DNA of 43,726 nt from positions 1-43,726 of the IMG/VR virus record IMGVR_UViG_3300016665_000253; one strand, 5' to 3'. The position numbers were made by a program, and so were the translations under genes. Origin of the DNA: a virus. The notes beneath the pieces were generated by a model. That model was not told the origin of the DNA. It saw only the letters and a list, made by a program, of their open reading frames with translations, and ran no database searches. Numbering within the stretch: position 1 is the first letter of the stretch; each line of letters starts with the position of its first letter. Of the stretch, positions 1 through 43,726 are shown in pieces.

Positions 1-22
1 GGCGGCATCCCCGCGCGGCTGA
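1..22. repeat. Terminal overlap; identical to 43705..43726 (circularisation/assembly overlap)
   Basis: ggcggcatccccgcgcggctga is present at both window ends. It lies inside an ORF that reads through the junction in frame. Confidence 0.9.
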
Positions 23-332
23 GGCGCACGCTGGCGCATTCGTCGTCGTCGCGCAGCCATTCAAGCGCGATGCCGTGCGCGAGCATCCGGCCGCTCACGA
101 ATGACGCGTCCATGCCGAGCTTGCCGTTCACGAGATAGAACGAACGCAGCGCCGCCATCGGCCCCACGCCGAGCTCGCGCCCGGCGAGAATGACCGCCGC
201 AACCTGCGCCGAGTTCTGAAAGTGCGACGGGATGAAACCGCCGCGCGCCTGCGCCAACGTGTCTGCCAATCGCAGCACGTCAGACAACGATGCGACCATG
301 TCGAGGCCGCTGCTCTTGATGATATCGCTCAT
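1..332 (-). CDS. recT: RecT/Red-beta-superfamily single-strand annealing protein, 5' part (N-terminal ~110 aa); continues at 43155..43726
   Basis: ATG at 332-330 is preceded by AAGGTGA. Hand translation MSDIIKSSGLDMV..GRELGVGPMAALRSFYLVNGKLGMDA..SRAGMPP runs off position 1 and joins MPPYVSTF.. at 43712 in frame. Confidence 0.8.
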   Translation of the reverse strand, partial: MSDIIKSSGLDMVASLSDVLRLADTLAQARGGFIPSHFQNSAQVAAVILAGRELGVGPMAALRSFYLVNGKLGMDASFVSGRMLAHGIALEWLRDDDECASVRLSRAGMP

Positions 333-357
333 GTCATCACCTTGTTGAGTTGGGGAT

Positions 358-870
358 TCACTTGATTCGCAGCACACGGCCGCGCTCGACGCGTGTCCCA
401 GGCACGCATTCGCCGAGCGTCTGCATTGCCACGAGGATGGCGCGCTTGTCAATCTCGATTTTCGTCCGCAGGAACTCTTGCGGAATCGCGCCCTCGTCCT
501 CGACGACAACGCGCTGCGGGCCGTCGCCGACGCTGATGGTGTGCGTGGCGCTCTTGATCTTGCTGACGCCAGCCGCGTCGAGGCTCATGCGCAGGTAGTC
601 CCGCAGCGACTCCGCGCGCCGCTCGCGAGCCTGCCGCCGCGCCGCCAGGCGCTTCTCTTCGCCCCGCAGCGCCTCGGCCTCAGCGTCGAGTTGCGACAGC
701 ACCTGCGCGATGTTGGTGGCCTTGGCGTCGATGGCGTCGCTGAGCGCGTCCAATTCGCCAAGCCAAACTGACGACAGCATATCGCCGTCCTCGTCGAGCG
801 CGTCGATCAGGTACGCGTATGCCGGAGCCAACTCGTACAGCCGCAAGCCCACCTTGTTCGTGTCACTCAT
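358..870 (-). CDS. Siphovirus Gp157-like protein (recombination-module accessory, coiled coil)
   Basis: Internal ATG at 870 with a GGAGG RBS 8 nt upstream. Sequence MSDTNKVGLRLYELAPAYAYLIDALDEDGD..EEKRLAARRQ..IPQEFL resembles family PF05565. It sits directly upstream of recT. Confidence 0.6.
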   Translation of the reverse strand: MSDTNKVGLRLYELAPAYAYLIDALDEDGDMLSSVWLGELDALSDAIDAKATNIAQVLSQLDAEAEALRGEEKRLAARRQARERRAESLRDYLRMSLDAAGVSKIKSATHTISVGDGPQRVVVEDEGAIPQEFLRTKIEIDKRAILVAMQTLGECVPGTRVERGRVLRIK

Positions 871-1342
871 TTTCAGTCCTCCACTTTGTGTATGCCTTAG
901 CCGATGATGCTGCCCGCTTGCCAATGCCCGCTGCCATCGCAGCGCGCCGTGCTTCCCAGTCGTCGTCACCCTCCGCGATCTGCTCGCGCGCGATCTCGTC
1001 TGCGATGCCGCGGATGACGTCCTCGACGTGTGCCGTCAGCGTCTCGCGCGGGATGCCGCGCACGTGCGCGAAATGTTCGCGCACCGCCGCGCCCACGCTG
1101 AGCATCGCGACGTCGAGCTCATGCTCCGCGCGCTGCTCCGCATCGAGCATCAGGCCACCGCCGCAATCGTACAGCTGCCGCTCGCTGTCGGCCGTCGCGC
1201 TGATGATCTCCGCGAGGTAGAGGCGCTCTGGCGTCATGTCGTCGCAGAGGTCGCCGGGCTCGAGGCCGAGTGCATCCGCACGCGACGTGGCGAGCACCGG
1301 CACGACGTACTCCGCGCGCACGCGGACCCAGTAGCGCGCCAT
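863..1342 (-). CDS. Hypothetical early protein (159 aa)
   Basis: ORF 863..1399 trimmed to ATG 1342 (MARYWVRVRAEY..). The stop overlaps the next start (ATGAGTGA). Confidence 0.55.
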   Translation of the reverse strand: MARYWVRVRAEYVVPVLATSRADALGLEPGDLCDDMTPERLYLAEIISATADSERQLYDCGGGLMLDAEQRAEHELDVAMLSVGAAVREHFAHVRGIPRETLTAHVEDVIRGIADEIAREQIAEGDDDWEARRAAMAAGIGKRAASSAKAYTKWRTENE

Positions 1343-1466
1343 CACGTTGGCCTCGCAGCGCGCAGCACGCGCTCGCGGAGATGCTGGCAGGCGACGCACT
1401 GGCAGCCCTGCGCAAGCGCGACGAGGGCAGCGTGCAGGCCGACGTGCGGGTGAACGGGACGGCGGC

Positions 1467-1742
1467 TCACGACGCCACCTCGACGTGAGCGGAGAGGGCG
1501 CGCTCGTTCTCGGCCGCGCTCTCGATCAGCACCTCCGCGAGGGACACGTCGCGCACGACCCGCTTGACGGGGTAGATCCCCGCGGTCGCCGCCGACACCG
1601 CGAGGCCACGCGATACCGCGAGGTCGCGAAGCGAGGCGAGCGCAGCGTCGCGCGACTTGCGCGTGAGGTAGTAGCGCACGTCCTGCTGCGAGGACGCGTA
1701 AAAGCACTGGTTTCGAACGCCGTACAGAGTCCGCTGGCTCAT
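1467..1742 (-). CDS. Hypothetical early protein (91 aa)
   Basis: ATG at 1742 lies 5 nt after AAGGTGA. The GTG at 1751 used by the ORF track lies inside that RBS. Confidence 0.6.
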   Translation of the reverse strand: MSQRTLYGVRNQCFYASSQQDVRYYLTRKSRDAALASLRDLAVSRGLAVSAATAGIYPVKRVVRDVSLAEVLIESAAENERALSAHVEVAS

Positions 1743-1787
1743 GTCATTCACCTTGTTATGTCGCGGCCCCGCGCCGTCGACTCCTGA

Positions 1788-1850
1788 TATGTAGCGCCCG
1801 TGCTAGCACCCGTCAACATTTATTTTCGGGTGCCGTGTCGATTTTCTGCA
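1788..1850 (-). promoter_or_regulatory. Early leftward promoter/operator module, copy 2 (internal)
   Basis: Minus strand reads TTGACG (1816-1811), a 17-nt spacer, then TACATA (1793-1788). The palindrome GTGCTAGCAC (1800-1809) sits in the spacer. An AT-rich tract and the conserved gtgtcgatttt..ctgc lie upstream. The module is about 80% identical to 3444-3510. Confidence 0.55.
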
Positions 1851-1855
1851 AGCCC

Positions 1856-2116
1856 TTATTTCTGCGGCACATCGTCAAAGAGCGAGAGCTGCACCGGCTG
1901 CGCATGGACAGGCGTCGACGGGCCGAGGTTGTGCGCGCACCACACCTGCCCGTAGGCGCACTGCGCGTCCCACCAGATGTCGGATTCGATGCCGTCGATG
2001 TCCATGCCGATACTCTGCGCAGCCTCGCGCAGCCGAGCGATGGGCCACTGGCTGTTGCGATGCGCGTCGATAGCGTACATCGCCTCAGCCAGTCGCAGCA
2101 CCTCGTCCCAAGTCAT
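1856..2116 (-). CDS. Hypothetical early protein (86 aa)
   Basis: ORF 1856..2266 trimmed to ATG 2116 (MTWDEVLRLAE..), which forms an ATGA overlap with the upstream stop. Confidence 0.55.
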   Translation of the reverse strand: MTWDEVLRLAEAMYAIDAHRNSQWPIARLREAAQSIGMDIDGIESDIWWDAQCAYGQVWCAHNLGPSTPVHAQPVQLSLFDDVPQK

Positions 2117-2361
2117 CGACGCGACAATTCCTGCGCGGCCTCGCGACGCGCCTCGGACAGCGCACGCACCGCATCGACCATCGCGTCGGGCAGTTGCTCG
2201 TGCGGCTCGCTCTCTACGATGAGCCCGTACGGTGCAGCCGCCCGCACCGTCCAGACGTGGGCGCACGTGCGGTCATCCCACGTGCGGATGATCGTCATAC
2301 GCTCGATGCAGTGCCGCGCCATCGTCGCGTCAAGCACCGCCGCTGCGTCGACGCCGATCAC
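2113..2361 (-). CDS. Hypothetical early protein (~82 aa)
   Basis: ORF 2113..2439 trimmed to GTG 2361, giving a GTGA overlap with the upstream stop. An alternative start is ATG 2322. Confidence 0.45.
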   Translation of the reverse strand: MIGVDAAAVLDATMARHCIERMTIIRTWDDRTCAHVWTVRAAAPYGLIVESEPHEQLPDAMVDAVRALSEARREAAQELSRR

Positions 2362-3050
2362 GACGCCACCTCGTCGCGCCAGACGTGCGCATCGCTCGTC
2401 GAGTAGCCGTTCCCATCGCTGTCCCCGTTCCCAGTCCAATCGATCCGCCAGCCGGGCGGCAAGGCGGCAGCGATGCGAGCGAGGTCTCGGGCCGCGTCGT
2501 CCCCGCCGTCGTCCGCGATGGCGACGATGTAGCTGCCGTCGTCCTGATAGCTGGCCGACGTCACGTCGCTCACGAGCAGGATCGCCGCCTCGACCGCGGC
2601 CACCTCGTCGCGGCTGCTCAGCTCGAGCTCGACGGCTGCGCGCCAGGCAGCGGCGTATGCCTCACGAATCGCAACGAGGCCAAGCCCGTTGACCGTCGCG
2701 CGCGAGATGCCGATGCGCGACGCAATCCAGTACAAGCCAAACCGGTCCCAGTGGTCGGCGTTGACTGCGTCGGCGTCGTCGAGGACGTCGGCCGTGCATT
2801 CGCCGCTGTTGCGGTCGTCCTCGACCATCGCATCGGCCAGGCGCACGAGGTCGTCGGCGGCGTCGTATTCCGCGACGACGAGGTCCGCGTTCAGCGCATC
2901 GACAGTCGTGCCGAGCGCGGCGGCAGCGTGCGCCTGCGATTCGTAGCCTGCATCGCAGGCCATGGCGTCGATCGCGTCGGCGGCATCCATGCCGAGAAAC
3001 GTGCCGAGATTCTGCGCCGACGTGCGATTCGTGATGGAGTAGAGCTTCAT
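2358..3050 (-). CDS. Strongly acidic early protein (230 aa); possible DNA mimic/anti-restriction candidate
   Basis: ATG at 3050 lies 5 nt after AAGGTGA (MKLYSITNRT..). Hand count gives about 42 Asp+Glu against 14 Arg+Lys. Confidence 0.6.
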   Translation of the reverse strand: MKLYSITNRTSAQNLGTFLGMDAADAIDAMACDAGYESQAHAAAALGTTVDALNADLVVAEYDAADDLVRLADAMVEDDRNSGECTADVLDDADAVNADHWDRFGLYWIASRIGISRATVNGLGLVAIREAYAAAWRAAVELELSSRDEVAAVEAAILLVSDVTSASYQDDGSYIVAIADDGGDDAARDLARIAAALPPGWRIDWTGNGDSDGNGYSTSDAHVWRDEVAS

Positions 3051-3137
3051 GGTCGTCACCTTGTGTGTAGGGCCATCATCAGGCACCGCGTCACGGTGCG
3101 ACAAGGGCGCGGGTAGCGCCCTCGTTTCGGCCTGTGC

Positions 3138-3395
3138 TCAGACGCAGCGCATCGCGGAGACGCGCGCGATCGGTTGCTGCATCGTCGGCTGATAGAACCA
3201 CTGGCCGTCGCGCTCGTAGATGCGTCCGCCCGCGATATGACCCGGACGCACGCGCCCGCTGTTCGTGTATACTGAACGGCTCACGACAGACTCGACGGTC
3301 ACGACGCGCACCATCATTGGCGACGTCGACGAGCGCGGCGCGAACGTGATTTCAATCTTGGTGCCCGCCGAGAGGTTCTGGATGTCGATGTTCAT
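3138..3395 (-). CDS. Hypothetical protein, first gene of the leftward early operon (85 aa)
   Basis: ATG at 3395 lies 5 nt after AAGGTGA (3407-3401). The track start at GTG 3404 lies inside the RBS. Confidence 0.6.
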   Translation of the reverse strand: MNIDIQNLSAGTKIEITFAPRSSTSPMMVRVVTVESVVSRSVYTNSGRVRPGHIAGGRIYERDGQWFYQPTMQQPIARVSAMRCV

Positions 3396-3443
3396 GTTCG
3401 TCACCTTGTTCGTCGCGTCGCCCCGTGCGCCGCTGACCCCCTA

Positions 3444-3510
3444 TATCTACGCCCGGTGCTAGCACGGGTCAAGAATTATTTTCGCGGTGCGTGTCGATTT
3501 TTTTCTGCGG
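3444..3510 (-). promoter_or_regulatory. Early leftward promoter/operator module, copy 1
   Basis: Minus strand reads TTGACC (3472-3467), a 17-nt spacer, then TAGATA (3449-3444). GTGCTAGCAC (3456-3465) sits in the spacer. The AT-rich aagaattatttt and gtgtcgattttttt lie upstream. Confidence 0.55.
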
Positions 3511-3533
3511 TCATTCTCGACGATTTTGCTCGC

Positions 3534-3556
3534 GTGCTAGCGCGGACCGTGCTAGC
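3534..3556. promoter_or_regulatory. Two direct GTGCTAGC operator-like sites 15 bp apart, just upstream of the RHH gene
   Basis: GTGCTAGCGC is at 3534 and GTGCTAGCCC at 3549. The ATG at 3566 has no Shine-Dalgarno upstream, so the mRNA may be leaderless or short-leader. Confidence 0.45.
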
Positions 3557-3565
3557 CCGCCGCGC

Positions 3566-3889
3566 ATGACGAAACCATCTGCCTCGCTCCCGGTCTTGTA
3601 CGCACGCGTCCCAGTCGAAACCTACGCCCTTGCGCAGCTGCTCGCCGGCGAAGGCAAGACCAGCGTCTCGCGCTGGCTCATCGATCTCATCGAGTCGCAG
3701 CGCGCGAACCTCGGCGGTCAGCCGCTGCCGCCGTACGCGCAGCCCGTCGCCGCCGAGCACGAGCCCGGCATCGCTGCCGTCGCGCCCGTCAAGCGTGGTC
3801 GTGGACGTCCGCGCAAGGTCGTCGCGACTGTTTGCGAGGACGGCCACCAGCGCGCAGCCGAAGCGGCGTGCAGCAGCGGGGATGAGTGA
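3566..3889 (+). CDS. Ribbon-helix-helix (Arc/CopG-like) DNA-binding protein with a C-terminal AT-hook; candidate switch regulator
   Basis: ORF 3491..3889 trimmed to ATG 3566. LPVLYARVPVETYALAQLLAGEGKTSVSRWLIDLIES has a strand-helix-helix pattern. KRGRGRPRKV is a canonical AT-hook core. Confidence 0.55.
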   Translation: MTKPSASLPVLYARVPVETYALAQLLAGEGKTSVSRWLIDLIESQRANLGGQPLPPYAQPVAAEHEPGIAAVAPVKRGRGRPRKVVATVCEDGHQRAAEAACSSGDE

Positions 3890-4125
3890 TGAACCGCAAG
3901 ACACGCCGCTCTCTGCTGCTCGACCTTGCGTCACGTCACATCGCCGTCGCTCGTCGTGGCGGTGCGCAAGCTATCGCCGCTCTCCGCGACGCTGCGATCT
4001 GCGCGCTGCTCGCAACGCGCGATTCGGACAACGTCGCGCTGCCTGATGACGGCCAGCAGCCCGCAGCGCTGCCCGCTGAGGACGCCGGCGACCCGCGCAT
4101 CAATGGCAAGGGCGGTGACGCGTGA
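3886..4125 (+). CDS. Hypothetical protein (79 aa)
   Basis: GTG 3886 or ATG 3889 overlaps the upstream stop. The ORF is in the track. Confidence 0.5.
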   Translation: MMNRKTRRSLLLDLASRHIAVARRGGAQAIAALRDAAICALLATRDSDNVALPDDGQQPAALPAEDAGDPRINGKGGDA

Positions 4126-4640
4126 ATCGGTTTCTGGACGACGTCATCATGGGCGCGCTGACCGCGAGCATCATCGTCGGCCTCGGCCTCGATTCGTGCT
4201 CGTGCTCATCGCCGCTGCAAGCGCAATCGCGGCCCACGCCCGTCGCAGAGCCCGGCGACCTCGAGGACGTCGCGCGCTGCCTCGTCGCGGAGAACGTGCC
4301 GGGCACCGATTGGTCGGCCATCCTCGACGTGCTTGAGCGTCGAGCTCGACGCGCGCACGTATCGGTCGGCCGCATGGCGCGCGCGTATTGCGCCGTGCAC
4401 CGCGCTGTCACGCCGACGAAGAGGCAGGCCCGCATCCGTGCGCTACCTGCGCCAAACAGCACGCGGCGGCTGCTCGACAGCTACCAGCGCGCCCTCGTCG
4501 CTGCGCGTCGCGGCGGTCCAGGCACGTGCACCGCTGACCACTGGGGCGACAGAGGCCACGACACCGCGCGAGCACTGCGCCTCGGCTGGCAGCCCGTCGA
4601 TTGCGGCGCGACAGCGAATGCTTTTTTTCGACTGCCTTGA
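4122..4640 (+). CDS. Putative exported/lipoprotein-like protein; weak resemblance to SleB-type cell-wall hydrolase fold
   Basis: GTGA overlap start. There is an N-terminal hydrophobic segment VIMGALTASIIVGLGLDSC. ARCLVAEN..WSAILDVLERRA..ANAFFRL resembles Hydrolase_2 blocks only loosely. Confidence 0.45.
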   Translation: MNRFLDDVIMGALTASIIVGLGLDSCSCSSPLQAQSRPTPVAEPGDLEDVARCLVAENVPGTDWSAILDVLERRARRAHVSVGRMARAYCAVHRAVTPTKRQARIRALPAPNSTRRLLDSYQRALVAARRGGPGTCTADHWGDRGHDTARALRLGWQPVDCGATANAFFRLP

Positions 4641-4656
4641 CGGACGCGCGCGCGTA

Positions 4657-4666
4657 GTGCTAGCAC
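4657..4666. promoter_or_regulatory. GTGCTAGCAC operator palindrome within an extended cgcgcg-flanked palindrome; possible rightward promoter
   Basis: cgcgcgtaGTGCTAGCACtcgcgcg. TTGACG at 4637-4642 lies 18 nt upstream of TAGCAC (4661-4666). Confidence 0.4.
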
Positions 4667-4688
4667 TCGCGCGAACCAGCAGCCGTTG

Positions 4689-4763
4689 CAGCGGTGAGCC
4701 GCCTGCCGCGTCGACTATCTTCCCCCCCCGTTGCGTTGGCGCAATGGCAGGCGGCTCCGCTGG
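4689..4763 (+). other. Long imperfect inverted repeat (18-bp stem, ~38-nt loop with a C8 run) in the leader of the winged-helix gene
   Basis: cagcggtgagccgcctgcc (4689-4707) pairs with ggcaggcggctccgctgg (4746-4763) with one bulge. The loop contains tccccccccg (4721-4730). Confidence 0.6.
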
Positions 4764-4803
4764 TTCAATTGATGACCCCTGCAAGGGTCGAGGAGACGGG
4801 ACC

Positions 4804-5205
4804 ATGAAACAGACATCGATTGATGCGTATCTGGAAGCTGTAGAGTCTGGTGAATTGACGCGGGCGCGTGAGGTCGTGCTTGAGCTGTTGCGCGCAGAGG
4901 GGCCGCTCACGGGTCGCGAGGTCGATGAGCGTTTGCGCAGCGTATCTGCGCACAAGCGTTTGTCCGAGCTGCGAAGTCACGGTTACGCGCAGCCGCAGGG
5001 ACGTCGCCAGTGCCGCGTGTCGGGCCGCTTCGCCGAGCAGTGGGTCGCCTATACGCAGCGCACGACGGGCCCGCACGTGCGGCCGCTGGTGCCATCTGCG
5101 AGTGACCTTCGCGCGGCAGCTGCGTTCCTACGCGAGCGTGCGCACGAGGACGACGAGGTGCTGCAGCGCGTTGCGGCATGGCTCGCGCTCAAAGGCGCGC
5201 GATGA
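4804..5205 (+). CDS. Winged-helix (MarR/ArsR-like) DNA-binding protein
   Basis: ATG 4804 lies 8 nt after GAGGAG. VVLELLRAEGPLTGREVDERL..AHKRLSELRSHGY matches a wHTH pattern. Confidence 0.55.
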   Translation: MKQTSIDAYLEAVESGELTRAREVVLELLRAEGPLTGREVDERLRSVSAHKRLSELRSHGYAQPQGRRQCRVSGRFAEQWVAYTQRTTGPHVRPLVPSASDLRAAAAFLRERAHEDDEVLQRVAAWLALKGAR

Positions 5206-5621
5206 TCGACTCAGTCCAGCGCGCGCGGATATGGGCGCTTATCCGCGCCGACGTCGCAGCGTGCGAGAGCGGCGACTCGCTGCCGCCGTGGTACGGCCAG
5301 CCCGAAGACGCGCGTCTCGAGGCTGCGTGGCGCAAGCTCGTCGCCGTCGACGTCAGCGACCGCACGCGGCACATCGACGAGGTGCAGGCCGACCTGCTGC
5401 GCGCTCGTGCGGAGTGCGACGTCGCGCTTGCGGTGCGTGATGGCGAGTGGCGTGACGCGCTCGACCAGCCGCGCCCGACGTGGCGGCGGCTCATCGCGGA
5501 GATGCGGCGGCTACCAGCGGCAGACCTCGCGCAGTTGTCTCAGAACGACGACACCATGGGTGCGCTTGCACGCTGGGCGCTGCGGCCATCCAATCGCACA
5601 AAGAGTGCGGACGTCCGTTGA
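5202..5621 (+). CDS. Hypothetical protein (139 aa)
   Basis: ATGA overlap with the upstream stop (MIDSVQRARIWAL..). Confidence 0.5.
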   Translation: MIDSVQRARIWALIRADVAACESGDSLPPWYGQPEDARLEAAWRKLVAVDVSDRTRHIDEVQADLLRARAECDVALAVRDGEWRDALDQPRPTWRRLIAEMRRLPAADLAQLSQNDDTMGALARWALRPSNRTKSADVR

Positions 5622-5666
5622 CGCACCTCACATCGTCGCGTAGCGTTGATGCGGCTCAATAGAAAT

Positions 5667-5695
5667 GGGCTCGCGGCGGTGAGACGCCCGAGCCC
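5667..5695 (+). terminator. GC-rich hairpin after the first rightward gene group (no U-tract)
   Basis: gggctcgcggcg-gtgaga-cgcccgagccc has 11 bp pairing with one bulge. It is followed by gtgaccgag, so intrinsic-terminator status is uncertain. Confidence 0.3.
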
Positions 5696-5757
5696 GTGAC
5701 CGAGAAAATGGAGGTTTCCCGATGCGGTTTCATATCTCATTTTACGTGGTCCGTCCA

Positions 5758-5767
5758 GTGCTAGCGC
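5758..5767. promoter_or_regulatory. GTGCTAGCGC operator-like site upstream of the replication initiator gene
   Basis: The motif lies 26 nt upstream of ATG 5793, with the AT-rich catatctcattttacg just upstream. Confidence 0.4.
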
Positions 5768-5792
5768 GCGCCTTTGAAGGGCGGATGCACTG

Positions 5793-6767
5793 ATGGTCTG
5801 GTTCAGAGTTGACGACGGGTTCCACGACCATCCGAAGGTCGAGGCGTTGCTTACGGGCAAGCACGCGAGCGACGCGATCGCGCTCTGGACGCTGGCTGGA
5901 TCGTGGTGCGGAAAGCACCTGACCGATGGTGAGATCAGCGCGTCCAAGGTCGCGCGGCTCGGCATCCGGCATCATGCGAAGGCCGCGCAGGAGCTGGTTC
6001 GCGTACGACTTTGGGAGGAAACCGAGACTGGTTTCCGCTTCCATCAGTGGACCGAACGACAGGCTGCGCGTGCAGACGTTGACCAAACGCGACGCGAATC
6101 AGCCGACAGAATGCGACGGTTGCGCGCTAATCAGCGGGCACGCCGCGAAGAGACGGGCCGCGAATCTATTGATGAATCTGGAAATGTTCGCGCGAACAGC
6201 ATCGAGCACGTTCGCACGAACGACGCGCGAAGTTCGCGAGTGCAAGTCTCCGAGCGTTCGTCAACCCATTCCATACCATTCCATTCCGTACCATACCAAA
6301 ACCAAAACCAAGACACCGCGCCTGCTCGCGAGACACTCGCGAGTGTGGGGCGAGACATTGACGAGACACTCGCGACACCCTCGCGCCTGACCTGTACCTC
6401 CGACCTCCGACCTGTACCAGCGATCACAACCCCGACGACGGTGGACGAGTCGCTCCGCTTCCCCGATCCAGATGCAGAAAATTTCAACGAGCGCGATCTT
6501 GAGCGTGCTGTCAGCGACGTGCGTGGTACGGAATGGAGAATCCCAACCGCTCCTCACCATCGTCGACAAGCACGCGAGACGGCTGCGCTGATCATGGCCT
6601 TCGCCCATAAAGGCGGATACGACCCGCACGCAATCGCGAGAGCGGCCTACGACGAGTGGCGGAAGGCGTCGAAGTCGATCGATCCGATGGTGTGGTGCGC
6701 GGACTGGGCTGTGAAACTGCCGCCACCACCGAAGAAGCAGGAGAAGTGGCGTGACCTCGAAGGCTGA
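5793..6767 (+). CDS. Replication initiator/replisome organiser (lambda O-like arrangement with internal origin)
   Basis: The N-terminus MVWFRVDDGFHDHPKV..ALWTLAGSWC resembles phage replication-protein N-domains. The gene precedes and overlaps dnaB, and a low-complexity linker coincides with DNA iterons. Confidence 0.6.
   Translation: MVWFRVDDGFHDHPKVEALLTGKHASDAIALWTLAGSWCGKHLTDGEISASKVARLGIRHHAKAAQELVRVRLWEETETGFRFHQWTERQAARADVDQTRRESADRMRRLRANQRARREETGRESIDESGNVRANSIEHVRTNDARSSRVQVSERSSTHSIPFHSVPYQNQNQDTAPARETLASVGRDIDETLATPSRLTCTSDLRPVPAITTPTTVDESLRFPDPDAENFNERDLERAVSDVRGTEWRIPTAPHHRRQARETAALIMAFAHKGGYDPHAIARAAYDEWRKASKSIDPMVWCADWAVKLPPPPKKQEKWRDLEG
6265..6420. repeat. Putative origin of replication: iterons, palindromes and an AT-rich stretch inside the initiator gene
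   Basis: ccattccataccattccattccgtaccatacc. aaaacc x2. GAGACACTCGCGA x2 (6331, 6364). 12-bp palindrome CACTCGCGAGTG (6335-6346). GACCTGTACC x2 (6390, 6410). Confidence 0.6.
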
Positions 6768-8070
6768 GCAGCTCTGCGACGTCAGCGCCGAGCGTGCGCT
6801 GCTCGCCGCGATGCTGGCCGATGCGCGCGTTGCAGACGCGTACGGCTGCCCCGCTGATGCCTGGACCGTGCCGCTACACGAGGCCGTCGCGAACGCCGTG
6901 CGCAGCCTGCTAGACGCGTCCCTGCGCGTCAGCGAAGCCACTGTCGTCTCGCACCTCCGACAGCGCCAGCAGCTCGACGCGCTCGGCGGTCCCGACGTCG
7001 TGTACGCGTTGTCCACTGGCGGCGCGCTGCTCGTCGACGTCGCGGTCGTCCACGCACGCGTGCTCGCGCTCGCAGGGCTGCGTCGCAAAGAGCGGCACCT
7101 GCTAGACGCGCTTGCGGCCGTGCGCACCGAGAACGTCGCGGGCGCTGCCGTTCACTGCGCAGCCGCGCTCGAGGACGACGCAGCGTCGAGCGTCGAATCG
7201 TTCTCGCTTGCGGAGGGCGTCGAGCGAGCCTACCTGCGCGCCACCAGCACCGACCAGATCGGACTGGTGCCGACAGGTATCCGCGCCGTCGACGAGGCTA
7301 TCGCGGGCCTCGGCCCCGGCGACCTCGCCATCGTCGGAGCAGACACCAACGTCGGCAAGTCGTCGCTGGCGCTGACGATGGGCGAGAAGCTCGGCGCGCA
7401 GAAGTTGCTGCTTGGATACATCAGCATCGAAGACCCGCGCCAGCTCATCGAGGACCGTCTGCTGTCGCGATTCTCGCGCGTCAGCGGGCACGCTATTCGC
7501 GCCAAGCAGCTGAGCTACGAAGACCACGAGCGCATCGCGCACGCCGTCGCCACAACGCGGCAAGCGGGACCGACTGCGGGATTCATCACGAGCTGCATCC
7601 CCGGCGCGACTGACTCCGACGTCGTGCGCGAGATGGCGCGGCTCGTGCGCGTCATGCACTGCGACGTCGTCTTCGTCGACTACGCGCAAGCCATCACGTG
7701 CTCGACTAAAACCGAGAACACGCGTCTCGAGGTGCGCACCATCGCGTCGCGCATCAAGGCCGCTGCGTCGCGACTCGGCATCCCGGTCTGGCTTGCATCG
7801 CAACTCACCGTTGAGCGCGGCGAGGGCAAGGAGCCCGGCAAGCACGACCTGCGCGACTCACGCGACCTCGCGCACCTCGCGGAGCTCGTCATCGTGCTGT
7901 GGCGCAAAGAGGAGCAGGACAGCGCCGTCGTGCACGGCCGCATCGTCAAAGGCAAGACGGGCGGCAATGGCGTCACGTTCCAGTTCAAGCGCGGCGCGGG
8001 CGGCAGTCTCAAAGAGGTCGACGCCGTCGAGGATTCAACGTTGTACACCGACCGGCGAGGCCGCCGATGA
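6751..8070 (+). CDS. dnaB: DnaB-family replicative DNA helicase
   Basis: N-terminal AERALLAAMLAD. Walker A GADTNVGKSSLAL. FVDYAQ. SQLTVER..HDLRDSRDLAHLAELVIVLWR matches the DnaB C-terminal motifs. Confidence 0.9.
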   Translation: MTSKAEQLCDVSAERALLAAMLADARVADAYGCPADAWTVPLHEAVANAVRSLLDASLRVSEATVVSHLRQRQQLDALGGPDVVYALSTGGALLVDVAVVHARVLALAGLRRKERHLLDALAAVRTENVAGAAVHCAAALEDDAASSVESFSLAEGVERAYLRATSTDQIGLVPTGIRAVDEAIAGLGPGDLAIVGADTNVGKSSLALTMGEKLGAQKLLLGYISIEDPRQLIEDRLLSRFSRVSGHAIRAKQLSYEDHERIAHAVATTRQAGPTAGFITSCIPGATDSDVVREMARLVRVMHCDVVFVDYAQAITCSTKTENTRLEVRTIASRIKAAASRLGIPVWLASQLTVERGEGKEPGKHDLRDSRDLAHLAELVIVLWRKEEQDSAVVHGRIVKGKTGGNGVTFQFKRGAGGSLKEVDAVEDSTLYTDRRGRR

Positions 8071-8435
8071 AACCGCACACCTGGAAGATCGACGGCGTGC
8101 TGGAATGGGGCGAGCCGCGTCGACGCTGCGCGAAGTGCGGGATGCTCGCTCACTGGATTGGCGCGCGCGAGGCGTGCCCGTGGATGATTTCGCAGCGTGC
8201 CGGCGACGAGCGCACGACGCTCGCAGCGGACATCACTTGCTGGCCGGGGCCGTACAAGCACAACGCATGGCGCACGTGCAAGCGCTGCTCGGCGCGATTC
8301 AGGCAGCCAAAGCGGTACAGGGCGCTCGCCTACTGCGGGCCAGTCTGCGTGCGCGAGCATGAGCGCGAGCGCAATCGCGATCACGTGGCGGCGCATTACG
8401 CACGCAAGCGCGAGGCAAGGTGCAATGACGCGTGA
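8067..8435 (+). CDS. Double zinc-finger protein, paralog 1 of 4 (122 aa)
   Basis: ATGA overlap with the dnaB stop. CAKCGMLAHW-x6-C, then WPGPY, then CKRC-x15-CGPVC and a basic tail. Confidence 0.7.
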   Translation: MKPHTWKIDGVLEWGEPRRRCAKCGMLAHWIGAREACPWMISQRAGDERTTLAADITCWPGPYKHNAWRTCKRCSARFRQPKRYRALAYCGPVCVREHERERNRDHVAAHYARKREARCNDA

Positions 8436-8814
8436 TGACATCGACGAGCGCGTTGCGTACCTGGCGCACGATTGGACGCACGACGGCGTGCGCGAGGTCG
8501 GCGGCGAACGCCATCGATGCGTGCGTTGCGGTGCGCTGCGCCACTGGCCTTTGAGCGCGGAGTCGTGTGCCACCATTCTCGAACAGCGCCCCGAAATCGA
8601 CCACGACACTCCACCGCTATTCGCCGACCAATGGCCCGGCCCGTTTGCGCGGCATCCAACGGTGACGTGCGCGATTTGCGCGCGAGCGTTTCGGCGACCA
8701 ATCGGATACGGCAACGCGTCGACGTGCAGCTCGTTGTGCAAACAGACCAAGGACCGGCGTCGCCGCGCAGAGCGGCAACGCATCAAGCGGGCTTTACAGC
8801 GAGTGCAGCGATGA
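8425..8814 (+). CDS. Double zinc-finger protein, paralog 2 of 4 (129 aa)
   Basis: ATG 8425 lies within the 3' end of paralog 1. YLAHDW..GVREVGG, CVRCGALRHW-x6-C, WPGPF, CAIC-x15-CSSLC, basic tail. Confidence 0.7.
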   Translation: MTRDDIDERVAYLAHDWTHDGVREVGGERHRCVRCGALRHWPLSAESCATILEQRPEIDHDTPPLFADQWPGPFARHPTVTCAICARAFRRPIGYGNASTCSSLCKQTKDRRRRAERQRIKRALQRVQR

Positions 8815-9194
8815 CCGACGACGACGAGCTCGAGGACGTCGGCGTGTATCTCGCGCACGACTGGGAGCTAGAAGGCGTGCGCGAGGTTGGCGGCAAGCTG
8901 CGTCGCTGTCGTCGCTGCGGCGTGCTCCAGCACTGGCCCGCTGCGGAGTCGTCGTGCTCGTCGGTGCTGTTGCACCAGCCAGCAGGCGATGTCGCGCAGG
9001 GGCCGCTACACGAAGGCCAGTGGACAGGACCGTATGCGGCGGGACCATTGCCGACGTGCGTTGTCTGCTCGCGCGCGTTTAGACGTCCAGTCATGAACAC
9101 ACTCGGCAAGACCTGCTCGTCGGCGTGCGCGGCCGAGAACAAACGCATCGCCAATCGTCGCGCGCGACTGGCAGCAAAGGCACGCAACGCATGA
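8811..9194 (+). CDS. Double zinc-finger protein, paralog 3 of 4 (127 aa)
   Basis: ATGA overlap. YLAHDW..GVREVGG, CRRCGVLQHW-x6-C, WTGPY, CVVC-x15-CSSAC, basic tail. Confidence 0.7.
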   Translation: MTDDDELEDVGVYLAHDWELEGVREVGGKLRRCRRCGVLQHWPAAESSCSSVLLHQPAGDVAQGPLHEGQWTGPYAAGPLPTCVVCSRAFRRPVMNTLGKTCSSACAAENKRIANRRARLAAKARNA

Positions 9195-9535
9195 GAAAGC
9201 ACGTCTTCTACGATGACGGCAAGACGCTTGACGGCGACCCGCTTCGTCGGTGCTATGGCTGCGGAGTCGCAGCGCATTGGCCTGCTGCGCAGGACGACTG
9301 CAACGCGGCATTTTTCAAGAGCGGCGTGCCTATCATGCCGCGCGACGGCACGACGAAGTGGCCTGGCCCATATCGCAAGGAAGCGCCGACGAAGTGCGGG
9401 CACTGTGGCGAGCTGTTTGTGCGCGCGAAATACCAGCACCGCGTGCGCTACTGCGGGCCCGTCTGTTCGGTGGCTGTTGCCAAGGTACGCCACAACGAAG
9501 GCCGCAAGCGCTGGCCGAGCGCGAGGCATCGATGA
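9191..9535 (+). CDS. Double zinc-finger protein, paralog 4 of 4 (114 aa)
   Basis: ATGA overlap. CYGCGVAAHW-x6-C, WPGPY, CGHC-x15-CGPVC, basic tail. Confidence 0.7.
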   Translation: MRKHVFYDDGKTLDGDPLRRCYGCGVAAHWPAAQDDCNAAFFKSGVPIMPRDGTTKWPGPYRKEAPTKCGHCGELFVRAKYQHRVRYCGPVCSVAVAKVRHNEGRKRWPSARHR

Positions 9536-9810
9536 CGCCGCGCTTGCACGCTGCTACGCTTGCGCGCGCCATGCGGCTCATCATCTTCGGAGGCTGTGGG
9601 ACGTGCCCGTTTGCGGCGACCGACATCATCGGTGAGTCGGCCGACGCGCTGCGCATCGAGCACGCCTGTCGCGTCAAGGACGACCGCATCATCACGGCAA
9701 GCGATGACCTCGCGACTGAGCCGCCTATGGTGCCGCCGCGCTGGTGCCCTATGCGGCTTGAGCAGATTGTGGTGCAGCTCGACATTGCACCGGATAGGAC
9801 TTCGAACTGA
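9532..9810 (+). CDS. Hypothetical Cys-containing protein (92 aa)
   Basis: ATGA overlap. MTPRLHAATL..GGCGTCPF..HAC..WCP. Confidence 0.5.
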   Translation: MTPRLHAATLARAMRLIIFGGCGTCPFAATDIIGESADALRIEHACRVKDDRIITASDDLATEPPMVPPRWCPMRLEQIVVQLDIAPDRTSN

Positions 9811-10067
9811 TGGCCGGTCAACTCCCAGCGCAGTGCAGGCGTCACCCCGGTTTCGTCGCGGGCAAGTGCGGCGCGTGCGAAATCGCGAAGAACCCCGCAG
9901 CGGCCACGGCTGAGAAGCGCATGAGCCCGACGCACGCCAAGCACTTCGGGCGCACGTCGCAGCAGTCGCGAGAAGCGCGCGAGCAGTACGAGGCAGACGC
10001 TCGAGCTCGACGCGAAGAGCATCTGCGGCAGGAGGCAATGTCCGCGATGCAGGGCAAGGCGCGATGA
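9810..10067 (+). CDS. Hypothetical protein (85 aa) with an N-terminal C-x10-CGAC and a charged helical tail
   Basis: TGATG-type overlap with the upstream stop. The ORF is in the track. Confidence 0.5.
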   Translation: MAGQLPAQCRRHPGFVAGKCGACEIAKNPAAATAEKRMSPTHAKHFGRTSQQSREAREQYEADARARREEHLRQEAMSAMQGKAR

Positions 10068-10147
10068 CTCTCGACGTCCGCTTCGTCGTGCCGGGCCCTG
10101 TCGTGCCGTGGCAGCGCGCGGCCAGCATAATTGACGAGGCGCAATAA
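10064..10147 (+). pseudogene. Truncated 5' remnant of rusA (27 codons) left by cassette insertion
   Basis: MTLDVRFVVPGPVVPWQRAAS (then IIDEAQ*) matches the first 21 aa of the intact RusA at 10886 (MNLDVCFTVPGPVVPWQRAAS), 18/21 aa. There is an ATGA overlap upstream. Confidence 0.7.
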
Positions 10148-10896
10148 TGAGTACTCTCGGCAATCGCGTCATTGTCGCAGACGCCTTGGAGTTTCTACGC
10201 GGTGAACCGTCCGAGTCCTACCATTTCATTTACGTCGATCCGCCGTATTTCAGCCAGCGGTTTTTCGGTGAGTTTGACGATCGGTGGGATTCGGTCGAAC
10301 AGTACATCGCGGCGCTCCAAGCGCAGTTTCGGGAAGCCCATCGGGTGCTGCGCAGCGACGGCAACCTGTGCGTCCATGTCGATTGGCACTGCGCGCATCG
10401 GGTTCGGCTGGCGCTTGAAGAGGTTTTCGGCGAGGACAACTTCCGAAACGAAATCGTCTGGTGCTATGCGTCGGGCGGCGCAAGCCCGCGCCATTTCTCG
10501 CGCAAGCACGACAACCTGTTTGTGTACGCAAAAGATTCAAAGCGGTGTAAGTTTCACACGCTTCGCGAGCCGTATCCGCGCGATTACGGCGGGCGGCCCG
10601 GATTTCACCCCGAAGGTCGGATGATGAACGATTGGTGGCAGATCGGCATTCTGTCTACGACCGCCAAAGAGCGCACCGGATATCCCACGCAAAAGCCTAT
10701 GCAATTGCTGCAAAGGCTTGTGCAGGCGTACACCGACGAAGGGGATCGCGTACTCGACTACAACTGCGGCAGCGGTACAACGGGCGTCGCAGCTATGTCG
10801 CTAGGCCGACGCTGCACGCTGGTAGACAGAAACCCGATAGCGATCGACATCGCACGCGAGCGGATGCAACGGCAGGGATGGTTACATGAATCTTGA
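10147..10896 (+). CDS. DNA methyltransferase, beta-class N6-adenine/N4-cytosine type (orphan, no cognate nuclease seen)
   Basis: Motif IV FIYVDPPYF lies near the N-terminus and the AdoMet motif DYNCGSGTTGVAA near the C-terminus. GC is visibly lower than in the flanks. Confidence 0.85.
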   Translation: MSTLGNRVIVADALEFLRGEPSESYHFIYVDPPYFSQRFFGEFDDRWDSVEQYIAALQAQFREAHRVLRSDGNLCVHVDWHCAHRVRLALEEVFGEDNFRNEIVWCYASGGASPRHFSRKHDNLFVYAKDSKRCKFHTLREPYPRDYGGRPGFHPEGRMMNDWWQIGILSTTAKERTGYPTQKPMQLLQRLVQAYTDEGDRVLDYNCGSGTTGVAAMSLGRRCTLVDRNPIAIDIARERMQRQGWLHES

Positions 10897-11308
10897 TGTC
10901 TGCTTCACCGTGCCCGGCCCTGTTGTGCCTTGGCAACGCGCCGCATCGGTGGGCACGCGCCGCTTCACGTCGACGAAGCAACGCAGCTACCAGCGCACCG
11001 TGCGCCTCGTGGCGATGGCATCGCGACCGCGTGGGCCGTGGTTGCCGTCGAAGGCATCGCGCTATCGCGTGGACATCGACGCGTATCTGCCCGACGAGCG
11101 CCGCCGCGACCTCGACAACATCGCAAAGACCATCCTCGACGCGCTCAACGGCGTGCTCTACCTCGACGACAGCCAAGTGGTGACGCTGCTCGTCGCGACG
11201 CATATCGACCGCGCAGAGCCTCGCGTCGTCGTCGCCGTGCGCGAGGTCGAGCGCGAGCAGGTAGCCCCGCCAAAGAGCCGCCAGCGCGCCGCAAAGGTGG
11301 TCGCGTGA
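10886..11308 (+). CDS. rusA: RusA-family Holliday junction resolvase
   Basis: RRDLDNIAKTILDALNGVLYLDDSQV matches the RusA catalytic Asp block. Length is 140 aa. Confidence 0.85.
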   Translation: MNLDVCFTVPGPVVPWQRAASVGTRRFTSTKQRSYQRTVRLVAMASRPRGPWLPSKASRYRVDIDAYLPDERRRDLDNIAKTILDALNGVLYLDDSQVVTLLVATHIDRAEPRVVVAVREVEREQVAPPKSRQRAAKVVA

Positions 11309-12333
11309 AGCGGCCTGCGCGCAGCCTGCTTAGCATCGACGTCCGACAGGTGCTTGCCGAGCACGTCGCGGAGGTCGAGCTCGTCGCGAGCCTTGAGGCC
11401 GCGCCCGTCATCGACCCGGCTATCGCACGCCTCGACGACCGCGCCATCGAGACGATCAGCGCCGAGCACTCGGCTCGTCGCGCGCGACTGGCAGACGAGG
11501 CGACACGCATGGCGCTGCTCATCCTCGCTCGCGAGTCAAAGGGCGAGTCACCACGCCCGCCGTTCCGTGGCGTGCTCGGCGCGTTGCGCGCTCTCGACGA
11601 GGTGCGCGTCGATGGTGCGCCCGTGCGCTCGTCGTCGTCGCCGTCGCGCTTTGAGCCAGAGCATCGCGGCGCAGGCGGCACGGCATCGGGCGATGTCGCG
11701 CAGCGTGCCGTCGAGCGCATCGCGCCGGTGTCGCGCCTGTGGGCGCAGTGCTTGGCGCAGGGTTGGACGCTGACCACGTTTCCCGCGCTAGCACGGCTGA
11801 CAGCCGAGCAGGCCCGCGAGGTCTGCATATGGGCGACGCTCGGCATACCAGGCGCGCGCGTCCCGCTACAGCACCCGCAGCCGATGCGCGGCGAGGGCGC
11901 ACGGCAGAAGCAGCCGCGCTACAAGCTCGCAGTCCGCGGCAAGCCACGCGTCGGCGAGGACGTCGACCCCTTCGATGACCCATCACCACGCGACGTCGCC
12001 GAGCACGCGAGCACGGTGTTCGGCGTCGAGGTGCCGGTGGGACACGTCGTCGCACTCCGACGCGAGGGCATCGGCGAGCTATATTCACGGCTGGCAGGGC
12101 GCGGGCTGATACCGCGAGATGGGAGGCTGGACGCTATGGCAGCGACACGAGCGACGCCGTGGGACGTCGAGGGATGGAAAGAGATTGCGAGCACGCTGGG
12201 ATGCTCGGAGCGCACTGCGCAGCGCGTGGCGTCGCGACCGGAGCGGCCTGCGCCGACCTATCGCACGTTTGTCGGCGTCGTGGCCGTGCGCGCAGAGTTG
12301 GCCGAATGGATGCGCGGCGAGATGAAGCGATGA
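11305..12333 (+). CDS. Hypothetical protein with a C-terminal HTH-like segment; positional candidate for a late-gene regulator
   Basis: GTG 11305 lies 4 nt after AAGGTGG and forms a GTGA overlap with the rusA stop. WKEIASTLGCSERTAQRVAS is HTH-like. The gene lies between rusA and the terminase genes, as Q does in lambdoid phages. Confidence 0.5.
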   Translation: MKRPARSLLSIDVRQVLAEHVAEVELVASLEAAPVIDPAIARLDDRAIETISAEHSARRARLADEATRMALLILARESKGESPRPPFRGVLGALRALDEVRVDGAPVRSSSSPSRFEPEHRGAGGTASGDVAQRAVERIAPVSRLWAQCLAQGWTLTTFPALARLTAEQAREVCIWATLGIPGARVPLQHPQPMRGEGARQKQPRYKLAVRGKPRVGEDVDPFDDPSPRDVAEHASTVFGVEVPVGHVVALRREGIGELYSRLAGRGLIPRDGRLDAMAATRATPWDVEGWKEIASTLGCSERTAQRVASRPERPAPTYRTFVGVVAVRAELAEWMRGEMKR

Positions 12334-12440
12334 GCCTTGACGCGATTAGTCGCGACGAGTCGCAACGGGGCCAGTTGAACGGCTTGCGTGATGGTGAAAT
12401 GGCGCTCTCACTTAGAATCGCGAGGCGAGACGTCACCTGA
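12330..12440 (+). CDS. Possible 36-aa coupled mini-ORF bridging to terS
   Basis: ATGA overlap at its start and TGATG overlap at its end (MSLDAISRDESQRGQLNGLRDGEMALSLRIARRDVT). It is below the track cut-off, and the region could instead be non-coding. Confidence 0.3.
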   Translation: MSLDAISRDESQRGQLNGLRDGEMALSLRIARRDVT

Positions 12441-12928
12441 TGGCACGACCGAGCGTCATCACCGAAGCCTTCACGAAGCGCGTATGCGCACGAGTGAGAG
12501 CGGGATTGCGTCTGCAATCGGCGCTTGAGGCCGAAGGCGTCGACAAGCGGAACGCTGAGTACTGGAAGCGCGAAGCCGAGCGGGGCAACCAGCTATACTC
12601 GGAGTTCCTCGCGGCTGTCGCTCGCGCTCGCGCAGAGTTCGAGGCCGAGACGCTCGACGTCATCCGGCTGCAAGCGACGCCTACCGATAACGGCGAGATT
12701 CAGGACTGGAAGGCGCGAGCGTGGATGCTTGAGCGCATGATGCCTGACGCATACGCGCCGAGTCAGACGATGGTGCTGAAAGCGCAGGACCAAGCGGCGC
12801 AGGACGTCCTCGAGGTCGCGCGCGAGGTGTTGCCGTCGCAGTGGTACGCGGCGCTGCTGGCGGCGCTGGCGGGCGTCGGCGAGGGTGACGCGCAGGGCGA
12901 CGCCGACGAGGGCGACGAGGCGCACTGA
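12440..12928 (+). CDS. terS: Terminase small subunit
   Basis: The gene lies immediately before terL. DWKARAWMLERMMPDAY resembles the conserved W-x-A-x-AW-LER block of small terminases, and the C-terminus is acidic. Confidence 0.6.
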   Translation: MARPSVITEAFTKRVCARVRAGLRLQSALEAEGVDKRNAEYWKREAERGNQLYSEFLAAVARARAEFEAETLDVIRLQATPTDNGEIQDWKARAWMLERMMPDAYAPSQTMVLKAQDQAAQDVLEVAREVLPSQWYAALLAALAGVGEGDAQGDADEGDEAH

Positions 12929-14430
12929 TGGGGCAGGGCGGCTACGTCCGCGAGCAGATACGTGCGCGGAAGTTACAGCGGGCGAGGGGCAGTCTCGCAG
13001 CGCAGGCGGCGCTTAGGCTGGCAGAGCTGAGGCAGGCAGAGTCGCCGACGAAGCGCGACCTTCGCGCGCGCCTGCCGCTCGTGGAGTACGTGCCCGCGCT
13101 GTCGCCGCGCTGGTCTGCGCCGCATCACCTCGCGCCAGTGGCCGAGCTCTTCGAGCGCGCGCTGCGTGGCGAGACGGTGCGAGCGTGCGTCAGCGTCCCT
13201 GCGCAATTCGGCAAGACCACGCTGATTCAACACGGCATCGTGCAGATGCTCAGCCGTAACCCGACGTGGCCGGTGGTCTACGCAAGTTACAGCGCGGACT
13301 TCGCGCACGACCGCAGCAAAGAGATTCGCGACCTCGCGCGTGAGGCTGGGCTTGCGCTGCGCGACGACACGAGCGCGGCTGGACGCTGGCGGCTGGTCGA
13401 GGGCGGTGGCCTGCTCGCAACGGGCATCGGCGGGCCGCTGACTGGATATGCCGCGCAAGTCGTCGTCGTCGATGACCCGCACAAGAATCGCGAAGAGGCT
13501 GAGTCGCGACGCGAGCGCGACAAGGTCGAGGACTGGCTGCGCTCGACGGCGCTGACGCGCATCAGCCCGACAGGCTCGTGCATCGTCGTGCATACACGAT
13601 GGCACCCTGACGACCTCATCGGCAGGCTCGAGGCTGACGGCTGGCAAGTCGTCAACCTCCCGGCCATCAACGAGCACGACGAGTCGCTGTGGCCGTCGCA
13701 GAGGCCGCGCGAGTTCCTGCGCCAGCGCGAGCGCGAGGTGGGCCCATACGAATGGGCGGCGCTCTACATGGGCCAGCCTCGAGCGCGTGGCGGCGCTGTG
13801 TTCTCTGCGACGCCGACGACGTACACGCAGCCGCCCGGCGAACTGACGCGCGGCATCGGACTCGACCTCGCGTACAGCGCGCGGACGTCGGCAGACTGGT
13901 CGGTCGCGGTCGTGCTCGGCAAGCACGGGCAAGGCGCGGAGGCGCGTTACTACGTGCTCGACGTGCTGCGTGCGCAGATGCGCGCCAGCGACTTCGCGCA
14001 GCAGCTCGCAGCGTTTCGCGCGCGATGGCCGCACACGTCGTCGCGCATCTACGCAGGCGGCGCAGACCGTGGAGCGCTCGACTTCCTCGCGCTGCCGCCA
14101 CCACGCGGCGTCGGATTGCAGGTCGAGATCAAGAGCGCAGTCGGCGACAAGTATTCGCGCGCGACTCCGCTGGCAGCAGCGTGGAACGCGGGCCGCGTGC
14201 TTGTGCGTGAGGGCGCTGCCTGGACGCCTGACCTCTGCGACGAGATTGCACGATTCACCGGGCAGAACGATGCGCATGACGACCAAGTCGACGCGCTCGC
14301 AGCAGCGTTCGATTTGCTCGCGGAGATGCACGCGGGCTCGCCAGTCGCGAGCGCTGGTCGACGCATGAGCGCGGACCTCGCGCAAGACTTTGCGCCGCCG
14401 CAGCGCGGTCGCAAGAATTACTGGGGCTGA
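12928..14430 (+). CDS. terL: Terminase large subunit
   Basis: Walker A-like PAQFGKTT, Walker B VVVDDPHK, and a nuclease-domain C-terminus ..NDAHDDQVDALAAAFDLL. Length is 500 aa. Confidence 0.9.
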   Translation: MGQGGYVREQIRARKLQRARGSLAAQAALRLAELRQAESPTKRDLRARLPLVEYVPALSPRWSAPHHLAPVAELFERALRGETVRACVSVPAQFGKTTLIQHGIVQMLSRNPTWPVVYASYSADFAHDRSKEIRDLAREAGLALRDDTSAAGRWRLVEGGGLLATGIGGPLTGYAAQVVVVDDPHKNREEAESRRERDKVEDWLRSTALTRISPTGSCIVVHTRWHPDDLIGRLEADGWQVVNLPAINEHDESLWPSQRPREFLRQREREVGPYEWAALYMGQPRARGGAVFSATPTTYTQPPGELTRGIGLDLAYSARTSADWSVAVVLGKHGQGAEARYYVLDVLRAQMRASDFAQQLAAFRARWPHTSSRIYAGGADRGALDFLALPPPRGVGLQVEIKSAVGDKYSRATPLAAAWNAGRVLVREGAAWTPDLCDEIARFTGQNDAHDDQVDALAAAFDLLAEMHAGSPVASAGRRMSADLAQDFAPPQRGRKNYWG

Positions 14431-14449
14431 CGCCCTCGGAGCAATACCG

Positions 14450-15943
14450 ATGTCGAAGCCTCGCAAGCCACGCACCGTCGCAGCAGCAGCGACACCGGAG
14501 CCGATGGGCCCGGTTGTGCGTATTCCTGAAATGGGCCGCATCGTGCGCCCGCAGTCGCTGTCGGCGATCAGCGGTCGTGCGCTTCAGCCCGTCTCGCCTG
14601 GACGCATCAGCACTGCGCTGCGCGAGCTCGACTTCGGGAATTACGAATACTGGGCCGATATGGCGACGCAGATGCGCCGTGACCCAGTCGTGCGTCGTGC
14701 GTACGCGACGCGCCGCTCGTCGGTGGCTGGCCGTGCATTCGCAGTCAAGGCACCGCCCGACGTCGCACCTGAGATGCGCGGTGCAGCCGAAGAACTGGTG
14801 CAGCTGACAAAGGAATGGCTCAATAGCCTCGAGGCTCGCGAGACGTTCCTGATGCGCGTGCTCGACGGCATCGGCATGGGTATCTCGGTGCACGAGTTGG
14901 TGTGGTCGCGCGTGAATGGCGCGTGGATGCCGCAGCCGGTGCCGGTGCAGACTCGCAACTTGCGATATGCGCAGGACTGGACTCTCGAGGTCCGCGACTA
15001 CGACTACAACTGGTACAACACCGTCAACTTCCCCGCGAAGTTCTTGACGCACGTTCCATGGACGGACCCCGGTCGTCCGATGGATCAGGGCGACTTCCTC
15101 GCGTGCGTTTTTTACTGGATGTTCAAAAGGAATGTTTGGACATTTTGGTTGATTGGGGCTGAGCGTTTCGGCAATCCACTCGTTCTCGCGCAGATGGCCG
15201 CATCGTCGGATACAGCGCAGCGGCAGCGCATCCTCGACGACCTCCAGCAGCTCACGGCCGACAGCGTCGGCGTCACGTCGGGCACGAGCAACATCGAGGT
15301 CATCAGCCCTGCGGCGGCTGGCTCGACGGCAGTTTGGAAAGAGCTGCGTGACTCGCTGAATCAAGAGATCTTCCTGTCGCTCGGCGTCAGTCCCGACCTC
15401 TACCTCAGCGGCGCAAACGGCTCGCGCTCGAGCACGGAGACGCGCGACGGCGTGCGCCTCGAAGGCAGCAAGCTCGATGCGACGCTGATGTGGGGCAGCA
15501 TCACGCGCGACGTCGTGCGCTGGCTTGCGTACTACAACCTGCGACGCGCGGATATCCCGTTGCCGCAGATCACGACGCTCTTCGACGACACGCTGCCGAT
15601 CACGCCTGATGCGATCAACGTCGGTGCGGTGCGCATCAACGAAGTGCGCGCGTCGCTGGGCCTGCCTGCGTGGAGCGCGGAGGACGGCGGCGAGAACATC
15701 GCGAAGCCTGCGGCCGTCGCTGCACCGATGCCTGGCGTGCCCTTCGAGGACGCGCCGCCTGCGCCGCCTGCTATCGAGACGCCCGCCGCTGACACGCTCG
15801 GAGGTGCGTCTGCGGCCTCCCCTTTCCCGACATCAGTAGCCTCGGCGGGTGGGATGCCTCAATTGTCGACGATGCGCTCGACATGGCCGACGTCCGCGCC
15901 CTCGCCGACGAAGCCGAAAAGACGCGCGTACGCGCGGTCATAG
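14450..15943 (+). CDS. Portal protein (Mu gp29/DUF935-like)
   Basis: ORF 14390.. trimmed to ATG 14450, about 10 nt after GGAG. The gene follows terL and encodes 497 aa with a conserved-looking core FYWMFKRNVWTFWLIGAERFGNP. Confidence 0.75.
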   Translation: MSKPRKPRTVAAAATPEPMGPVVRIPEMGRIVRPQSLSAISGRALQPVSPGRISTALRELDFGNYEYWADMATQMRRDPVVRRAYATRRSSVAGRAFAVKAPPDVAPEMRGAAEELVQLTKEWLNSLEARETFLMRVLDGIGMGISVHELVWSRVNGAWMPQPVPVQTRNLRYAQDWTLEVRDYDYNWYNTVNFPAKFLTHVPWTDPGRPMDQGDFLACVFYWMFKRNVWTFWLIGAERFGNPLVLAQMAASSDTAQRQRILDDLQQLTADSVGVTSGTSNIEVISPAAAGSTAVWKELRDSLNQEIFLSLGVSPDLYLSGANGSRSSTETRDGVRLEGSKLDATLMWGSITRDVVRWLAYYNLRRADIPLPQITTLFDDTLPITPDAINVGAVRINEVRASLGLPAWSAEDGGENIAKPAAVAAPMPGVPFEDAPPAPPAIETPAADTLGGASAASPFPTSVASAGGMPQLSTMRSTWPTSAPSPTKPKRRAYARS

Positions 15944-16833
15944 GCCGTCCGTACGTCGTCGCGGCTGAGACGACCCTCGATGCGGTCGCGCTCTTCACGC
16001 CCGTACGCGAGGCCATTGCGGCCGCTGCTGGCGGTGCTGCTGGTCCTGCGTCGGCAGAGGATGCGATTCGCGAGGTGCTCGCCAGCTACAAGGGCGACCC
16101 GCAGCTCGAAGCGCTGATTTACGAAGCGAGCGTCAAGTCGGACCTCGCTGGCCAAATGTTCGTGCGCTTGGTCGAGCTCGACCCGATGGGCGCGCAGCGG
16201 CAACTCGCAGTCGACCTCAGACCGGCATTCCTCAAGATGCCTTTCAACGAAGCCGTCGCCTTCTGGCGCGAGCGTGGCGGTGATCCGGCAATCCTCGAGG
16301 AAGTGCTGCGCGCGTATCGGCGGCGCGCTGCGACTGCCACCGACGAGCAGCTCGACGTCATCTCGCGACGCGCTGTCGAGGAACTGCGGCGTACGCTCGA
16401 CGAGGGGAACACGCTGCGCGAGTTTCAGCGCGCTATCACCGAGCAATCCATCACGCTCGGCATCGCGCCTGCGGACCCGTCGTATCTCGAGAACGTCTAC
16501 CGCACCAACGTCGCGTCGGCGTATGGCGCTGGCCGCTGGACGCAGATGAACGATCCCGACGTCATGGAGGCGCGGCCCTATCGGCAGTGGCTGACCGCTG
16601 AGGATTCGCGAGTACGTGCAGAACACGCGGTTATGAGTCGTGTCGTATGGCGTGCGGACAATCCGGCATTTAGCGTCATCGCGCCGCCCGGTGGTTTTCA
16701 GTGTAGGTGCAGTCTCGTGACTGCGTCGCAAGAGGAGTTTGACGAAGAGGGCCTCGCGCGATTCTTCGTTACCAGCGTGCCTGCTGGATTCGTGATGACG
16801 CCTGGATTCGGCGCATCGTCTTTCGTGAGGTGA
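15883..16833 (+). CDS. Head morphogenesis protein (Mu F / SPP1 gp7 family)
   Basis: WLTAEDSRVRAEHAVMSR..PPGGFQCRCS matches the Phage_Mu_F signature. The gene overlaps the portal 3' end by 61 nt. Confidence 0.8.
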   Translation: MADVRALADEAEKTRVRAVIGRPYVVAAETTLDAVALFTPVREAIAAAAGGAAGPASAEDAIREVLASYKGDPQLEALIYEASVKSDLAGQMFVRLVELDPMGAQRQLAVDLRPAFLKMPFNEAVAFWRERGGDPAILEEVLRAYRRRAATATDEQLDVISRRAVEELRRTLDEGNTLREFQRAITEQSITLGIAPADPSYLENVYRTNVASAYGAGRWTQMNDPDVMEARPYRQWLTAEDSRVRAEHAVMSRVVWRADNPAFSVIAPPGGFQCRCSLVTASQEEFDEEGLARFFVTSVPAGFVMTPGFGASSFVR

Positions 16834-18371
16834 CCATGGCATCGAAACACACTGCGACGGCCTACGCGAACAAGCGCATCCTCGCGCTGCGTGCGCAGCT
16901 CGGCGCGTTCGCCGACGTCGCCGTCAAGCCCGCGATGAAAGCACCGCTGCTCGGTGATGACGCTGCGTGCTCGTGGGTCGAGATGGCCTACGAGAGCGCG
17001 TGGAACGGCCACCCCGCCGGGCCCTTCGAGTTCAATCGCGCGGTGTTCGAGGACATCAAGCGTCTCTACGATGCGAGTGAGCAACCGGTGCCCGTGCTGT
17101 GGGGCCATCCTCGCCATGACCTCGGCGTGCCCATCGACGCGGCGGGCTGGATTCAAGCGCTTGAGATTCGCGACGGCGCAGACGGCGTCGAGCTGTGGGG
17201 CTATGTCGAGTGGACGAAGGACGCGGCCGACCGCATCGCGCTCGGTGCGCAGCGCTTCTGCTCTGTCGTCGTCGATTTCGCGCCGATTGACCGCGCGACT
17301 GGCGAGGTCGCCGGCCTCGCTGAGCTGTACGAACTCGGGCTCACGCCGAGTCCATTTCTGCCGGGCATGACGCCCATTACTCTCTCCCGCGTCGGGACTC
17401 CCGCGCGGAAGTCCACGACAAGGAGTCTCGCAATGGATCCGAAGAAAGTCCTCTCATCGATCGCTGCTGCACTTGGACTCGCGAAGGACGCGTCGCCTGA
17501 GAAAATGAAGAAGGCGTTTGACGCGCTTGTCGCGCTCGCGAACGCGATGGCCGAAGAGCAGATTGCCACCATCGAAGAGCCCGCCGTCGCGATTGCCGAT
17601 GGCGAGGGCGTCGCCGAGATGATGTGCGGCCCGAAGAAGGTCAAGGGCATGGCTCGCATCGCGCAGTCGGTGCGTGCGCTCGCTGAGGTCATGGCTGAGC
17701 CGGTCGAGATGCCGGAGGTCGAGACGCTCGCAGAGGAGTCGACGGAGGCCGCTGGCCAGATGATTCTCGGCAAGCTCGTCGAGGCGACCGGGCTCGACGA
17801 GGCTGGTGTCGTCGCGGCTATCATCGAGAAGCTCGACCAGATTGCGGCGACGCTCGTCGCTGGTCCGGTGTCGGGCATGAGCACCGACGCGGGCGCGCAG
17901 CTCATGCGCACGACGACGGAGCTTTCGGCGCACAAGGCGCGCGCGGTCGAGCTCGCGGCGACGGTCGCGACGCTGCAGGCGCAGGTTGCGGAGCTGTCGC
18001 AGGAGCGTGCGGCGCGTCAGGCTCTCGAGCGCAAGGCGCGCATCGAGGCGTCGTTCTCGCGGCTGCTCAGCGAGGGTCGCGTCACCGACGCGCAGCGCGA
18101 GGCGTTCACGCAGGCCAGCGAGCAGAACGAGAAGCTCGCGCTCGACATCTACAGCGCGCTTCCCGCGACTGCGCAGCCGCCTGTCGGCGCGATGGTCACC
18201 GGCGCGAAGGCCGCGCGCGAGAACACGGTGTCGAAGCTCTCCGCGAGCAGCGACCCGCTTGTCAACATTTTCCGCAACGATGCCAAGGCCGCGGGCCTTC
18301 GTGGCAAGGCTGCGGATGACCATGTCGCCGTGATGCTGTCCAAGCACGCGGCTCGCAATTCCAACGCGTGA
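16830..18371 (+). CDS. Prohead protease-scaffold fusion (Mu gpI-like)
   Basis: PVPVLWGHPRH..AAGWIQALEIRDGADGVELWGYVEWTKDAADRI..FCSVVV matches the Mu-like I protease pattern. The C-terminal half is Ala/Glu-rich coiled coil. Confidence 0.75.
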   Translation: MTMASKHTATAYANKRILALRAQLGAFADVAVKPAMKAPLLGDDAACSWVEMAYESAWNGHPAGPFEFNRAVFEDIKRLYDASEQPVPVLWGHPRHDLGVPIDAAGWIQALEIRDGADGVELWGYVEWTKDAADRIALGAQRFCSVVVDFAPIDRATGEVAGLAELYELGLTPSPFLPGMTPITLSRVGTPARKSTTRSLAMDPKKVLSSIAAALGLAKDASPEKMKKAFDALVALANAMAEEQIATIEEPAVAIADGEGVAEMMCGPKKVKGMARIAQSVRALAEVMAEPVEMPEVETLAEESTEAAGQMILGKLVEATGLDEAGVVAAIIEKLDQIAATLVAGPVSGMSTDAGAQLMRTTTELSAHKARAVELAATVATLQAQVAELSQERAARQALERKARIEASFSRLLSEGRVTDAQREAFTQASEQNEKLALDIYSALPATAQPPVGAMVTGAKAARENTVSKLSASSDPLVNIFRNDAKAAGLRGKAADDHVAVMLSKHAARNSNA

Positions 18372-18406
18372 CGCGCGTCGGTTCACCCGCTCAATAGGAG
18401 ATCACC

Positions 18407-18829
18407 ATGGCTGCACTCACCGCAATGACCGCGCGTCAGACGCGCAACGATTCGCTCGCTTCCTACGCCACCTACACCTGCACGACCGGCACGACCATCT
18501 ACGAGGGCAGCCTCGTGATGGTGACGACCGCGACGGGCCTTGCGCTTCCCGGCGCTGATACCGCCTCGTGCACCTTCGTCGGCATCGCGACCGAGACGGT
18601 CACGTCGGCCGCCGCTGGCGCGACCATCAACGTCAAGTACGGCCACGAGGAGCTGCTCGGCGCGGCCTCGTCGCTCGCTGCTGTCACCGGCGCTGCGTGC
18701 GTCATCAGCGACTCGGACCTCGTCACGACCGCCGCTGCGGCGACCAACGACGTCAAGGTCGGTGAGGTCGTGCAGGCCGTTTCCACCACTGCTGCGTGGG
18801 TGAAGATCCGCGGCGCATCGCCCGCGTGA
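18407..18829 (+). CDS. Head decoration/cement-like protein (DUF2190-like)
   Basis: GGAG RBS. The 140-aa Ala/Thr/Gly-rich protein sits between the scaffold and capsid genes. GSLVMV..GLA..FVGIA resembles DUF2190. Confidence 0.45.
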   Translation: MAALTAMTARQTRNDSLASYATYTCTTGTTIYEGSLVMVTTATGLALPGADTASCTFVGIATETVTSAAAGATINVKYGHEELLGAASSLAAVTGAACVISDSDLVTTAAAATNDVKVGEVVQAVSTTAAWVKIRGASPA

Positions 18830-18868
18830 TCACTGACGCACTAACCATCTCACTCACGGAGCACACCA

Positions 18869-19840
18869 ATGTCTGACTCTTCACACGTCATCAATCAGAC
18901 CGCGATTGACGCGGCCGCAACGGTTTTTCGCACCATGGCCGACGAGCTGTTCACCAGCTCGGCCGATCAGGGCCTCGTCAACGCGCTCTGCGAGACGATT
19001 CCCGCGGACGGCGGCACGACCACGTCGATCATCCTTGAGGATTTCTTGGGGAACTGGCTCGAGTTCGACGGCGCGCGCCAGACCGGCGTGAGCCGCGCGT
19101 ATCGCCTAAACGTGCTTCTCACCACGTGGGCGGTGCAGCTCAAGGTTCGTCGTCGTGACGCGGAGTACGATCGCAGCGGCATCGTCGCGGCGCGCGTGCG
19201 CAAGTTCATGAGCGCGGCGCAGTCCTACAAGGACTTCGTGCTGCATCAGGGCCTCTTCCTCAACAGCGGTGACGGCCCTGTCGGCTTCGACGGCGTCAAC
19301 CTCTTCTCGACCGCGCACCCTAACGGGCCGAGCGGCAACCAGAGCAACAAGACCACGTCGGCGCTCTCGCCGCTGACCTTCGACACGGCGTTCGCGTCGA
19401 TGACGAGCCTCCAGCGCGAGAACGGCGAGCCGTTCCGCATCGTGCCGCGTTACCTCATCGTCGGCCCGAAGAACCGCCTCGTTGGCGCGGAGATCACGAA
19501 GATGGACATCCGTGGTCGCAGCGTCGCAAACACCGGCCTTGAGGCTGGTGCGGCGGTCGTCGCGAGCGCGGGAGTCTCCAACGCGTACAACGGCCTCGTC
19601 GACCTCATCGTCGACCCGCGCCTCGTCGGCACGCAGGACGACTACTGGTACCTCGTCGGTGAGGGCCCTGGCGGCGCGAAGCCGATGTTCTTCGTCGAGG
19701 GCGCGGCTCCGCGCGAGCAGCTCGACATCGACCTCAGCAGCCCGACCGTCATGCAGAACGACGCGCTGACCTTCGGCCTCATCGCCGATGGCCAGTACGC
19801 GGCCGGGATGTGGCCCTGCATCTACGGCGGCATCCTCTGA
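18869..19840 (+). CDS. Major capsid protein (Mu gpT-like)
   Basis: GGAG RBS. Length is 323 aa. The call rests on position after the protease-scaffold and decoration genes in a Mu-type head module. Confidence 0.7.
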   Translation: MSDSSHVINQTAIDAAATVFRTMADELFTSSADQGLVNALCETIPADGGTTTSIILEDFLGNWLEFDGARQTGVSRAYRLNVLLTTWAVQLKVRRRDAEYDRSGIVAARVRKFMSAAQSYKDFVLHQGLFLNSGDGPVGFDGVNLFSTAHPNGPSGNQSNKTTSALSPLTFDTAFASMTSLQRENGEPFRIVPRYLIVGPKNRLVGAEITKMDIRGRSVANTGLEAGAAVVASAGVSNAYNGLVDLIVDPRLVGTQDDYWYLVGEGPGGAKPMFFVEGAAPREQLDIDLSSPTVMQNDALTFGLIADGQYAAGMWPCIYGGIL

Positions 19841-19964
19841 CGGCCTAGCGCTCACGCTCTGAGCGCATCACAGACCATGCGAGTCGCAGTCGCGCGCGAG
19901 CGTGATGGCGGGTGCAACTCCCGCCGATGGTCCCGCTGCATATCGCAGCGTTCATCATGAGGAG

Positions 19965-20510
19965 ATGAAGATGGAATACGATCACGCCACGCCATACGGG
20001 CACGTCGCGAGCAACGCGCGTCCTGAGTCGCGCCTGCTGGTGCGCGTCACCGTGCGTCCCGGCCATATGGGCCAGATGCTCAACGACGGTCGCGTCTACC
20101 CGTCAGGCACGCACGACATCCAGATTTACCGCAGCGAGTTGCCTGCGTTGCAGAAGCTCGTCGAGACGCGCGAGTCTGACTACCAGTCGTGCGTCGCGAA
20201 CCTCTCGACCTATGTCGCGGACTGGTGCGCGCAGACCAAGCGCAGCGAGGCCGAGTGTCCGATCAGCGCTGAGTCGCAGTTCCGGCAGATCACGCTGCGG
20301 GACGTGCTCCCGCTGCAAAAGGTCGAGGTGCTGCGCGAGCTCGACACCATCGAGATCGAGCACGAGCGCAAGCGCGCTGCGGCCATCGCGGAGACGGCTG
20401 CGCAGGTCGCGTCGCCGGGCGCGAACGACGCGGTGCTTGGCGGCATCGTGTCGGCGCTTGAGAAGCTGAACGCGAAGCTCGACAGCGTCGCGCAGCAGAG
20501 GCGCGGCTGA
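19965..20510 (+). CDS. Hypothetical head-module protein
   Basis: ORF 19902.. trimmed to ATG 19965 or 19971, after GAGGAG (19959-19964). Confidence 0.5.
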   Translation: MKMEYDHATPYGHVASNARPESRLLVRVTVRPGHMGQMLNDGRVYPSGTHDIQIYRSELPALQKLVETRESDYQSCVANLSTYVADWCAQTKRSEAECPISAESQFRQITLRDVLPLQKVEVLRELDTIEIEHERKRAAAIAETAAQVASPGANDAVLGGIVSALEKLNAKLDSVAQQRRG

Positions 20511-20809
20511 TGGCTGGCGCGCGCCGCAAGGCTAAGGCCGACGCTGACGCACAGCAGCCTGCACAGGACGTCGTAGACGCTGCGCCCGTGCCTGCGCCCG
20601 TCGCCGTCGCACAGCCTGCGGTGCGCGCTCCTGTCGCGGCTGGCGAGCGCGTGCGCTTCACGACTGTCGCAGGCGTCTCGTGCGACGCCGTCGTGGTCCG
20701 CGTCGACTGGGTGAACGGCATCGAGCTCCGCGTGCGCAAGCCGAGCGGCCTGACGTTCGTCACCTTTGCCGACGAGGGCGAGGGCCCCGGCACCTTCCAG
20801 CGAGGCTGA
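20510..20809 (+). CDS. Hypothetical protein (99 aa)
   Basis: TGATG overlap. The ORF is in the track. Confidence 0.5.
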   Translation: MAGARRKAKADADAQQPAQDVVDAAPVPAPVAVAQPAVRAPVAAGERVRFTTVAGVSCDAVVVRVDWVNGIELRVRKPSGLTFVTFADEGEGPGTFQRG

Positions 20810-20810
20810 T

Positions 20811-21275
20811 ATGGCGTTTCTGACCGACGCATACATCGAATCGATGCTAGGTGGCGGCACGCGTGGTCCCGCGCAATACGCGGCCATTGCGAGCGACGCA
20901 GGCGCACGCTCGGCGTACATCGCTGCGGCCGATGCGACGGTGCTCTCGGCCTGCCGCAAGGGCGGCTATTCGTCGGTCAGCCTGTCGCCGCAGGTGCCGT
21001 CGAGCGGCGATGCGTTCGAGCTGCTGCGCCTCATGTCTTTCGGCGTCTGGCTCAAGACCGCGTCGTTCTACGCGCGCGGCGTCGAGATCCCCGCGACCAT
21101 CGTGGCGACGGTGCCTGACCCGTCGTCGCTGTACGCGACCGATGGTGTGCGCATCGACCTGCCCGGCCTCGACCGCGACCCGCTCGGCGGCGACGGTGGC
21201 GCGGACATCATCAATGGCACCGAGCTCACCAGCAGCGAGCGCGTGTTCTCGACGCGGTCGCTGATTCTGTTCTGA
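20811..21275 (+). CDS. Head-tail connector candidate (Mu gp36/DUF1320-like)
   Basis: ORF trimmed to ATG 20811 (MAFLTDAYIESML..). The call rests on position and loose pattern similarity. Confidence 0.4.
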   Translation: MAFLTDAYIESMLGGGTRGPAQYAAIASDAGARSAYIAAADATVLSACRKGGYSSVSLSPQVPSSGDAFELLRLMSFGVWLKTASFYARGVEIPATIVATVPDPSSLYATDGVRIDLPGLDRDPLGGDGGADIINGTELTSSERVFSTRSLILF

Positions 21276-21751
21276 TGGGCGTCTCGTATCCCGGTGGCAA
21301 AAGCCCCGACAAGGCGGCGCGTGCGTGGGGCGCGATGATGCGGCGCACGACTGACCTCGGGCCCGCGATGAAAGTCGGCGCGGAGTCGGTCAATCGGTTG
21401 CTCAAGACATCGTTTCAAGAGAGCCGCACGCCGACCGGCACGGGCTGGAAGCCGCTTGACCCTGAGACGGTCAAGCGTCGCCGCAAACAGTCGAGCAAGC
21501 CACTGATCGATACAGGTGTGCTGCGCAACTCGACCTACGCTCGCGGCGGTGCACGCACCATCTACTTCGGCACCAACATCGGCTACGCAGGCTTTCAGCA
21601 GTTCGGCACGCGATACATCCCCGCGCGACCGTTCCTGCCAATTACGCGCTCGGGCGAACTCATCAACGACGCAGGCCCTGCGAAACTCGTGTTCGACCGC
21701 ATCTTCCAAAGCGTCGGCAACTACATCGTCAACGGAAAGCTGGTGCGCTGA
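21275..21751 (+). CDS. Virion morphogenesis/tail completion protein (Mu gpG-like)
   Basis: GWKPLDPETVKRRRK..KPLIDTGVLRNS..YAGFQQFGTRYIPARPFL matches the Phage_tail_S pattern. Confidence 0.65.
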   Translation: MGVSYPGGKSPDKAARAWGAMMRRTTDLGPAMKVGAESVNRLLKTSFQESRTPTGTGWKPLDPETVKRRRKQSSKPLIDTGVLRNSTYARGGARTIYFGTNIGYAGFQQFGTRYIPARPFLPITRSGELINDAGPAKLVFDRIFQSVGNYIVNGKLVR

Positions 21752-22293
21752 TGGCTGCTGTCGACGACGTCGCCATTCGCCGCGCGCTGCGCGAGGTCTG
21801 CGAGGGCACCATCGCGGGCGTGCGTGCGCTGACGCCGGGCCTGCTGTCTGCCGACATCGCTGGCGGTGCGAGCGACCTGACGCTCTCGCGTCGTGGCGTC
21901 GCGGTGCCGCGCGTCGATATCGCCGTCGCGTATCCGATGCTCGACGAGCGCCCGCAGCAGCCGTCGAATATCTGGATGCGCGGCATCGAGGTCACGCTGA
22001 CCTACACGTACCTGCTCGAAGCGCAGACGCTGCTCGCGCCGGAGTATCAGGCGATCAAGAGCACGGCGGCTGAAACGAGCGACCTCGTGGCGCAGGCGTA
22101 CGCATGGCCCGGCAAGCTGACGACGACGAGCGCTGGTGTCGCAACGGGCATCGTGTCGGGCGTGCTTGCGTGGCAGGGCACGACGGTTGTCCGCGATGAT
22201 GCGCCGCGCTCTGGCGAGACTGAAGGCGGCGGGCTCTACCAGCTCGAGCAGCGATACACCGGCGTCGTGCTGACCGCAGCGGCAATCACCTAG
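21751..22293 (+). CDS. Hypothetical head-tail joining/tail terminator candidate
   Basis: TGATG overlap. The call is by position only. Confidence 0.4.
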   Translation: MAAVDDVAIRRALREVCEGTIAGVRALTPGLLSADIAGGASDLTLSRRGVAVPRVDIAVAYPMLDERPQQPSNIWMRGIEVTLTYTYLLEAQTLLAPEYQAIKSTAAETSDLVAQAYAWPGKLTTTSAGVATGIVSGVLAWQGTTVVRDDAPRSGETEGGGLYQLEQRYTGVVLTAAAIT

Positions 22294-22304
22294 GAGAACC
22301 AGAT

Positions 22305-23567
22305 ATGACCGTTCAAGTTTCTGCGCTCGGGCGTACGCGAATCGCTGCCGAAGCCGCGTTTGCCGTCGACGAATCCGGCACGCCTGCGAACTTCCTCGAC
22401 CTGCCAATCGTCGAGAATAGCGGAACGTTCGTTCCGCTCACCGAGCATCTTGAGCCGATGCTGCAACAGCAGTATCTGCACAGCTTCACCAACTCGAAGA
22501 TGGTGCTCGCGAAGAAGTCGAGCACGCTCGCGCTGCAGACGTACCTTGCAGGCACTGGCGCACCGCAGGACGGTAACAACGCGTGGTCGACGACGTGGGC
22601 GCTTGGTCGTCTGCTGTCGGTGCTGATGGGCGCTGTTCAGCAGGGTACGCCGCAGGCTGCCGCAACGACGGTGCAGGCTGGCTCTACGACGTCGTCGGTC
22701 AATGTCACGGCCGGGCACGGCAATACGCTCGGCTCGCCTGGCGGCGCGTATGCGGTGCGCATCCAGTCAACGGGGCTTTACGAAGCGCGTGAGATTCTGT
22801 CGTGCACGGCTAACGCAGTCGTGCCTAAGGTCGCGCACAGCTCGGCTCCGGTGGCGGGCGAGCCGATTATCTGGGCAACGACGTTTGGCCTGACGAACAA
22901 TCAGGCGGGGCTGCTGTCGACGCTGCAATTCATCATTGAGGGCGCGGAGAGCGGCGATGAGTACGTCGGTCTTGGGATGCAGGGCACGCTCGCGATCGAC
23001 ATCACGCAGGGGCAGATCGCAAAGCTGTCGGCCAATCTCACCGGCGCGTCGTGGGTGCGTAGCGCCGCATCGCTTGCGGCGTCGACCATCACGGACTTCT
23101 CGCCGATTGCGCACATGACGTCCGAGCTCATCCTCGGCACCGGCACCATCACGTCGACGCAGACGCGTAACCTCGTTTCGCACTCGTCCTCAACGTGGAC
23201 GCCGGGCTTCGCGAATCTGCCAGTGACGTCGCCGGAAGGGCCTGCGTCGAGCGGCATCATCGGCTGGAAGCGTGCACGCGGTCGCGCCATCACCGGGCAG
23301 GTTCAGGTCTACGACGACACCGCGACCAACTGGATCACAGCCGACACGAATCGCACTGACCTGTCGCTGTTCCAGCAAGTCGGCATGACGACGTCGGGCA
23401 TCGTGCTGCTCAGCGCGCCAACCGTGCAGCTCTCGGTGGTGCCGCCGCGCACGCCTGCAAACGACCTGTACGGCTTTCTCGTCTCGTGGGCTGGCCGCAA
23501 CGACGAAGCCATCGCGTCGCCGTCCACGGACGTGCAGCGCAGTGCGTTCCGAATCCACATCTTCTGA
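22305..23567 (+). CDS. Major tail protein candidate (420 aa)
   Basis: AGGAG RBS. This is the first gene of the tail block and is followed by a chaperone pair and the tape measure. Confidence 0.5.
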   Translation: MTVQVSALGRTRIAAEAAFAVDESGTPANFLDLPIVENSGTFVPLTEHLEPMLQQQYLHSFTNSKMVLAKKSSTLALQTYLAGTGAPQDGNNAWSTTWALGRLLSVLMGAVQQGTPQAAATTVQAGSTTSSVNVTAGHGNTLGSPGGAYAVRIQSTGLYEAREILSCTANAVVPKVAHSSAPVAGEPIIWATTFGLTNNQAGLLSTLQFIIEGAESGDEYVGLGMQGTLAIDITQGQIAKLSANLTGASWVRSAASLAASTITDFSPIAHMTSELILGTGTITSTQTRNLVSHSSSTWTPGFANLPVTSPEGPASSGIIGWKRARGRAITGQVQVYDDTATNWITADTNRTDLSLFQQVGMTTSGIVLLSAPTVQLSVVPPRTPANDLYGFLVSWAGRNDEAIASPSTDVQRSAFRIHIF

Positions 23568-23606
23568 TAGCCACACCCGCAGAACTGCGCTTGAGGAGGC
23601 GCACGT

Positions 23607-24197
23607 ATGCACTACGAATCCGACCCGACCAAAGAGCTACACGTCAGCGTTTCATTCGATCCTGCCATCGACCGTGCTGCGATGGGCCGCGACTTTGCGG
23701 CGCACTTCGGCACGGTCGGCGAGCGGCAAGACGACATCCGCTACGGCAATCGCGACCGCAAGCTGCTGCGCTTTGTCGAGGGCGCACGTGCGAGCGTGTT
23801 CGTCTTGCGCCCGCTGCGCGTCTACGAGCGCGCCCAGTGCGACTCGCTGCCGACTGCTGAGTCACGCTGGCTGCGTGCGTTGTCGTACGCGCTGGTGCGC
23901 GCGGAGGTCTGTCCGCCGCTGGCGTGGAAGAGCGAGGTCGTCTTTCCGCGCGAGAGCAGCGACGGTCGGCCGATGCTCGACAGCGACGGCCTCGACTACC
24001 TCGGCGAGCTCATCTCCTACGAGGCGTTGCTCGAGATCGGAGCGGTGGCGTACGCGCGGAGTAAAGTCGGCCCTTTCGTCGCGGCCTATGCGCCGCTGCC
24101 GGCTACCTCGGCGTTCGTGCTGGCGCGTCAACTCCTGTCCCTTGCGGACACCCACACGGCGACCGAATCCGACACGTCGACCATCGCCGCGGGCTAG
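23607..24197 (+). CDS. Tail assembly chaperone candidate (gpG analogue)
   Basis: GAGGAGG RBS. It is the second gene upstream of the tape measure and contains the slippery heptamer C_CCT_TTC. Confidence 0.5.
   Translation: MHYESDPTKELHVSVSFDPAIDRAAMGRDFAAHFGTVGERQDDIRYGNRDRKLLRFVEGARASVFVLRPLRVYERAQCDSLPTAESRWLRALSYALVRAEVCPPLAWKSEVVFPRESSDGRPMLDSDGLDYLGELISYEALLEIGAVAYARSKVGPFVAAYAPLPATSAFVLARQLLSLADTHTATESDTSTIAAG
24071..24077 (+). promoter_or_regulatory. Candidate -1 programmed ribosomal frameshift site (X_XXY_YYZ = C_CCT_TTC)
   Basis: The zero-frame codons are ggc cct ttc. The -1 frame has a stop at 24062-24064 and is then open through 24583, in the same frame as ORF 24200..24583. Confidence 0.4.
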
Positions 24198-24199
24198 AC

Positions 24200-24583
24200 A
24201 TGGCCCGTGCGGACGCTAGGAGCGTGCGCGTTGCGTGGGACTGCGATTGCGGCGGCGAGCGGCTGGTCGCGGTGCGTCGCGGCTCCAGCGCGGGCCTAGG
24301 TGCTGCTGTCGAGCGCATCCGCAACGGCATCGGCAGGATGACCAACGACACGCCGACGTCGTGCCCGTGGCGCGCGTACGGCGACCCCGTCGTCGCCGCT
24401 GCAATGGCGATGCGTCGGCACTGGTCGCATGGCGCGATCGATGTAGACCAGCAGCTCGCGGTCGTCGTCGACGCGATGCTCGAGATTGACGGCGCGCAGA
24501 ACACGGTCGAAGCGATGGATATGCGGGCCGAGCGCGAGCGTCGCGAGTCGGAGCGTCGGATGGCAGAGGCTCAGCGGAGGTAG
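24200..24583 (+). CDS. Tail assembly chaperone candidate (gpT analogue; stand-alone or frameshift extension)
   Basis: The ORF lies directly before the tape measure and has a weak RBS. Its frame equals the -1 frame of the upstream gene. Confidence 0.45.
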   Translation: MARADARSVRVAWDCDCGGERLVAVRRGSSAGLGAAVERIRNGIGRMTNDTPTSCPWRAYGDPVVAAAMAMRRHWSHGAIDVDQQLAVVVDAMLEIDGAQNTVEAMDMRAERERRESERRMAEAQRR

Positions 24584-24585
24584 CG

Positions 24586-26175
24586 ATGGCTGAGTTCGAC
24601 ATCCAAGCAAAGGTCACCTACGACACGACGCAGGCGCAGTCGTCGCTCAAGGGCGTCGCACAGGCGGCTGGCGAGACTGCGAAGCAGACCGAGAAGGTCG
24701 GTGACGCGACGCAGAAGTCGCAGGTGCAGATCGGCCAGTTTGGCAGCGCGCTCGGCCTTGCAGGTCAAGCTGTCGGCCAGCTCGTGCCGGGGCTGGGTCA
24801 GGTCGTCACGGTTGCAGGCAGCGCGACGGGCGTCATTCAAGGACTCACGACTGCGGGGCTCGGACCGCTTGGTATTGCAATCGGTGTCGTCAGCGTGGCC
24901 GTGACCGCAGGCGTCAAGCTCTGGCAGGATTACAAGACCGAGCAGGAGCGCACTGAGGAAAGCATCCGGCGCACGGTGCTGCCGACGCTGGCTGATCTGA
25001 AGAAGGCCTTTGACGATGCGGCAAAGGCTGCGCTTGACGAGGAGTCTATTCAGCGCCGCGTGACGTCGCGAATGGCCAGCGCATCCGACTACGCCGCAAC
25101 CATCGGCCGTCTTGGCGCTGAGCAGACACGGTTGCGCACTGAGCAAGAGCAGCTCATGGGCAAGCGCACTGCGGATATGACCGCAGCCGACATGCGCAGG
25201 CTTTCGGAGTTGCAGGGACTCATCGCCAACGGAGAACGTAATCTCGCGCAGTTGCAAGAGAACTTTCGCCGTCAGGTTCCTGCCGAAAGTGAGGATGCGC
25301 GGCTACGCGAGCAGAACGCGCAACGGCTTCGCGCGATTCAAGCCGAGATTGAAGCGGCGGGCGAAACGCTCAACGGTCAGCCGTCTCGCACTGGCGGTGG
25401 TGGCGGTCGTCGCAGCGCCGCAGCACCGGCAGAACGCGAAGACCCGAATGCGGCAGCGCGCGCGGCTGGCGAAGAGCTTGACCGGCTGTGGGAGCAATCC
25501 GAGCGCCGTCTCGCCGAGCGTCGTGCTCGATGGCAAGAAGAGGCTGCGTTCCAAGCTGAACTGAACGAGATTGAAGCCGAAGACGTACGACTGCGTCTTG
25601 AGTCGCTGGAACGTGATGAGGCGGAAGCTGAGCGTCTGCGCGAGAAGAACGCCGAAGAGCACGCGCAACGAATGCAGGCCATCAACGATGCGATGTTCAG
25701 TGCGCTTGAGAGCGCGCTGGCATCGAGCGTCGATGCGTGGCTCAGCGGCACGCGCAGCATGGGCGAGGCCATGCAGGACATGGTCAAGCAGGTCGCGAAG
25801 TCGCTGGCGAGCGAGGCCATCATTCAAGGGCTGAAAGCGACAGCCATGGGCCTCGGTGCGCTTGCGGTCGGCTCACCAAGCGCTGCGCTACACTTCGCTG
25901 AGGCGGGCAAGTGGGCTGCGGTCGGCGTCGCGGCTGGCCTTGTCGGCGCTGCGTCGGGTGCGTTCGGCGGTGGTGGCGGCGGTGGCGGTGGAGCGCCTGC
26001 TGCGGCCACTGGCGGGCCTGCGCTGACGGCTGGCGCGCGTGAGGGCGCGGGCACGACGGTCGTTATCAACTGGGGCTCGTCGGGCCTTGTGTACGCAGCA
26101 GACCGCGCGCAGCTCGGGCGCGACATCAGCGGCATGATCAGCGAGGCGCACGGACGCCTCGGGCGAGGTATGTGA
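24586..26175 (+). CDS. Tape measure protein (529 aa)
   Basis: GGAGG RBS. Long coiled-coil Ala/Glu/Arg-rich stretches, hydrophobic segments and a Gly run. The position is typical. Confidence 0.8.
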   Translation: MAEFDIQAKVTYDTTQAQSSLKGVAQAAGETAKQTEKVGDATQKSQVQIGQFGSALGLAGQAVGQLVPGLGQVVTVAGSATGVIQGLTTAGLGPLGIAIGVVSVAVTAGVKLWQDYKTEQERTEESIRRTVLPTLADLKKAFDDAAKAALDEESIQRRVTSRMASASDYAATIGRLGAEQTRLRTEQEQLMGKRTADMTAADMRRLSELQGLIANGERNLAQLQENFRRQVPAESEDARLREQNAQRLRAIQAEIEAAGETLNGQPSRTGGGGGRRSAAAPAEREDPNAAARAAGEELDRLWEQSERRLAERRARWQEEAAFQAELNEIEAEDVRLRLESLERDEAEAERLREKNAEEHAQRMQAINDAMFSALESALASSVDAWLSGTRSMGEAMQDMVKQVAKSLASEAIIQGLKATAMGLGALAVGSPSAALHFAEAGKWAAVGVAAGLVGAASGAFGGGGGGGGGAPAAATGGPALTAGAREGAGTTVVINWGSSGLVYAADRAQLGRDISGMISEAHGRLGRGM

Positions 26176-27017
26176 TGCCGCGTGACCTCTACTCGTGCGC
26201 GTGGGATTTTGCGGCGCTGAACGCTGGCGTCGTCGACGCGTCCAACGCTGCCGTCATCGCGGGCACCATCAGCGGAAATCTCGGATTTGAGACTGGCCTT
26301 TACATGCACGGCGACGTTCAAGGCATCGCTGACGGCGTCTCCATCCTCGCGTTCAGCACGGCCGTCGAAGGGCTCATCACCGGCCTCACGTGCACATTCT
26401 CGCTGTCGACACTCAAGTACACGCTCAGCGCGGCAGGTACGTTCAGCGTTACCTGGACGGGCGCGGCTGGCATCGTGATGCGTGATTTGCTCGGCTTTGA
26501 TGCAAACCTCAGCGCGGCGAGCAGCTACACGTCGACATTGCGCCCCAAGTACCTCGTCGTCTCGCGGCTCGCGGGCCAGTCGGAGGTGCACGAGACGTAC
26601 GAGCCTGGCGGCCGCATCTCCTACGCAGAGAGCGACAACGGACAGGCGTACAGCACGCACCCTGTCGAGTTGCCGACCTATCGCGACTGGACGCAGCCTT
26701 TCGAGACACAAGCCGGTCCGACCGATGGCGAGTGGAACGCGAGCGGCTCAGTCGGCGGCGCGGCTGTCCGCACGGCCGACGTGGGCGCTGCGACGAAGGT
26801 GACGTGGACGTGGGAGGCGCTCATTAAGCATCTTCGCGCGACGTATCCTTTTGCGCTTGTGGACCGCGCGACGTCAACTGAGGGCGAGGGCCAGCTCTAC
26901 AAAATGCGAGGCGAGGCAGCGCACTTCGACCCGACGCGCATCACGGCCGACTACGACGGGCACTGGTCGATTCCGTTTCGCACGCGTCAGCTTGACGCTA
27001 CCACGCCTGCCGTATGA
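26172..27017 (+). CDS. Distal tail protein candidate
   Basis: GTG 26172 or ATG 26175 overlaps the tape-measure stop. The call is by position. Confidence 0.45.
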   Translation: MMPRDLYSCAWDFAALNAGVVDASNAAVIAGTISGNLGFETGLYMHGDVQGIADGVSILAFSTAVEGLITGLTCTFSLSTLKYTLSAAGTFSVTWTGAAGIVMRDLLGFDANLSAASSYTSTLRPKYLVVSRLAGQSEVHETYEPGGRISYAESDNGQAYSTHPVELPTYRDWTQPFETQAGPTDGEWNASGSVGGAAVRTADVGAATKVTWTWEALIKHLRATYPFALVDRATSTEGEGQLYKMRGEAAHFDPTRITADYDGHWSIPFRTRQLDATTPAV

Positions 27018-29680
27018 GTTTCGTCGACGTCATCGCGCGCGGTAGCGGGGCAATCGCGTATCGCCTCGTTATCGCAGGCCACCCGCTCGAGTTCGTCAGC
27101 GCGTCGTCGCTCATCGGCGCTGGCACTGAGGACCGCGAGCGAATCGGCGGCCTCGAGGCGCGCAGCATCCAGTGGTCGGAGACGCTTGACCCTGCCGCCG
27201 TCAAGCTGCGTGCGCAGGGCTTCACAGCGCGTATCGTCGACGACGGCAGTCACCGCACTGGCAACTCGTTCGTGCGGCAGCCGAGTCGCATCAACTACCT
27301 GACCGCGTCGGTCACGTCGGGCACCGTCGCAATCCCGATGGCGAATACCAACCACGCCAACGGCGACATCTTTTACCTCGGAAACGAGTGCTTCAAGATC
27401 ACCAGCGGTGGCGGCACCGCTGCGCCCTCGTGCTCGGGCACGCGCGGCTATCGCGACAGCATCGCGACGGCGCACTATGTCGACCCGACGCTGGGCCTCT
27501 CGCGGCCCGAAATCACGTTTGAGGAGACGGGCCAGTACAACGGTCGTCCGAGCATCGAGGGCTCGCTCGCGTACCTGTACGCGTACGGCGACGGCGAGAC
27601 GGGCGACGGGACGATTGTGTGGCGCGGAGTCGTCGCAGCGCAGCCGAAACTGCGCGATCTGACCACGTGGGAGGTCGAGCTCGACAGCGTCGCGAGCGTG
27701 TTGGACCAGACGCTTGGCGCGGACCTCGCAGAGCCGTCGATGCTGCGCGGCATCAACTACAACGCGCAGACGGCTCCGACGCTGCAAATCAGCATTCTCG
27801 CGGGCGATGATATTGACAGCGCCATCGCTCACACAGCCACAGTCGGCGGTGTCGACCTCGCCGGCTACTACGAGACGCAGGAGGATTTCTGCGATGCGCT
27901 CAATGCACTTATCCGTACAGCCTCGAGCACGTGGGGCACGCACGCGCTGAACCGCACGTCGGGCGAGCGGCCGACGCTGAAAGCCACGACGACAGACACG
28001 GGCGCGTGGACGCTGGTCTATTCCACGCCGAGTACGTCGCATCGATACTGCAAAGTCGACAGCGAGAACGCATGGACGTCTCGCGTCGATCCTGAGTTTA
28101 GCAGTTCACTGTTCTTGCGTCGTGATGATGGCGTCCGCGTCGATACTGTCGGAGCGAGTTCTAGCTACACGTGCCAGTCGTTCGACCGCGTAGACGGCGC
28201 AGGTACTGTGCCGCGCGGATTCATCGGTGAGCAGACCGACGCATACACCGACACGGTCTACATCGGCGGCACGCTGTCGCTGACCGCAGGCGACACCATC
28301 AGCATCGAGTGGCCCGCGTTTGATGGCAAAGAGGCCTTTACGCGCGACTACTACGTGACCGCCTGGGACTCGACGCTACGCAAGGCGACAGTGCGTCGTC
28401 GTCGCGTGCATGGCCCGCGGCCCGGCGTCGTCGACCGCTACTACACGGCCTCGTCGGTGCCTAGCGTCACGACCTCGCGCAGCTACGTGACGTCGGGCAC
28501 GTTTGCAGACTTCCTGACCGCGCTGCTGACCGATTCGCCGGAATATTCGGCGGCTGGACGGATGCCGCTGGTCACTGCTGAGCACGTCGACACGACCAGC
28601 GTCATCGGCGATGTCGTAGCAATTGCACTCGGTCGCGACTGGCTTTCAGCGCGCACGTACCTCGGCACCAGCGACGTCTCGCTCGCGAAGATGATCGAGG
28701 AAGAATGCAAGCTGTACGGGCTTGTCCCATCGATCACGTTTGATGGTCGCTTGTCCTACGTGCCCTTTCGCGTGGGCGCTAGCACTGAGTTTGCGGCCTA
28801 CACCATCGACGAATCGAAGAACCTTAGCGGCGCGCAGATGCCCGGCTTCGAGCCGTCGGCGTTTGGCCTGTTAAACACCATTCAGCTCAAGACGGGCTTT
28901 GACCCGAAGACAAGCAAGCACATCGGCCGCACGTTTATCGTGCGCGACTCGGCGGCGCTTTCGCGCAATCCGCTGCCGCGCATGATGAAAGTCGAGCCGC
29001 GCTCGTCGTGGGCCGATGACCTCGCCATCCCGTACAGCGAAGTCCTCGCAATGGCGCAGACGTGGCTTGGCGTGCTCGGCGCGGCTTACCAGACGATCAC
29101 CGTCGCGTGCCGCATCGATGCCATCTTCGCGAGCATCGGCCAGCAGGCTGCCGTTACGGTCGCGCAGCTGCCGAATACGCTCGACGGCGGGCGCGGGATA
29201 GTCCTCGCATCGGGCGTCGTCATCGGCCGCCGCGTGCGCCTGCTAGACGCAATCGTCGAGCTCACCCTGCTGACGACGCAAGTTCGCGTCGCGGGATATG
29301 CGCCGTCGTCGCTGGTCGACACGGTGACGCTCGTCAGCGGTAGCAACTACGACATCGTGCTGAATGTGTCGCAGCCTGGCGGTTACGCGTACGTCGAGAA
29401 GTGGCAGGTTGGCGACGAGGCTGAGCTGCTGCAATACGACACGGCCGCTCCGACATCGGTGACCGCGACCATCACCGCCGTCGATGTATTTACGTCGACG
29501 GTGACTGCCACGCTGAGCGCAGCGCCACCATCGGGCACGCTGACGCTGGAATACCGCGATGCGCCGAACGTCATCGCGCAGCAAGAGCGTTACGCATTCA
29601 TCGCGCTCGAGGATGGCACCGGCGGCAACGTCATCGAGTTTGCGTCGGGCAACGTGCCGCCGCGTCAATTCGCGAGCTGA
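27014..29680 (+). CDS. Large tail tip/baseplate protein (888 aa)
   Basis: ATGA overlap. This is the largest ORF and sits downstream of the tape measure. Confidence 0.55.
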   Translation: MSFVDVIARGSGAIAYRLVIAGHPLEFVSASSLIGAGTEDRERIGGLEARSIQWSETLDPAAVKLRAQGFTARIVDDGSHRTGNSFVRQPSRINYLTASVTSGTVAIPMANTNHANGDIFYLGNECFKITSGGGTAAPSCSGTRGYRDSIATAHYVDPTLGLSRPEITFEETGQYNGRPSIEGSLAYLYAYGDGETGDGTIVWRGVVAAQPKLRDLTTWEVELDSVASVLDQTLGADLAEPSMLRGINYNAQTAPTLQISILAGDDIDSAIAHTATVGGVDLAGYYETQEDFCDALNALIRTASSTWGTHALNRTSGERPTLKATTTDTGAWTLVYSTPSTSHRYCKVDSENAWTSRVDPEFSSSLFLRRDDGVRVDTVGASSSYTCQSFDRVDGAGTVPRGFIGEQTDAYTDTVYIGGTLSLTAGDTISIEWPAFDGKEAFTRDYYVTAWDSTLRKATVRRRRVHGPRPGVVDRYYTASSVPSVTTSRSYVTSGTFADFLTALLTDSPEYSAAGRMPLVTAEHVDTTSVIGDVVAIALGRDWLSARTYLGTSDVSLAKMIEEECKLYGLVPSITFDGRLSYVPFRVGASTEFAAYTIDESKNLSGAQMPGFEPSAFGLLNTIQLKTGFDPKTSKHIGRTFIVRDSAALSRNPLPRMMKVEPRSSWADDLAIPYSEVLAMAQTWLGVLGAAYQTITVACRIDAIFASIGQQAAVTVAQLPNTLDGGRGIVLASGVVIGRRVRLLDAIVELTLLTTQVRVAGYAPSSLVDTVTLVSGSNYDIVLNVSQPGGYAYVEKWQVGDEAELLQYDTAAPTSVTATITAVDVFTSTVTATLSAAPPSGTLTLEYRDAPNVIAQQERYAFIALEDGTGGNVIEFASGNVPPRQFAS

Positions 29681-29686
29681 GGACGC

Positions 29687-30295
29687 ATGAGCACCAGCAA
29701 CGTCGGCGGCTTGATTCTCGGTGTCTCGACCACGTACAGCGATTTCGGCAATCAGCCTGTCCGCACGTCGACGTGGCAGACCGTCGCGAACAATTGGAAT
29801 CACACGGCCGACGAACGCTCGCGCGTGCTCGTATGCTGGTCGCCACGATCCACGACGACGGGCGGTTACACCATCAAAGTCGCTGGCGTGTGGACAAGGC
29901 TAATGAGCTTCGGGCCTTTCCCGTTGCTTGTCGGCGCTGATGGCAGTCCGTATCCCGTGCGCCTCGCAGTCGGTGGCCGGTCGACGGCGTCAAGCCAACT
30001 GCGCATCGGCGTCTGCGTGCTCGGCGCTGCGGATGCCGACATGAGCGCGTCAGTCGCGCCGTCAAACGTGCTCGAGAGCGCGGCATTCAACAACGGCACG
30101 AACCTCTGGCGCAAAGACGGCGTCGTGACTGTTGACCCGGTCTTTCAGGATTACGGCATCGTCAACGACCTGTCGGGCGCGACGCCCTCGACGGTGGCTG
30201 CTGTGCTCGTGACCGTCGAGGTTTGGGGCAAGAGCGCGACGGGCTCGGCGTGCGTGGCGACGCAGGCATACGCCGCTGAGCAGGTGGCGCTATGA
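29687..30295 (+). CDS. Hypothetical tail protein (202 aa)
   Basis: The ORF is in the track and lies in the structural block. Confidence 0.5.
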   Translation: MSTSNVGGLILGVSTTYSDFGNQPVRTSTWQTVANNWNHTADERSRVLVCWSPRSTTTGGYTIKVAGVWTRLMSFGPFPLLVGADGSPYPVRLAVGGRSTASSQLRIGVCVLGAADADMSASVAPSNVLESAAFNNGTNLWRKDGVVTVDPVFQDYGIVNDLSGATPSTVAAVLVTVEVWGKSATGSACVATQAYAAEQVAL

Positions 30296-31302
30296 CTGCA
30301 ACAGTTCCGGCAGCGCGGCCAATCATTCGACAGTCTGACGTCGAAGCGGGCGTCGCTGTCCGCGCGCGTACGTGGATGGATGCGGCCGAGCTCGCCAACT
30401 GGTGCGGCGGCAATGGCGAGACGCTGGTGCCTGCGTATTCGCCAGAGCAAAGCATCCCGGCTAACAGCTCGCGCACTTTCCGTTTCCGCGTGACGCCGCC
30501 CGGCCGCGCAGTGCGTCGCGTGTGGGTGCTGTATCTCGAGGGCAACTGCGCGCTGAGCATCGATGGCAACGTCGGCCCATCGCAGGATTATCTCACCGAC
30601 AGCGGCGGCACATGGGTCCGCTATGTCGAAGACCTCACGGCGAAGTCGGCGACGCTGCAAGAAATCTCGATCACGATCACGACTGCTGTCAGCAGTGCGG
30701 CGTGCGACGTCAAGTCGATCGCCTGCTACGAAGACCCGCGCATTGTGCTCGACAAGGACGCGACCGACCTTGGCGTCGAGCTTACCAGCGTTTCTGTACG
30801 CGAGCCGATTCAAGAGAATCCATACACCTCGCTCGGCGGCATCGCAGCAGCTCTCGGCGCAGTGCAGCGACGGCAATATTTCAACATCGCGCGGCCCGAC
30901 AACACAACCGACGCGTGGGCCACGACTAGCGCAACGCTCGTGCTCATGCTGGACGACGTCCCGATTCTGACGCGGAAACTGCTGCCTGCCGACACGACGG
31001 GCAACGTGCGATTTGCCGCGTTGTGCAGCGCCAGTGACGCGACGACTGACGGCGAAATCGACATCACCAACAACGCGACCGGCAATAACGTCACGCTGAC
31101 CGTGACCGACCCCGGCACGACGTGGGCTTGGTACACCATCGATTTCCCGGCCGACATTCTCTGCGAGGATTTGACAGAGGCGAGTGGCTGGCCTGACGGC
31201 GCGCTGCTGACGGCTGCTGCAAAGACGCTCGACATCACGTTTCGCCGTAGCGGCGGGGCAGGCACCTTCTACGTCGCGAGCATCGCGGCGATTGAGTACT
31301 GA
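30292..31302 (+). CDS. Hypothetical tail protein (336 aa)
   Basis: ATGA overlap. The ORF is in the track. Confidence 0.5.
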   Translation: MTATVPAARPIIRQSDVEAGVAVRARTWMDAAELANWCGGNGETLVPAYSPEQSIPANSSRTFRFRVTPPGRAVRRVWVLYLEGNCALSIDGNVGPSQDYLTDSGGTWVRYVEDLTAKSATLQEISITITTAVSSAACDVKSIACYEDPRIVLDKDATDLGVELTSVSVREPIQENPYTSLGGIAAALGAVQRRQYFNIARPDNTTDAWATTSATLVLMLDDVPILTRKLLPADTTGNVRFAALCSASDATTDGEIDITNNATGNNVTLTVTDPGTTWAWYTIDFPADILCEDLTEASGWPDGALLTAAAKTLDITFRRSGGAGTFYVASIAAIEY

Positions 31303-31328
31303 GCGCCGCGCGCGCGAGGAGAGCAGAC

Positions 31329-31697
31329 ATGAGCGACACGATTCTCCGCGAAGATGCAGACGTCCTCCCGCCAGAGCAGGACGCGATCAGCCAAGTCACT
31401 TTGACGGCTGCGACGGCGACGGCTGCGCAGGACACGGGCGTCACTGGCGCGACGATTGCGCTCGGGCCGCAGTTCGTGACGTTCATGTCCACGGCCGAGT
31501 TCTACATCGTGTTTTCCAAGGACGGCACGTCGACGATCACGACTCCTGTCGTCACGACAGCGACGTGCTTCGGACCGTTCCCTGCGGGCGTGCAAGTGCC
31601 TTTCCGCGTGACGCCGACGCAGCGCTACTTCCGCGCAATCAGCACGCCGGGCGGCACGCTCAAGTGGTATCGGTCGACCGGCCCCGGAGTGCTCTGA
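31329..31697 (+). CDS. Hypothetical protein (122 aa)
   Basis: AGGAGAG lies upstream. The ORF is in the track. Confidence 0.5.
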   Translation: MSDTILREDADVLPPEQDAISQVTLTAATATAAQDTGVTGATIALGPQFVTFMSTAEFYIVFSKDGTSTITTPVVTTATCFGPFPAGVQVPFRVTPTQRYFRAISTPGGTLKWYRSTGPGVL

Positions 31698-31700
31698 GCT

Positions 31701-33509
31701 ATGACGCGGCGAGCTGCTGGCGCGCGCACTGACCGCCGCGTCATCAACAATCCTGAGCCGTCGTTTACGCCGACCGCCACATCGATGTTCGCGTGGTATC
31801 GCGAGACGATGAGCGTGTCGCAGTGGACTGACCTGACCGCAGGCGCGCGCCACGCGACGCAGGCCGTTGCGGGCAATCAGCCGACGTACACGGCCAGCGA
31901 CGCTGACTTCAACGGACAGCCTTCGCTGACGTTCACGACCGACGATTACATGAACTGCGGCGGTGTCGCGAGCGCGTGGTCGTTCCTGCACAACGCGACC
32001 GATGCGACGCTGTACATGGTCTTTCGGCCGTCGACGGCGACCGGCGAAACCAAGTACCTCTGGAACTCAATCGGCGATTTGACAGCCGCTAATAACGGCG
32101 TGTCGTTGCTCTACCACGCGACGACGCAGACGGGCGAGGTCTTCATCGGCAACGGCGGCGTCTCGCGCTGCGCGACGATGCTAGCCGCTGACTCCGAAGT
32201 TCTGCGCGACACCGCGCACGTGCTCGTCTACCGCAAGAACGCAAGCGGCTGGCAGATGTGGATTGACGGCGTGTTGCTGCTCAGCGGTGAGTACAACGGC
32301 GTGCCGTCCAACACAGCAGCAGCGGTGACGCCTTCGATTGGCGGATATTCGGCCTACTCCACGACGCGCCAGTTTGAAGGCAAGATGGCCGAGATTGGCG
32401 TGATGCAGTCGTATGCGTCAGTCGCTGCAATCACGGCTTACTGCCGCGCGCGGTACAACATCGCGACGACGCGCACGATTACGCATCGGAGCTCGTTTCA
32501 AGACGCGGTCAACGTCAATGCGGGTGCGCCGACTAACGGCCCGAAGGTCTGGTCGTACTACGGCAGCGTGTCGGCGACGCCGGGCACGACGAAGCAAGTT
32601 GCGCGCATCGTCTCGAGAGGCACCGCGTACAACGTCCAGACGCGCACCAACGGCCAACCGCAAAGCGTGACGGTCGCTGCTGACAACCGCTATCGCGTGC
32701 TGACCGTGCCGCTTGCGCCGAGTGGTCTGCCGACTGATGGCCGCGTCATCAAGGCGCTGCTGATCGTCGGCGAGAGCTGCGCGCGCGGACGCTCGTCGGT
32801 CGTTGGCGTTCCTACGGGCTATCCTCCTGCTGCGGGCGCGATTTACGCGTGGACGGGCGAGGACACGACGCTTGCCCTGCCAGCGATTGAGCAGCCTGTG
32901 TACACGTATCCCGTCGACGCGATTCTCAATGCAGACAGCGGCACTCCCGGCGTCGGCCCCGGTGGACTTGGCTCGTGGTACTTGCAAGTCGCAGAGAGCT
33001 CGTCGGCTGTCTGGCTGTCGGTGAATTGCGGCAAGGGCTCCACGACGTCGACCAACTGGAACAGCTCGACCACAAGCACCAACGCCATCCTCGGCGCGAC
33101 CATCGCGCGCGTGCGTCGCATCACCGATGCGGCAGCGGCATTCGGGCAGACCGTGCAATGGGTCGGCATCTACGTCGACCAGGGCATCAACGACGCAGTG
33201 AGCGGCACGCCGACGTGGGATACGAACTGGTCTGCTGTCGAAACGGCGCTGCGTGCGGAGCCGGGTCTTGCGACGGTGCCGCTGGTGTTCCGCAAGGAGC
33301 CGACGCTTGAGCCTACGGACGTCGCATATCCCGGCTGGTCTGCGGTGCGCACGCAGCAGGACGGCTGGCAGAAGGGCACGTCGCCAAAGCGCATCATGAT
33401 CAGCATCGACCCGCTGCCTGACTACGTCGAGGCTGCGAAAGTGCATCCCGGCACAGTCGCCAACGCGCAAATAGGCGCGGCCATCGCAGCCGCGATCAGG
33501 AGTGCATGA
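31701..33509 (+). CDS. Tail fibre/spike protein with a LamG-like lectin domain and a C-terminal SGNH/sialate-O-acetylesterase-like domain
   Basis: The LamG-like block is QPSLTFTTDDYM..LYMVFRP..WQMWIDGVLL..FEGKMAEIGV. The esterase-like blocks are LLIVGESCARG (compare GQSNmxG), VDQGINDA (compare QGEsD) and a distal VHPG. Confidence 0.55.
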   Translation: MTRRAAGARTDRRVINNPEPSFTPTATSMFAWYRETMSVSQWTDLTAGARHATQAVAGNQPTYTASDADFNGQPSLTFTTDDYMNCGGVASAWSFLHNATDATLYMVFRPSTATGETKYLWNSIGDLTAANNGVSLLYHATTQTGEVFIGNGGVSRCATMLAADSEVLRDTAHVLVYRKNASGWQMWIDGVLLLSGEYNGVPSNTAAAVTPSIGGYSAYSTTRQFEGKMAEIGVMQSYASVAAITAYCRARYNIATTRTITHRSSFQDAVNVNAGAPTNGPKVWSYYGSVSATPGTTKQVARIVSRGTAYNVQTRTNGQPQSVTVAADNRYRVLTVPLAPSGLPTDGRVIKALLIVGESCARGRSSVVGVPTGYPPAAGAIYAWTGEDTTLALPAIEQPVYTYPVDAILNADSGTPGVGPGGLGSWYLQVAESSSAVWLSVNCGKGSTTSTNWNSSTTSTNAILGATIARVRRITDAAAAFGQTVQWVGIYVDQGINDAVSGTPTWDTNWSAVETALRAEPGLATVPLVFRKEPTLEPTDVAYPGWSAVRTQQDGWQKGTSPKRIMISIDPLPDYVEAAKVHPGTVANAQIGAAIAAAIRSA

Positions 33510-33739
33510 TGCCGCAGACGCTGACGATTGGTGACGTGTTGGTGTGCCTGACGTACTGCGCTGTCGACGACGAGCGCGCACTCGACCTCGAGCTGCGCTA
33601 CGTCGACGGCGGCGTGGGCGTCGGCGCGTATCGCGCTAGCACGGGCCTCGTGCTTGATGCGGGCGCATTGTCGCCGTCGCTGCGTGCGTTGCTCGATGGT
33701 GCGTGTGCGGACGCGCTCGCGACGTGGAACGCGCAATGA
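33506..33739 (+). CDS. Hypothetical protein (77 aa)
   Basis: ATGA overlap. The ORF is in the track. Confidence 0.45.
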   Translation: MMPQTLTIGDVLVCLTYCAVDDERALDLELRYVDGGVGVGAYRASTGLVLDAGALSPSLRALLDGACADALATWNAQ

Positions 33740-33754
33740 CCAAGGAGTGCGGCG

Positions 33755-34105
33755 ATGAACATCTGGCAACTCATCGCCGCGCTTGCGGGCACGCCGTCTG
33801 TCGCGCTTGTCATCAGGTCGATCTTTCGGCGGCTTGATGGCAGTGCGCGCGCGACGTCTCGCGAAGTCGACTATCTTCGCGGCGAACTTGTGCGCGAGCG
33901 CCAGCAGTGCGCCGACGAGAAGGCCGAGCTCGAAGCGCGCATCGCGTTTCAGGTCGAAGTGCACGAGACGCAGCGCAAGCAGATCAACTCGCTTGAACGG
34001 CGCAACATCGAGCTCAAGGCCGAGTTAGACGTCGCGCATCAAGACCTTATCGGGATGCGCGCTGTGATGCGATGGGCTACGCATCAATCAGGAGACGGCG
34101 AATGA
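33755..34105 (+). CDS. Membrane-anchored coiled-coil protein (i-spanin- or holin-regulator-like)
   Basis: The N-terminal hydrophobic segment IWQLIAALAGTPSVALVI is followed by a heptad-like charged helix. Confidence 0.45.
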   Translation: MNIWQLIAALAGTPSVALVIRSIFRRLDGSARATSREVDYLRGELVRERQQCADEKAELEARIAFQVEVHETQRKQINSLERRNIELKAELDVAHQDLIGMRAVMRWATHQSGDGE

Positions 34106-34338
34106 CGAAGAAGAAGCCGACCAAGTCTGCTCCGCACCGTCGCGTGCGAATCACGCTCGCGATGGTTGCAGGCTGGCTGACGAGCGTGTCGATGGTGCTC
34201 GCGGCCGTGCTGCCGGTGCTGCCGGAATCGACGCCGTCGTGGCTGCGCGAGGTGCTCGCCGTGCTCGCGGTCGGCATCGCAGCGACGCTGCAATCGTGGC
34301 GCACGCCGTCGTCGCCGGAAGGGCAGGGCGAGACATGA
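34102..34338 (+). CDS. Holin candidate (two transmembrane segments, 78 aa)
   Basis: ATGA overlap. Basic N-terminus MTKKKPTK, TM1 ITLAMVAGWLTSVSMVLAAVLPVL, TM2 VLAVLAVGIAATL. Confidence 0.5.
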   Translation: MTKKKPTKSAPHRRVRITLAMVAGWLTSVSMVLAAVLPVLPESTPSWLREVLAVLAVGIAATLQSWRTPSSPEGQGET

Positions 34339-34859
34339 TCGCGCTCTTGTCCTCGCGCGAATTCCAGCGTCGTGGCGTCATTGCACTCGGCGTGGCGTGG
34401 CTCGTCGCGCTTGCGGGCCTCGTGCTCGCGGCGTGCTTGACCGGCTGCGGGCCCAGCGCGCTCGCCATCCACGCAGGCGCTGCCGACGTCGCTGGCGTCG
34501 CGATCAACGCTACCGGCGACGAGCTCGTGGCCGCGCGCGGTCGTGCGCTGCATGAGGCCGTTGACGAGGCCCCGTCGCGCGAGGTCGCGGAGAGCGCCGT
34601 CGAGGTCGTCGTCGCGCGATTTCTGCCAGCGCTTGAGGCGTACGACGCGCTGCGCTTGACACACGATGCCTACGTCGACGCGCTTGTCCTCGCGGCGGCT
34701 GGTGCGCCTGTTGACGTTGGACGCTGGGCGCATCTCGCGTCGCGACTTGTCCAGGCATGGCAGGCGTGGGCGTCTGCGGGGCGCTCGCTGGGCGTCGACG
34801 TCGTCGGCCCACCTGCTGCGCTGGTAGGCGTCGCTGCGGCCGCTGGAGGTGCCCTATGA
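34335..34859 (+). CDS. Lipoprotein (174 aa), lysis-cassette associated
   Basis: ATGA overlap. Signal peptide with lipobox LVLAAC/LTGC. Confidence 0.5.
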   Translation: MIALLSSREFQRRGVIALGVAWLVALAGLVLAACLTGCGPSALAIHAGAADVAGVAINATGDELVAARGRALHEAVDEAPSREVAESAVEVVVARFLPALEAYDALRLTHDAYVDALVLAAAGAPVDVGRWAHLASRLVQAWQAWASAGRSLGVDVVGPPAALVGVAAAAGGAL

Positions 34860-35113
34860 GCCTTGCGGACGGGCTGGACGCTGCGGCGGTGGCTGCGGAC
34901 GCGACGGCGGCTGCTGCGCCTGCTGGCGTGCCGCGCACGGTGGCGCTCATCGTCGCGGCTGCGCTGCGCATGGCGGCACGGCTGGCGCGCGCTGGACAGA
35001 GCCCGGCAGCCATCGTCGAGGCTATCGAGCGTGTCGCGCCGCTGGACGAGCGCATCGCGCAGCAGGACGCCGACATCGCGGCCCGCATCGCGGAGCGGTG
35101 GCCTCGTGACTGA
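34856..35113 (+). CDS. Hypothetical protein (85 aa) with one hydrophobic segment
   Basis: ATGA overlap. MSLADGLD..RTVALIVAAALRMAA. Confidence 0.4.
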   Translation: MSLADGLDAAAVAADATAAAAPAGVPRTVALIVAAALRMAARLARAGQSPAAIVEAIERVAPLDERIAQQDADIAARIAERWPRD

Positions 35114-35252
35114 GCATCCGCGCGAGCAGGTACTGCGCGCCGCGCTGGCGCTCGTCAGGGCGCGTCAGGCTGAGGGCCTACCGCGCGCACGGGTGCAGGA
35201 GCTCGAGCGCGCTCTCGAGGCTGCTGCGCGCCGCTACTGGGCTGCGCTGTGA
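35106..35252 (+). CDS. Hypothetical small protein (48 aa)
   Basis: GTG 35106 overlaps the upstream stop. The sequence is helical and Arg/Ala-rich. Confidence 0.3.
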   Translation: MTEHPREQVLRAALALVRARQAEGLPRARVQELERALEAAARRYWAAL

Positions 35253-35390
35253 GGCGTGCGCTAAATGCGCTTGTCGCCGATGCGGCGCTGACTCTGTGGC
35301 AGGTGCTGCTATGGCTACGCTGCGAGCGCGCTGCGCTAGCTGTCGGGATGTGGGCATGGCGGCGACTCGGACGCCTGTAGGAGCGATGCG

Positions 35391-35993
35391 ATGACGTGCG
35401 AGCAGCCGGTGGTGGATGGTCGGACGCTTTCGCCTGCGTGCTGGTGGCAACCGCCGCAGGAAGGCTGTCGCAAGCGCAAGTCGCCTCCGCGCGCGGTGGT
35501 CTGGCACTGGACGGCAGGCGAGCGTCCTGCGGAGGGCGTCTGCTCGACGCTGCGCTCGCGCAAGCTCTCGATCCACTACGTCATCGACTTCGACGGCCGC
35601 ATCGTCGAGTGCGCCGACCCGGCGACGACGGTGGCGTACCACGCAGGCACGGCCAACGAGTGGACCGTGGGCGTCGAGATTGTCTCGCGTGGCGTTCAGC
35701 CTGCGCTGCCTACGCGTCCTCGTGAGCCGGTATCGGTGCGCGTGCACAATCGACCTGTCGCTGCGCTGAACTTCTCGTTCGCGCAATACCTGTCGATTCA
35801 GTCGCTCGCGGAGCAGCTCTCGCACGACCTCGGCATTCCACGCGTGTGTGCGAGCTATGAGCCGCAGGTGATGACGCCAGGCGCGCAAGCAGCGTTTAGC
35901 GGTCATCTCGAGCACGCGCACCTGAGCGCAGGCAAGGTCGACTCGGGCGGTTTGGTCATGCGCTTCCTGCGGGAGCGCTGGGATATCAAGTAA
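35391..35993 (+). CDS. Endolysin: N-acetylmuramoyl-L-alanine amidase (Amidase_2/PGRP, T7-lysozyme-like)
   Basis: GGAG RBS. VVWHWTAGE..LSIHYVIDFDGRIVE..VAYHAGTANEWTVGVEI matches Amidase_2 zinc-ligand blocks. Confidence 0.8.
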   Translation: MTCEQPVVDGRTLSPACWWQPPQEGCRKRKSPPRAVVWHWTAGERPAEGVCSTLRSRKLSIHYVIDFDGRIVECADPATTVAYHAGTANEWTVGVEIVSRGVQPALPTRPREPVSVRVHNRPVAALNFSFAQYLSIQSLAEQLSHDLGIPRVCASYEPQVMTPGAQAAFSGHLEHAHLSAGKVDSGGLVMRFLRERWDIK

Positions 35994-36005
35994 GGAGCGA
36001 TCATC

Positions 36006-36413
36006 ATGGCTGTTCAGCTTTCCATCGCAGTTCGTAACGCGCGCCTCGACGCGATCGAGACGAGCATCGGCACGTCGGCCGTTCTCAAGATTCGCTCGGG
36101 CGCGCAGCCCGCGACGTGCGCGACCGCTGACAGCGGCACCGTGCTCGCGACGCTCAATCTGCCGACCGACTGGATGGCGGCTGCGTCGTCGGGCAGCAAG
36201 GCCATCCTCGGCACGTGGCAAGACCTGAGCGCCGATGCGACGGGCACTGCTGGCCATTTCCGCATTTACGATAGCGGTGGCACGACGTGCGGCATTCAAG
36301 GCAGCATCACCGCGACGGGCGGCGGTGGTGACATGACGCTCGACAACACCAGCATCGCGACTGGCCAGACCGTCACCATCACGAGCTTCACGCTCACCGA
36401 CGCAAACGCCTGA
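36006..36413 (+). CDS. Hypothetical structural protein (135 aa)
   Basis: AGGAG RBS. MAVQLSIAVRNARLDAIETSIG.. Confidence 0.5.
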   Translation: MAVQLSIAVRNARLDAIETSIGTSAVLKIRSGAQPATCATADSGTVLATLNLPTDWMAAASSGSKAILGTWQDLSADATGTAGHFRIYDSGGTTCGIQGSITATGGGGDMTLDNTSIATGQTVTITSFTLTDANA

Positions 36414-36556
36414 TGCGCTGCCCCGATTGTGGTGGCAATGGCCAGCATCCAGCCGAGACGCAGTGCGCGCTCTGCGAGGGGCGCGGTCACGACAACTCGG
36501 GCATTGGCTGGCCGACTGAATCCGAAGACGACCCACCTCCTGCGACTGAGGGCTGA
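36413..36556 (+). CDS. 47-aa DnaJ-type zinc-finger mini-protein (two CxxCxGxG repeats); absent from the ORF track
   Basis: TGATG overlap. Hand translation gives MRCPDCGGNGQHPAETQCALCEGRGHDNSGIGWPTESEDDPPPATEG*. The next gene starts 3 nt after its stop. Confidence 0.55.
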   Translation: MRCPDCGGNGQHPAETQCALCEGRGHDNSGIGWPTESEDDPPPATEG

Positions 36557-36558
36557 GC

Positions 36559-37356
36559 ATGGCAATCACAACTCTTGACGGCCTCATCGCATCAACGAAA
36601 CAGCGCGTGCGCTACACGAAGACCGCGTCGCGCACGACTGTCGCAAACGGCTGGTTTTCGCTGATTGACCTCGCGGGCCAACCCGGCGCAGGCGTGCTCG
36701 CGGGCACGTCAACGACTGCTGGTGTCGTGCCGACTGATTTGACGGCGGGCTATCCACTAATCAACGCATTCGGCGGTGGCGCGAGCGGCGACCTCGGCCG
36801 CATCGCATTCGGCAACACCGTCGCGTGTCGCATCGCCGTCTTTGATCGCCTGTTTCTCGCAGGCGCATATGCGTTCAACGCGAACACCGCGCTTACAGCA
36901 CAACCGTCGTTTTCGTCGCGCGTGCCCGGCACAAACTACGCGGGCCTCGAGATTTGGTGCGAGCAAGTCACGGCTGCGACTGGCAACCAGGCGGTCAACG
37001 TCACCTACGTCAACGAAAGCGGCACGGGCTCGCGCACGACTGGCGCTGTCGGCATCGGTGCCGCACAGACTGTCGGCCGCTGCTGGCAGCTCCCGCTGCA
37101 ATCCGGCGACAGCGGCGTGCAGCGCATCGACAACGTGACGGGCACCGTCGCTACAGTCGGCACCTTCAACGTGATGGTGTTGCGCCGTCTCGCAGAGGGC
37201 CGCGTGCCGATTGCGAATGGCCTCGACCGTCAATCGGTCATCGACGTCGGCGCGCTGCTTGACGTGTACGCCGACTCCGCGTTTTACGTGCTTATCGCTG
37301 CTGACAGCACGTCGTCGGGTCTTCCTGACGTCGACTTCCAAGTGGTCAACGGCTGA
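36559..37356 (+). CDS. Hypothetical structural protein (265 aa)
   Basis: The ORF is in the track and tightly packed. Confidence 0.5.
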   Translation: MAITTLDGLIASTKQRVRYTKTASRTTVANGWFSLIDLAGQPGAGVLAGTSTTAGVVPTDLTAGYPLINAFGGGASGDLGRIAFGNTVACRIAVFDRLFLAGAYAFNANTALTAQPSFSSRVPGTNYAGLEIWCEQVTAATGNQAVNVTYVNESGTGSRTTGAVGIGAAQTVGRCWQLPLQSGDSGVQRIDNVTGTVATVGTFNVMVLRRLAEGRVPIANGLDRQSVIDVGALLDVYADSAFYVLIAADSTSSGLPDVDFQVVNG

Positions 37357-37367
37357 CGAGGTAGACC

Positions 37368-38459
37368 ATGGCGACGTCGCTTGACCGTGCGCTCGTCGGC
37401 CTGCTCAACAGCATCGAGGTCTTTGGCCTCGGCGACAATACCGGCGTCACCGGCAGCGCCGCGATTACCCTCGACGCGCTCACGTCCTCGAGCGCGGGCA
37501 CCGTCGCAATCGACGGCGACGCGAGCATCACGCTCGGCGCGCTCACGTCGTCGTCGGCAGGCACGGTCGCGATCGATGGCGATGCTGCGGTCACGCTCGG
37601 CGCGGCGACGGTCGCGAGCGACGGCACTGTCGCGTCGCCAGGTACGAACGGCACGCTCGCAGTAACGCTCGGCGCGGCCACGCTGTCGAGCGCTGCGACG
37701 GTGCTGGTCGACGGCGACGCGGCCATCACGCTCGGCGCTGCGACCTCGACGAGCGCGGGCACGGTGCTCGTGTCGGGCGCGCTGTCGGCAACGCTCGGCG
37801 CTGCAACGCTGTCGAGCGCTGGCGGTGTCGTCGTCGACGGTGACCTCGCTGCGACACTCGGCACGCTGACGTCGAGCTCGGCCGCGACGGTCGCGATCGA
37901 TGGCGACCTCGCCACGACGCTCGGCACGCTGACGAGCAGCAGCGCGGGCGGCGTCGTCGTCGATGGCGATGCGTCGGTCACGCTCGGCACGTTGACGCTC
38001 GCGGCTGATGGTCTGGTACTCAGCGGCATCAACGGCAGCGCGTCGATCACGCTCGGCACGCTGACGCTCGCCAGCGCCTCCACAGTCGCCGTGCAGGGCG
38101 CAGCCGCCCTGACGCTCGGTGCAGCGACGTCGGCCGCAGCAGGCGGCGTCCTCATAGCCGGAACGGCCAGCGTTGCGCTTAATGCGGCGACGGTCGCGAG
38201 CGCGGGTCGCGTCGACCCTAACGGCACGGCCGCGATCACGCTCGGCGCGCTCACCGCAAGCGGCACGCTACAAGTCGAGACGCGCGGGCAGCTCGCCGTC
38301 ACGCTCGGCGTGCTCGAACTGTTCGCGACGAACGTCCCGTTTGTGCCTGCTGCTCGGCGCACGACTGAAACGCCGGGCCAGCCGCGCGCCATTGAGGCTA
38401 TCGCGCCACCGCGCGCAAACGACGTCCCGCGTCAGGCTCGCGTCGTCCGCGCAGCATAG
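37368..38459 (+). CDS. Repeat protein: 13-14 tandem 21-24-aa TLGxxT..G.V..DGD repeats (fibre-like)
   Basis: Repeats include ITLGALTSSSAGTVAIDGDAA and VTLGAATLSSAATVLVDGDAA. The non-repeat C-terminus is ..FVPAARRTTETPGQPR..RQARVVRAA. Confidence 0.65.
   Translation: MATSLDRALVGLLNSIEVFGLGDNTGVTGSAAITLDALTSSSAGTVAIDGDASITLGALTSSSAGTVAIDGDAAVTLGAATVASDGTVASPGTNGTLAVTLGAATLSSAATVLVDGDAAITLGAATSTSAGTVLVSGALSATLGAATLSSAGGVVVDGDLAATLGTLTSSSAATVAIDGDLATTLGTLTSSSAGGVVVDGDASVTLGTLTLAADGLVLSGINGSASITLGTLTLASASTVAVQGAAALTLGAATSAAAGGVLIAGTASVALNAATVASAGRVDPNGTAAITLGALTASGTLQVETRGQLAVTLGVLELFATNVPFVPAARRTTETPGQPRAIEAIAPPRANDVPRQARVVRAA
37464..38330 (+). repeat. Tandem ~63-bp coding repeats (diverged)
   Basis: The periodic ..acgctcggcgc.. 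unit recurs about every 63 nt and underlies the 21-aa protein repeat. Confidence 0.7.
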
Positions 38460-38470
38460 GAGAGCGCAGC

Positions 38471-39379
38471 ATGGCTAAGGCTACCAACGTCAACATCTCG
38501 TGCTCATCGCGGCAGGGCTCGCAACTGCTGTTTGAGCTCAAGACGCTGTTGCTCGCCAACGGATGGACGATCACCGGCACGAGCGACGGCACGACGGCGA
38601 CCAACGGCGCAAGCCCCGATCGCGTCAACACGGTTGCGCTTTTCGACGTCACGAACGCGTGGTTCGTGCTCGCGGACCCCAGTGGTACGTGCTGGATTTA
38701 CGCGCAGCGCGGTGCGTCGAACACGACATTTACTATCAAAGTCTCGCGCGTGGCACCGCAGACCAACGGCACAGCGACGACGCTTCCAACCTGCGCGACT
38801 GCTAGCAACGAAACGACGCTCATCAACAACGCGACGTTCGTCAATTCCTCGGGCAGCGCTCGCGCTCACATCGTTACGTACAACTCGTCGGAGAACGCAG
38901 CAGGCGTGCGCCCTTTCTACGCGATGATGACCGATGGTACGTCGACGTTGCTCGGCAGCTTCGTCGTCGAGGCCATCGCCGATAGCACGTACGACTCCGC
39001 GAACGCGTATCCATGGGTGACCGCAGCAGGCGCAGGTAACGCGGGCCTCGATTACACCGGCTCGCGGTGGACCTACTACTACTCGCCGACCAGCGTTTTC
39101 GTCACGACTGACTGGTCGTTCTATGTTTACGGCGCGGGCCTCACGCAGATGTATCCCGCAGCGGCGAGCCCGTGGAGCGGCGAAGACGTCGCAATGCCGG
39201 TGCTGATTGGCAAGGGCAGCTCCAACTCGCCAGCCAACGTGCTCGGCTATCTCAAAAACATCCGATATGCGGCGTTCTATCGCAACTATCCAAACACCCT
39301 GACGACGCCAGGCGGCGAGCGGTACGTGTATGCCGTCTTCTTCGTCGTCCCATACGCAAACGGCGTGACTCCGCTCTGA
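38471..39379 (+). CDS. Hypothetical Asn/Ser/Thr/aromatic-rich protein (302 aa), receptor-binding candidate
   Basis: AGGAGAG RBS. The gene is flanked by the two repeat-protein genes. The functional suggestion is based on composition only. Confidence 0.5.
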   Translation: MAKATNVNISCSSRQGSQLLFELKTLLLANGWTITGTSDGTTATNGASPDRVNTVALFDVTNAWFVLADPSGTCWIYAQRGASNTTFTIKVSRVAPQTNGTATTLPTCATASNETTLINNATFVNSSGSARAHIVTYNSSENAAGVRPFYAMMTDGTSTLLGSFVVEAIADSTYDSANAYPWVTAAGAGNAGLDYTGSRWTYYYSPTSVFVTTDWSFYVYGAGLTQMYPAAASPWSGEDVAMPVLIGKGSSNSPANVLGYLKNIRYAAFYRNYPNTLTTPGGERYVYAVFFVVPYANGVTPL

Positions 39380-39385
39380 GGCATC

Positions 39386-39895
39386 GTGGCCGATTACACC
39401 GGGTACATCGTCGCGATTCTCGGCGTTGTCGACGGTGACCAGACGCGCGTCGGTGCAGTGTGGCCTATCTCAGAGGTCATCTACGGCCGCCCGAATCGCG
39501 ACGTCGGCACAGCCACCATTACGCTCGGGGCGGCGACGGCAAGCGCGGCAGGCGCGGTCATCGTCGACGGCGATGCATCGATCGCGCTTGGCTCAGCTAC
39601 GCTTAGCAGCGCGGGCATCGTCGCATCAGCGGCTGTTACTGGGCAACTCACCGTCACGCTTGGTGCCGCAACGCTAAGCAGCTCAGGCACCGTCGCGTCG
39701 CCTGCAATCGCTGGTCAACTCGCCGTCACGCTCGGCGCTCTCAGCGTCGCCAGCGCAGGCACAGTCGCCGAGTTTGTGCCGTCGCGCGAGCGGACAAAGC
39801 GCGTGCCGTCGTGGCCGCGCGTGCTGCTCGCTGAGAATCCCGACCGCGTGATCGAACTCTACCGCCCACCGCGCACCGTGAGGACTGCCGCATGA
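39386..39895 (+). CDS. Short paralog of the TLG-repeat protein (4 repeats, 169 aa)
   Basis: GTG start. ITLGAATASAAGAVIVDGDAS, IALGSATLSSAG.., VTLGAATLSSSG.., VTLGALSVASAGTV. The C-terminus EFVPSRERTKRVPSWPR..RTVRTAA parallels that of 37368..38459. Confidence 0.6.
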   Translation: MADYTGYIVAILGVVDGDQTRVGAVWPISEVIYGRPNRDVGTATITLGAATASAAGAVIVDGDASIALGSATLSSAGIVASAAVTGQLTVTLGAATLSSSGTVASPAIAGQLAVTLGALSVASAGTVAEFVPSRERTKRVPSWPRVLLAENPDRVIELYRPPRTVRTAA

Positions 39896-40194
39896 CCACG
39901 AAATACGCCGCCGACAATCTCGACTACTCGCTGCAGTTCGACCTCGCGACAGGCGAGTCGCTCGTCACCGCGACGTGGACGCTCACGCGTACCATCGTCG
40001 GCGAAGCGGCCGGGACCGACCTCGTCGCAGGCACGGGCGCACGAGCTCCATCTGTCAGTGGCGACCTCGCAACCATCTGGCTCAGCGGTGGTCGCGTCGG
40101 CGAGTCGTGGACGGTGGCGGCAGTCGTGACGACCGACAGCACACCGTCGCGTCAACTCGCAGGCTCGATGCTCATCACCATCGCCGCGCTCTAG
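39892..40194 (+). CDS. Hypothetical protein (100 aa), possibly fibre-adaptor-like; last gene of the rightward block
   Basis: ATGA overlap. DYSLQFDL..SLVTATWT..ATIWLSGGRVGESWTVAAVVTT resembles small phage fibre-adaptor proteins only loosely. Confidence 0.45.
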   Translation: MTTKYAADNLDYSLQFDLATGESLVTATWTLTRTIVGEAAGTDLVAGTGARAPSVSGDLATIWLSGGRVGESWTVAAVVTTDSTPSRQLAGSMLITIAAL

Positions 40195-40234
40195 TCTTGC
40201 CTCGGTAGCGGTATCCTCGCCCGCCGCCCGTGAG

Positions 40235-40281
40235 CCCCGCCTCTCTGCCCTTGCGGGTGGAGGGGCGGGGCTTTTCGTTTT
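40235..40281 (+). terminator. Rho-independent terminator at the convergence point of the two transcription blocks
   Basis: ccccgcctctctgccc-ttgc-gggtggaggggcgggg pairs at 13 of 16 positions and is followed by cttttcgtttt. Confidence 0.75.
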
Positions 40282-40292
40282 CCGTCAGCGCG

Positions 40293-40541
40293 TCACGGCT
40301 CGCTCTTGCGCGTGACCAGCGCCTCGCGCAGCACCTCGAGCGCGGCCTCTGCGCGGTGGTATTCAGCTTCTCGCCCGTCGAGCGCCTGCCGCAGCTCGCG
40401 CTGCACACGTGCGAGCGTCCGCGTCGCATCGTCGCGCTGCGTCATGCAGCGATGAAGTTCGGCGTACTGGATTCCAAGGGTCTGCCGCAACTCGCGCAGC
40501 TCAGCCTCGAGCTGCTGTACTCGCACCGCGTCGTCGCTCAT
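40293..40541 (-). CDS. Small coiled-coil protein (82 aa), last gene of the leftward block
   Basis: ATG 40541 follows GGAGG and forms an ATGA overlap. MSDDAVRVQQLEAELRELRQ..MTQRDDATRTLARVQREL. Confidence 0.55.
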   Translation of the reverse strand: MSDDAVRVQQLEAELRELRQTLGIQYAELHRCMTQRDDATRTLARVQRELRQALDGREAEYHRAEAALEVLREALVTRKSEP

Positions 40542-40756
40542 ACTGCCTCCGTCGTCCAGTCCTCGGCCAAGCCCCACACACGCACGCTCGCGCCGTCGAG
40601 CCACAATCGCGAGCCCTCGCGCGCCGATTGCAGCCCGACCGTGAGCCCGCCGTCGAGCACCTCGACGACGCGCCACACGCAGCCCCAGCCGTCGCGCAGG
40701 CGCATCCCGACCTCGATGACGGGCAGCGGTGATGTGCCGGTGTAGAGCGTCGTCAT
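40538..40756 (-). CDS. Hypothetical protein (72 aa)
   Basis: ORF 40538..40840 trimmed to ATG 40756, giving an ATGA overlap. MTTLYTGTSPLPVIEVGMRLRDGWG.. Confidence 0.5.
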   Translation of the reverse strand: MTTLYTGTSPLPVIEVGMRLRDGWGCVWRVVEVLDGGLTVGLQSAREGSRLWLDGASVRVWGLAEDWTTEAV

Positions 40757-41220
40757 TCGCGCACCTCGAAATACTCCCGCGCTCGCGACAAGAAGAACTC
40801 TTCGTCGCCGACGTCGCCGGTCTTGCGCGACTGCACCCACCCGTGCAGCAGCATCCGCGCGTGCGAGTAGTCGACTTGCAGCGACTGCAGCCTGTTGTGT
40901 GCGTCGCGCAGCTCGTCGAGGCGCGCGACTGCCGTGCGATACGCCGACGTCCTGCGGCCCTCGTCAACGGCCAGCGTCGTGGCCTTGGCCTTCTGCGCGC
41001 TGATGGCGTCGTTGAGCGCGCCCGTGAGCACGCGCCGCAGTTCGTATTCCTCCGCATCGCTAGCGTCGGTGCGCCCTCGCGCGCGCAACTCGGCGGCGAG
41101 GCATCGCTCATGCGTCGCATTCTCTTCGCGCGATATCGCGTCGTAGCAGCGGCGGCACACCCAGTCAGACGACGCGGTGCAGACGTCGCACGTGATGTCG
41201 TCGGTCACGTCGTCGGTCAC
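40753..41220 (-). CDS. Zinc-ribbon plus coiled-coil protein (155 aa)
   Basis: GTG 41220 forms a GTGA overlap with the upstream stop. N-terminal CDVC-x8-CRRC. Confidence 0.5.
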   Translation of the reverse strand: MTDDVTDDITCDVCTASSDWVCRRCYDAISREENATHERCLAAELRARGRTDASDAEEYELRRVLTGALNDAISAQKAKATTLAVDEGRRTSAYRTAVARLDELRDAHNRLQSLQVDYSHARMLLHGWVQSRKTGDVGDEEFFLSRAREYFEVRE

Positions 41221-41669
41221 GGTTTCACCTCTTCCAGCGTATCGTCCGCGAGGTCGCGGATCGCGATCATCTCGGAGAATCCCGGCGTGTTCGGGAATGG
41301 GCACACGCCGACCCACGGACGGCACTCAACCAGCCGCGCGCGAAGCTGACGGCGTTCTGCGCGTAGCTTGTCAATCTCGCGGGCGTTCGCGTTCCGCTGA
41401 TCTTCGACTTCCTCGACCTTCTTCCGCCATGAGTCCGCGATGGTCTTGTCGTATCCGGCGCGGATGCGGAGGTGCATCTGGTGTTCTGTCTCTTCGAGCG
41501 CCGCACGCGCCTCGTCACGCTCACGCACGACACGCGCGACTGCTTGAAGCGGGTGCTCGTCCGCTGTGCGCCCGCACAAGCTCGCGATGCGTTCAAGGTC
41601 TGCCCACAGCGCATCGCGCTCTCGGCGCATCGCGTTGTAGTCGTCGGCCAGCCTGTCGAGGTCGCTCAT
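41217..41669 (-). CDS. Coiled-coil protein (150 aa) with ERDxL motifs
   Basis: ATGA overlap. MRRERDALWADLE, VVRERDEARAALE. Confidence 0.55.
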   Translation of the reverse strand: MSDLDRLADDYNAMRRERDALWADLERIASLCGRTADEHPLQAVARVVRERDEARAALEETEHQMHLRIRAGYDKTIADSWRKKVEEVEDQRNANAREIDKLRAERRQLRARLVECRPWVGVCPFPNTPGFSEMIAIRDLADDTLEEVKP

Positions 41670-42118
41670 GGCTTGCCGCTCCGAAGCGCGTCGACCGCGT
41701 CGACGGCGTCCATCAGTTCGCCGGGGACGCCGTCGTTGTAGCGGTGGCCCTTCGCCCCGAGGTTGGTGAGCCAGTCATTCGCGGCGGTGTAGACGCGGCG
41801 CAGCGCGTCGCGCTCTGCGGTCATGCGCTCCAGCGAGCGCACGAAAACGGCTCCCGCATCCTTCAGCCGCTCGACCTCGGCCCGCAACTGCTCGCGCTCA
41901 TCCTCTAGCGCCGTCACTACGTCCGTTAGATTTGACGCATGGACCGGATATATCCGCAGCGCCTTTTCCACAGATTGCTCTGCGACAGCGCGTTGCACCG
42001 CACCTTCCACCCATCGCGAAAACTCGACGCCAGCAGCCCGTGCCGCTTCGCGCGCGTAGTCGCGCAGCACAGGCTCTACCCACGCAGACAACATCACACG
42101 CCCGTCTTTGTGGCTCAC
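41666..42118 (-). CDS. RHH-like N-terminus plus coiled-coil protein (150 aa)
   Basis: GTGA overlap. RVMLSAWVEPVLRDYAREAARAAGVEFSRWVEGAVQRAV has a strand-helix-helix pattern. MTAERDALRRV. Confidence 0.5.
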   Translation of the reverse strand: MSHKDGRVMLSAWVEPVLRDYAREAARAAGVEFSRWVEGAVQRAVAEQSVEKALRIYPVHASNLTDVVTALEDEREQLRAEVERLKDAGAVFVRSLERMTAERDALRRVYTAANDWLTNLGAKGHRYNDGVPGELMDAVDAVDALRSGKP

Positions 42119-42513
42119 GTCTCACCCCGCATCTTCGCGCCGATCGCCTTGACCTCGGCCAGCGTCTGCGCCAACCGCTGCGCCCGATGCGCGCGGTCTG
42201 CATCTTCGGCCTTGCGCCACGTGTCGCGCTCGGCGGTCACAATCATCAGGTCGCACCGCACGACGTCGAGCTCTGCGCGCAGCTCGCGCACCTCGCGGTC
42301 GTGGTGGTCGCGCATGATGTCGCAAAGACGCTGCGCCGAGTCGCGCTCGCCCTCCGCGCGAAACGCACGCAGCGTCATCTCACGCGCGCGTTCGATCACC
42401 ACGTTGTTCGGCTGGCCGACGACGTGCAGCGCCTCAGCCACTTGGTCCAGCGCCTCGCAGAGCTGGTCGTACATCGCGCGCAGTCGTGCCTCTTCCATCG
42501 TGCTCATGTTCAC
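42115..42513 (-). CDS. Coiled-coil protein (~130 aa) with ERDxW motif
   Basis: Start is GTG 42513 (GTGA overlap) or ATG 42507 after GAGGTG. VTAERDTWRKAED. Confidence 0.55.
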   Translation of the reverse strand: MNMSTMEEARLRAMYDQLCEALDQVAEALHVVGQPNNVVIERAREMTLRAFRAEGERDSAQRLCDIMRDHHDREVRELRAELDVVRCDLMIVTAERDTWRKAEDADRAHRAQRLAQTLAEVKAIGAKMRGET

Positions 42514-42758
42514 CTCACTTTGTTTGCTTGCTCGACCTGACCAATCATCGCCTCAAGCCATCGCGACTGCGCCGTGATGCCATCGGCCAACGTGCCCCGC
42601 GTCCACGCGCTCCCTAACGCGCGCTTCGCAGCATCAACTTCGGCTCGCAGATTATCACGCTCGACCGTCGCCGCATAGAGTGTGCGGCCGAGCGCATCGA
42701 TCATCGCCTGTGCGCGCTGCAACTGCTCGCGCGCGTCGTCATCAGAACGGGATGTCAT
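42510..42758 (-). CDS. Small coiled-coil protein (82 aa)
   Basis: ORF 42510..42989 trimmed to ATG 42758, which lies inside the ssb 3' end. ATVERDNLRAEVD. Confidence 0.5.
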   Translation of the reverse strand: MTSRSDDDAREQLQRAQAMIDALGRTLYAATVERDNLRAEVDAAKRALGSAWTRGTLADGITAQSRWLEAMIGQVEQANKVR

Positions 42759-43158
42759 CGGTGTCGTTTGCTGCGTCGCTGGCCCAGCTATCGCCAGGGC
42801 GCGCGCCGCGCTTGCGCTCGATGAGCGGGCCGTCGCCGCTGTCGCGCTTGCTGTCGAGTAGCGTGAGGTCATTGACCGTGACTTCAAGGCCAAAGCCTTC
42901 GGTGCCGTCTTTGCGCGTGAACTTGCGCGGCTTGAGTCGGCCATTGACCGCAACGCGCGTGCCCTTCTTGAGAAACTGCGCGACGCCAATCTTGCCGTCG
43001 AACAGCGTCAAGTCGAAGAACGTCGCCTCGTCCTCACGGCGATAACCGCTGACGGCCAGCGCGACGTTGCACACGGACTTGCCGTTCTTTGTCTGGCGCA
43101 CCTCTGCATCGCGCACGATGCGCCCGGTCAAGTTGATGTTGTTCTGGTCTGCGCTCAC
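42742..43158 (-). CDS. ssb: Single-stranded DNA-binding protein
   Basis: OB-fold start NINLTGRIVRDAEVRQTKNGKSVCNVALAV and acidic tip DTDDIPF. GTGA overlap with the recT stop. Confidence 0.9.
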   Translation of the reverse strand: MSADQNNINLTGRIVRDAEVRQTKNGKSVCNVALAVSGYRREDEATFFDLTLFDGKIGVAQFLKKGTRVAVNGRLKPRKFTRKDGTEGFGLEVTVNDLTLLDSKRDSGDGPLIERKRGARPGDSWASDAANDTDDIPF

Positions 43159-43726
43159 TGGTCCTCCTCTTCTGCGATGTCCGCGCGCCGCTCGGCCTCG
43201 AGCTGCGCAATCAGTGTCTGCCGCGCGGCCTCAACGCGCTGCCGCGCACGATGCGCCGCCGACGTCACGCGCGCTCGGTCGTCGCGCGAGAGCTGCTGCC
43301 AGTGCGCCGCGACGAGGTCGGTACGCAGTTGCGCGATCTCGACGTCGGTCGACGCCACGTCGTAGGCCGCGACGATGCGCTCGCAGATGCCGTCGCCAGC
43401 CGTAGCAGGCGCTGCAACAGCCTCGCCGTGCGCCTCGATGGCAGCAGGCGGTGCCGCAGCCTCGACGCGCTCTGCGGGCTGCTGGACGCGCTGTGCGGGC
43501 TGCTCGTCGCGGTCGTCGTTGCCGCTGCCGCTGCGCAGCTCGTCGGGCGTGTACACGCTGCCGGCGAAACAATCGGCCGCATATGCGCGAGCGCCTGCCG
43601 TGATGGCGCGAGCACGCAGCATCGCGCGCGGATATTTGCGCCACGTCGCGCTGCCCCACAGGCCCGCACGCTCAGCGTCCTGACGCGAGAACGTGCTCAC
43701 GTACGGCGGCATCCCCGCGCGGCTGA
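43155..43726 (-). CDS. recT: RecT/Red-beta-superfamily single-strand annealing protein, 3' part; 5' part is at 1..332 across the circular junction
   Basis: The reading frame stays open to the window end. WRKYPRAMLRARAITAGARAYAADCFAGSVYTPDE resembles the conserved W-x-YP-x-ML-x-RA..G-x-Y..DE block of Bet/RecT annealases. The joined length is 882 nt (293 aa). Confidence 0.8.
   Translation of the reverse strand, partial: SRAGMPPYVSTFSRQDAERAGLWGSATWRKYPRAMLRARAITAGARAYAADCFAGSVYTPDELRSGSGNDDRDEQPAQRVQQPAERVEAAAPPAAIEAHGEAVAAPATAGDGICERIVAAYDVASTDVEIAQLRTDLVAAHWQQLSRDDRARVTSAAHRARQRVEAARQTLIAQLEAERRADIAEEEDQ
43705..43726. repeat. Terminal overlap; identical to 1..22
   Basis: Exact 22-nt identity with the window start. 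Confidence 0.9.

Follow-up and report, generated by a model that had tools for sequence, protein, structure and literature searches.

Short CTAG-centred boxes at the early promoters of an uncultured phage are candidate operators of an Arc-like RHH protein

A 10-bp box centred on a CTAG dyad recurs far beyond chance in the window. This whole 43,726-nucleotide stretch represents the full genome (43.7 kb, circularly permuted) of an uncultured phage. The boxes occupy defined positions relative to the early promoters, their layout is conserved in relatives, and their sequence type covaries with the N-terminus of a small phage-encoded protein. They are likely the operators of this protein, the putative RHH product of gene 3566–3889, which would act as an autoregulated repressor. 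No cultured relative of the phage was found; the phage itself is most likely previously undescribed, and its switch of an ordinary kind. The first-pass annotation had proposed a repressor operator network over the early promoters, and the positions and the relatives support it; the binder, site 5758, the promoter-like sequence at 5618–5646 and the intragenic copies need correcting in detail.

All motif coordinates reported earlier are correct. The perfect palindrome GTGCTAGCAC is found at positions 1800, 3456 and 4657; dinucleotide shuffling predicts 0.03 copies, and none of 100 shuffled sequences reaches three. GTGCTAGCGC has five matches versus 0.25 expected, two on the plus strand (3534 and 5758) and three on the minus strand (11785, 28776 and 33633), and GTGCTAGCCC is present at 3549. 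The shuffled background confirms the earlier estimate that the motif is rarer by chance than seen. The 8-mer GTGCTAGC, with 12 strand hits versus 1.47 expected, is the most over-represented 8-mer of the genome (order-3 Markov model, z = 12.7). Among 32 distinct sites, box positions 1–8 and 10 hardly vary and position 9 is either A or G, with freely variable flanks; the outer arms are GTGC and GCAC. All six CTAG sequences in the first 6 kb fall within boxes. GCTAGC by itself shows no enrichment, as had been stated, although the counts are 13 seen and 10.95 expected rather than 11 and about 15. It is very improbable that the motif serves as a target for restriction-modification or methylation, whether of NheI type or of the PF01555 methylase (N6/N4) that the phage encodes at 10147–10896. 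The GCTAGC core is a known type II site and coding DNA contains fewer CTAGs than expected (19 seen, 29 expected), but the hexamer occurs at about the chance level, selection falls on its flanks, and the boxes cluster at fixed promoter positions. The methylase is rejected as the box factor, since L001 lacks it and keeps every box.

Table 1. Coordinates of boxes, putative promoters and associated genes in the window
Feature	Position	Strand	Remarks
75-nt direct repeat, copy 1	1771–1845	+	Promoter, box and A/T tract; 76% identity to copy 2
P_L2, sigma-70-like	1788–1816	-	Read from sequence; -35 TTGACG (1816–1811), 17-bp spacer, -10 TACATA (1793–1788); upstream of gene 1467–1742 (-)
Box O_L2, GTGCTAGCAC	1800–1809	.	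Perfect palindrome within spacer of leftward P_L2
75-nt direct repeat, copy 2	3427–3501	+	Same cassette; repeat family D2
P_L1	3444–3472	-	Read from sequence and alignment; -35 TTGACC (3472–3467), 17-bp spacer, -10 TAGATA (3449–3444); upstream of gene 3138–3395 (-)
Box O_L1, GTGCTAGCAC	3456–3465	.	Perfect palindrome within spacer of leftward P_L1
A/T tract AATTATTTT	3474–3482	.	Beside P_L1 -35; P_L2 counterpart 1818–1826
Box O_R1, GTGCTAGCGC	3534–3543	+	Just upstream of RHH gene
Box O_R2, GTGCTAGCCC	3549–3558	+	15 bp from O_R1
107-aa protein gene, Arc-like RHH and AT-hook	3566–3889	+	Proposed box-binding repressor
P3	4637–4666	+	-35 TTGACG (4637–4642), 18-bp spacer, -10 TAGCAC (4661–4666)
'wHTH' gene of the first-pass annotation	4804–5205	+	Cargo downstream of P3; sole match phrog_1123
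Box-like GTGCTAGCGC	5758–5767	+	Within conserved 23-codon upstream ORF 5722–5793
GTGCTAGCGC	11785–11794	-	In gene 11305–12333
GTGCTAGCGC	28776–28785	-	In 888-aa gene 27014–29680
GTGCTAGCGC	33633–33642	-	In gene 33509–33739

The early sites fall in promoter spacers, over a -10 and before the regulator gene, as first described (Table 1). P_L1 and P_L2 are duplicated leftward promoters, and the 17-bp spacer of each is filled by a perfect box. P_L2 was missed by a consensus scanner because its -10 ends in A, and its layout recurs in relatives. L023, L024, L025 and L035 retain O_L1; in L034 and L036 it differs by one base. The gene block that separates the two repeat cassettes is missing in L001. 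The A/T tract of the cassette, conserved throughout all RHH groups (A–D) of relatives, is possibly an UP element, an AT-hook docking site, or both. The proposed -10 hexamers lack the canonical final T, which counts against the operator reading.

To the right, the imperfect boxes O_R1 and O_R2 lie just before the ATG of the RHH gene. O_R1 and its flank CTCGC are invariant in all seven group-A genomes. The TGC+TAGCCC sequence at O_R2 ends 7 nt upstream of the ATG and therefore probably doubles as an extended -10, from which a leaderless RHH mRNA would start; no Shine-Dalgarno sequence precedes this ATG, either here or in relatives of groups A–D. At P3, the perfect box at 4657–4666 overlaps the -10; this box, like that at 3549, probably also acts as an extended -10 element. 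The P3 arrangement is also present in L001, L022 and L034; L021, L036 and groups B–D lack a box at this -10.

These overlaps raise the alternative that the motif functions mainly in promoters, as an extended -10 (TGn+TAGCNC) for host or phage-modified RNA polymerase, and is no repressor site. All four rightward sites are oriented along transcription, the only plausible -10 of P3 lies in the box, 16–18 bp from TTGACG, and (G/C)TGCTA(G/C)C precedes the Shine-Dalgarno-less ATG in every RHH group, by 7–8 nt in most group A–D relatives and by 9–10 nt in some of group C. In group C, whose palindrome is another one, the pre-ATG element GTGCTACCCG is still TGCTA-like despite the different operator; thus, part of the group-A signal may be promoter sequence. 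However, the leftward boxes occupy spacers, each with a good -35 on one side and a separate -10 on the other, a promoter element has no need of the perfect dyads at three sites, and none of TAGCAC, TAGCGC and TAGCCC ends in the conserved T of a -10. Groups C and D carry another palindrome in these spacers but retain the TGCTAC element; promoter and operator functions are therefore separable, and at 3549 and 4657 one site can fill both roles. A pure promoter element is therefore unlikely.

A box had also been claimed for every early control region, with 5758 as an intergenic example. This goes too far, since the conserved promoter-like sequence TTGACG-17-TAGCGT at 5618–5646, read from the sequence, has none. 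Site 5758 is intergenic with respect to the large genes, but it lies inside the 23-codon upstream ORF, whose stop overlaps the ATG of the next gene, and is ~110 nt downstream of the promoter-like sequence and outside any promoter. Other relatives, one with the same RHH type, have GCTAGAT(T/C)GC in its place; on this comparison, site 5758 is lineage-specific.

The proposed repressor appears to combine an N-terminal RHH domain (residues ~8–46) with a C-terminal AT-hook, KRGRGRPRK. A PDB profile search with the N-terminal domain returns the Arc repressor first (E 0.013), and Arc or RHH entries make up eight of the nine best matches. Alignment to Arc by hhalign (probability 67%, P 5e-5) pairs P-Q-F-N-L-R-W-P of Arc with P-V-L-Y-A-R-V-P of the phage protein, and an AF2 model (pLDDT 58) consists of an extended N-terminus and helices at 17–28 and 34–48. 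HicB and RelB RHH models give weak sub-threshold matches, no Pfam or NCBIfam family matches above cut-off, and Foldseek finds no match to the AF2 model. The statistics behind this putative Arc-like fold are thus weak.

Comparisons among relatives connect the protein with the boxes. First, six further genomes with the same ribbon, LPV[L/I]YARVP, keep the box layout, including the fixed 15-bp spacing of O_R1 and O_R2. Second, the arm preceding the ribbon varies with the box: PDTPSSK accompanies TGCTAG-type boxes, and KPPSVQ accompanies CTGTCTAGACAG-type CTAG-centred palindromes in the same promoter spacers of more than seven contigs. The ribbon core (LPALFVRLP) is the same in groups B and C although their boxes differ, so specificity would have to come from residues immediately before it; both box types occur in group D. 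Third, L027 and L030 are 91% identical in DNA over RHH codons 9–60, 61% over codons 1–8 and 69% in the control region. Since the arm adjoins the operators, this covariation could reflect linkage and not function.

Another protein may bind the boxes, namely the 'wHTH' product, a further phage protein such as that of 3889–4125, or a host factor, but this is quite doubtful. Most early proteins have no recognisable family, so a further DNA binder could hide among them; genes 3889–4125 and 4122–4640 always accompany the RHH gene; and the shared ribbon core of groups B and C leaves room for a second specificity factor. However, between L027 and L030, in which the RHH N-terminus and the boxes differ, the homologues of these two companions share 97% protein identity, and with a host factor the box type would not follow the phage's RHH arm. 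The 'wHTH' product, which the first-pass annotation had named for binding tests beside the RHH protein, the likelier binder, is rejected: its gene is missing in L021, L022, L034 and L036, which retain 4–5 boxes each, and L034 and L036 have longer unrelated ORFs after the g12 homologue in its place. Neither family searches nor AF2 confirm a wHTH family or fold for it; phrog_1123 is a family without assigned function, and the model (pLDDT 49.5) is uninformative.

With the RHH protein as repressor, a course of binding, repression and filling order may be proposed. After infection, host RNA polymerase would fire the sigma-70-like early promoters, of which P_L1 and P_L2 may serve recombination and SSB genes. 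A single RHH dimer would insert its two-stranded beta-ribbon into the major groove, with the CTAG dyad at the centre of the contact. As the protein accumulates, the perfect palindromes in the P_L1 and P_L2 spacers and over the P3 -10 would be occupied first, thereby excluding polymerase; more protein would fill O_R1 and O_R2 over its own, probably leaderless, promoter and give negative autoregulation. Conserved A/T tracts flanking the boxes may offer the AT-hook a place to clamp. Because neither an integrase nor a CI-type repressor was found in the genome, the switch resembles an Arc/Cro-type early shut-off and not a proven lysogeny repressor.

The three intragenic copies exceed chance: none of 2000 synonymous-codon shuffles reaches three exact coding copies (0.14 expected), the set of three intergenic box variants likewise gives three versus 0.19 expected, and the 10-mer occurs eight times (~5 independent) at non-homologous late positions of other relatives versus 0.46 expected in 197 kb. 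It is nevertheless somewhat probable that they are non-functional by-products of drift or local context, and that the real system does not extend beyond the early region. Only relatives with a DNA identity of 89% or more retain the copies; at 70–84% identity the sites and even the amino acids differ, and 21 kb of L045, of the same RHH type, contain none. No -35-like or A/T-tract features lie nearby, other CTAGs in coding DNA lean to TGCTAG generally (53% versus 20% expected), another 10-mer, CTGCTAGACG, also occurs three times via lineage-specific synonymous CTA codons, and with any single mismatch allowed about two sites are already expected genome-wide. The stoperators of Cluster A mycobacteriophages (L5 gp71) are repressor sites that also lie outside promoters, including in the late region. 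However, they number ~20–30 per genome and are asymmetric 13-mers oriented with transcription in short intergenic gaps, whereas the sites here are only three, all intragenic, nearly palindromic and non-conserved.

Similar to lambda CI/Cro at OR and OL, the phage would have divergent early promoters, repeated dyad operators of graded consensus match, an autoregulated regulator with a probably leaderless mRNA (as is cI mRNA from PRM), and relatives with different operator-regulator pairs. Unlike lambda, it has no detected helix-turn-helix CI/Cro pair or integrase, its boxes are conserved over 10 contiguous bp rather than the 17 bp of lambda operators, and its two divergent promoters share no overlapping operators. 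In Salmonella phage P22 (immI), Arc is an early product that represses an early promoter and its own synthesis. Arc and Mnt resemble the phage protein as small phage-encoded RHH proteins, Arc being its best PDB match, and possibly in N-terminal specificity, in that here the first eight codons covary with box type. The similarity to Arc is only marginal. Arc lacks an AT-hook, and its 21-bp operator is bound by a dimer of dimers; the 10-bp dyad here occurs singly at three promoters and as a pair only at the regulator's own promoter. Arc acts in an antirepressor side-circuit of a phage with a lysogeny module, of which none was found here; the phage RHH protein would control the main divergent early promoters.

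Arc/Mnt residue swaps, mentioned in PMC3413123, indicate that N-terminal residues set operator specificity. CopG (RepA) of plasmid pMV158 shows no detectable sequence match to the phage protein, but, as proposed here, it is an autoregulated RHH protein whose operator overlaps its own promoter, where it excludes RNA polymerase and thereby represses (PMC2724298). Its core base contacts span 5'-GCAC-3' in a pseudosymmetric element (PMC3413123), resembling the outer arms of the box; it differs in serving a plasmid copy-number circuit at a single promoter, with several dimers on a 13-bp operator. ArtA of the conjugative plasmid pSK41 specifies a short site with one RHH dimer and governs many promoters (PMC2777438), although this site is TGACA without a CTAG dyad and its N-terminal arm bridges dimers instead of setting specificity. 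RHH ribbons are compact, portable specificity determinants (PMC3413123).

The best explanation for the CTAG-centred 10-bp boxes of the early region is that they are operators of an autoregulated, Arc-like ribbon-helix-helix (RHH)/AT-hook repressor, the 107-residue product predicted for the gene at 3566–3889, which would shut off the early promoters. The first-pass annotation had proposed an operator network of palindromic sites, and all of the sites it listed are found where it placed them. Its rough estimate of enrichment is borne out by dinucleotide-preserving shuffles, in which the palindrome GTGCTAGCAC, present three times, is expected 0.03 times. The related GTGCTAGCGC occurs five times on the two strands of the window against 0.25 expected, and a one-mismatch search with the palindrome returns precisely nine sites, all of them among those already listed. 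The 8-mer common to the boxes, GTGCTAGC, gives 12 strand hits (1.47 expected) and is the top over-represented 8-mer of the genome under an order-3 Markov model. All six CTAGs of the first 6 kb fall within boxes. A literature search for the palindrome matched cloning primers only.

Genes left of 3395 are read leftward and those from 3566 onward rightward. The promoters in the table are our own reading of the sequence, checked against relatives; a consensus promoter scanner missed them because none of their −10 hexamers ends in T.

Boxes, promoters and recognisable genes of the phage genome
Feature	Position	Strand or direction	Details
GTGCTAGCAC	1800, 3456, 4657		perfect palindrome
GTGCTAGCGC	3534, 5758	+	
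GTGCTAGCGC	11785, 28776, 33633	−	
GTGCTAGCCC	3549		
P_L1 (leftward early promoter)	TTGACC 3472–3467; TAGATA 3449–3444	−	17-bp spacer; box 3456–3465 within spacer
P_L2 (leftward early promoter)	TTGACG 1816–1811; TACATA 1793–1788	−	17-bp spacer; box 1800–1809 within spacer
P3 (rightward promoter)	4637–4666	rightward	TTGACG, 18-bp spacer, TAGCAC; perfect box would supply −10
Promoter-like TTGACG-17-TAGCGT	5618–5646		kept in L002 and L003; without box
Gp157, RecT-like, SSB		leftward	
DnaB, N6/N4 methylase, RusA			
Large terminase, Mu-like portal, gpI and gpT head proteins, amidase		rightward	

P_L1 and P_L2 both lie within a 75-nt direct repeat (1771–1845 and 3427–3501). The block of small genes between the repeat copies (~1850–3390) is missing from the related metagenomic contig L001 and swapped for other genes in L021, L034, L035 and L036, and the duplicated promoter/operator cassettes look like recombination boundaries of a variable slot. 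On the rightward side, boxes 3534 (O_R1) and 3549 (O_R2) are spaced 15 bp apart, and the second ends 7 nt 5' of the ATG at 3566, which lacks a Shine-Dalgarno sequence; neighbouring genes have AAGGTGA or GGAGG. Given this position, TGC+TAGCCC looks like a putative extended −10 for a leaderless RHH mRNA.

Some boxes could be promoter elements as well as binding sites. An extended −10 consists of TGn followed by TAnnnT, 5–9 nt 5' of the transcription start; by comparison, TGC+TAGCCC lies 7 nt before the ATG and TGC+TAGCAC of P3 lies 18 bp after TTGACG, the final T being missing. The element (G/C)TGCTA(G/C)C is kept 7–10 nt before the ATG in almost all groups of RHH relatives, and since it persists even in group C, which has a different palindrome, the RHH promoter probably has its −10 region there. 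The operator consensus of group A, the set of relatives sharing the ribbon of the window's protein, coincides with this element, so boxes 3549 and 4657 probably serve as both operator and promoter element. The P_L boxes are not explicable as −10 elements because they are positioned between a separate −35 and −10.

The RHH fold has a beta-strand at the N-terminus and then two helices (beta-alpha-alpha, ~45 residues); RHH proteins are obligate dimers and bind short dyad or tandem repeats overlapping the regulated promoter, usually including their own. The layout seen here, with 10-bp dyads in promoter spacers and two boxes over the regulator's own promoter, would fit putative RHH-type operators at the level of sequence. 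The product of gene 3566–3889 contains MTKPSASLPVLYARVPVETYALAQLLAGEGKTSVSRWLIDLIESQR, followed by a linker and KRGRGRPRK, a weak AT_hook match. No Pfam, PHROG or NCBIfam family scores above threshold; weak matches below it include HicB, RelB-like RHH models and 1Y9B, and a profile search of a representative library returned mainly AT-hook proteins. When a profile of nine diverse N-terminal domains was compared with the PDB, Arc repressor came first (E 0.013), and eight of the nine top matches were Arc or RHH entries. Alignment by hhalign to the Arc sequence gave a probability of 67% (P 5e-5) and paired P-V-L-Y-A-R-V-P with the Arc ribbon P-Q-F-N-L-R-W-P in the correct register. The AF2 monomer has an extended N-terminus and helices at 17–28 and 34–48 at low confidence (mean pLDDT 58), and Foldseek found no match for this model. 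We assign the product to the Arc-like RHH proteins as a prediction of moderate confidence. No described architecture combining an RHH domain with an AT-hook was found in the literature searched.

About 60 RHH homologues were found, all metagenomic; groups A–D are distinguished by N-terminal type. Seven group-A genomes were examined (the window, L001/L024, L021/L023, L022/L025, L034, L035 and L036), and all seven carry a box in each leftward promoter spacer and a box pair exactly 15 bp apart 5' of an ATG without a Shine-Dalgarno sequence. Across 32 distinct box sites, positions 1–8 and 10 hardly vary, position 9 alternates between A and G, and the flanking bases show no constraint. The P_L and P3 boxes are mostly perfect dyads, whereas O_R1 is the imperfect GTGCTAGCGC in 7/7 group-A genomes, a grading consistent with an order of repression that would leave the promoter of the regulator itself until last.

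Relatives with diverged RHH proteins retain the same architecture with other box sequences. Group B (arm MPDTPSSK) has GCGCTAGCAC, (C/A)TGCTAGATC and CTGCTAGCCG 5' of the gene, and its P_L spacer carries GTGCTATATC. In groups C and D (arm M[R/T]KPPSVQ), 12-bp palindromes of the CTGTCTAGACAG type occupy both the P_L spacer and the spacer of a rightward TTGCGC-17/18-TA(C/G)CCG promoter, in more than seven contigs. When L027 (group B) is set against L030 (group C), RHH codons 9–60 match at 91% in DNA and the two genes downstream are 97% identical in protein, whereas codons 1–8 share just 61% identity and the control region 69%. From these sequence comparisons, box type tracks the residues where the ribbon starts and those ahead of it. 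The placement of specificity in the ribbon and N-terminal residues that marks the RHH class is found here by comparison only, among groups A–D, where box type follows residues preceding or within the ribbon, and in the L027/L030 divergence confined to codons 1–8 and the control region. RHH ribbons are compact, transplantable specificity determinants (PMC3413123).

Two other gene products were considered as explanations of the boxes. First, the first-pass annotation had named the product of gene 4804–5205, labelled wHTH, as a candidate binder; this was rejected, as the gene is absent from L021, L022, L034 and L036, all of which keep their boxes. Its sole match is phrog_1123, of unknown function, and its AF2 model (pLDDT 49.5) is too poor for use; a winged helix is not confirmed. 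Second, a restriction-modification or methylase target would show enrichment or avoidance of the recognition sequence itself, dependent on presence of the enzyme. The hexamer GCTAGC is seen 13 times against 10.95 expected, in agreement with the earlier statement that it is not enriched, and L001 lacks the N6/N4 DNA methylase gene (10126–10886) and retains every box; the methylase was rejected on these grounds.

P3 reads into a slot whose cargo varies. Four of six group-A genomes carry the P3 box, as against none in groups B–D; the slot is filled by the wHTH gene in the window, and in L002 by a helicase-like ORF together with a gene for a DNA methylase (functions read from sequence). The methylase found in this slot in other relatives is a different one, sometimes accompanied by a helicase-like ORF (for example in L002 and in a 12.5-kb contig with P0021), and methylases appear to be mobile cargo within this phage family. 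The P3 leader (4667–4800) is 95% identical to L001 and folds into a long hairpin (−65.6 kcal/mol, z −2.8) with no Rfam match; its homologous CCAGCAGC...GCTGCTGG stem is kept in relatives with other cargo genes downstream. Rfam and tRNA scans of the whole window were likewise empty.

Site 5758 lies ~110 nt 3' of the promoter-like sequence at 5618–5646, within a 23-codon ORF (5722–5793) whose reading frame stays open in every relative inspected. With its GGAGG ribosome-binding site and a TGATG in which its stop overlaps the start of the following gene, the one that precedes DnaB, this ORF may be translationally coupled to that gene. The stretch 5618–5795 is 98% identical to L001, and variation between relatives in the hairpin at 5667–5695 is confined to the loop. 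Outside the window, the box itself is seen only in its 98%-identical relative; GCTAGAT(T/C)GC takes its place in other genomes, group-A L021 among them.

The window (66% G+C) is a complete, circularly permuted genome, since L021 spans the junction from base 43726 to base 1 without a break and the RecT-like gene is cut by the window ends (43155–43726 joined to 1–332). A lambda-like immunity region would contain an HTH CI repressor and Cro, divergently transcribed, with integration functions. Pfam and PHROG scans of ~50 ORFs, several small ones without assignment, found no integrase, CI, Cro or HTH repressor family, a gene content unlike that of such a region. Neither the early 8 kb (megablast, INPHARED) nor the RHH protein (tblastn) matched a cultured relative, terminase and portal are at most 33% identical to those of cultured phages, and a pattern scan of genome contigs returned only irrelevant Clostridia MAG matches drawn by the AT-hook pattern. 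The phage is uncultured and apparently non-integrating. A minus-strand ORF from the simple gene call (34077–34733) is probably spurious; the plus strand there carries ATG-initiated ORFs with membrane-protein-like sequences, 5' of the amidase gene (35391–35993). In addition, the minus strand carries nine copies of CCGAGCGTGA (0.44 expected): seven fall at 37528–38308 in one late gene (37368–38459) and the others at 16451 and 39726, a pattern suggestive of a coding motif repeated within a structural protein.

The three copies inside late genes exceed chance. Shuffling synonymous codons in 39 rightward genes gives an expectation of 0.14 for the exact 10-mer, and none of 2000 shuffles reaches the three seen; for the set of intergenic box variants the same procedure gives 0.19 expected. 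The 10-mer also turns up eight times, about five of them independent, elsewhere in the late regions of relatives, at sites that are not homologous (0.46 expected in 197 kb), and has no copy in 21 kb of the group-A genome L045. Conservation of the copies at 11785, 28776 and 33633 extends only to relatives with 89% or more DNA identity, farther relatives differing even in amino acids, and the copies have no promoter-like or A/T-tract neighbours. Context effects may contribute: CTAG is depleted in the rightward coding genes from 5793 to 40745 (19 seen against 29 expected in synonymous-codon shuffles), and 53% of the remaining coding CTAGs stand in a TGCTAG context against 20% expected. Similarly, CTGCTAGACG occurs three times on the plus strand (6907, 7099 and 29240; 0.12 expected), each encoding Leu-Leu-Asp through a rare, lineage-specific CTA codon where relatives have CTC or CTG. 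The intragenic copies are taken as real and are most likely weak or non-functional secondary sites. It is improbable that selection has favoured them, together with the related TGCTAG words that lineage-specific synonymous changes created, as secondary binding sites for the RHH/AT-hook protein. If it had, the switch would gain a further, genome-wide layer with fast turnover between relatives, for instance through roadblocks, a repressor sink or DNA bridging, and the sites would be loosely analogous to mycobacteriophage stoperators, but with a ribbon-helix-helix protein. Stoperators of Cluster A mycobacteriophages number in the tens, are asymmetric, and are distributed genome-wide in the orientation of transcription, whereas just three sites lie outside the early region here, nearly palindromic and conserved in close relatives only, a pattern that does not match a stoperator-type system.

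The result is a testable regulatory map for an uncultured phage lineage, comprising five early promoters, their putative operators and a likely regulator. The phage family also offers a natural series in which the first RHH residues and the operators co-vary while the rest of the protein stays ~91% identical, useful for decoding the DNA specificity of ribbon and arm and for designing orthogonal small repressors. A small repressor acting on dyad operators in early promoters is a textbook mechanism, and known systems of the same kind include P22 Arc/Mnt, CopG, ArtA and lambda Cro; what is new here is the particular set of members, the sequence of the box, the fusion to an AT-hook and the way in which arm and operator covary in nature.

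Follow-up and report, generated by a model that had tools for sequence, protein, structure and literature searches.

A phage family of small, tandemly encoded proteins with two predicted zinc sites and its placement beside Holliday-junction resolvase genes

The viral DNA analysed here (IMGVR_UViG_3300016665_000253), the whole 43,726 nucleotides of which are referred to as the window, carries directly after its dnaB gene four tandem genes for members of a previously undescribed, phage-restricted family of small proteins (about 115-130 amino acids), each with two predicted zinc sites. In distant relatives the gene of this family is placed near-constantly directly before a resolvase gene, which makes it probable that the protein binds DNA and assists recombination, and is not a factor for attack on the host. 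As to what it does, it is quite possible, and tentatively proposed, that these small zinc proteins bind DNA and either cooperate with the phage resolvase or control it, by a mechanism that we infer.

All the genes concerned lie on the plus strand. The DnaB-type replicative helicase gene (6751..8070; PF03796, E 7e-33; PF00772, E 7e-7) is followed by copy 1 (type A, 122 amino acids; 8067..8435), copy 2 (type B, 129 amino acids; 8425..8814), copy 3 (type B', 127 amino acids; 8811..9194) and copy 4 (type C, 114 amino acids; 9191..9535), the last being the most conserved of the copies, and then by two small genes from outside the family, orf5 (92 amino acids, or possibly 79 from Met14 at 9571; 9532..9810) and orf6 (85 amino acids; 9810..10067). 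All six reading frames between 8067 and 10067 translate as a preliminary description of this DNA had given them, and the chain of overlapping genes that it placed right after dnaB is indeed there: ATGA overlaps occur at the dnaB/copy 1, copy 2/copy 3, copy 3/copy 4 and copy 4/orf5 junctions, copies 1 and 2 overlap by 11 nt, and orf5 and orf6 by 1 nt (TGATG). A GAGG/AGG-like purine stretch precedes most of the start codons, and the annotated frames have a GC content of 0.73-0.83 at the third codon position, like that of dnaB, rusA and terL. Between orf6 and rusA there is a gene for an N6/N4 DNA methyltransferase (10147..10896; PF01555, E 8e-42) with a lower value of 0.68, an insertion specific to the window phage that is missing from the related contigs L005, L018 and L019, in a region that is a hot-spot of DNA methyltransferase insertions. 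The zinc-finger genes have their conserved partner downstream in the gene of the RusA Holliday-junction resolvase (10886..11308; PF05866, E 6e-18). The array lies at the end of the early operon, shortly before terS/terL.

That the four genes are true paralogs is borne out by pairwise BLASTP, with E values from 3e-9 (copies 2 and 4) to 5e-37 (copies 2 and 3, which are 52% identical), and the family HMM matches exactly these four reading frames in the window. The paralogs had been called uncharacterised, and no assignment was found for them in Pfam, NCBIfam, PADLOC, PDB sequences or PDB folds. Each of the three patterns ascribed to them is found once in every copy by regular expression: the common spacing of the CCHC knuckle, here extended by an N-terminal H-x-[WF] (H-x-[WF]-x14-C-x2-C-G-x3-H-W-x6-C), the motif given as W(P/T)GP(Y/F) (W-x-G-P-[YF]), and the ribbon C-x2-C-x15-C-x3-C with its identical spacing. 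The ribbon pattern also has one chance match, near nt 1065 in a frame that is non-coding, and taken alone is therefore not diagnostic. Within the ribbon all four copies have (Y/T)C(G/S)xxC; the F-x-R likewise attributed to it holds in three of the four but not in copy 1, which reads F-R-Q. Similarly, the basic C-terminal tail is a property of copies 2 to 4, whose last 30 residues have a net charge of +7 to +10, but hardly of copy 1 (only +2). The net charge of the proteins is +3 to +13, and copy 2 combines an acidic N-terminus and YLAHDW..GVREVGG with a strongly basic tail.

Two modules, each with a predicted metal site, make up each paralog, as had been supposed. The N-terminal module, at about 8076-8177 in copy 1, is unique to the family and consists of a beta-hairpin and a C-x2-C knuckle with one more Cys further along; an N-terminal His and a Trp in it are invariant. 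The module is joined by a disordered linker ending in W-x-G-P-Y (W-P-G-P-Y, 8241-8255 in copy 1) to finger 2, which lies at 8277-8348, 8668-8739, 9057-9128 and 9395-9466 in copies 1 to 4, respectively, and in which C-x2-C-x15-C-x3-C continues into a long basic C-terminal helix, a finger resembling the one at the N-terminus of the lambda Rap/NinG junction endonuclease. This helix is predicted confidently by AF2; in the models of both copy 1 (pLDDT 71, helix 92-121) and copy 4 (pLDDT 79) it starts at the second Cys pair of the finger. It is expected that members of the family bind zinc, and the ligands of the first site can be suggested from the alignment: because the supposed CCHC knuckle has its His, H29, replaced by D, A or T in five proteins of the wider family, and because an N-terminal His, H4, absent from the preliminary description, is invariant across that wider family, the first site may be H4/C21/C24/C37.

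The family is rare, with 72 matches in 1.84 billion representatives, and no members were found in cultured phages or in GTDB genomes. The same array is present in more than 20 related contigs, which hold 4-5 copies with the order kept (types A, B, B', C), and in multi-copy phages it always lies between rusA and a replicative helicase of the DnaB or DEAD/SNF2 type. With this order kept across diverged phages, the array is ancient and not a recent four-fold amplification. Its genes are regarded as functional because dN/dS between the close relatives compared is 0.07-0.17. In this regard the copies fall into two pairs. Purifying selection on copies 1 and 4 is strong (dN/dS about 0.07-0.09), the orthologs of copy 1 being 93% identical (0.07-0.09) and copy 4 being 94-96% identical in L001, L005, L018, L019 and L021 (0.07-0.08). 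Copies 2 and 3 form a hypervariable, mosaic cassette, in which nucleotide identity is 54-72%, compared with 83-96% on either side (a single 100-nt bin, where copy 3 starts, reaches 83%), and amino-acid identity 53-59% between otherwise near-identical phages. For example, copy 2 has only 53% amino-acid identity with its counterpart in L005, with flanks of 93-96%, and the L005 gene at the position of copy 3 is of a different B subtype. In the variable copies dN/dS is about 0.5, not above 1, and synonymous divergence is raised too, which points to allele exchange and not to positive selection in situ. The diversifying selection or hetero-oligomeric assembly suggested earlier is supported in part: copies 2 and 3 are hypervariable and mosaic, copies 1 and 4 are under purifying selection, and the array is old.

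An association overlooked in the preliminary description is that family members are consistently encoded directly upstream of Holliday-junction resolvase genes. Eight distant relatives were counted, each with one full-length copy beside a resolvase, and in these eight independent contexts the zinc-finger gene directly abuts the resolvase gene (overlap or gap of ≤9 nt). P0056, P0079, P0043, P0051 and P0044 are adjacent to RusA, P0058 adjoins a non-RusA resolvase (phrog_1770 'Holliday junction resolvase', E 7.7e-8), and P0046 and P0073 adjoin homologs of this phrog_1770-type enzyme; RusA and phrog_1770 are two unrelated resolvase families. The eight loci differ, moreover, in the genes 5' of the zinc-finger gene and 3' of the resolvase. 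There is one exception, P0045 (in L033), which precedes and overlaps not a resolvase but a Mom-family gene (PF25680, 31.3 bits; phrog_1384, E 1e-16). In the window lineage two other small genes stand between the array and rusA, to which the methyltransferase is added in the window phage.

If the proteins are indeed helpers in recombination, they would bind to DNA that is probably branched or structured in some other way, in concert with the Holliday-junction resolvase of the gene just downstream, either regulating this nuclease or serving it as an in-trans targeting or specificity subunit. Speaking for this are the synteny with resolvases, the position of the array in multi-copy phages, links of finger 2 to nuclease and DNA-binding modules, the positive net charge together with the predicted basic helix, the low dN/dS, and the precedent of free-standing zinc-ribbon proteins beside other phage nucleases. 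The ancestral state was probably one full-length gene directly before the resolvase, sometimes after a gene for the N-terminal module only, although the polarity is again one that we infer. Ancient duplications in the window lineage would then have given the ordered array A-B-B'-C, of which A and C are retained under strong purifying selection, with the two B copies swapped or quickly diversifying between otherwise similar phages. It counts against a helper that RusA of E. coli needs no accessory protein to resolve junctions in vitro, that P0045 has a Mom-like gene in place of the resolvase, and that other genes separate array and rusA in the window lineage. Equally, the synteny with resolvases may reflect a conserved resolvase 'slot' that closes the replication module and has passed down among related phages, as opposed to a functional partnership. 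Nor does the resolvase link by itself explain why there should be four or five copies, or the hypervariable pair.

The relationships of finger 2 to known domains all lie under the usual significance thresholds (hhalign 20%, PHROG E about 4e-6 over a partial profile, Foldseek E >0.05). In hhalign the finger gives a weak match to lambda NinG (E 1.2e-3, probability 20%) in which the Cys ligands line up, and Pfam NinG (PF05766) is matched by 4/38 members, with a best E of 0.011. Repeat proteins bridge both families: the family profile matches P0035, with its 28 repeats, at E 5e-27, P0035 matches Pfam NinG positions 7-56 just over the gathering score, and P0035, P0047 and P0059 match NinG positions 5-56. 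Further links lead from the finger to nuclease and DNA-binding modules, in keeping with a recombination helper: P0097 joins three such fingers to an HNH domain, other relatives carry the finger fused to WhiB, sigma-70 region 4 or Ros/MucR domains, and an HNH endonuclease stands behind both the phrog_1271 profile match and the best BFVD fold match detailed below. The hallmark of FCS/TRASH/DUF2116-type fingers (PF06467, PF09889), a C-x2-C knuckle with [FY]-C-[SG]-x-x-C at the helix start, is also present in copies 1 to 4, in the form (Y/T)C(G/S)xxC; the corresponding profiles never rise above the Pfam gathering score and give sub-threshold matches only in the repeat-protein relatives (zf-FCS 19.1 bits against 22.4, DUF2116 15-20 bits against 26.8). 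Copy 1 matches the VATC treble clef at E 0.011.

Rap/NinG is predicted to carry an extra N-terminal zinc finger (PMC5714182). The apparent likeness to the family covers the first ~50 residues of PF05766 and extends to the finger pattern (C-x(2-4)-C ... [WYF]-C-[SG]-x-x-C), followed directly in both by a long Arg/Lys-rich helix, to a post-replication ('nin-like') region of the phage and to association with a junction-cutting nuclease. In Rap, however, finger and HNH nuclease share one chain, whereas in the window family the chain stops with the helix, and a gene of its own encodes the nuclease (RusA or phrog_1770); the N-terminal module and W-x-G-P-Y have no counterpart in Rap. No nuclease part like that of Rap/NinG was found in copies 1 to 4: their chains stop 20-30 residues beyond finger 2, and they matched no HNH family.

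A looser parallel is with the free-standing zinc-ribbon proteins (ZRPs) found beside phage HNH endonucleases and proposed to be regulators or 'mini-specificity subunits' (Xu & Gupta 2013, PMC3592412). Compared by description, both groups are small, have one or two Cys/His sites and are encoded right beside a phage nuclease gene, sometimes being fused; such immediate adjacency is seen in the eight distant contexts, the window itself having orf5, orf6 and the methyltransferase in between. ZRPs occur with HNH nickases near cos and terminase in Firmicutes phages, while the family occurs with Holliday-junction resolvases in a replication/recombination module, and the tandem array of the window family is one for which there is no report among ZRPs.

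Less easily accommodated, and unlikely, is that the proteins regulate gene expression, either as DNA-binding transcription factors for the switch to downstream late (packaging, head) genes or as Com-like RNA-binding translation activators of the overlapping downstream gene (resolvase or Mom), the product of which would be harmful if made early. The position of the genes at the early-operon end, just before terS/terL, is consistent with this, as is the overlap, in most loci, of the zinc-finger stop codon with the next start; P0045 before its Mom-family gene mimics the com-mom layout of phage Mu, and in other relatives the finger-2 module is fused to transcription-factor domains (WhiB, sigma-70 region 4 or Ros/MucR). 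A transcription regulator of the adjacent nuclease gene is, furthermore, one option given by Xu and Gupta (PMC3592412). On the other hand, the Mu Com profile (PF10122) is matched by 1/38 members at a non-significant E of 0.14, no known regulator family was matched, the surroundings of the array show no repeated operator-like motif, and 4-5 consecutive paralogs are hard to square with control of a single downstream gene. The family does resemble Mu Com in being a small phage zinc protein with a gene that runs into the start of the following one, but its members are about twice as long, have two modules and mostly precede a resolvase rather than mom. Their Cys spacing, too, differs from those of Com and Ogr, the latter being C-x2-C-x22-C-x4-C. 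P2 Ogr and P4 Delta are small phage Cys4 zinc activators of late genes, Delta being a tandem duplication of the Ogr unit and, as such, a precedent for duplicated phage zinc modules; Pfam and PHROG scans detected no Ogr/Delta homology in copies 1 to 4, and the genomic position differs from that of the window array.

More doubtful still is that the paralogs are effectors of host takeover or anti-defence, each binding a different host protein (gyrase, as YacG does, RNA polymerase or a defence component), with the variable copies tracking host diversity. The preliminary description had raised such targeting, for which no evidence was found, and had pointed to the Cys spacing of YacG, which finger 2 reproduces exactly in all four copies. 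Moreover, in a Foldseek search of the PDB with the finger, YacG chains rank second, fifth and sixth, at non-significant scores (E 1.3-1.6, probability 0.44-0.63; best chain 4tma_K, E 1.3, probability 0.63, TM 0.54 on the target over 39 columns; also 4tma_I/J and 1lv3). Also in keeping with effectors are the hypervariability of copies 2 and 3 between otherwise near-identical phages and the local hot-spot for insertion of DNA methyltransferases, which are anti-restriction morons. YacG, an inhibitor of DNA gyrase, is, however, a single finger with an acidic, Trp-containing tail that engages GyrB, whereas in the family a basic helix follows the finger (the acidic YacG tail being read from L027). 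The likeness to YacG (PDB 4TMA, 1LV3) is one of small size and identical Cys spacing; YacG has one finger and belongs to a bacterial housekeeping locus, the window family two metal modules in a phage recombination context. The ligands of finger 2 align with those of E. coli YacG at an hhalign probability of 8.8%, and Pfam YacG (PF03884) gave no match at E up to 10 for copies 1 to 4 or up to 1 for 38 members, so that neither membership of YacG nor a YacG-like role is sustained. PADLOC gave no match, the high conservation of copies 1 and 4 as core genes, in an array of ancient order, is atypical of accessory anti-defence genes, and the allele exchange indicated for the variable copies also weighs against effectors.

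That the copies are remnants of homing endonucleases, in other words the DNA-binding domains of phrog_1271-type HNH enzymes minus the nuclease, left over as selfish or neutral elements, is very improbable: phrog_1271 'HNH endonuclease' does match 20/38 members across both fingers at E <0.01 (best 3.7e-6, covering only profile positions about 174-261 of 361), the top BFVD fold match (probability 0.82, E 0.054) is to an HNH endonuclease from an actinophage, and P0097 has three such fingers and then an HNH domain, but purifying selection with conserved order and position in deeply diverged phages argues for a retained function, no Pfam HNH match (copies 1 to 4; 38 members) or H-N-H pattern in the alignments was found, and there is no trace of an HNH motif or pseudogenised nuclease beside the copies.

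As for the two further Cys-bearing small genes that had been described after the array, neither is matched by the family HMM or by BLASTP with copies 1 to 4, and both are conserved and Cys/His-patterned. The orf5 protein has a conserved C-x2-C-x20-C-x25-C (dN/dS 0.11-0.30), and that of orf6 a conserved N-terminal C-x2-H-x7-C-x2-C followed by a charged helical tail (dN/dS 0.05-0.15).

The window has a G+C content of 66%, and the contig is genome-sized for a phage. Upstream of dnaB (6751-8070) lies a gene for a replication initiator of 324 aa (5793-6767; phrog_2447, E 7e-32), for which Pfam gave no match and which shows, beside PHROG replication-initiation families, a weak DnaD-like helicase loader match. 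Further downstream follow an N6/N4 DNA methyltransferase (10147-10896), the Holliday-junction resolvase RusA (10886-11308) and, from 12440 onward, the small and large terminase subunits; Mu-like portal, protease and capsid genes are present in close relatives. The six small open reading frames between dnaB and rusA have the translations first described. Four of them (copies 1 to 4: 8067-8435, 8425-8814, 8811-9194 and 9191-9535) encode proteins of 114-129 aa, each of which has W-x-G-P-[YF] and both motif blocks, namely H-x-[WF]-x14-C-x2-C-G-x3-H-W-x6-C in an N-terminal module and C-x2-C-x15-C-x3-C, ending with (Y/T)C(G/S)xxC, in a second finger (finger 2). The genes are chained by ATGA overlaps, by an 11-nt overlap between copies 1 and 2 and by a 1-nt overlap between the two small genes that follow, orf5 (9532-9810) and orf6 (9810-10067); GAGG-like purine stretches precede most starts, and the annotated frames have a GC3 of 0.73-0.83. 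The four genes are paralogous in pairwise BLASTP (E 3e-9 to 5e-37), and orf5 and orf6 are unrelated to them. Since translations, motifs, junctions, GC3 and BLASTP paralogy all agree, the array of the preliminary description is confirmed, save that copy 1 has F-R-Q in place of the supposedly common F-x-R and a tail which is not strongly basic, where an Arg/Lys-rich tail had been ascribed to all four. A fifth match to the finger-2 pattern (1065-1136, + strand) arose by chance in G+C-rich sequence; its frame is non-coding, has no start codon and lies opposite, or out of frame with, gene 863-1399 on the minus strand.

Over 38-40 diverse members of the family the invariant residues, in the numbering of copy 1, are H4, C21, C24, W30, C37, C71, C74, C90 and C94. 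The Cys of the proposed CCHC knuckle are thus invariant, but its His is not, five members having D, A or T in place of H29; in this regard, the first zinc site may instead use the N-terminal His with C21, C24 and C37 as its ligands. AlphaFold2 models of copies 1 and 4 (pLDDT 71 and 79, respectively) both predict a beta-hairpin that passes into the first knuckle, then a short helix, a linker with little order and short strands around the second site, with a confident helix of 18-30 residues running from the second Cys pair. The two modules are separable. Small proteins with the N-module alone exist, and one N-module is joined to two second fingers in P0037, P0038 and the copy 4 of contig L011 and its group (L007-L017), in which the extra C-terminal unit is finger 2 plus its helix (L011 5607-6165). 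Genes for the N-module alone stand just upstream of a single full-length copy in L022 (5672-6004), L029 (4606-5004) and L039 (1798-1989), an arrangement which suggests that the N-module works as an independent unit; in such proteins the H-W pair is replaced, as in C-x2-C-H-C-H-S-R-M-P.

No library names the family, and the description of these proteins as uncharacterised therefore stands: Pfam returned only sub-threshold generic zinc-ribbon or treble-clef matches, NCBIfam and PADLOC scans nothing, and a search of PDB sequences nothing at E < 0.25, the source labels being 'hypothetical protein' and, once, 'ferredoxin'. When 1.84 billion cluster representatives were searched exhaustively with HMMER, only 72 proteins were obtained at E <= 1e-3, ~30 of them full-length; the remainder cover finger 2 and its helix only, often as 2-28 tandem repeats within longer proteins. 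No member came to light in a cultured phage: nothing significant was found among 50,697 phage records, either by blastn with 6000-12000 or by tblastn with three members, and a weak match in Gordonia GTE5 (E 4) led only to unannotated ORFs. Two scans of GTDB species-representative genomes, with type C and type B alignments (the paralog types are set out below), found no relative. A degenerate DNA pattern run against metagenome contigs gave 120 loci with one true member, on a contig already known; a second IMG/VR scan with distant members gave one new contig only, and a second word-indexed protein search with a wider alignment almost no additions. Neither the N-module nor the two-module architecture has been described before, and curated libraries lack the family; FCS/NinG-type fingers, and small zinc-ribbon proteins encoded next to phage nucleases, are kinds already known. 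What was an unannotated family is now defined by a set of diagnostic motifs and a new zinc module at the N-terminus.

As judged from profile and fold comparison, finger 2 appears to belong to a loose class of FCS/NinG-type treble-clef fingers, without established membership of any named family. The family profile matches proteins built from finger-2 repeats, one of which, P0035, reaches Pfam NinG at positions 7-56 just over the gathering score, with weak NinG, DUF2116 ('probable treble clef') and zf-FCS matches in others; lambda NinG aligns by hhalign with all four Cys in register, at a probability of only 20%. Such fingers accompany nucleases and DNA-binding domains: P0097 has three of them followed by an HNH nuclease, and elsewhere the finger is joined to WhiB, sigma-70 region 4 or Ros/MucR domains. 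Over both fingers, 20 of 38 members match PHROG 1271 ('HNH endonuclease'; best E 3.7e-6), a match limited to positions ~174-261 of the 361-column profile. The related phage Caron, checked for a phrog_1271 or 'Honk' HNH endonuclease, has no such gene. By Foldseek, the best BFVD match (E 0.054, probability 0.82) is to an HNH endonuclease of an actinophage, and neither model has a PDB match at E < 1.

An association which had not been noticed in the preliminary description is with Holliday-junction resolvases. On contigs with distant members, where one full-length copy stands beside the resolvase, the zinc-finger gene directly abuts a resolvase gene in all informative cases but one. The downstream gene is RusA for P0056, P0079, P0043, P0051 and P0044. 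For P0058 it encodes a protein of 210 aa with a match (E 7.7e-8) to phrog_1770 'Holliday junction resolvase'; P0046 is followed by a 187-aa homolog of this protein (BLASTP 4e-9), and P0073 by a 188-aa homolog with 57% identity to the 187-aa protein. The adjoining resolvase can accordingly be of either of two unrelated families, and the genes beyond the pair vary on both sides. The exception, P0045, lies ahead of a Mom-family DNA-modification gene, the start of which it overlaps (L033 5001-5926; also L034, L160 and L161) and for which PF25680 scores 31.3 bits and phrog_1384 E 1e-16. Another family member on that contig stands in front of RusA. In the multi-copy lineages, orf5 and orf6 come after the array, in some cases with a methyltransferase behind them, and rusA comes last.

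Tentatively preferred is a reading in which the phage recombination module includes these proteins as small zinc proteins that bind DNA, which may act with or control the adjacent junction resolvase and which would be a free-standing counterpart of the finger carried in cis by Rap/NinG and some HNH enzymes. Confidence is held back because every homology link is weak, because related genomes could share a conserved resolvase slot that would account for the synteny and because RusA functions without partners in vitro, RusA-type resolvases being regarded as self-sufficient. Were a dedicated, widely co-inherited zinc-finger partner to exist, models of phage recombination and genome maturation would change, and the partner would be a small, natural and modular DNA-structure-binding domain, exploitable in principle in the manner of the zinc-ribbon/HNH combinations of engineered nickases. 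In Rap, an extra N-terminal zinc finger has been predicted (Jablonska et al., PMC5714182), and zinc-ribbon proteins encoded beside phage HNH nickases have been suggested to be regulators or 'mini-specificity subunits' (Xu and Gupta, PMC3592412); the parallel to the latter lies in small zinc proteins encoded next to a phage nuclease. In a stronger and unlikely form of this reading, the family would supply phage Holliday-junction resolvases with a new class of DNA-targeting subunits that act in trans. The novel N-module would then dock on the resolvase or a junction arm and the Rap-like finger and helix would bind DNA, a partnership that would extend to both RusA and phrog_1770, whose resolvase folds are unrelated. 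Along the window's own lineage, the single subunit would have been expanded to an ordered hetero-oligomeric set A-B-B'-C, of which orf5 and orf6 might form part, and an exchangeable B pair would retune the DNA structures or sequences cut.

It is also doubtful that the proteins are transcriptional or Com-like translational regulators. The layout of P0045 and its Mom-family gene recalls the com-mom of phage Mu; operator-like repeats, looked for near the array, were not found. Host-takeover or anti-defence effectors, including a role like that of YacG, are rather improbable. The likeness to YacG raised in the preliminary description extends to the same Cys spacing, and YacG is among the top PDB fold matches for copy 4 (E 1.3-1.6), but hhalign gives a probability of 8.8%, Pfam gives no match and the segment after the finger differs. 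It is very improbable that the copies are decayed DNA-binding domains of homing endonucleases, and a degenerate HNH domain within them is rejected, there being no HNH signal. A helicase-loader or primase role is dismissed, since the array is kept where a DEAD/SNF2 helicase replaces DnaB.

The copies were counted with a family HMM over 21 related contigs. Four are found in the close relatives of the window and in a lineage with a DEAD-box helicase in place of DnaB, while another lineage has four and, in addition, one more second finger. Neighbour-joining groups the copies by position, not by phage, as type A (copy 1), type B (copies 2 and 3, marked by an acidic N-terminus and the YLAHDW motif) and type C (copy 4), with lineage-specific further duplications of B or C. 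This clustering across phages contradicts the four-fold amplification as a recent event, and a recent tandem amplification is rejected. Against the near-identical contig L001, dN/dS is 0.07-0.17 for all four genes. Against L005, the DnaB of which is 96% identical to that of the window, copies 1 and 4 keep 93-95% identity (dN/dS 0.07-0.09) and copies 2 and 3 only 53-59%, with dN/dS of ~0.5 and raised dS. In 100-nt bins, identity to L005 is 83-96% in most of DnaB, copies 1 and 4, orf5 and orf6, and 54-72% over 8400-9190, save one bin at the start of copy 3 (83%). Because of this fall, and because the copy at position 3 of L005 is of a different B subtype, the B pair appears to behave as an exchangeable cassette, the raised synonymous divergence pointing to allele swapping rather than to proven positive selection. 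The diversification proposed earlier thus gains partial support. For a phage genome of small size, the array is a compact example of an ancient duplication, with two paralogs frozen and two apparently cassette-swapped.

Counting orf5 and orf6, six consecutive putative zinc proteins lie between dnaB and rusA. These two genes, which had no match in any library, are kept in all multi-copy lineages with fixed ligand patterns (orf5, C-x2-C-x20-C-x25-C; orf6, C-x2-H-x7-C-x2-C). Since its homologs in L002 and L011 begin at the position that corresponds to Met14, the true start of orf5 may be 9571. Methylase morons have a hot-spot in the array region, with varying points of insertion: the methylase 10147-10896, between orf6 and rusA, has a lower GC3 (0.68) and is absent from L005, L018 and L019; a C5 methylase lies between copies 1 and 2 in L008 (6378-7637) and L010 (5389-7014); and L011 has a 489-aa methylase between orf6 and rusA (6643-8112). 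A conserved protein of ~330 aa (11308-12330), with no family assignment and only a weak HTH_23 match, always separates the resolvase from the small terminase subunit (L002 6203-7201; about 327-333 aa in L022, L024, L033 and L037). Elsewhere in the window, two 75-nt direct repeats, 76% identical (1771-1845 and 3427-3501), sit in gaps between leftward and rightward gene blocks; both carry an AT-rich stretch and the palindrome GTGCTAGCAC, and they possibly act as a pair of regulatory or operator regions. Inside ORFs 37368-38459 and 39386-39895, which presumably encode repetitive tail-fibre-like proteins, there are degenerate tandem repeats of 63 nt (21 codons) at 37443-38150 and 39560-39770.
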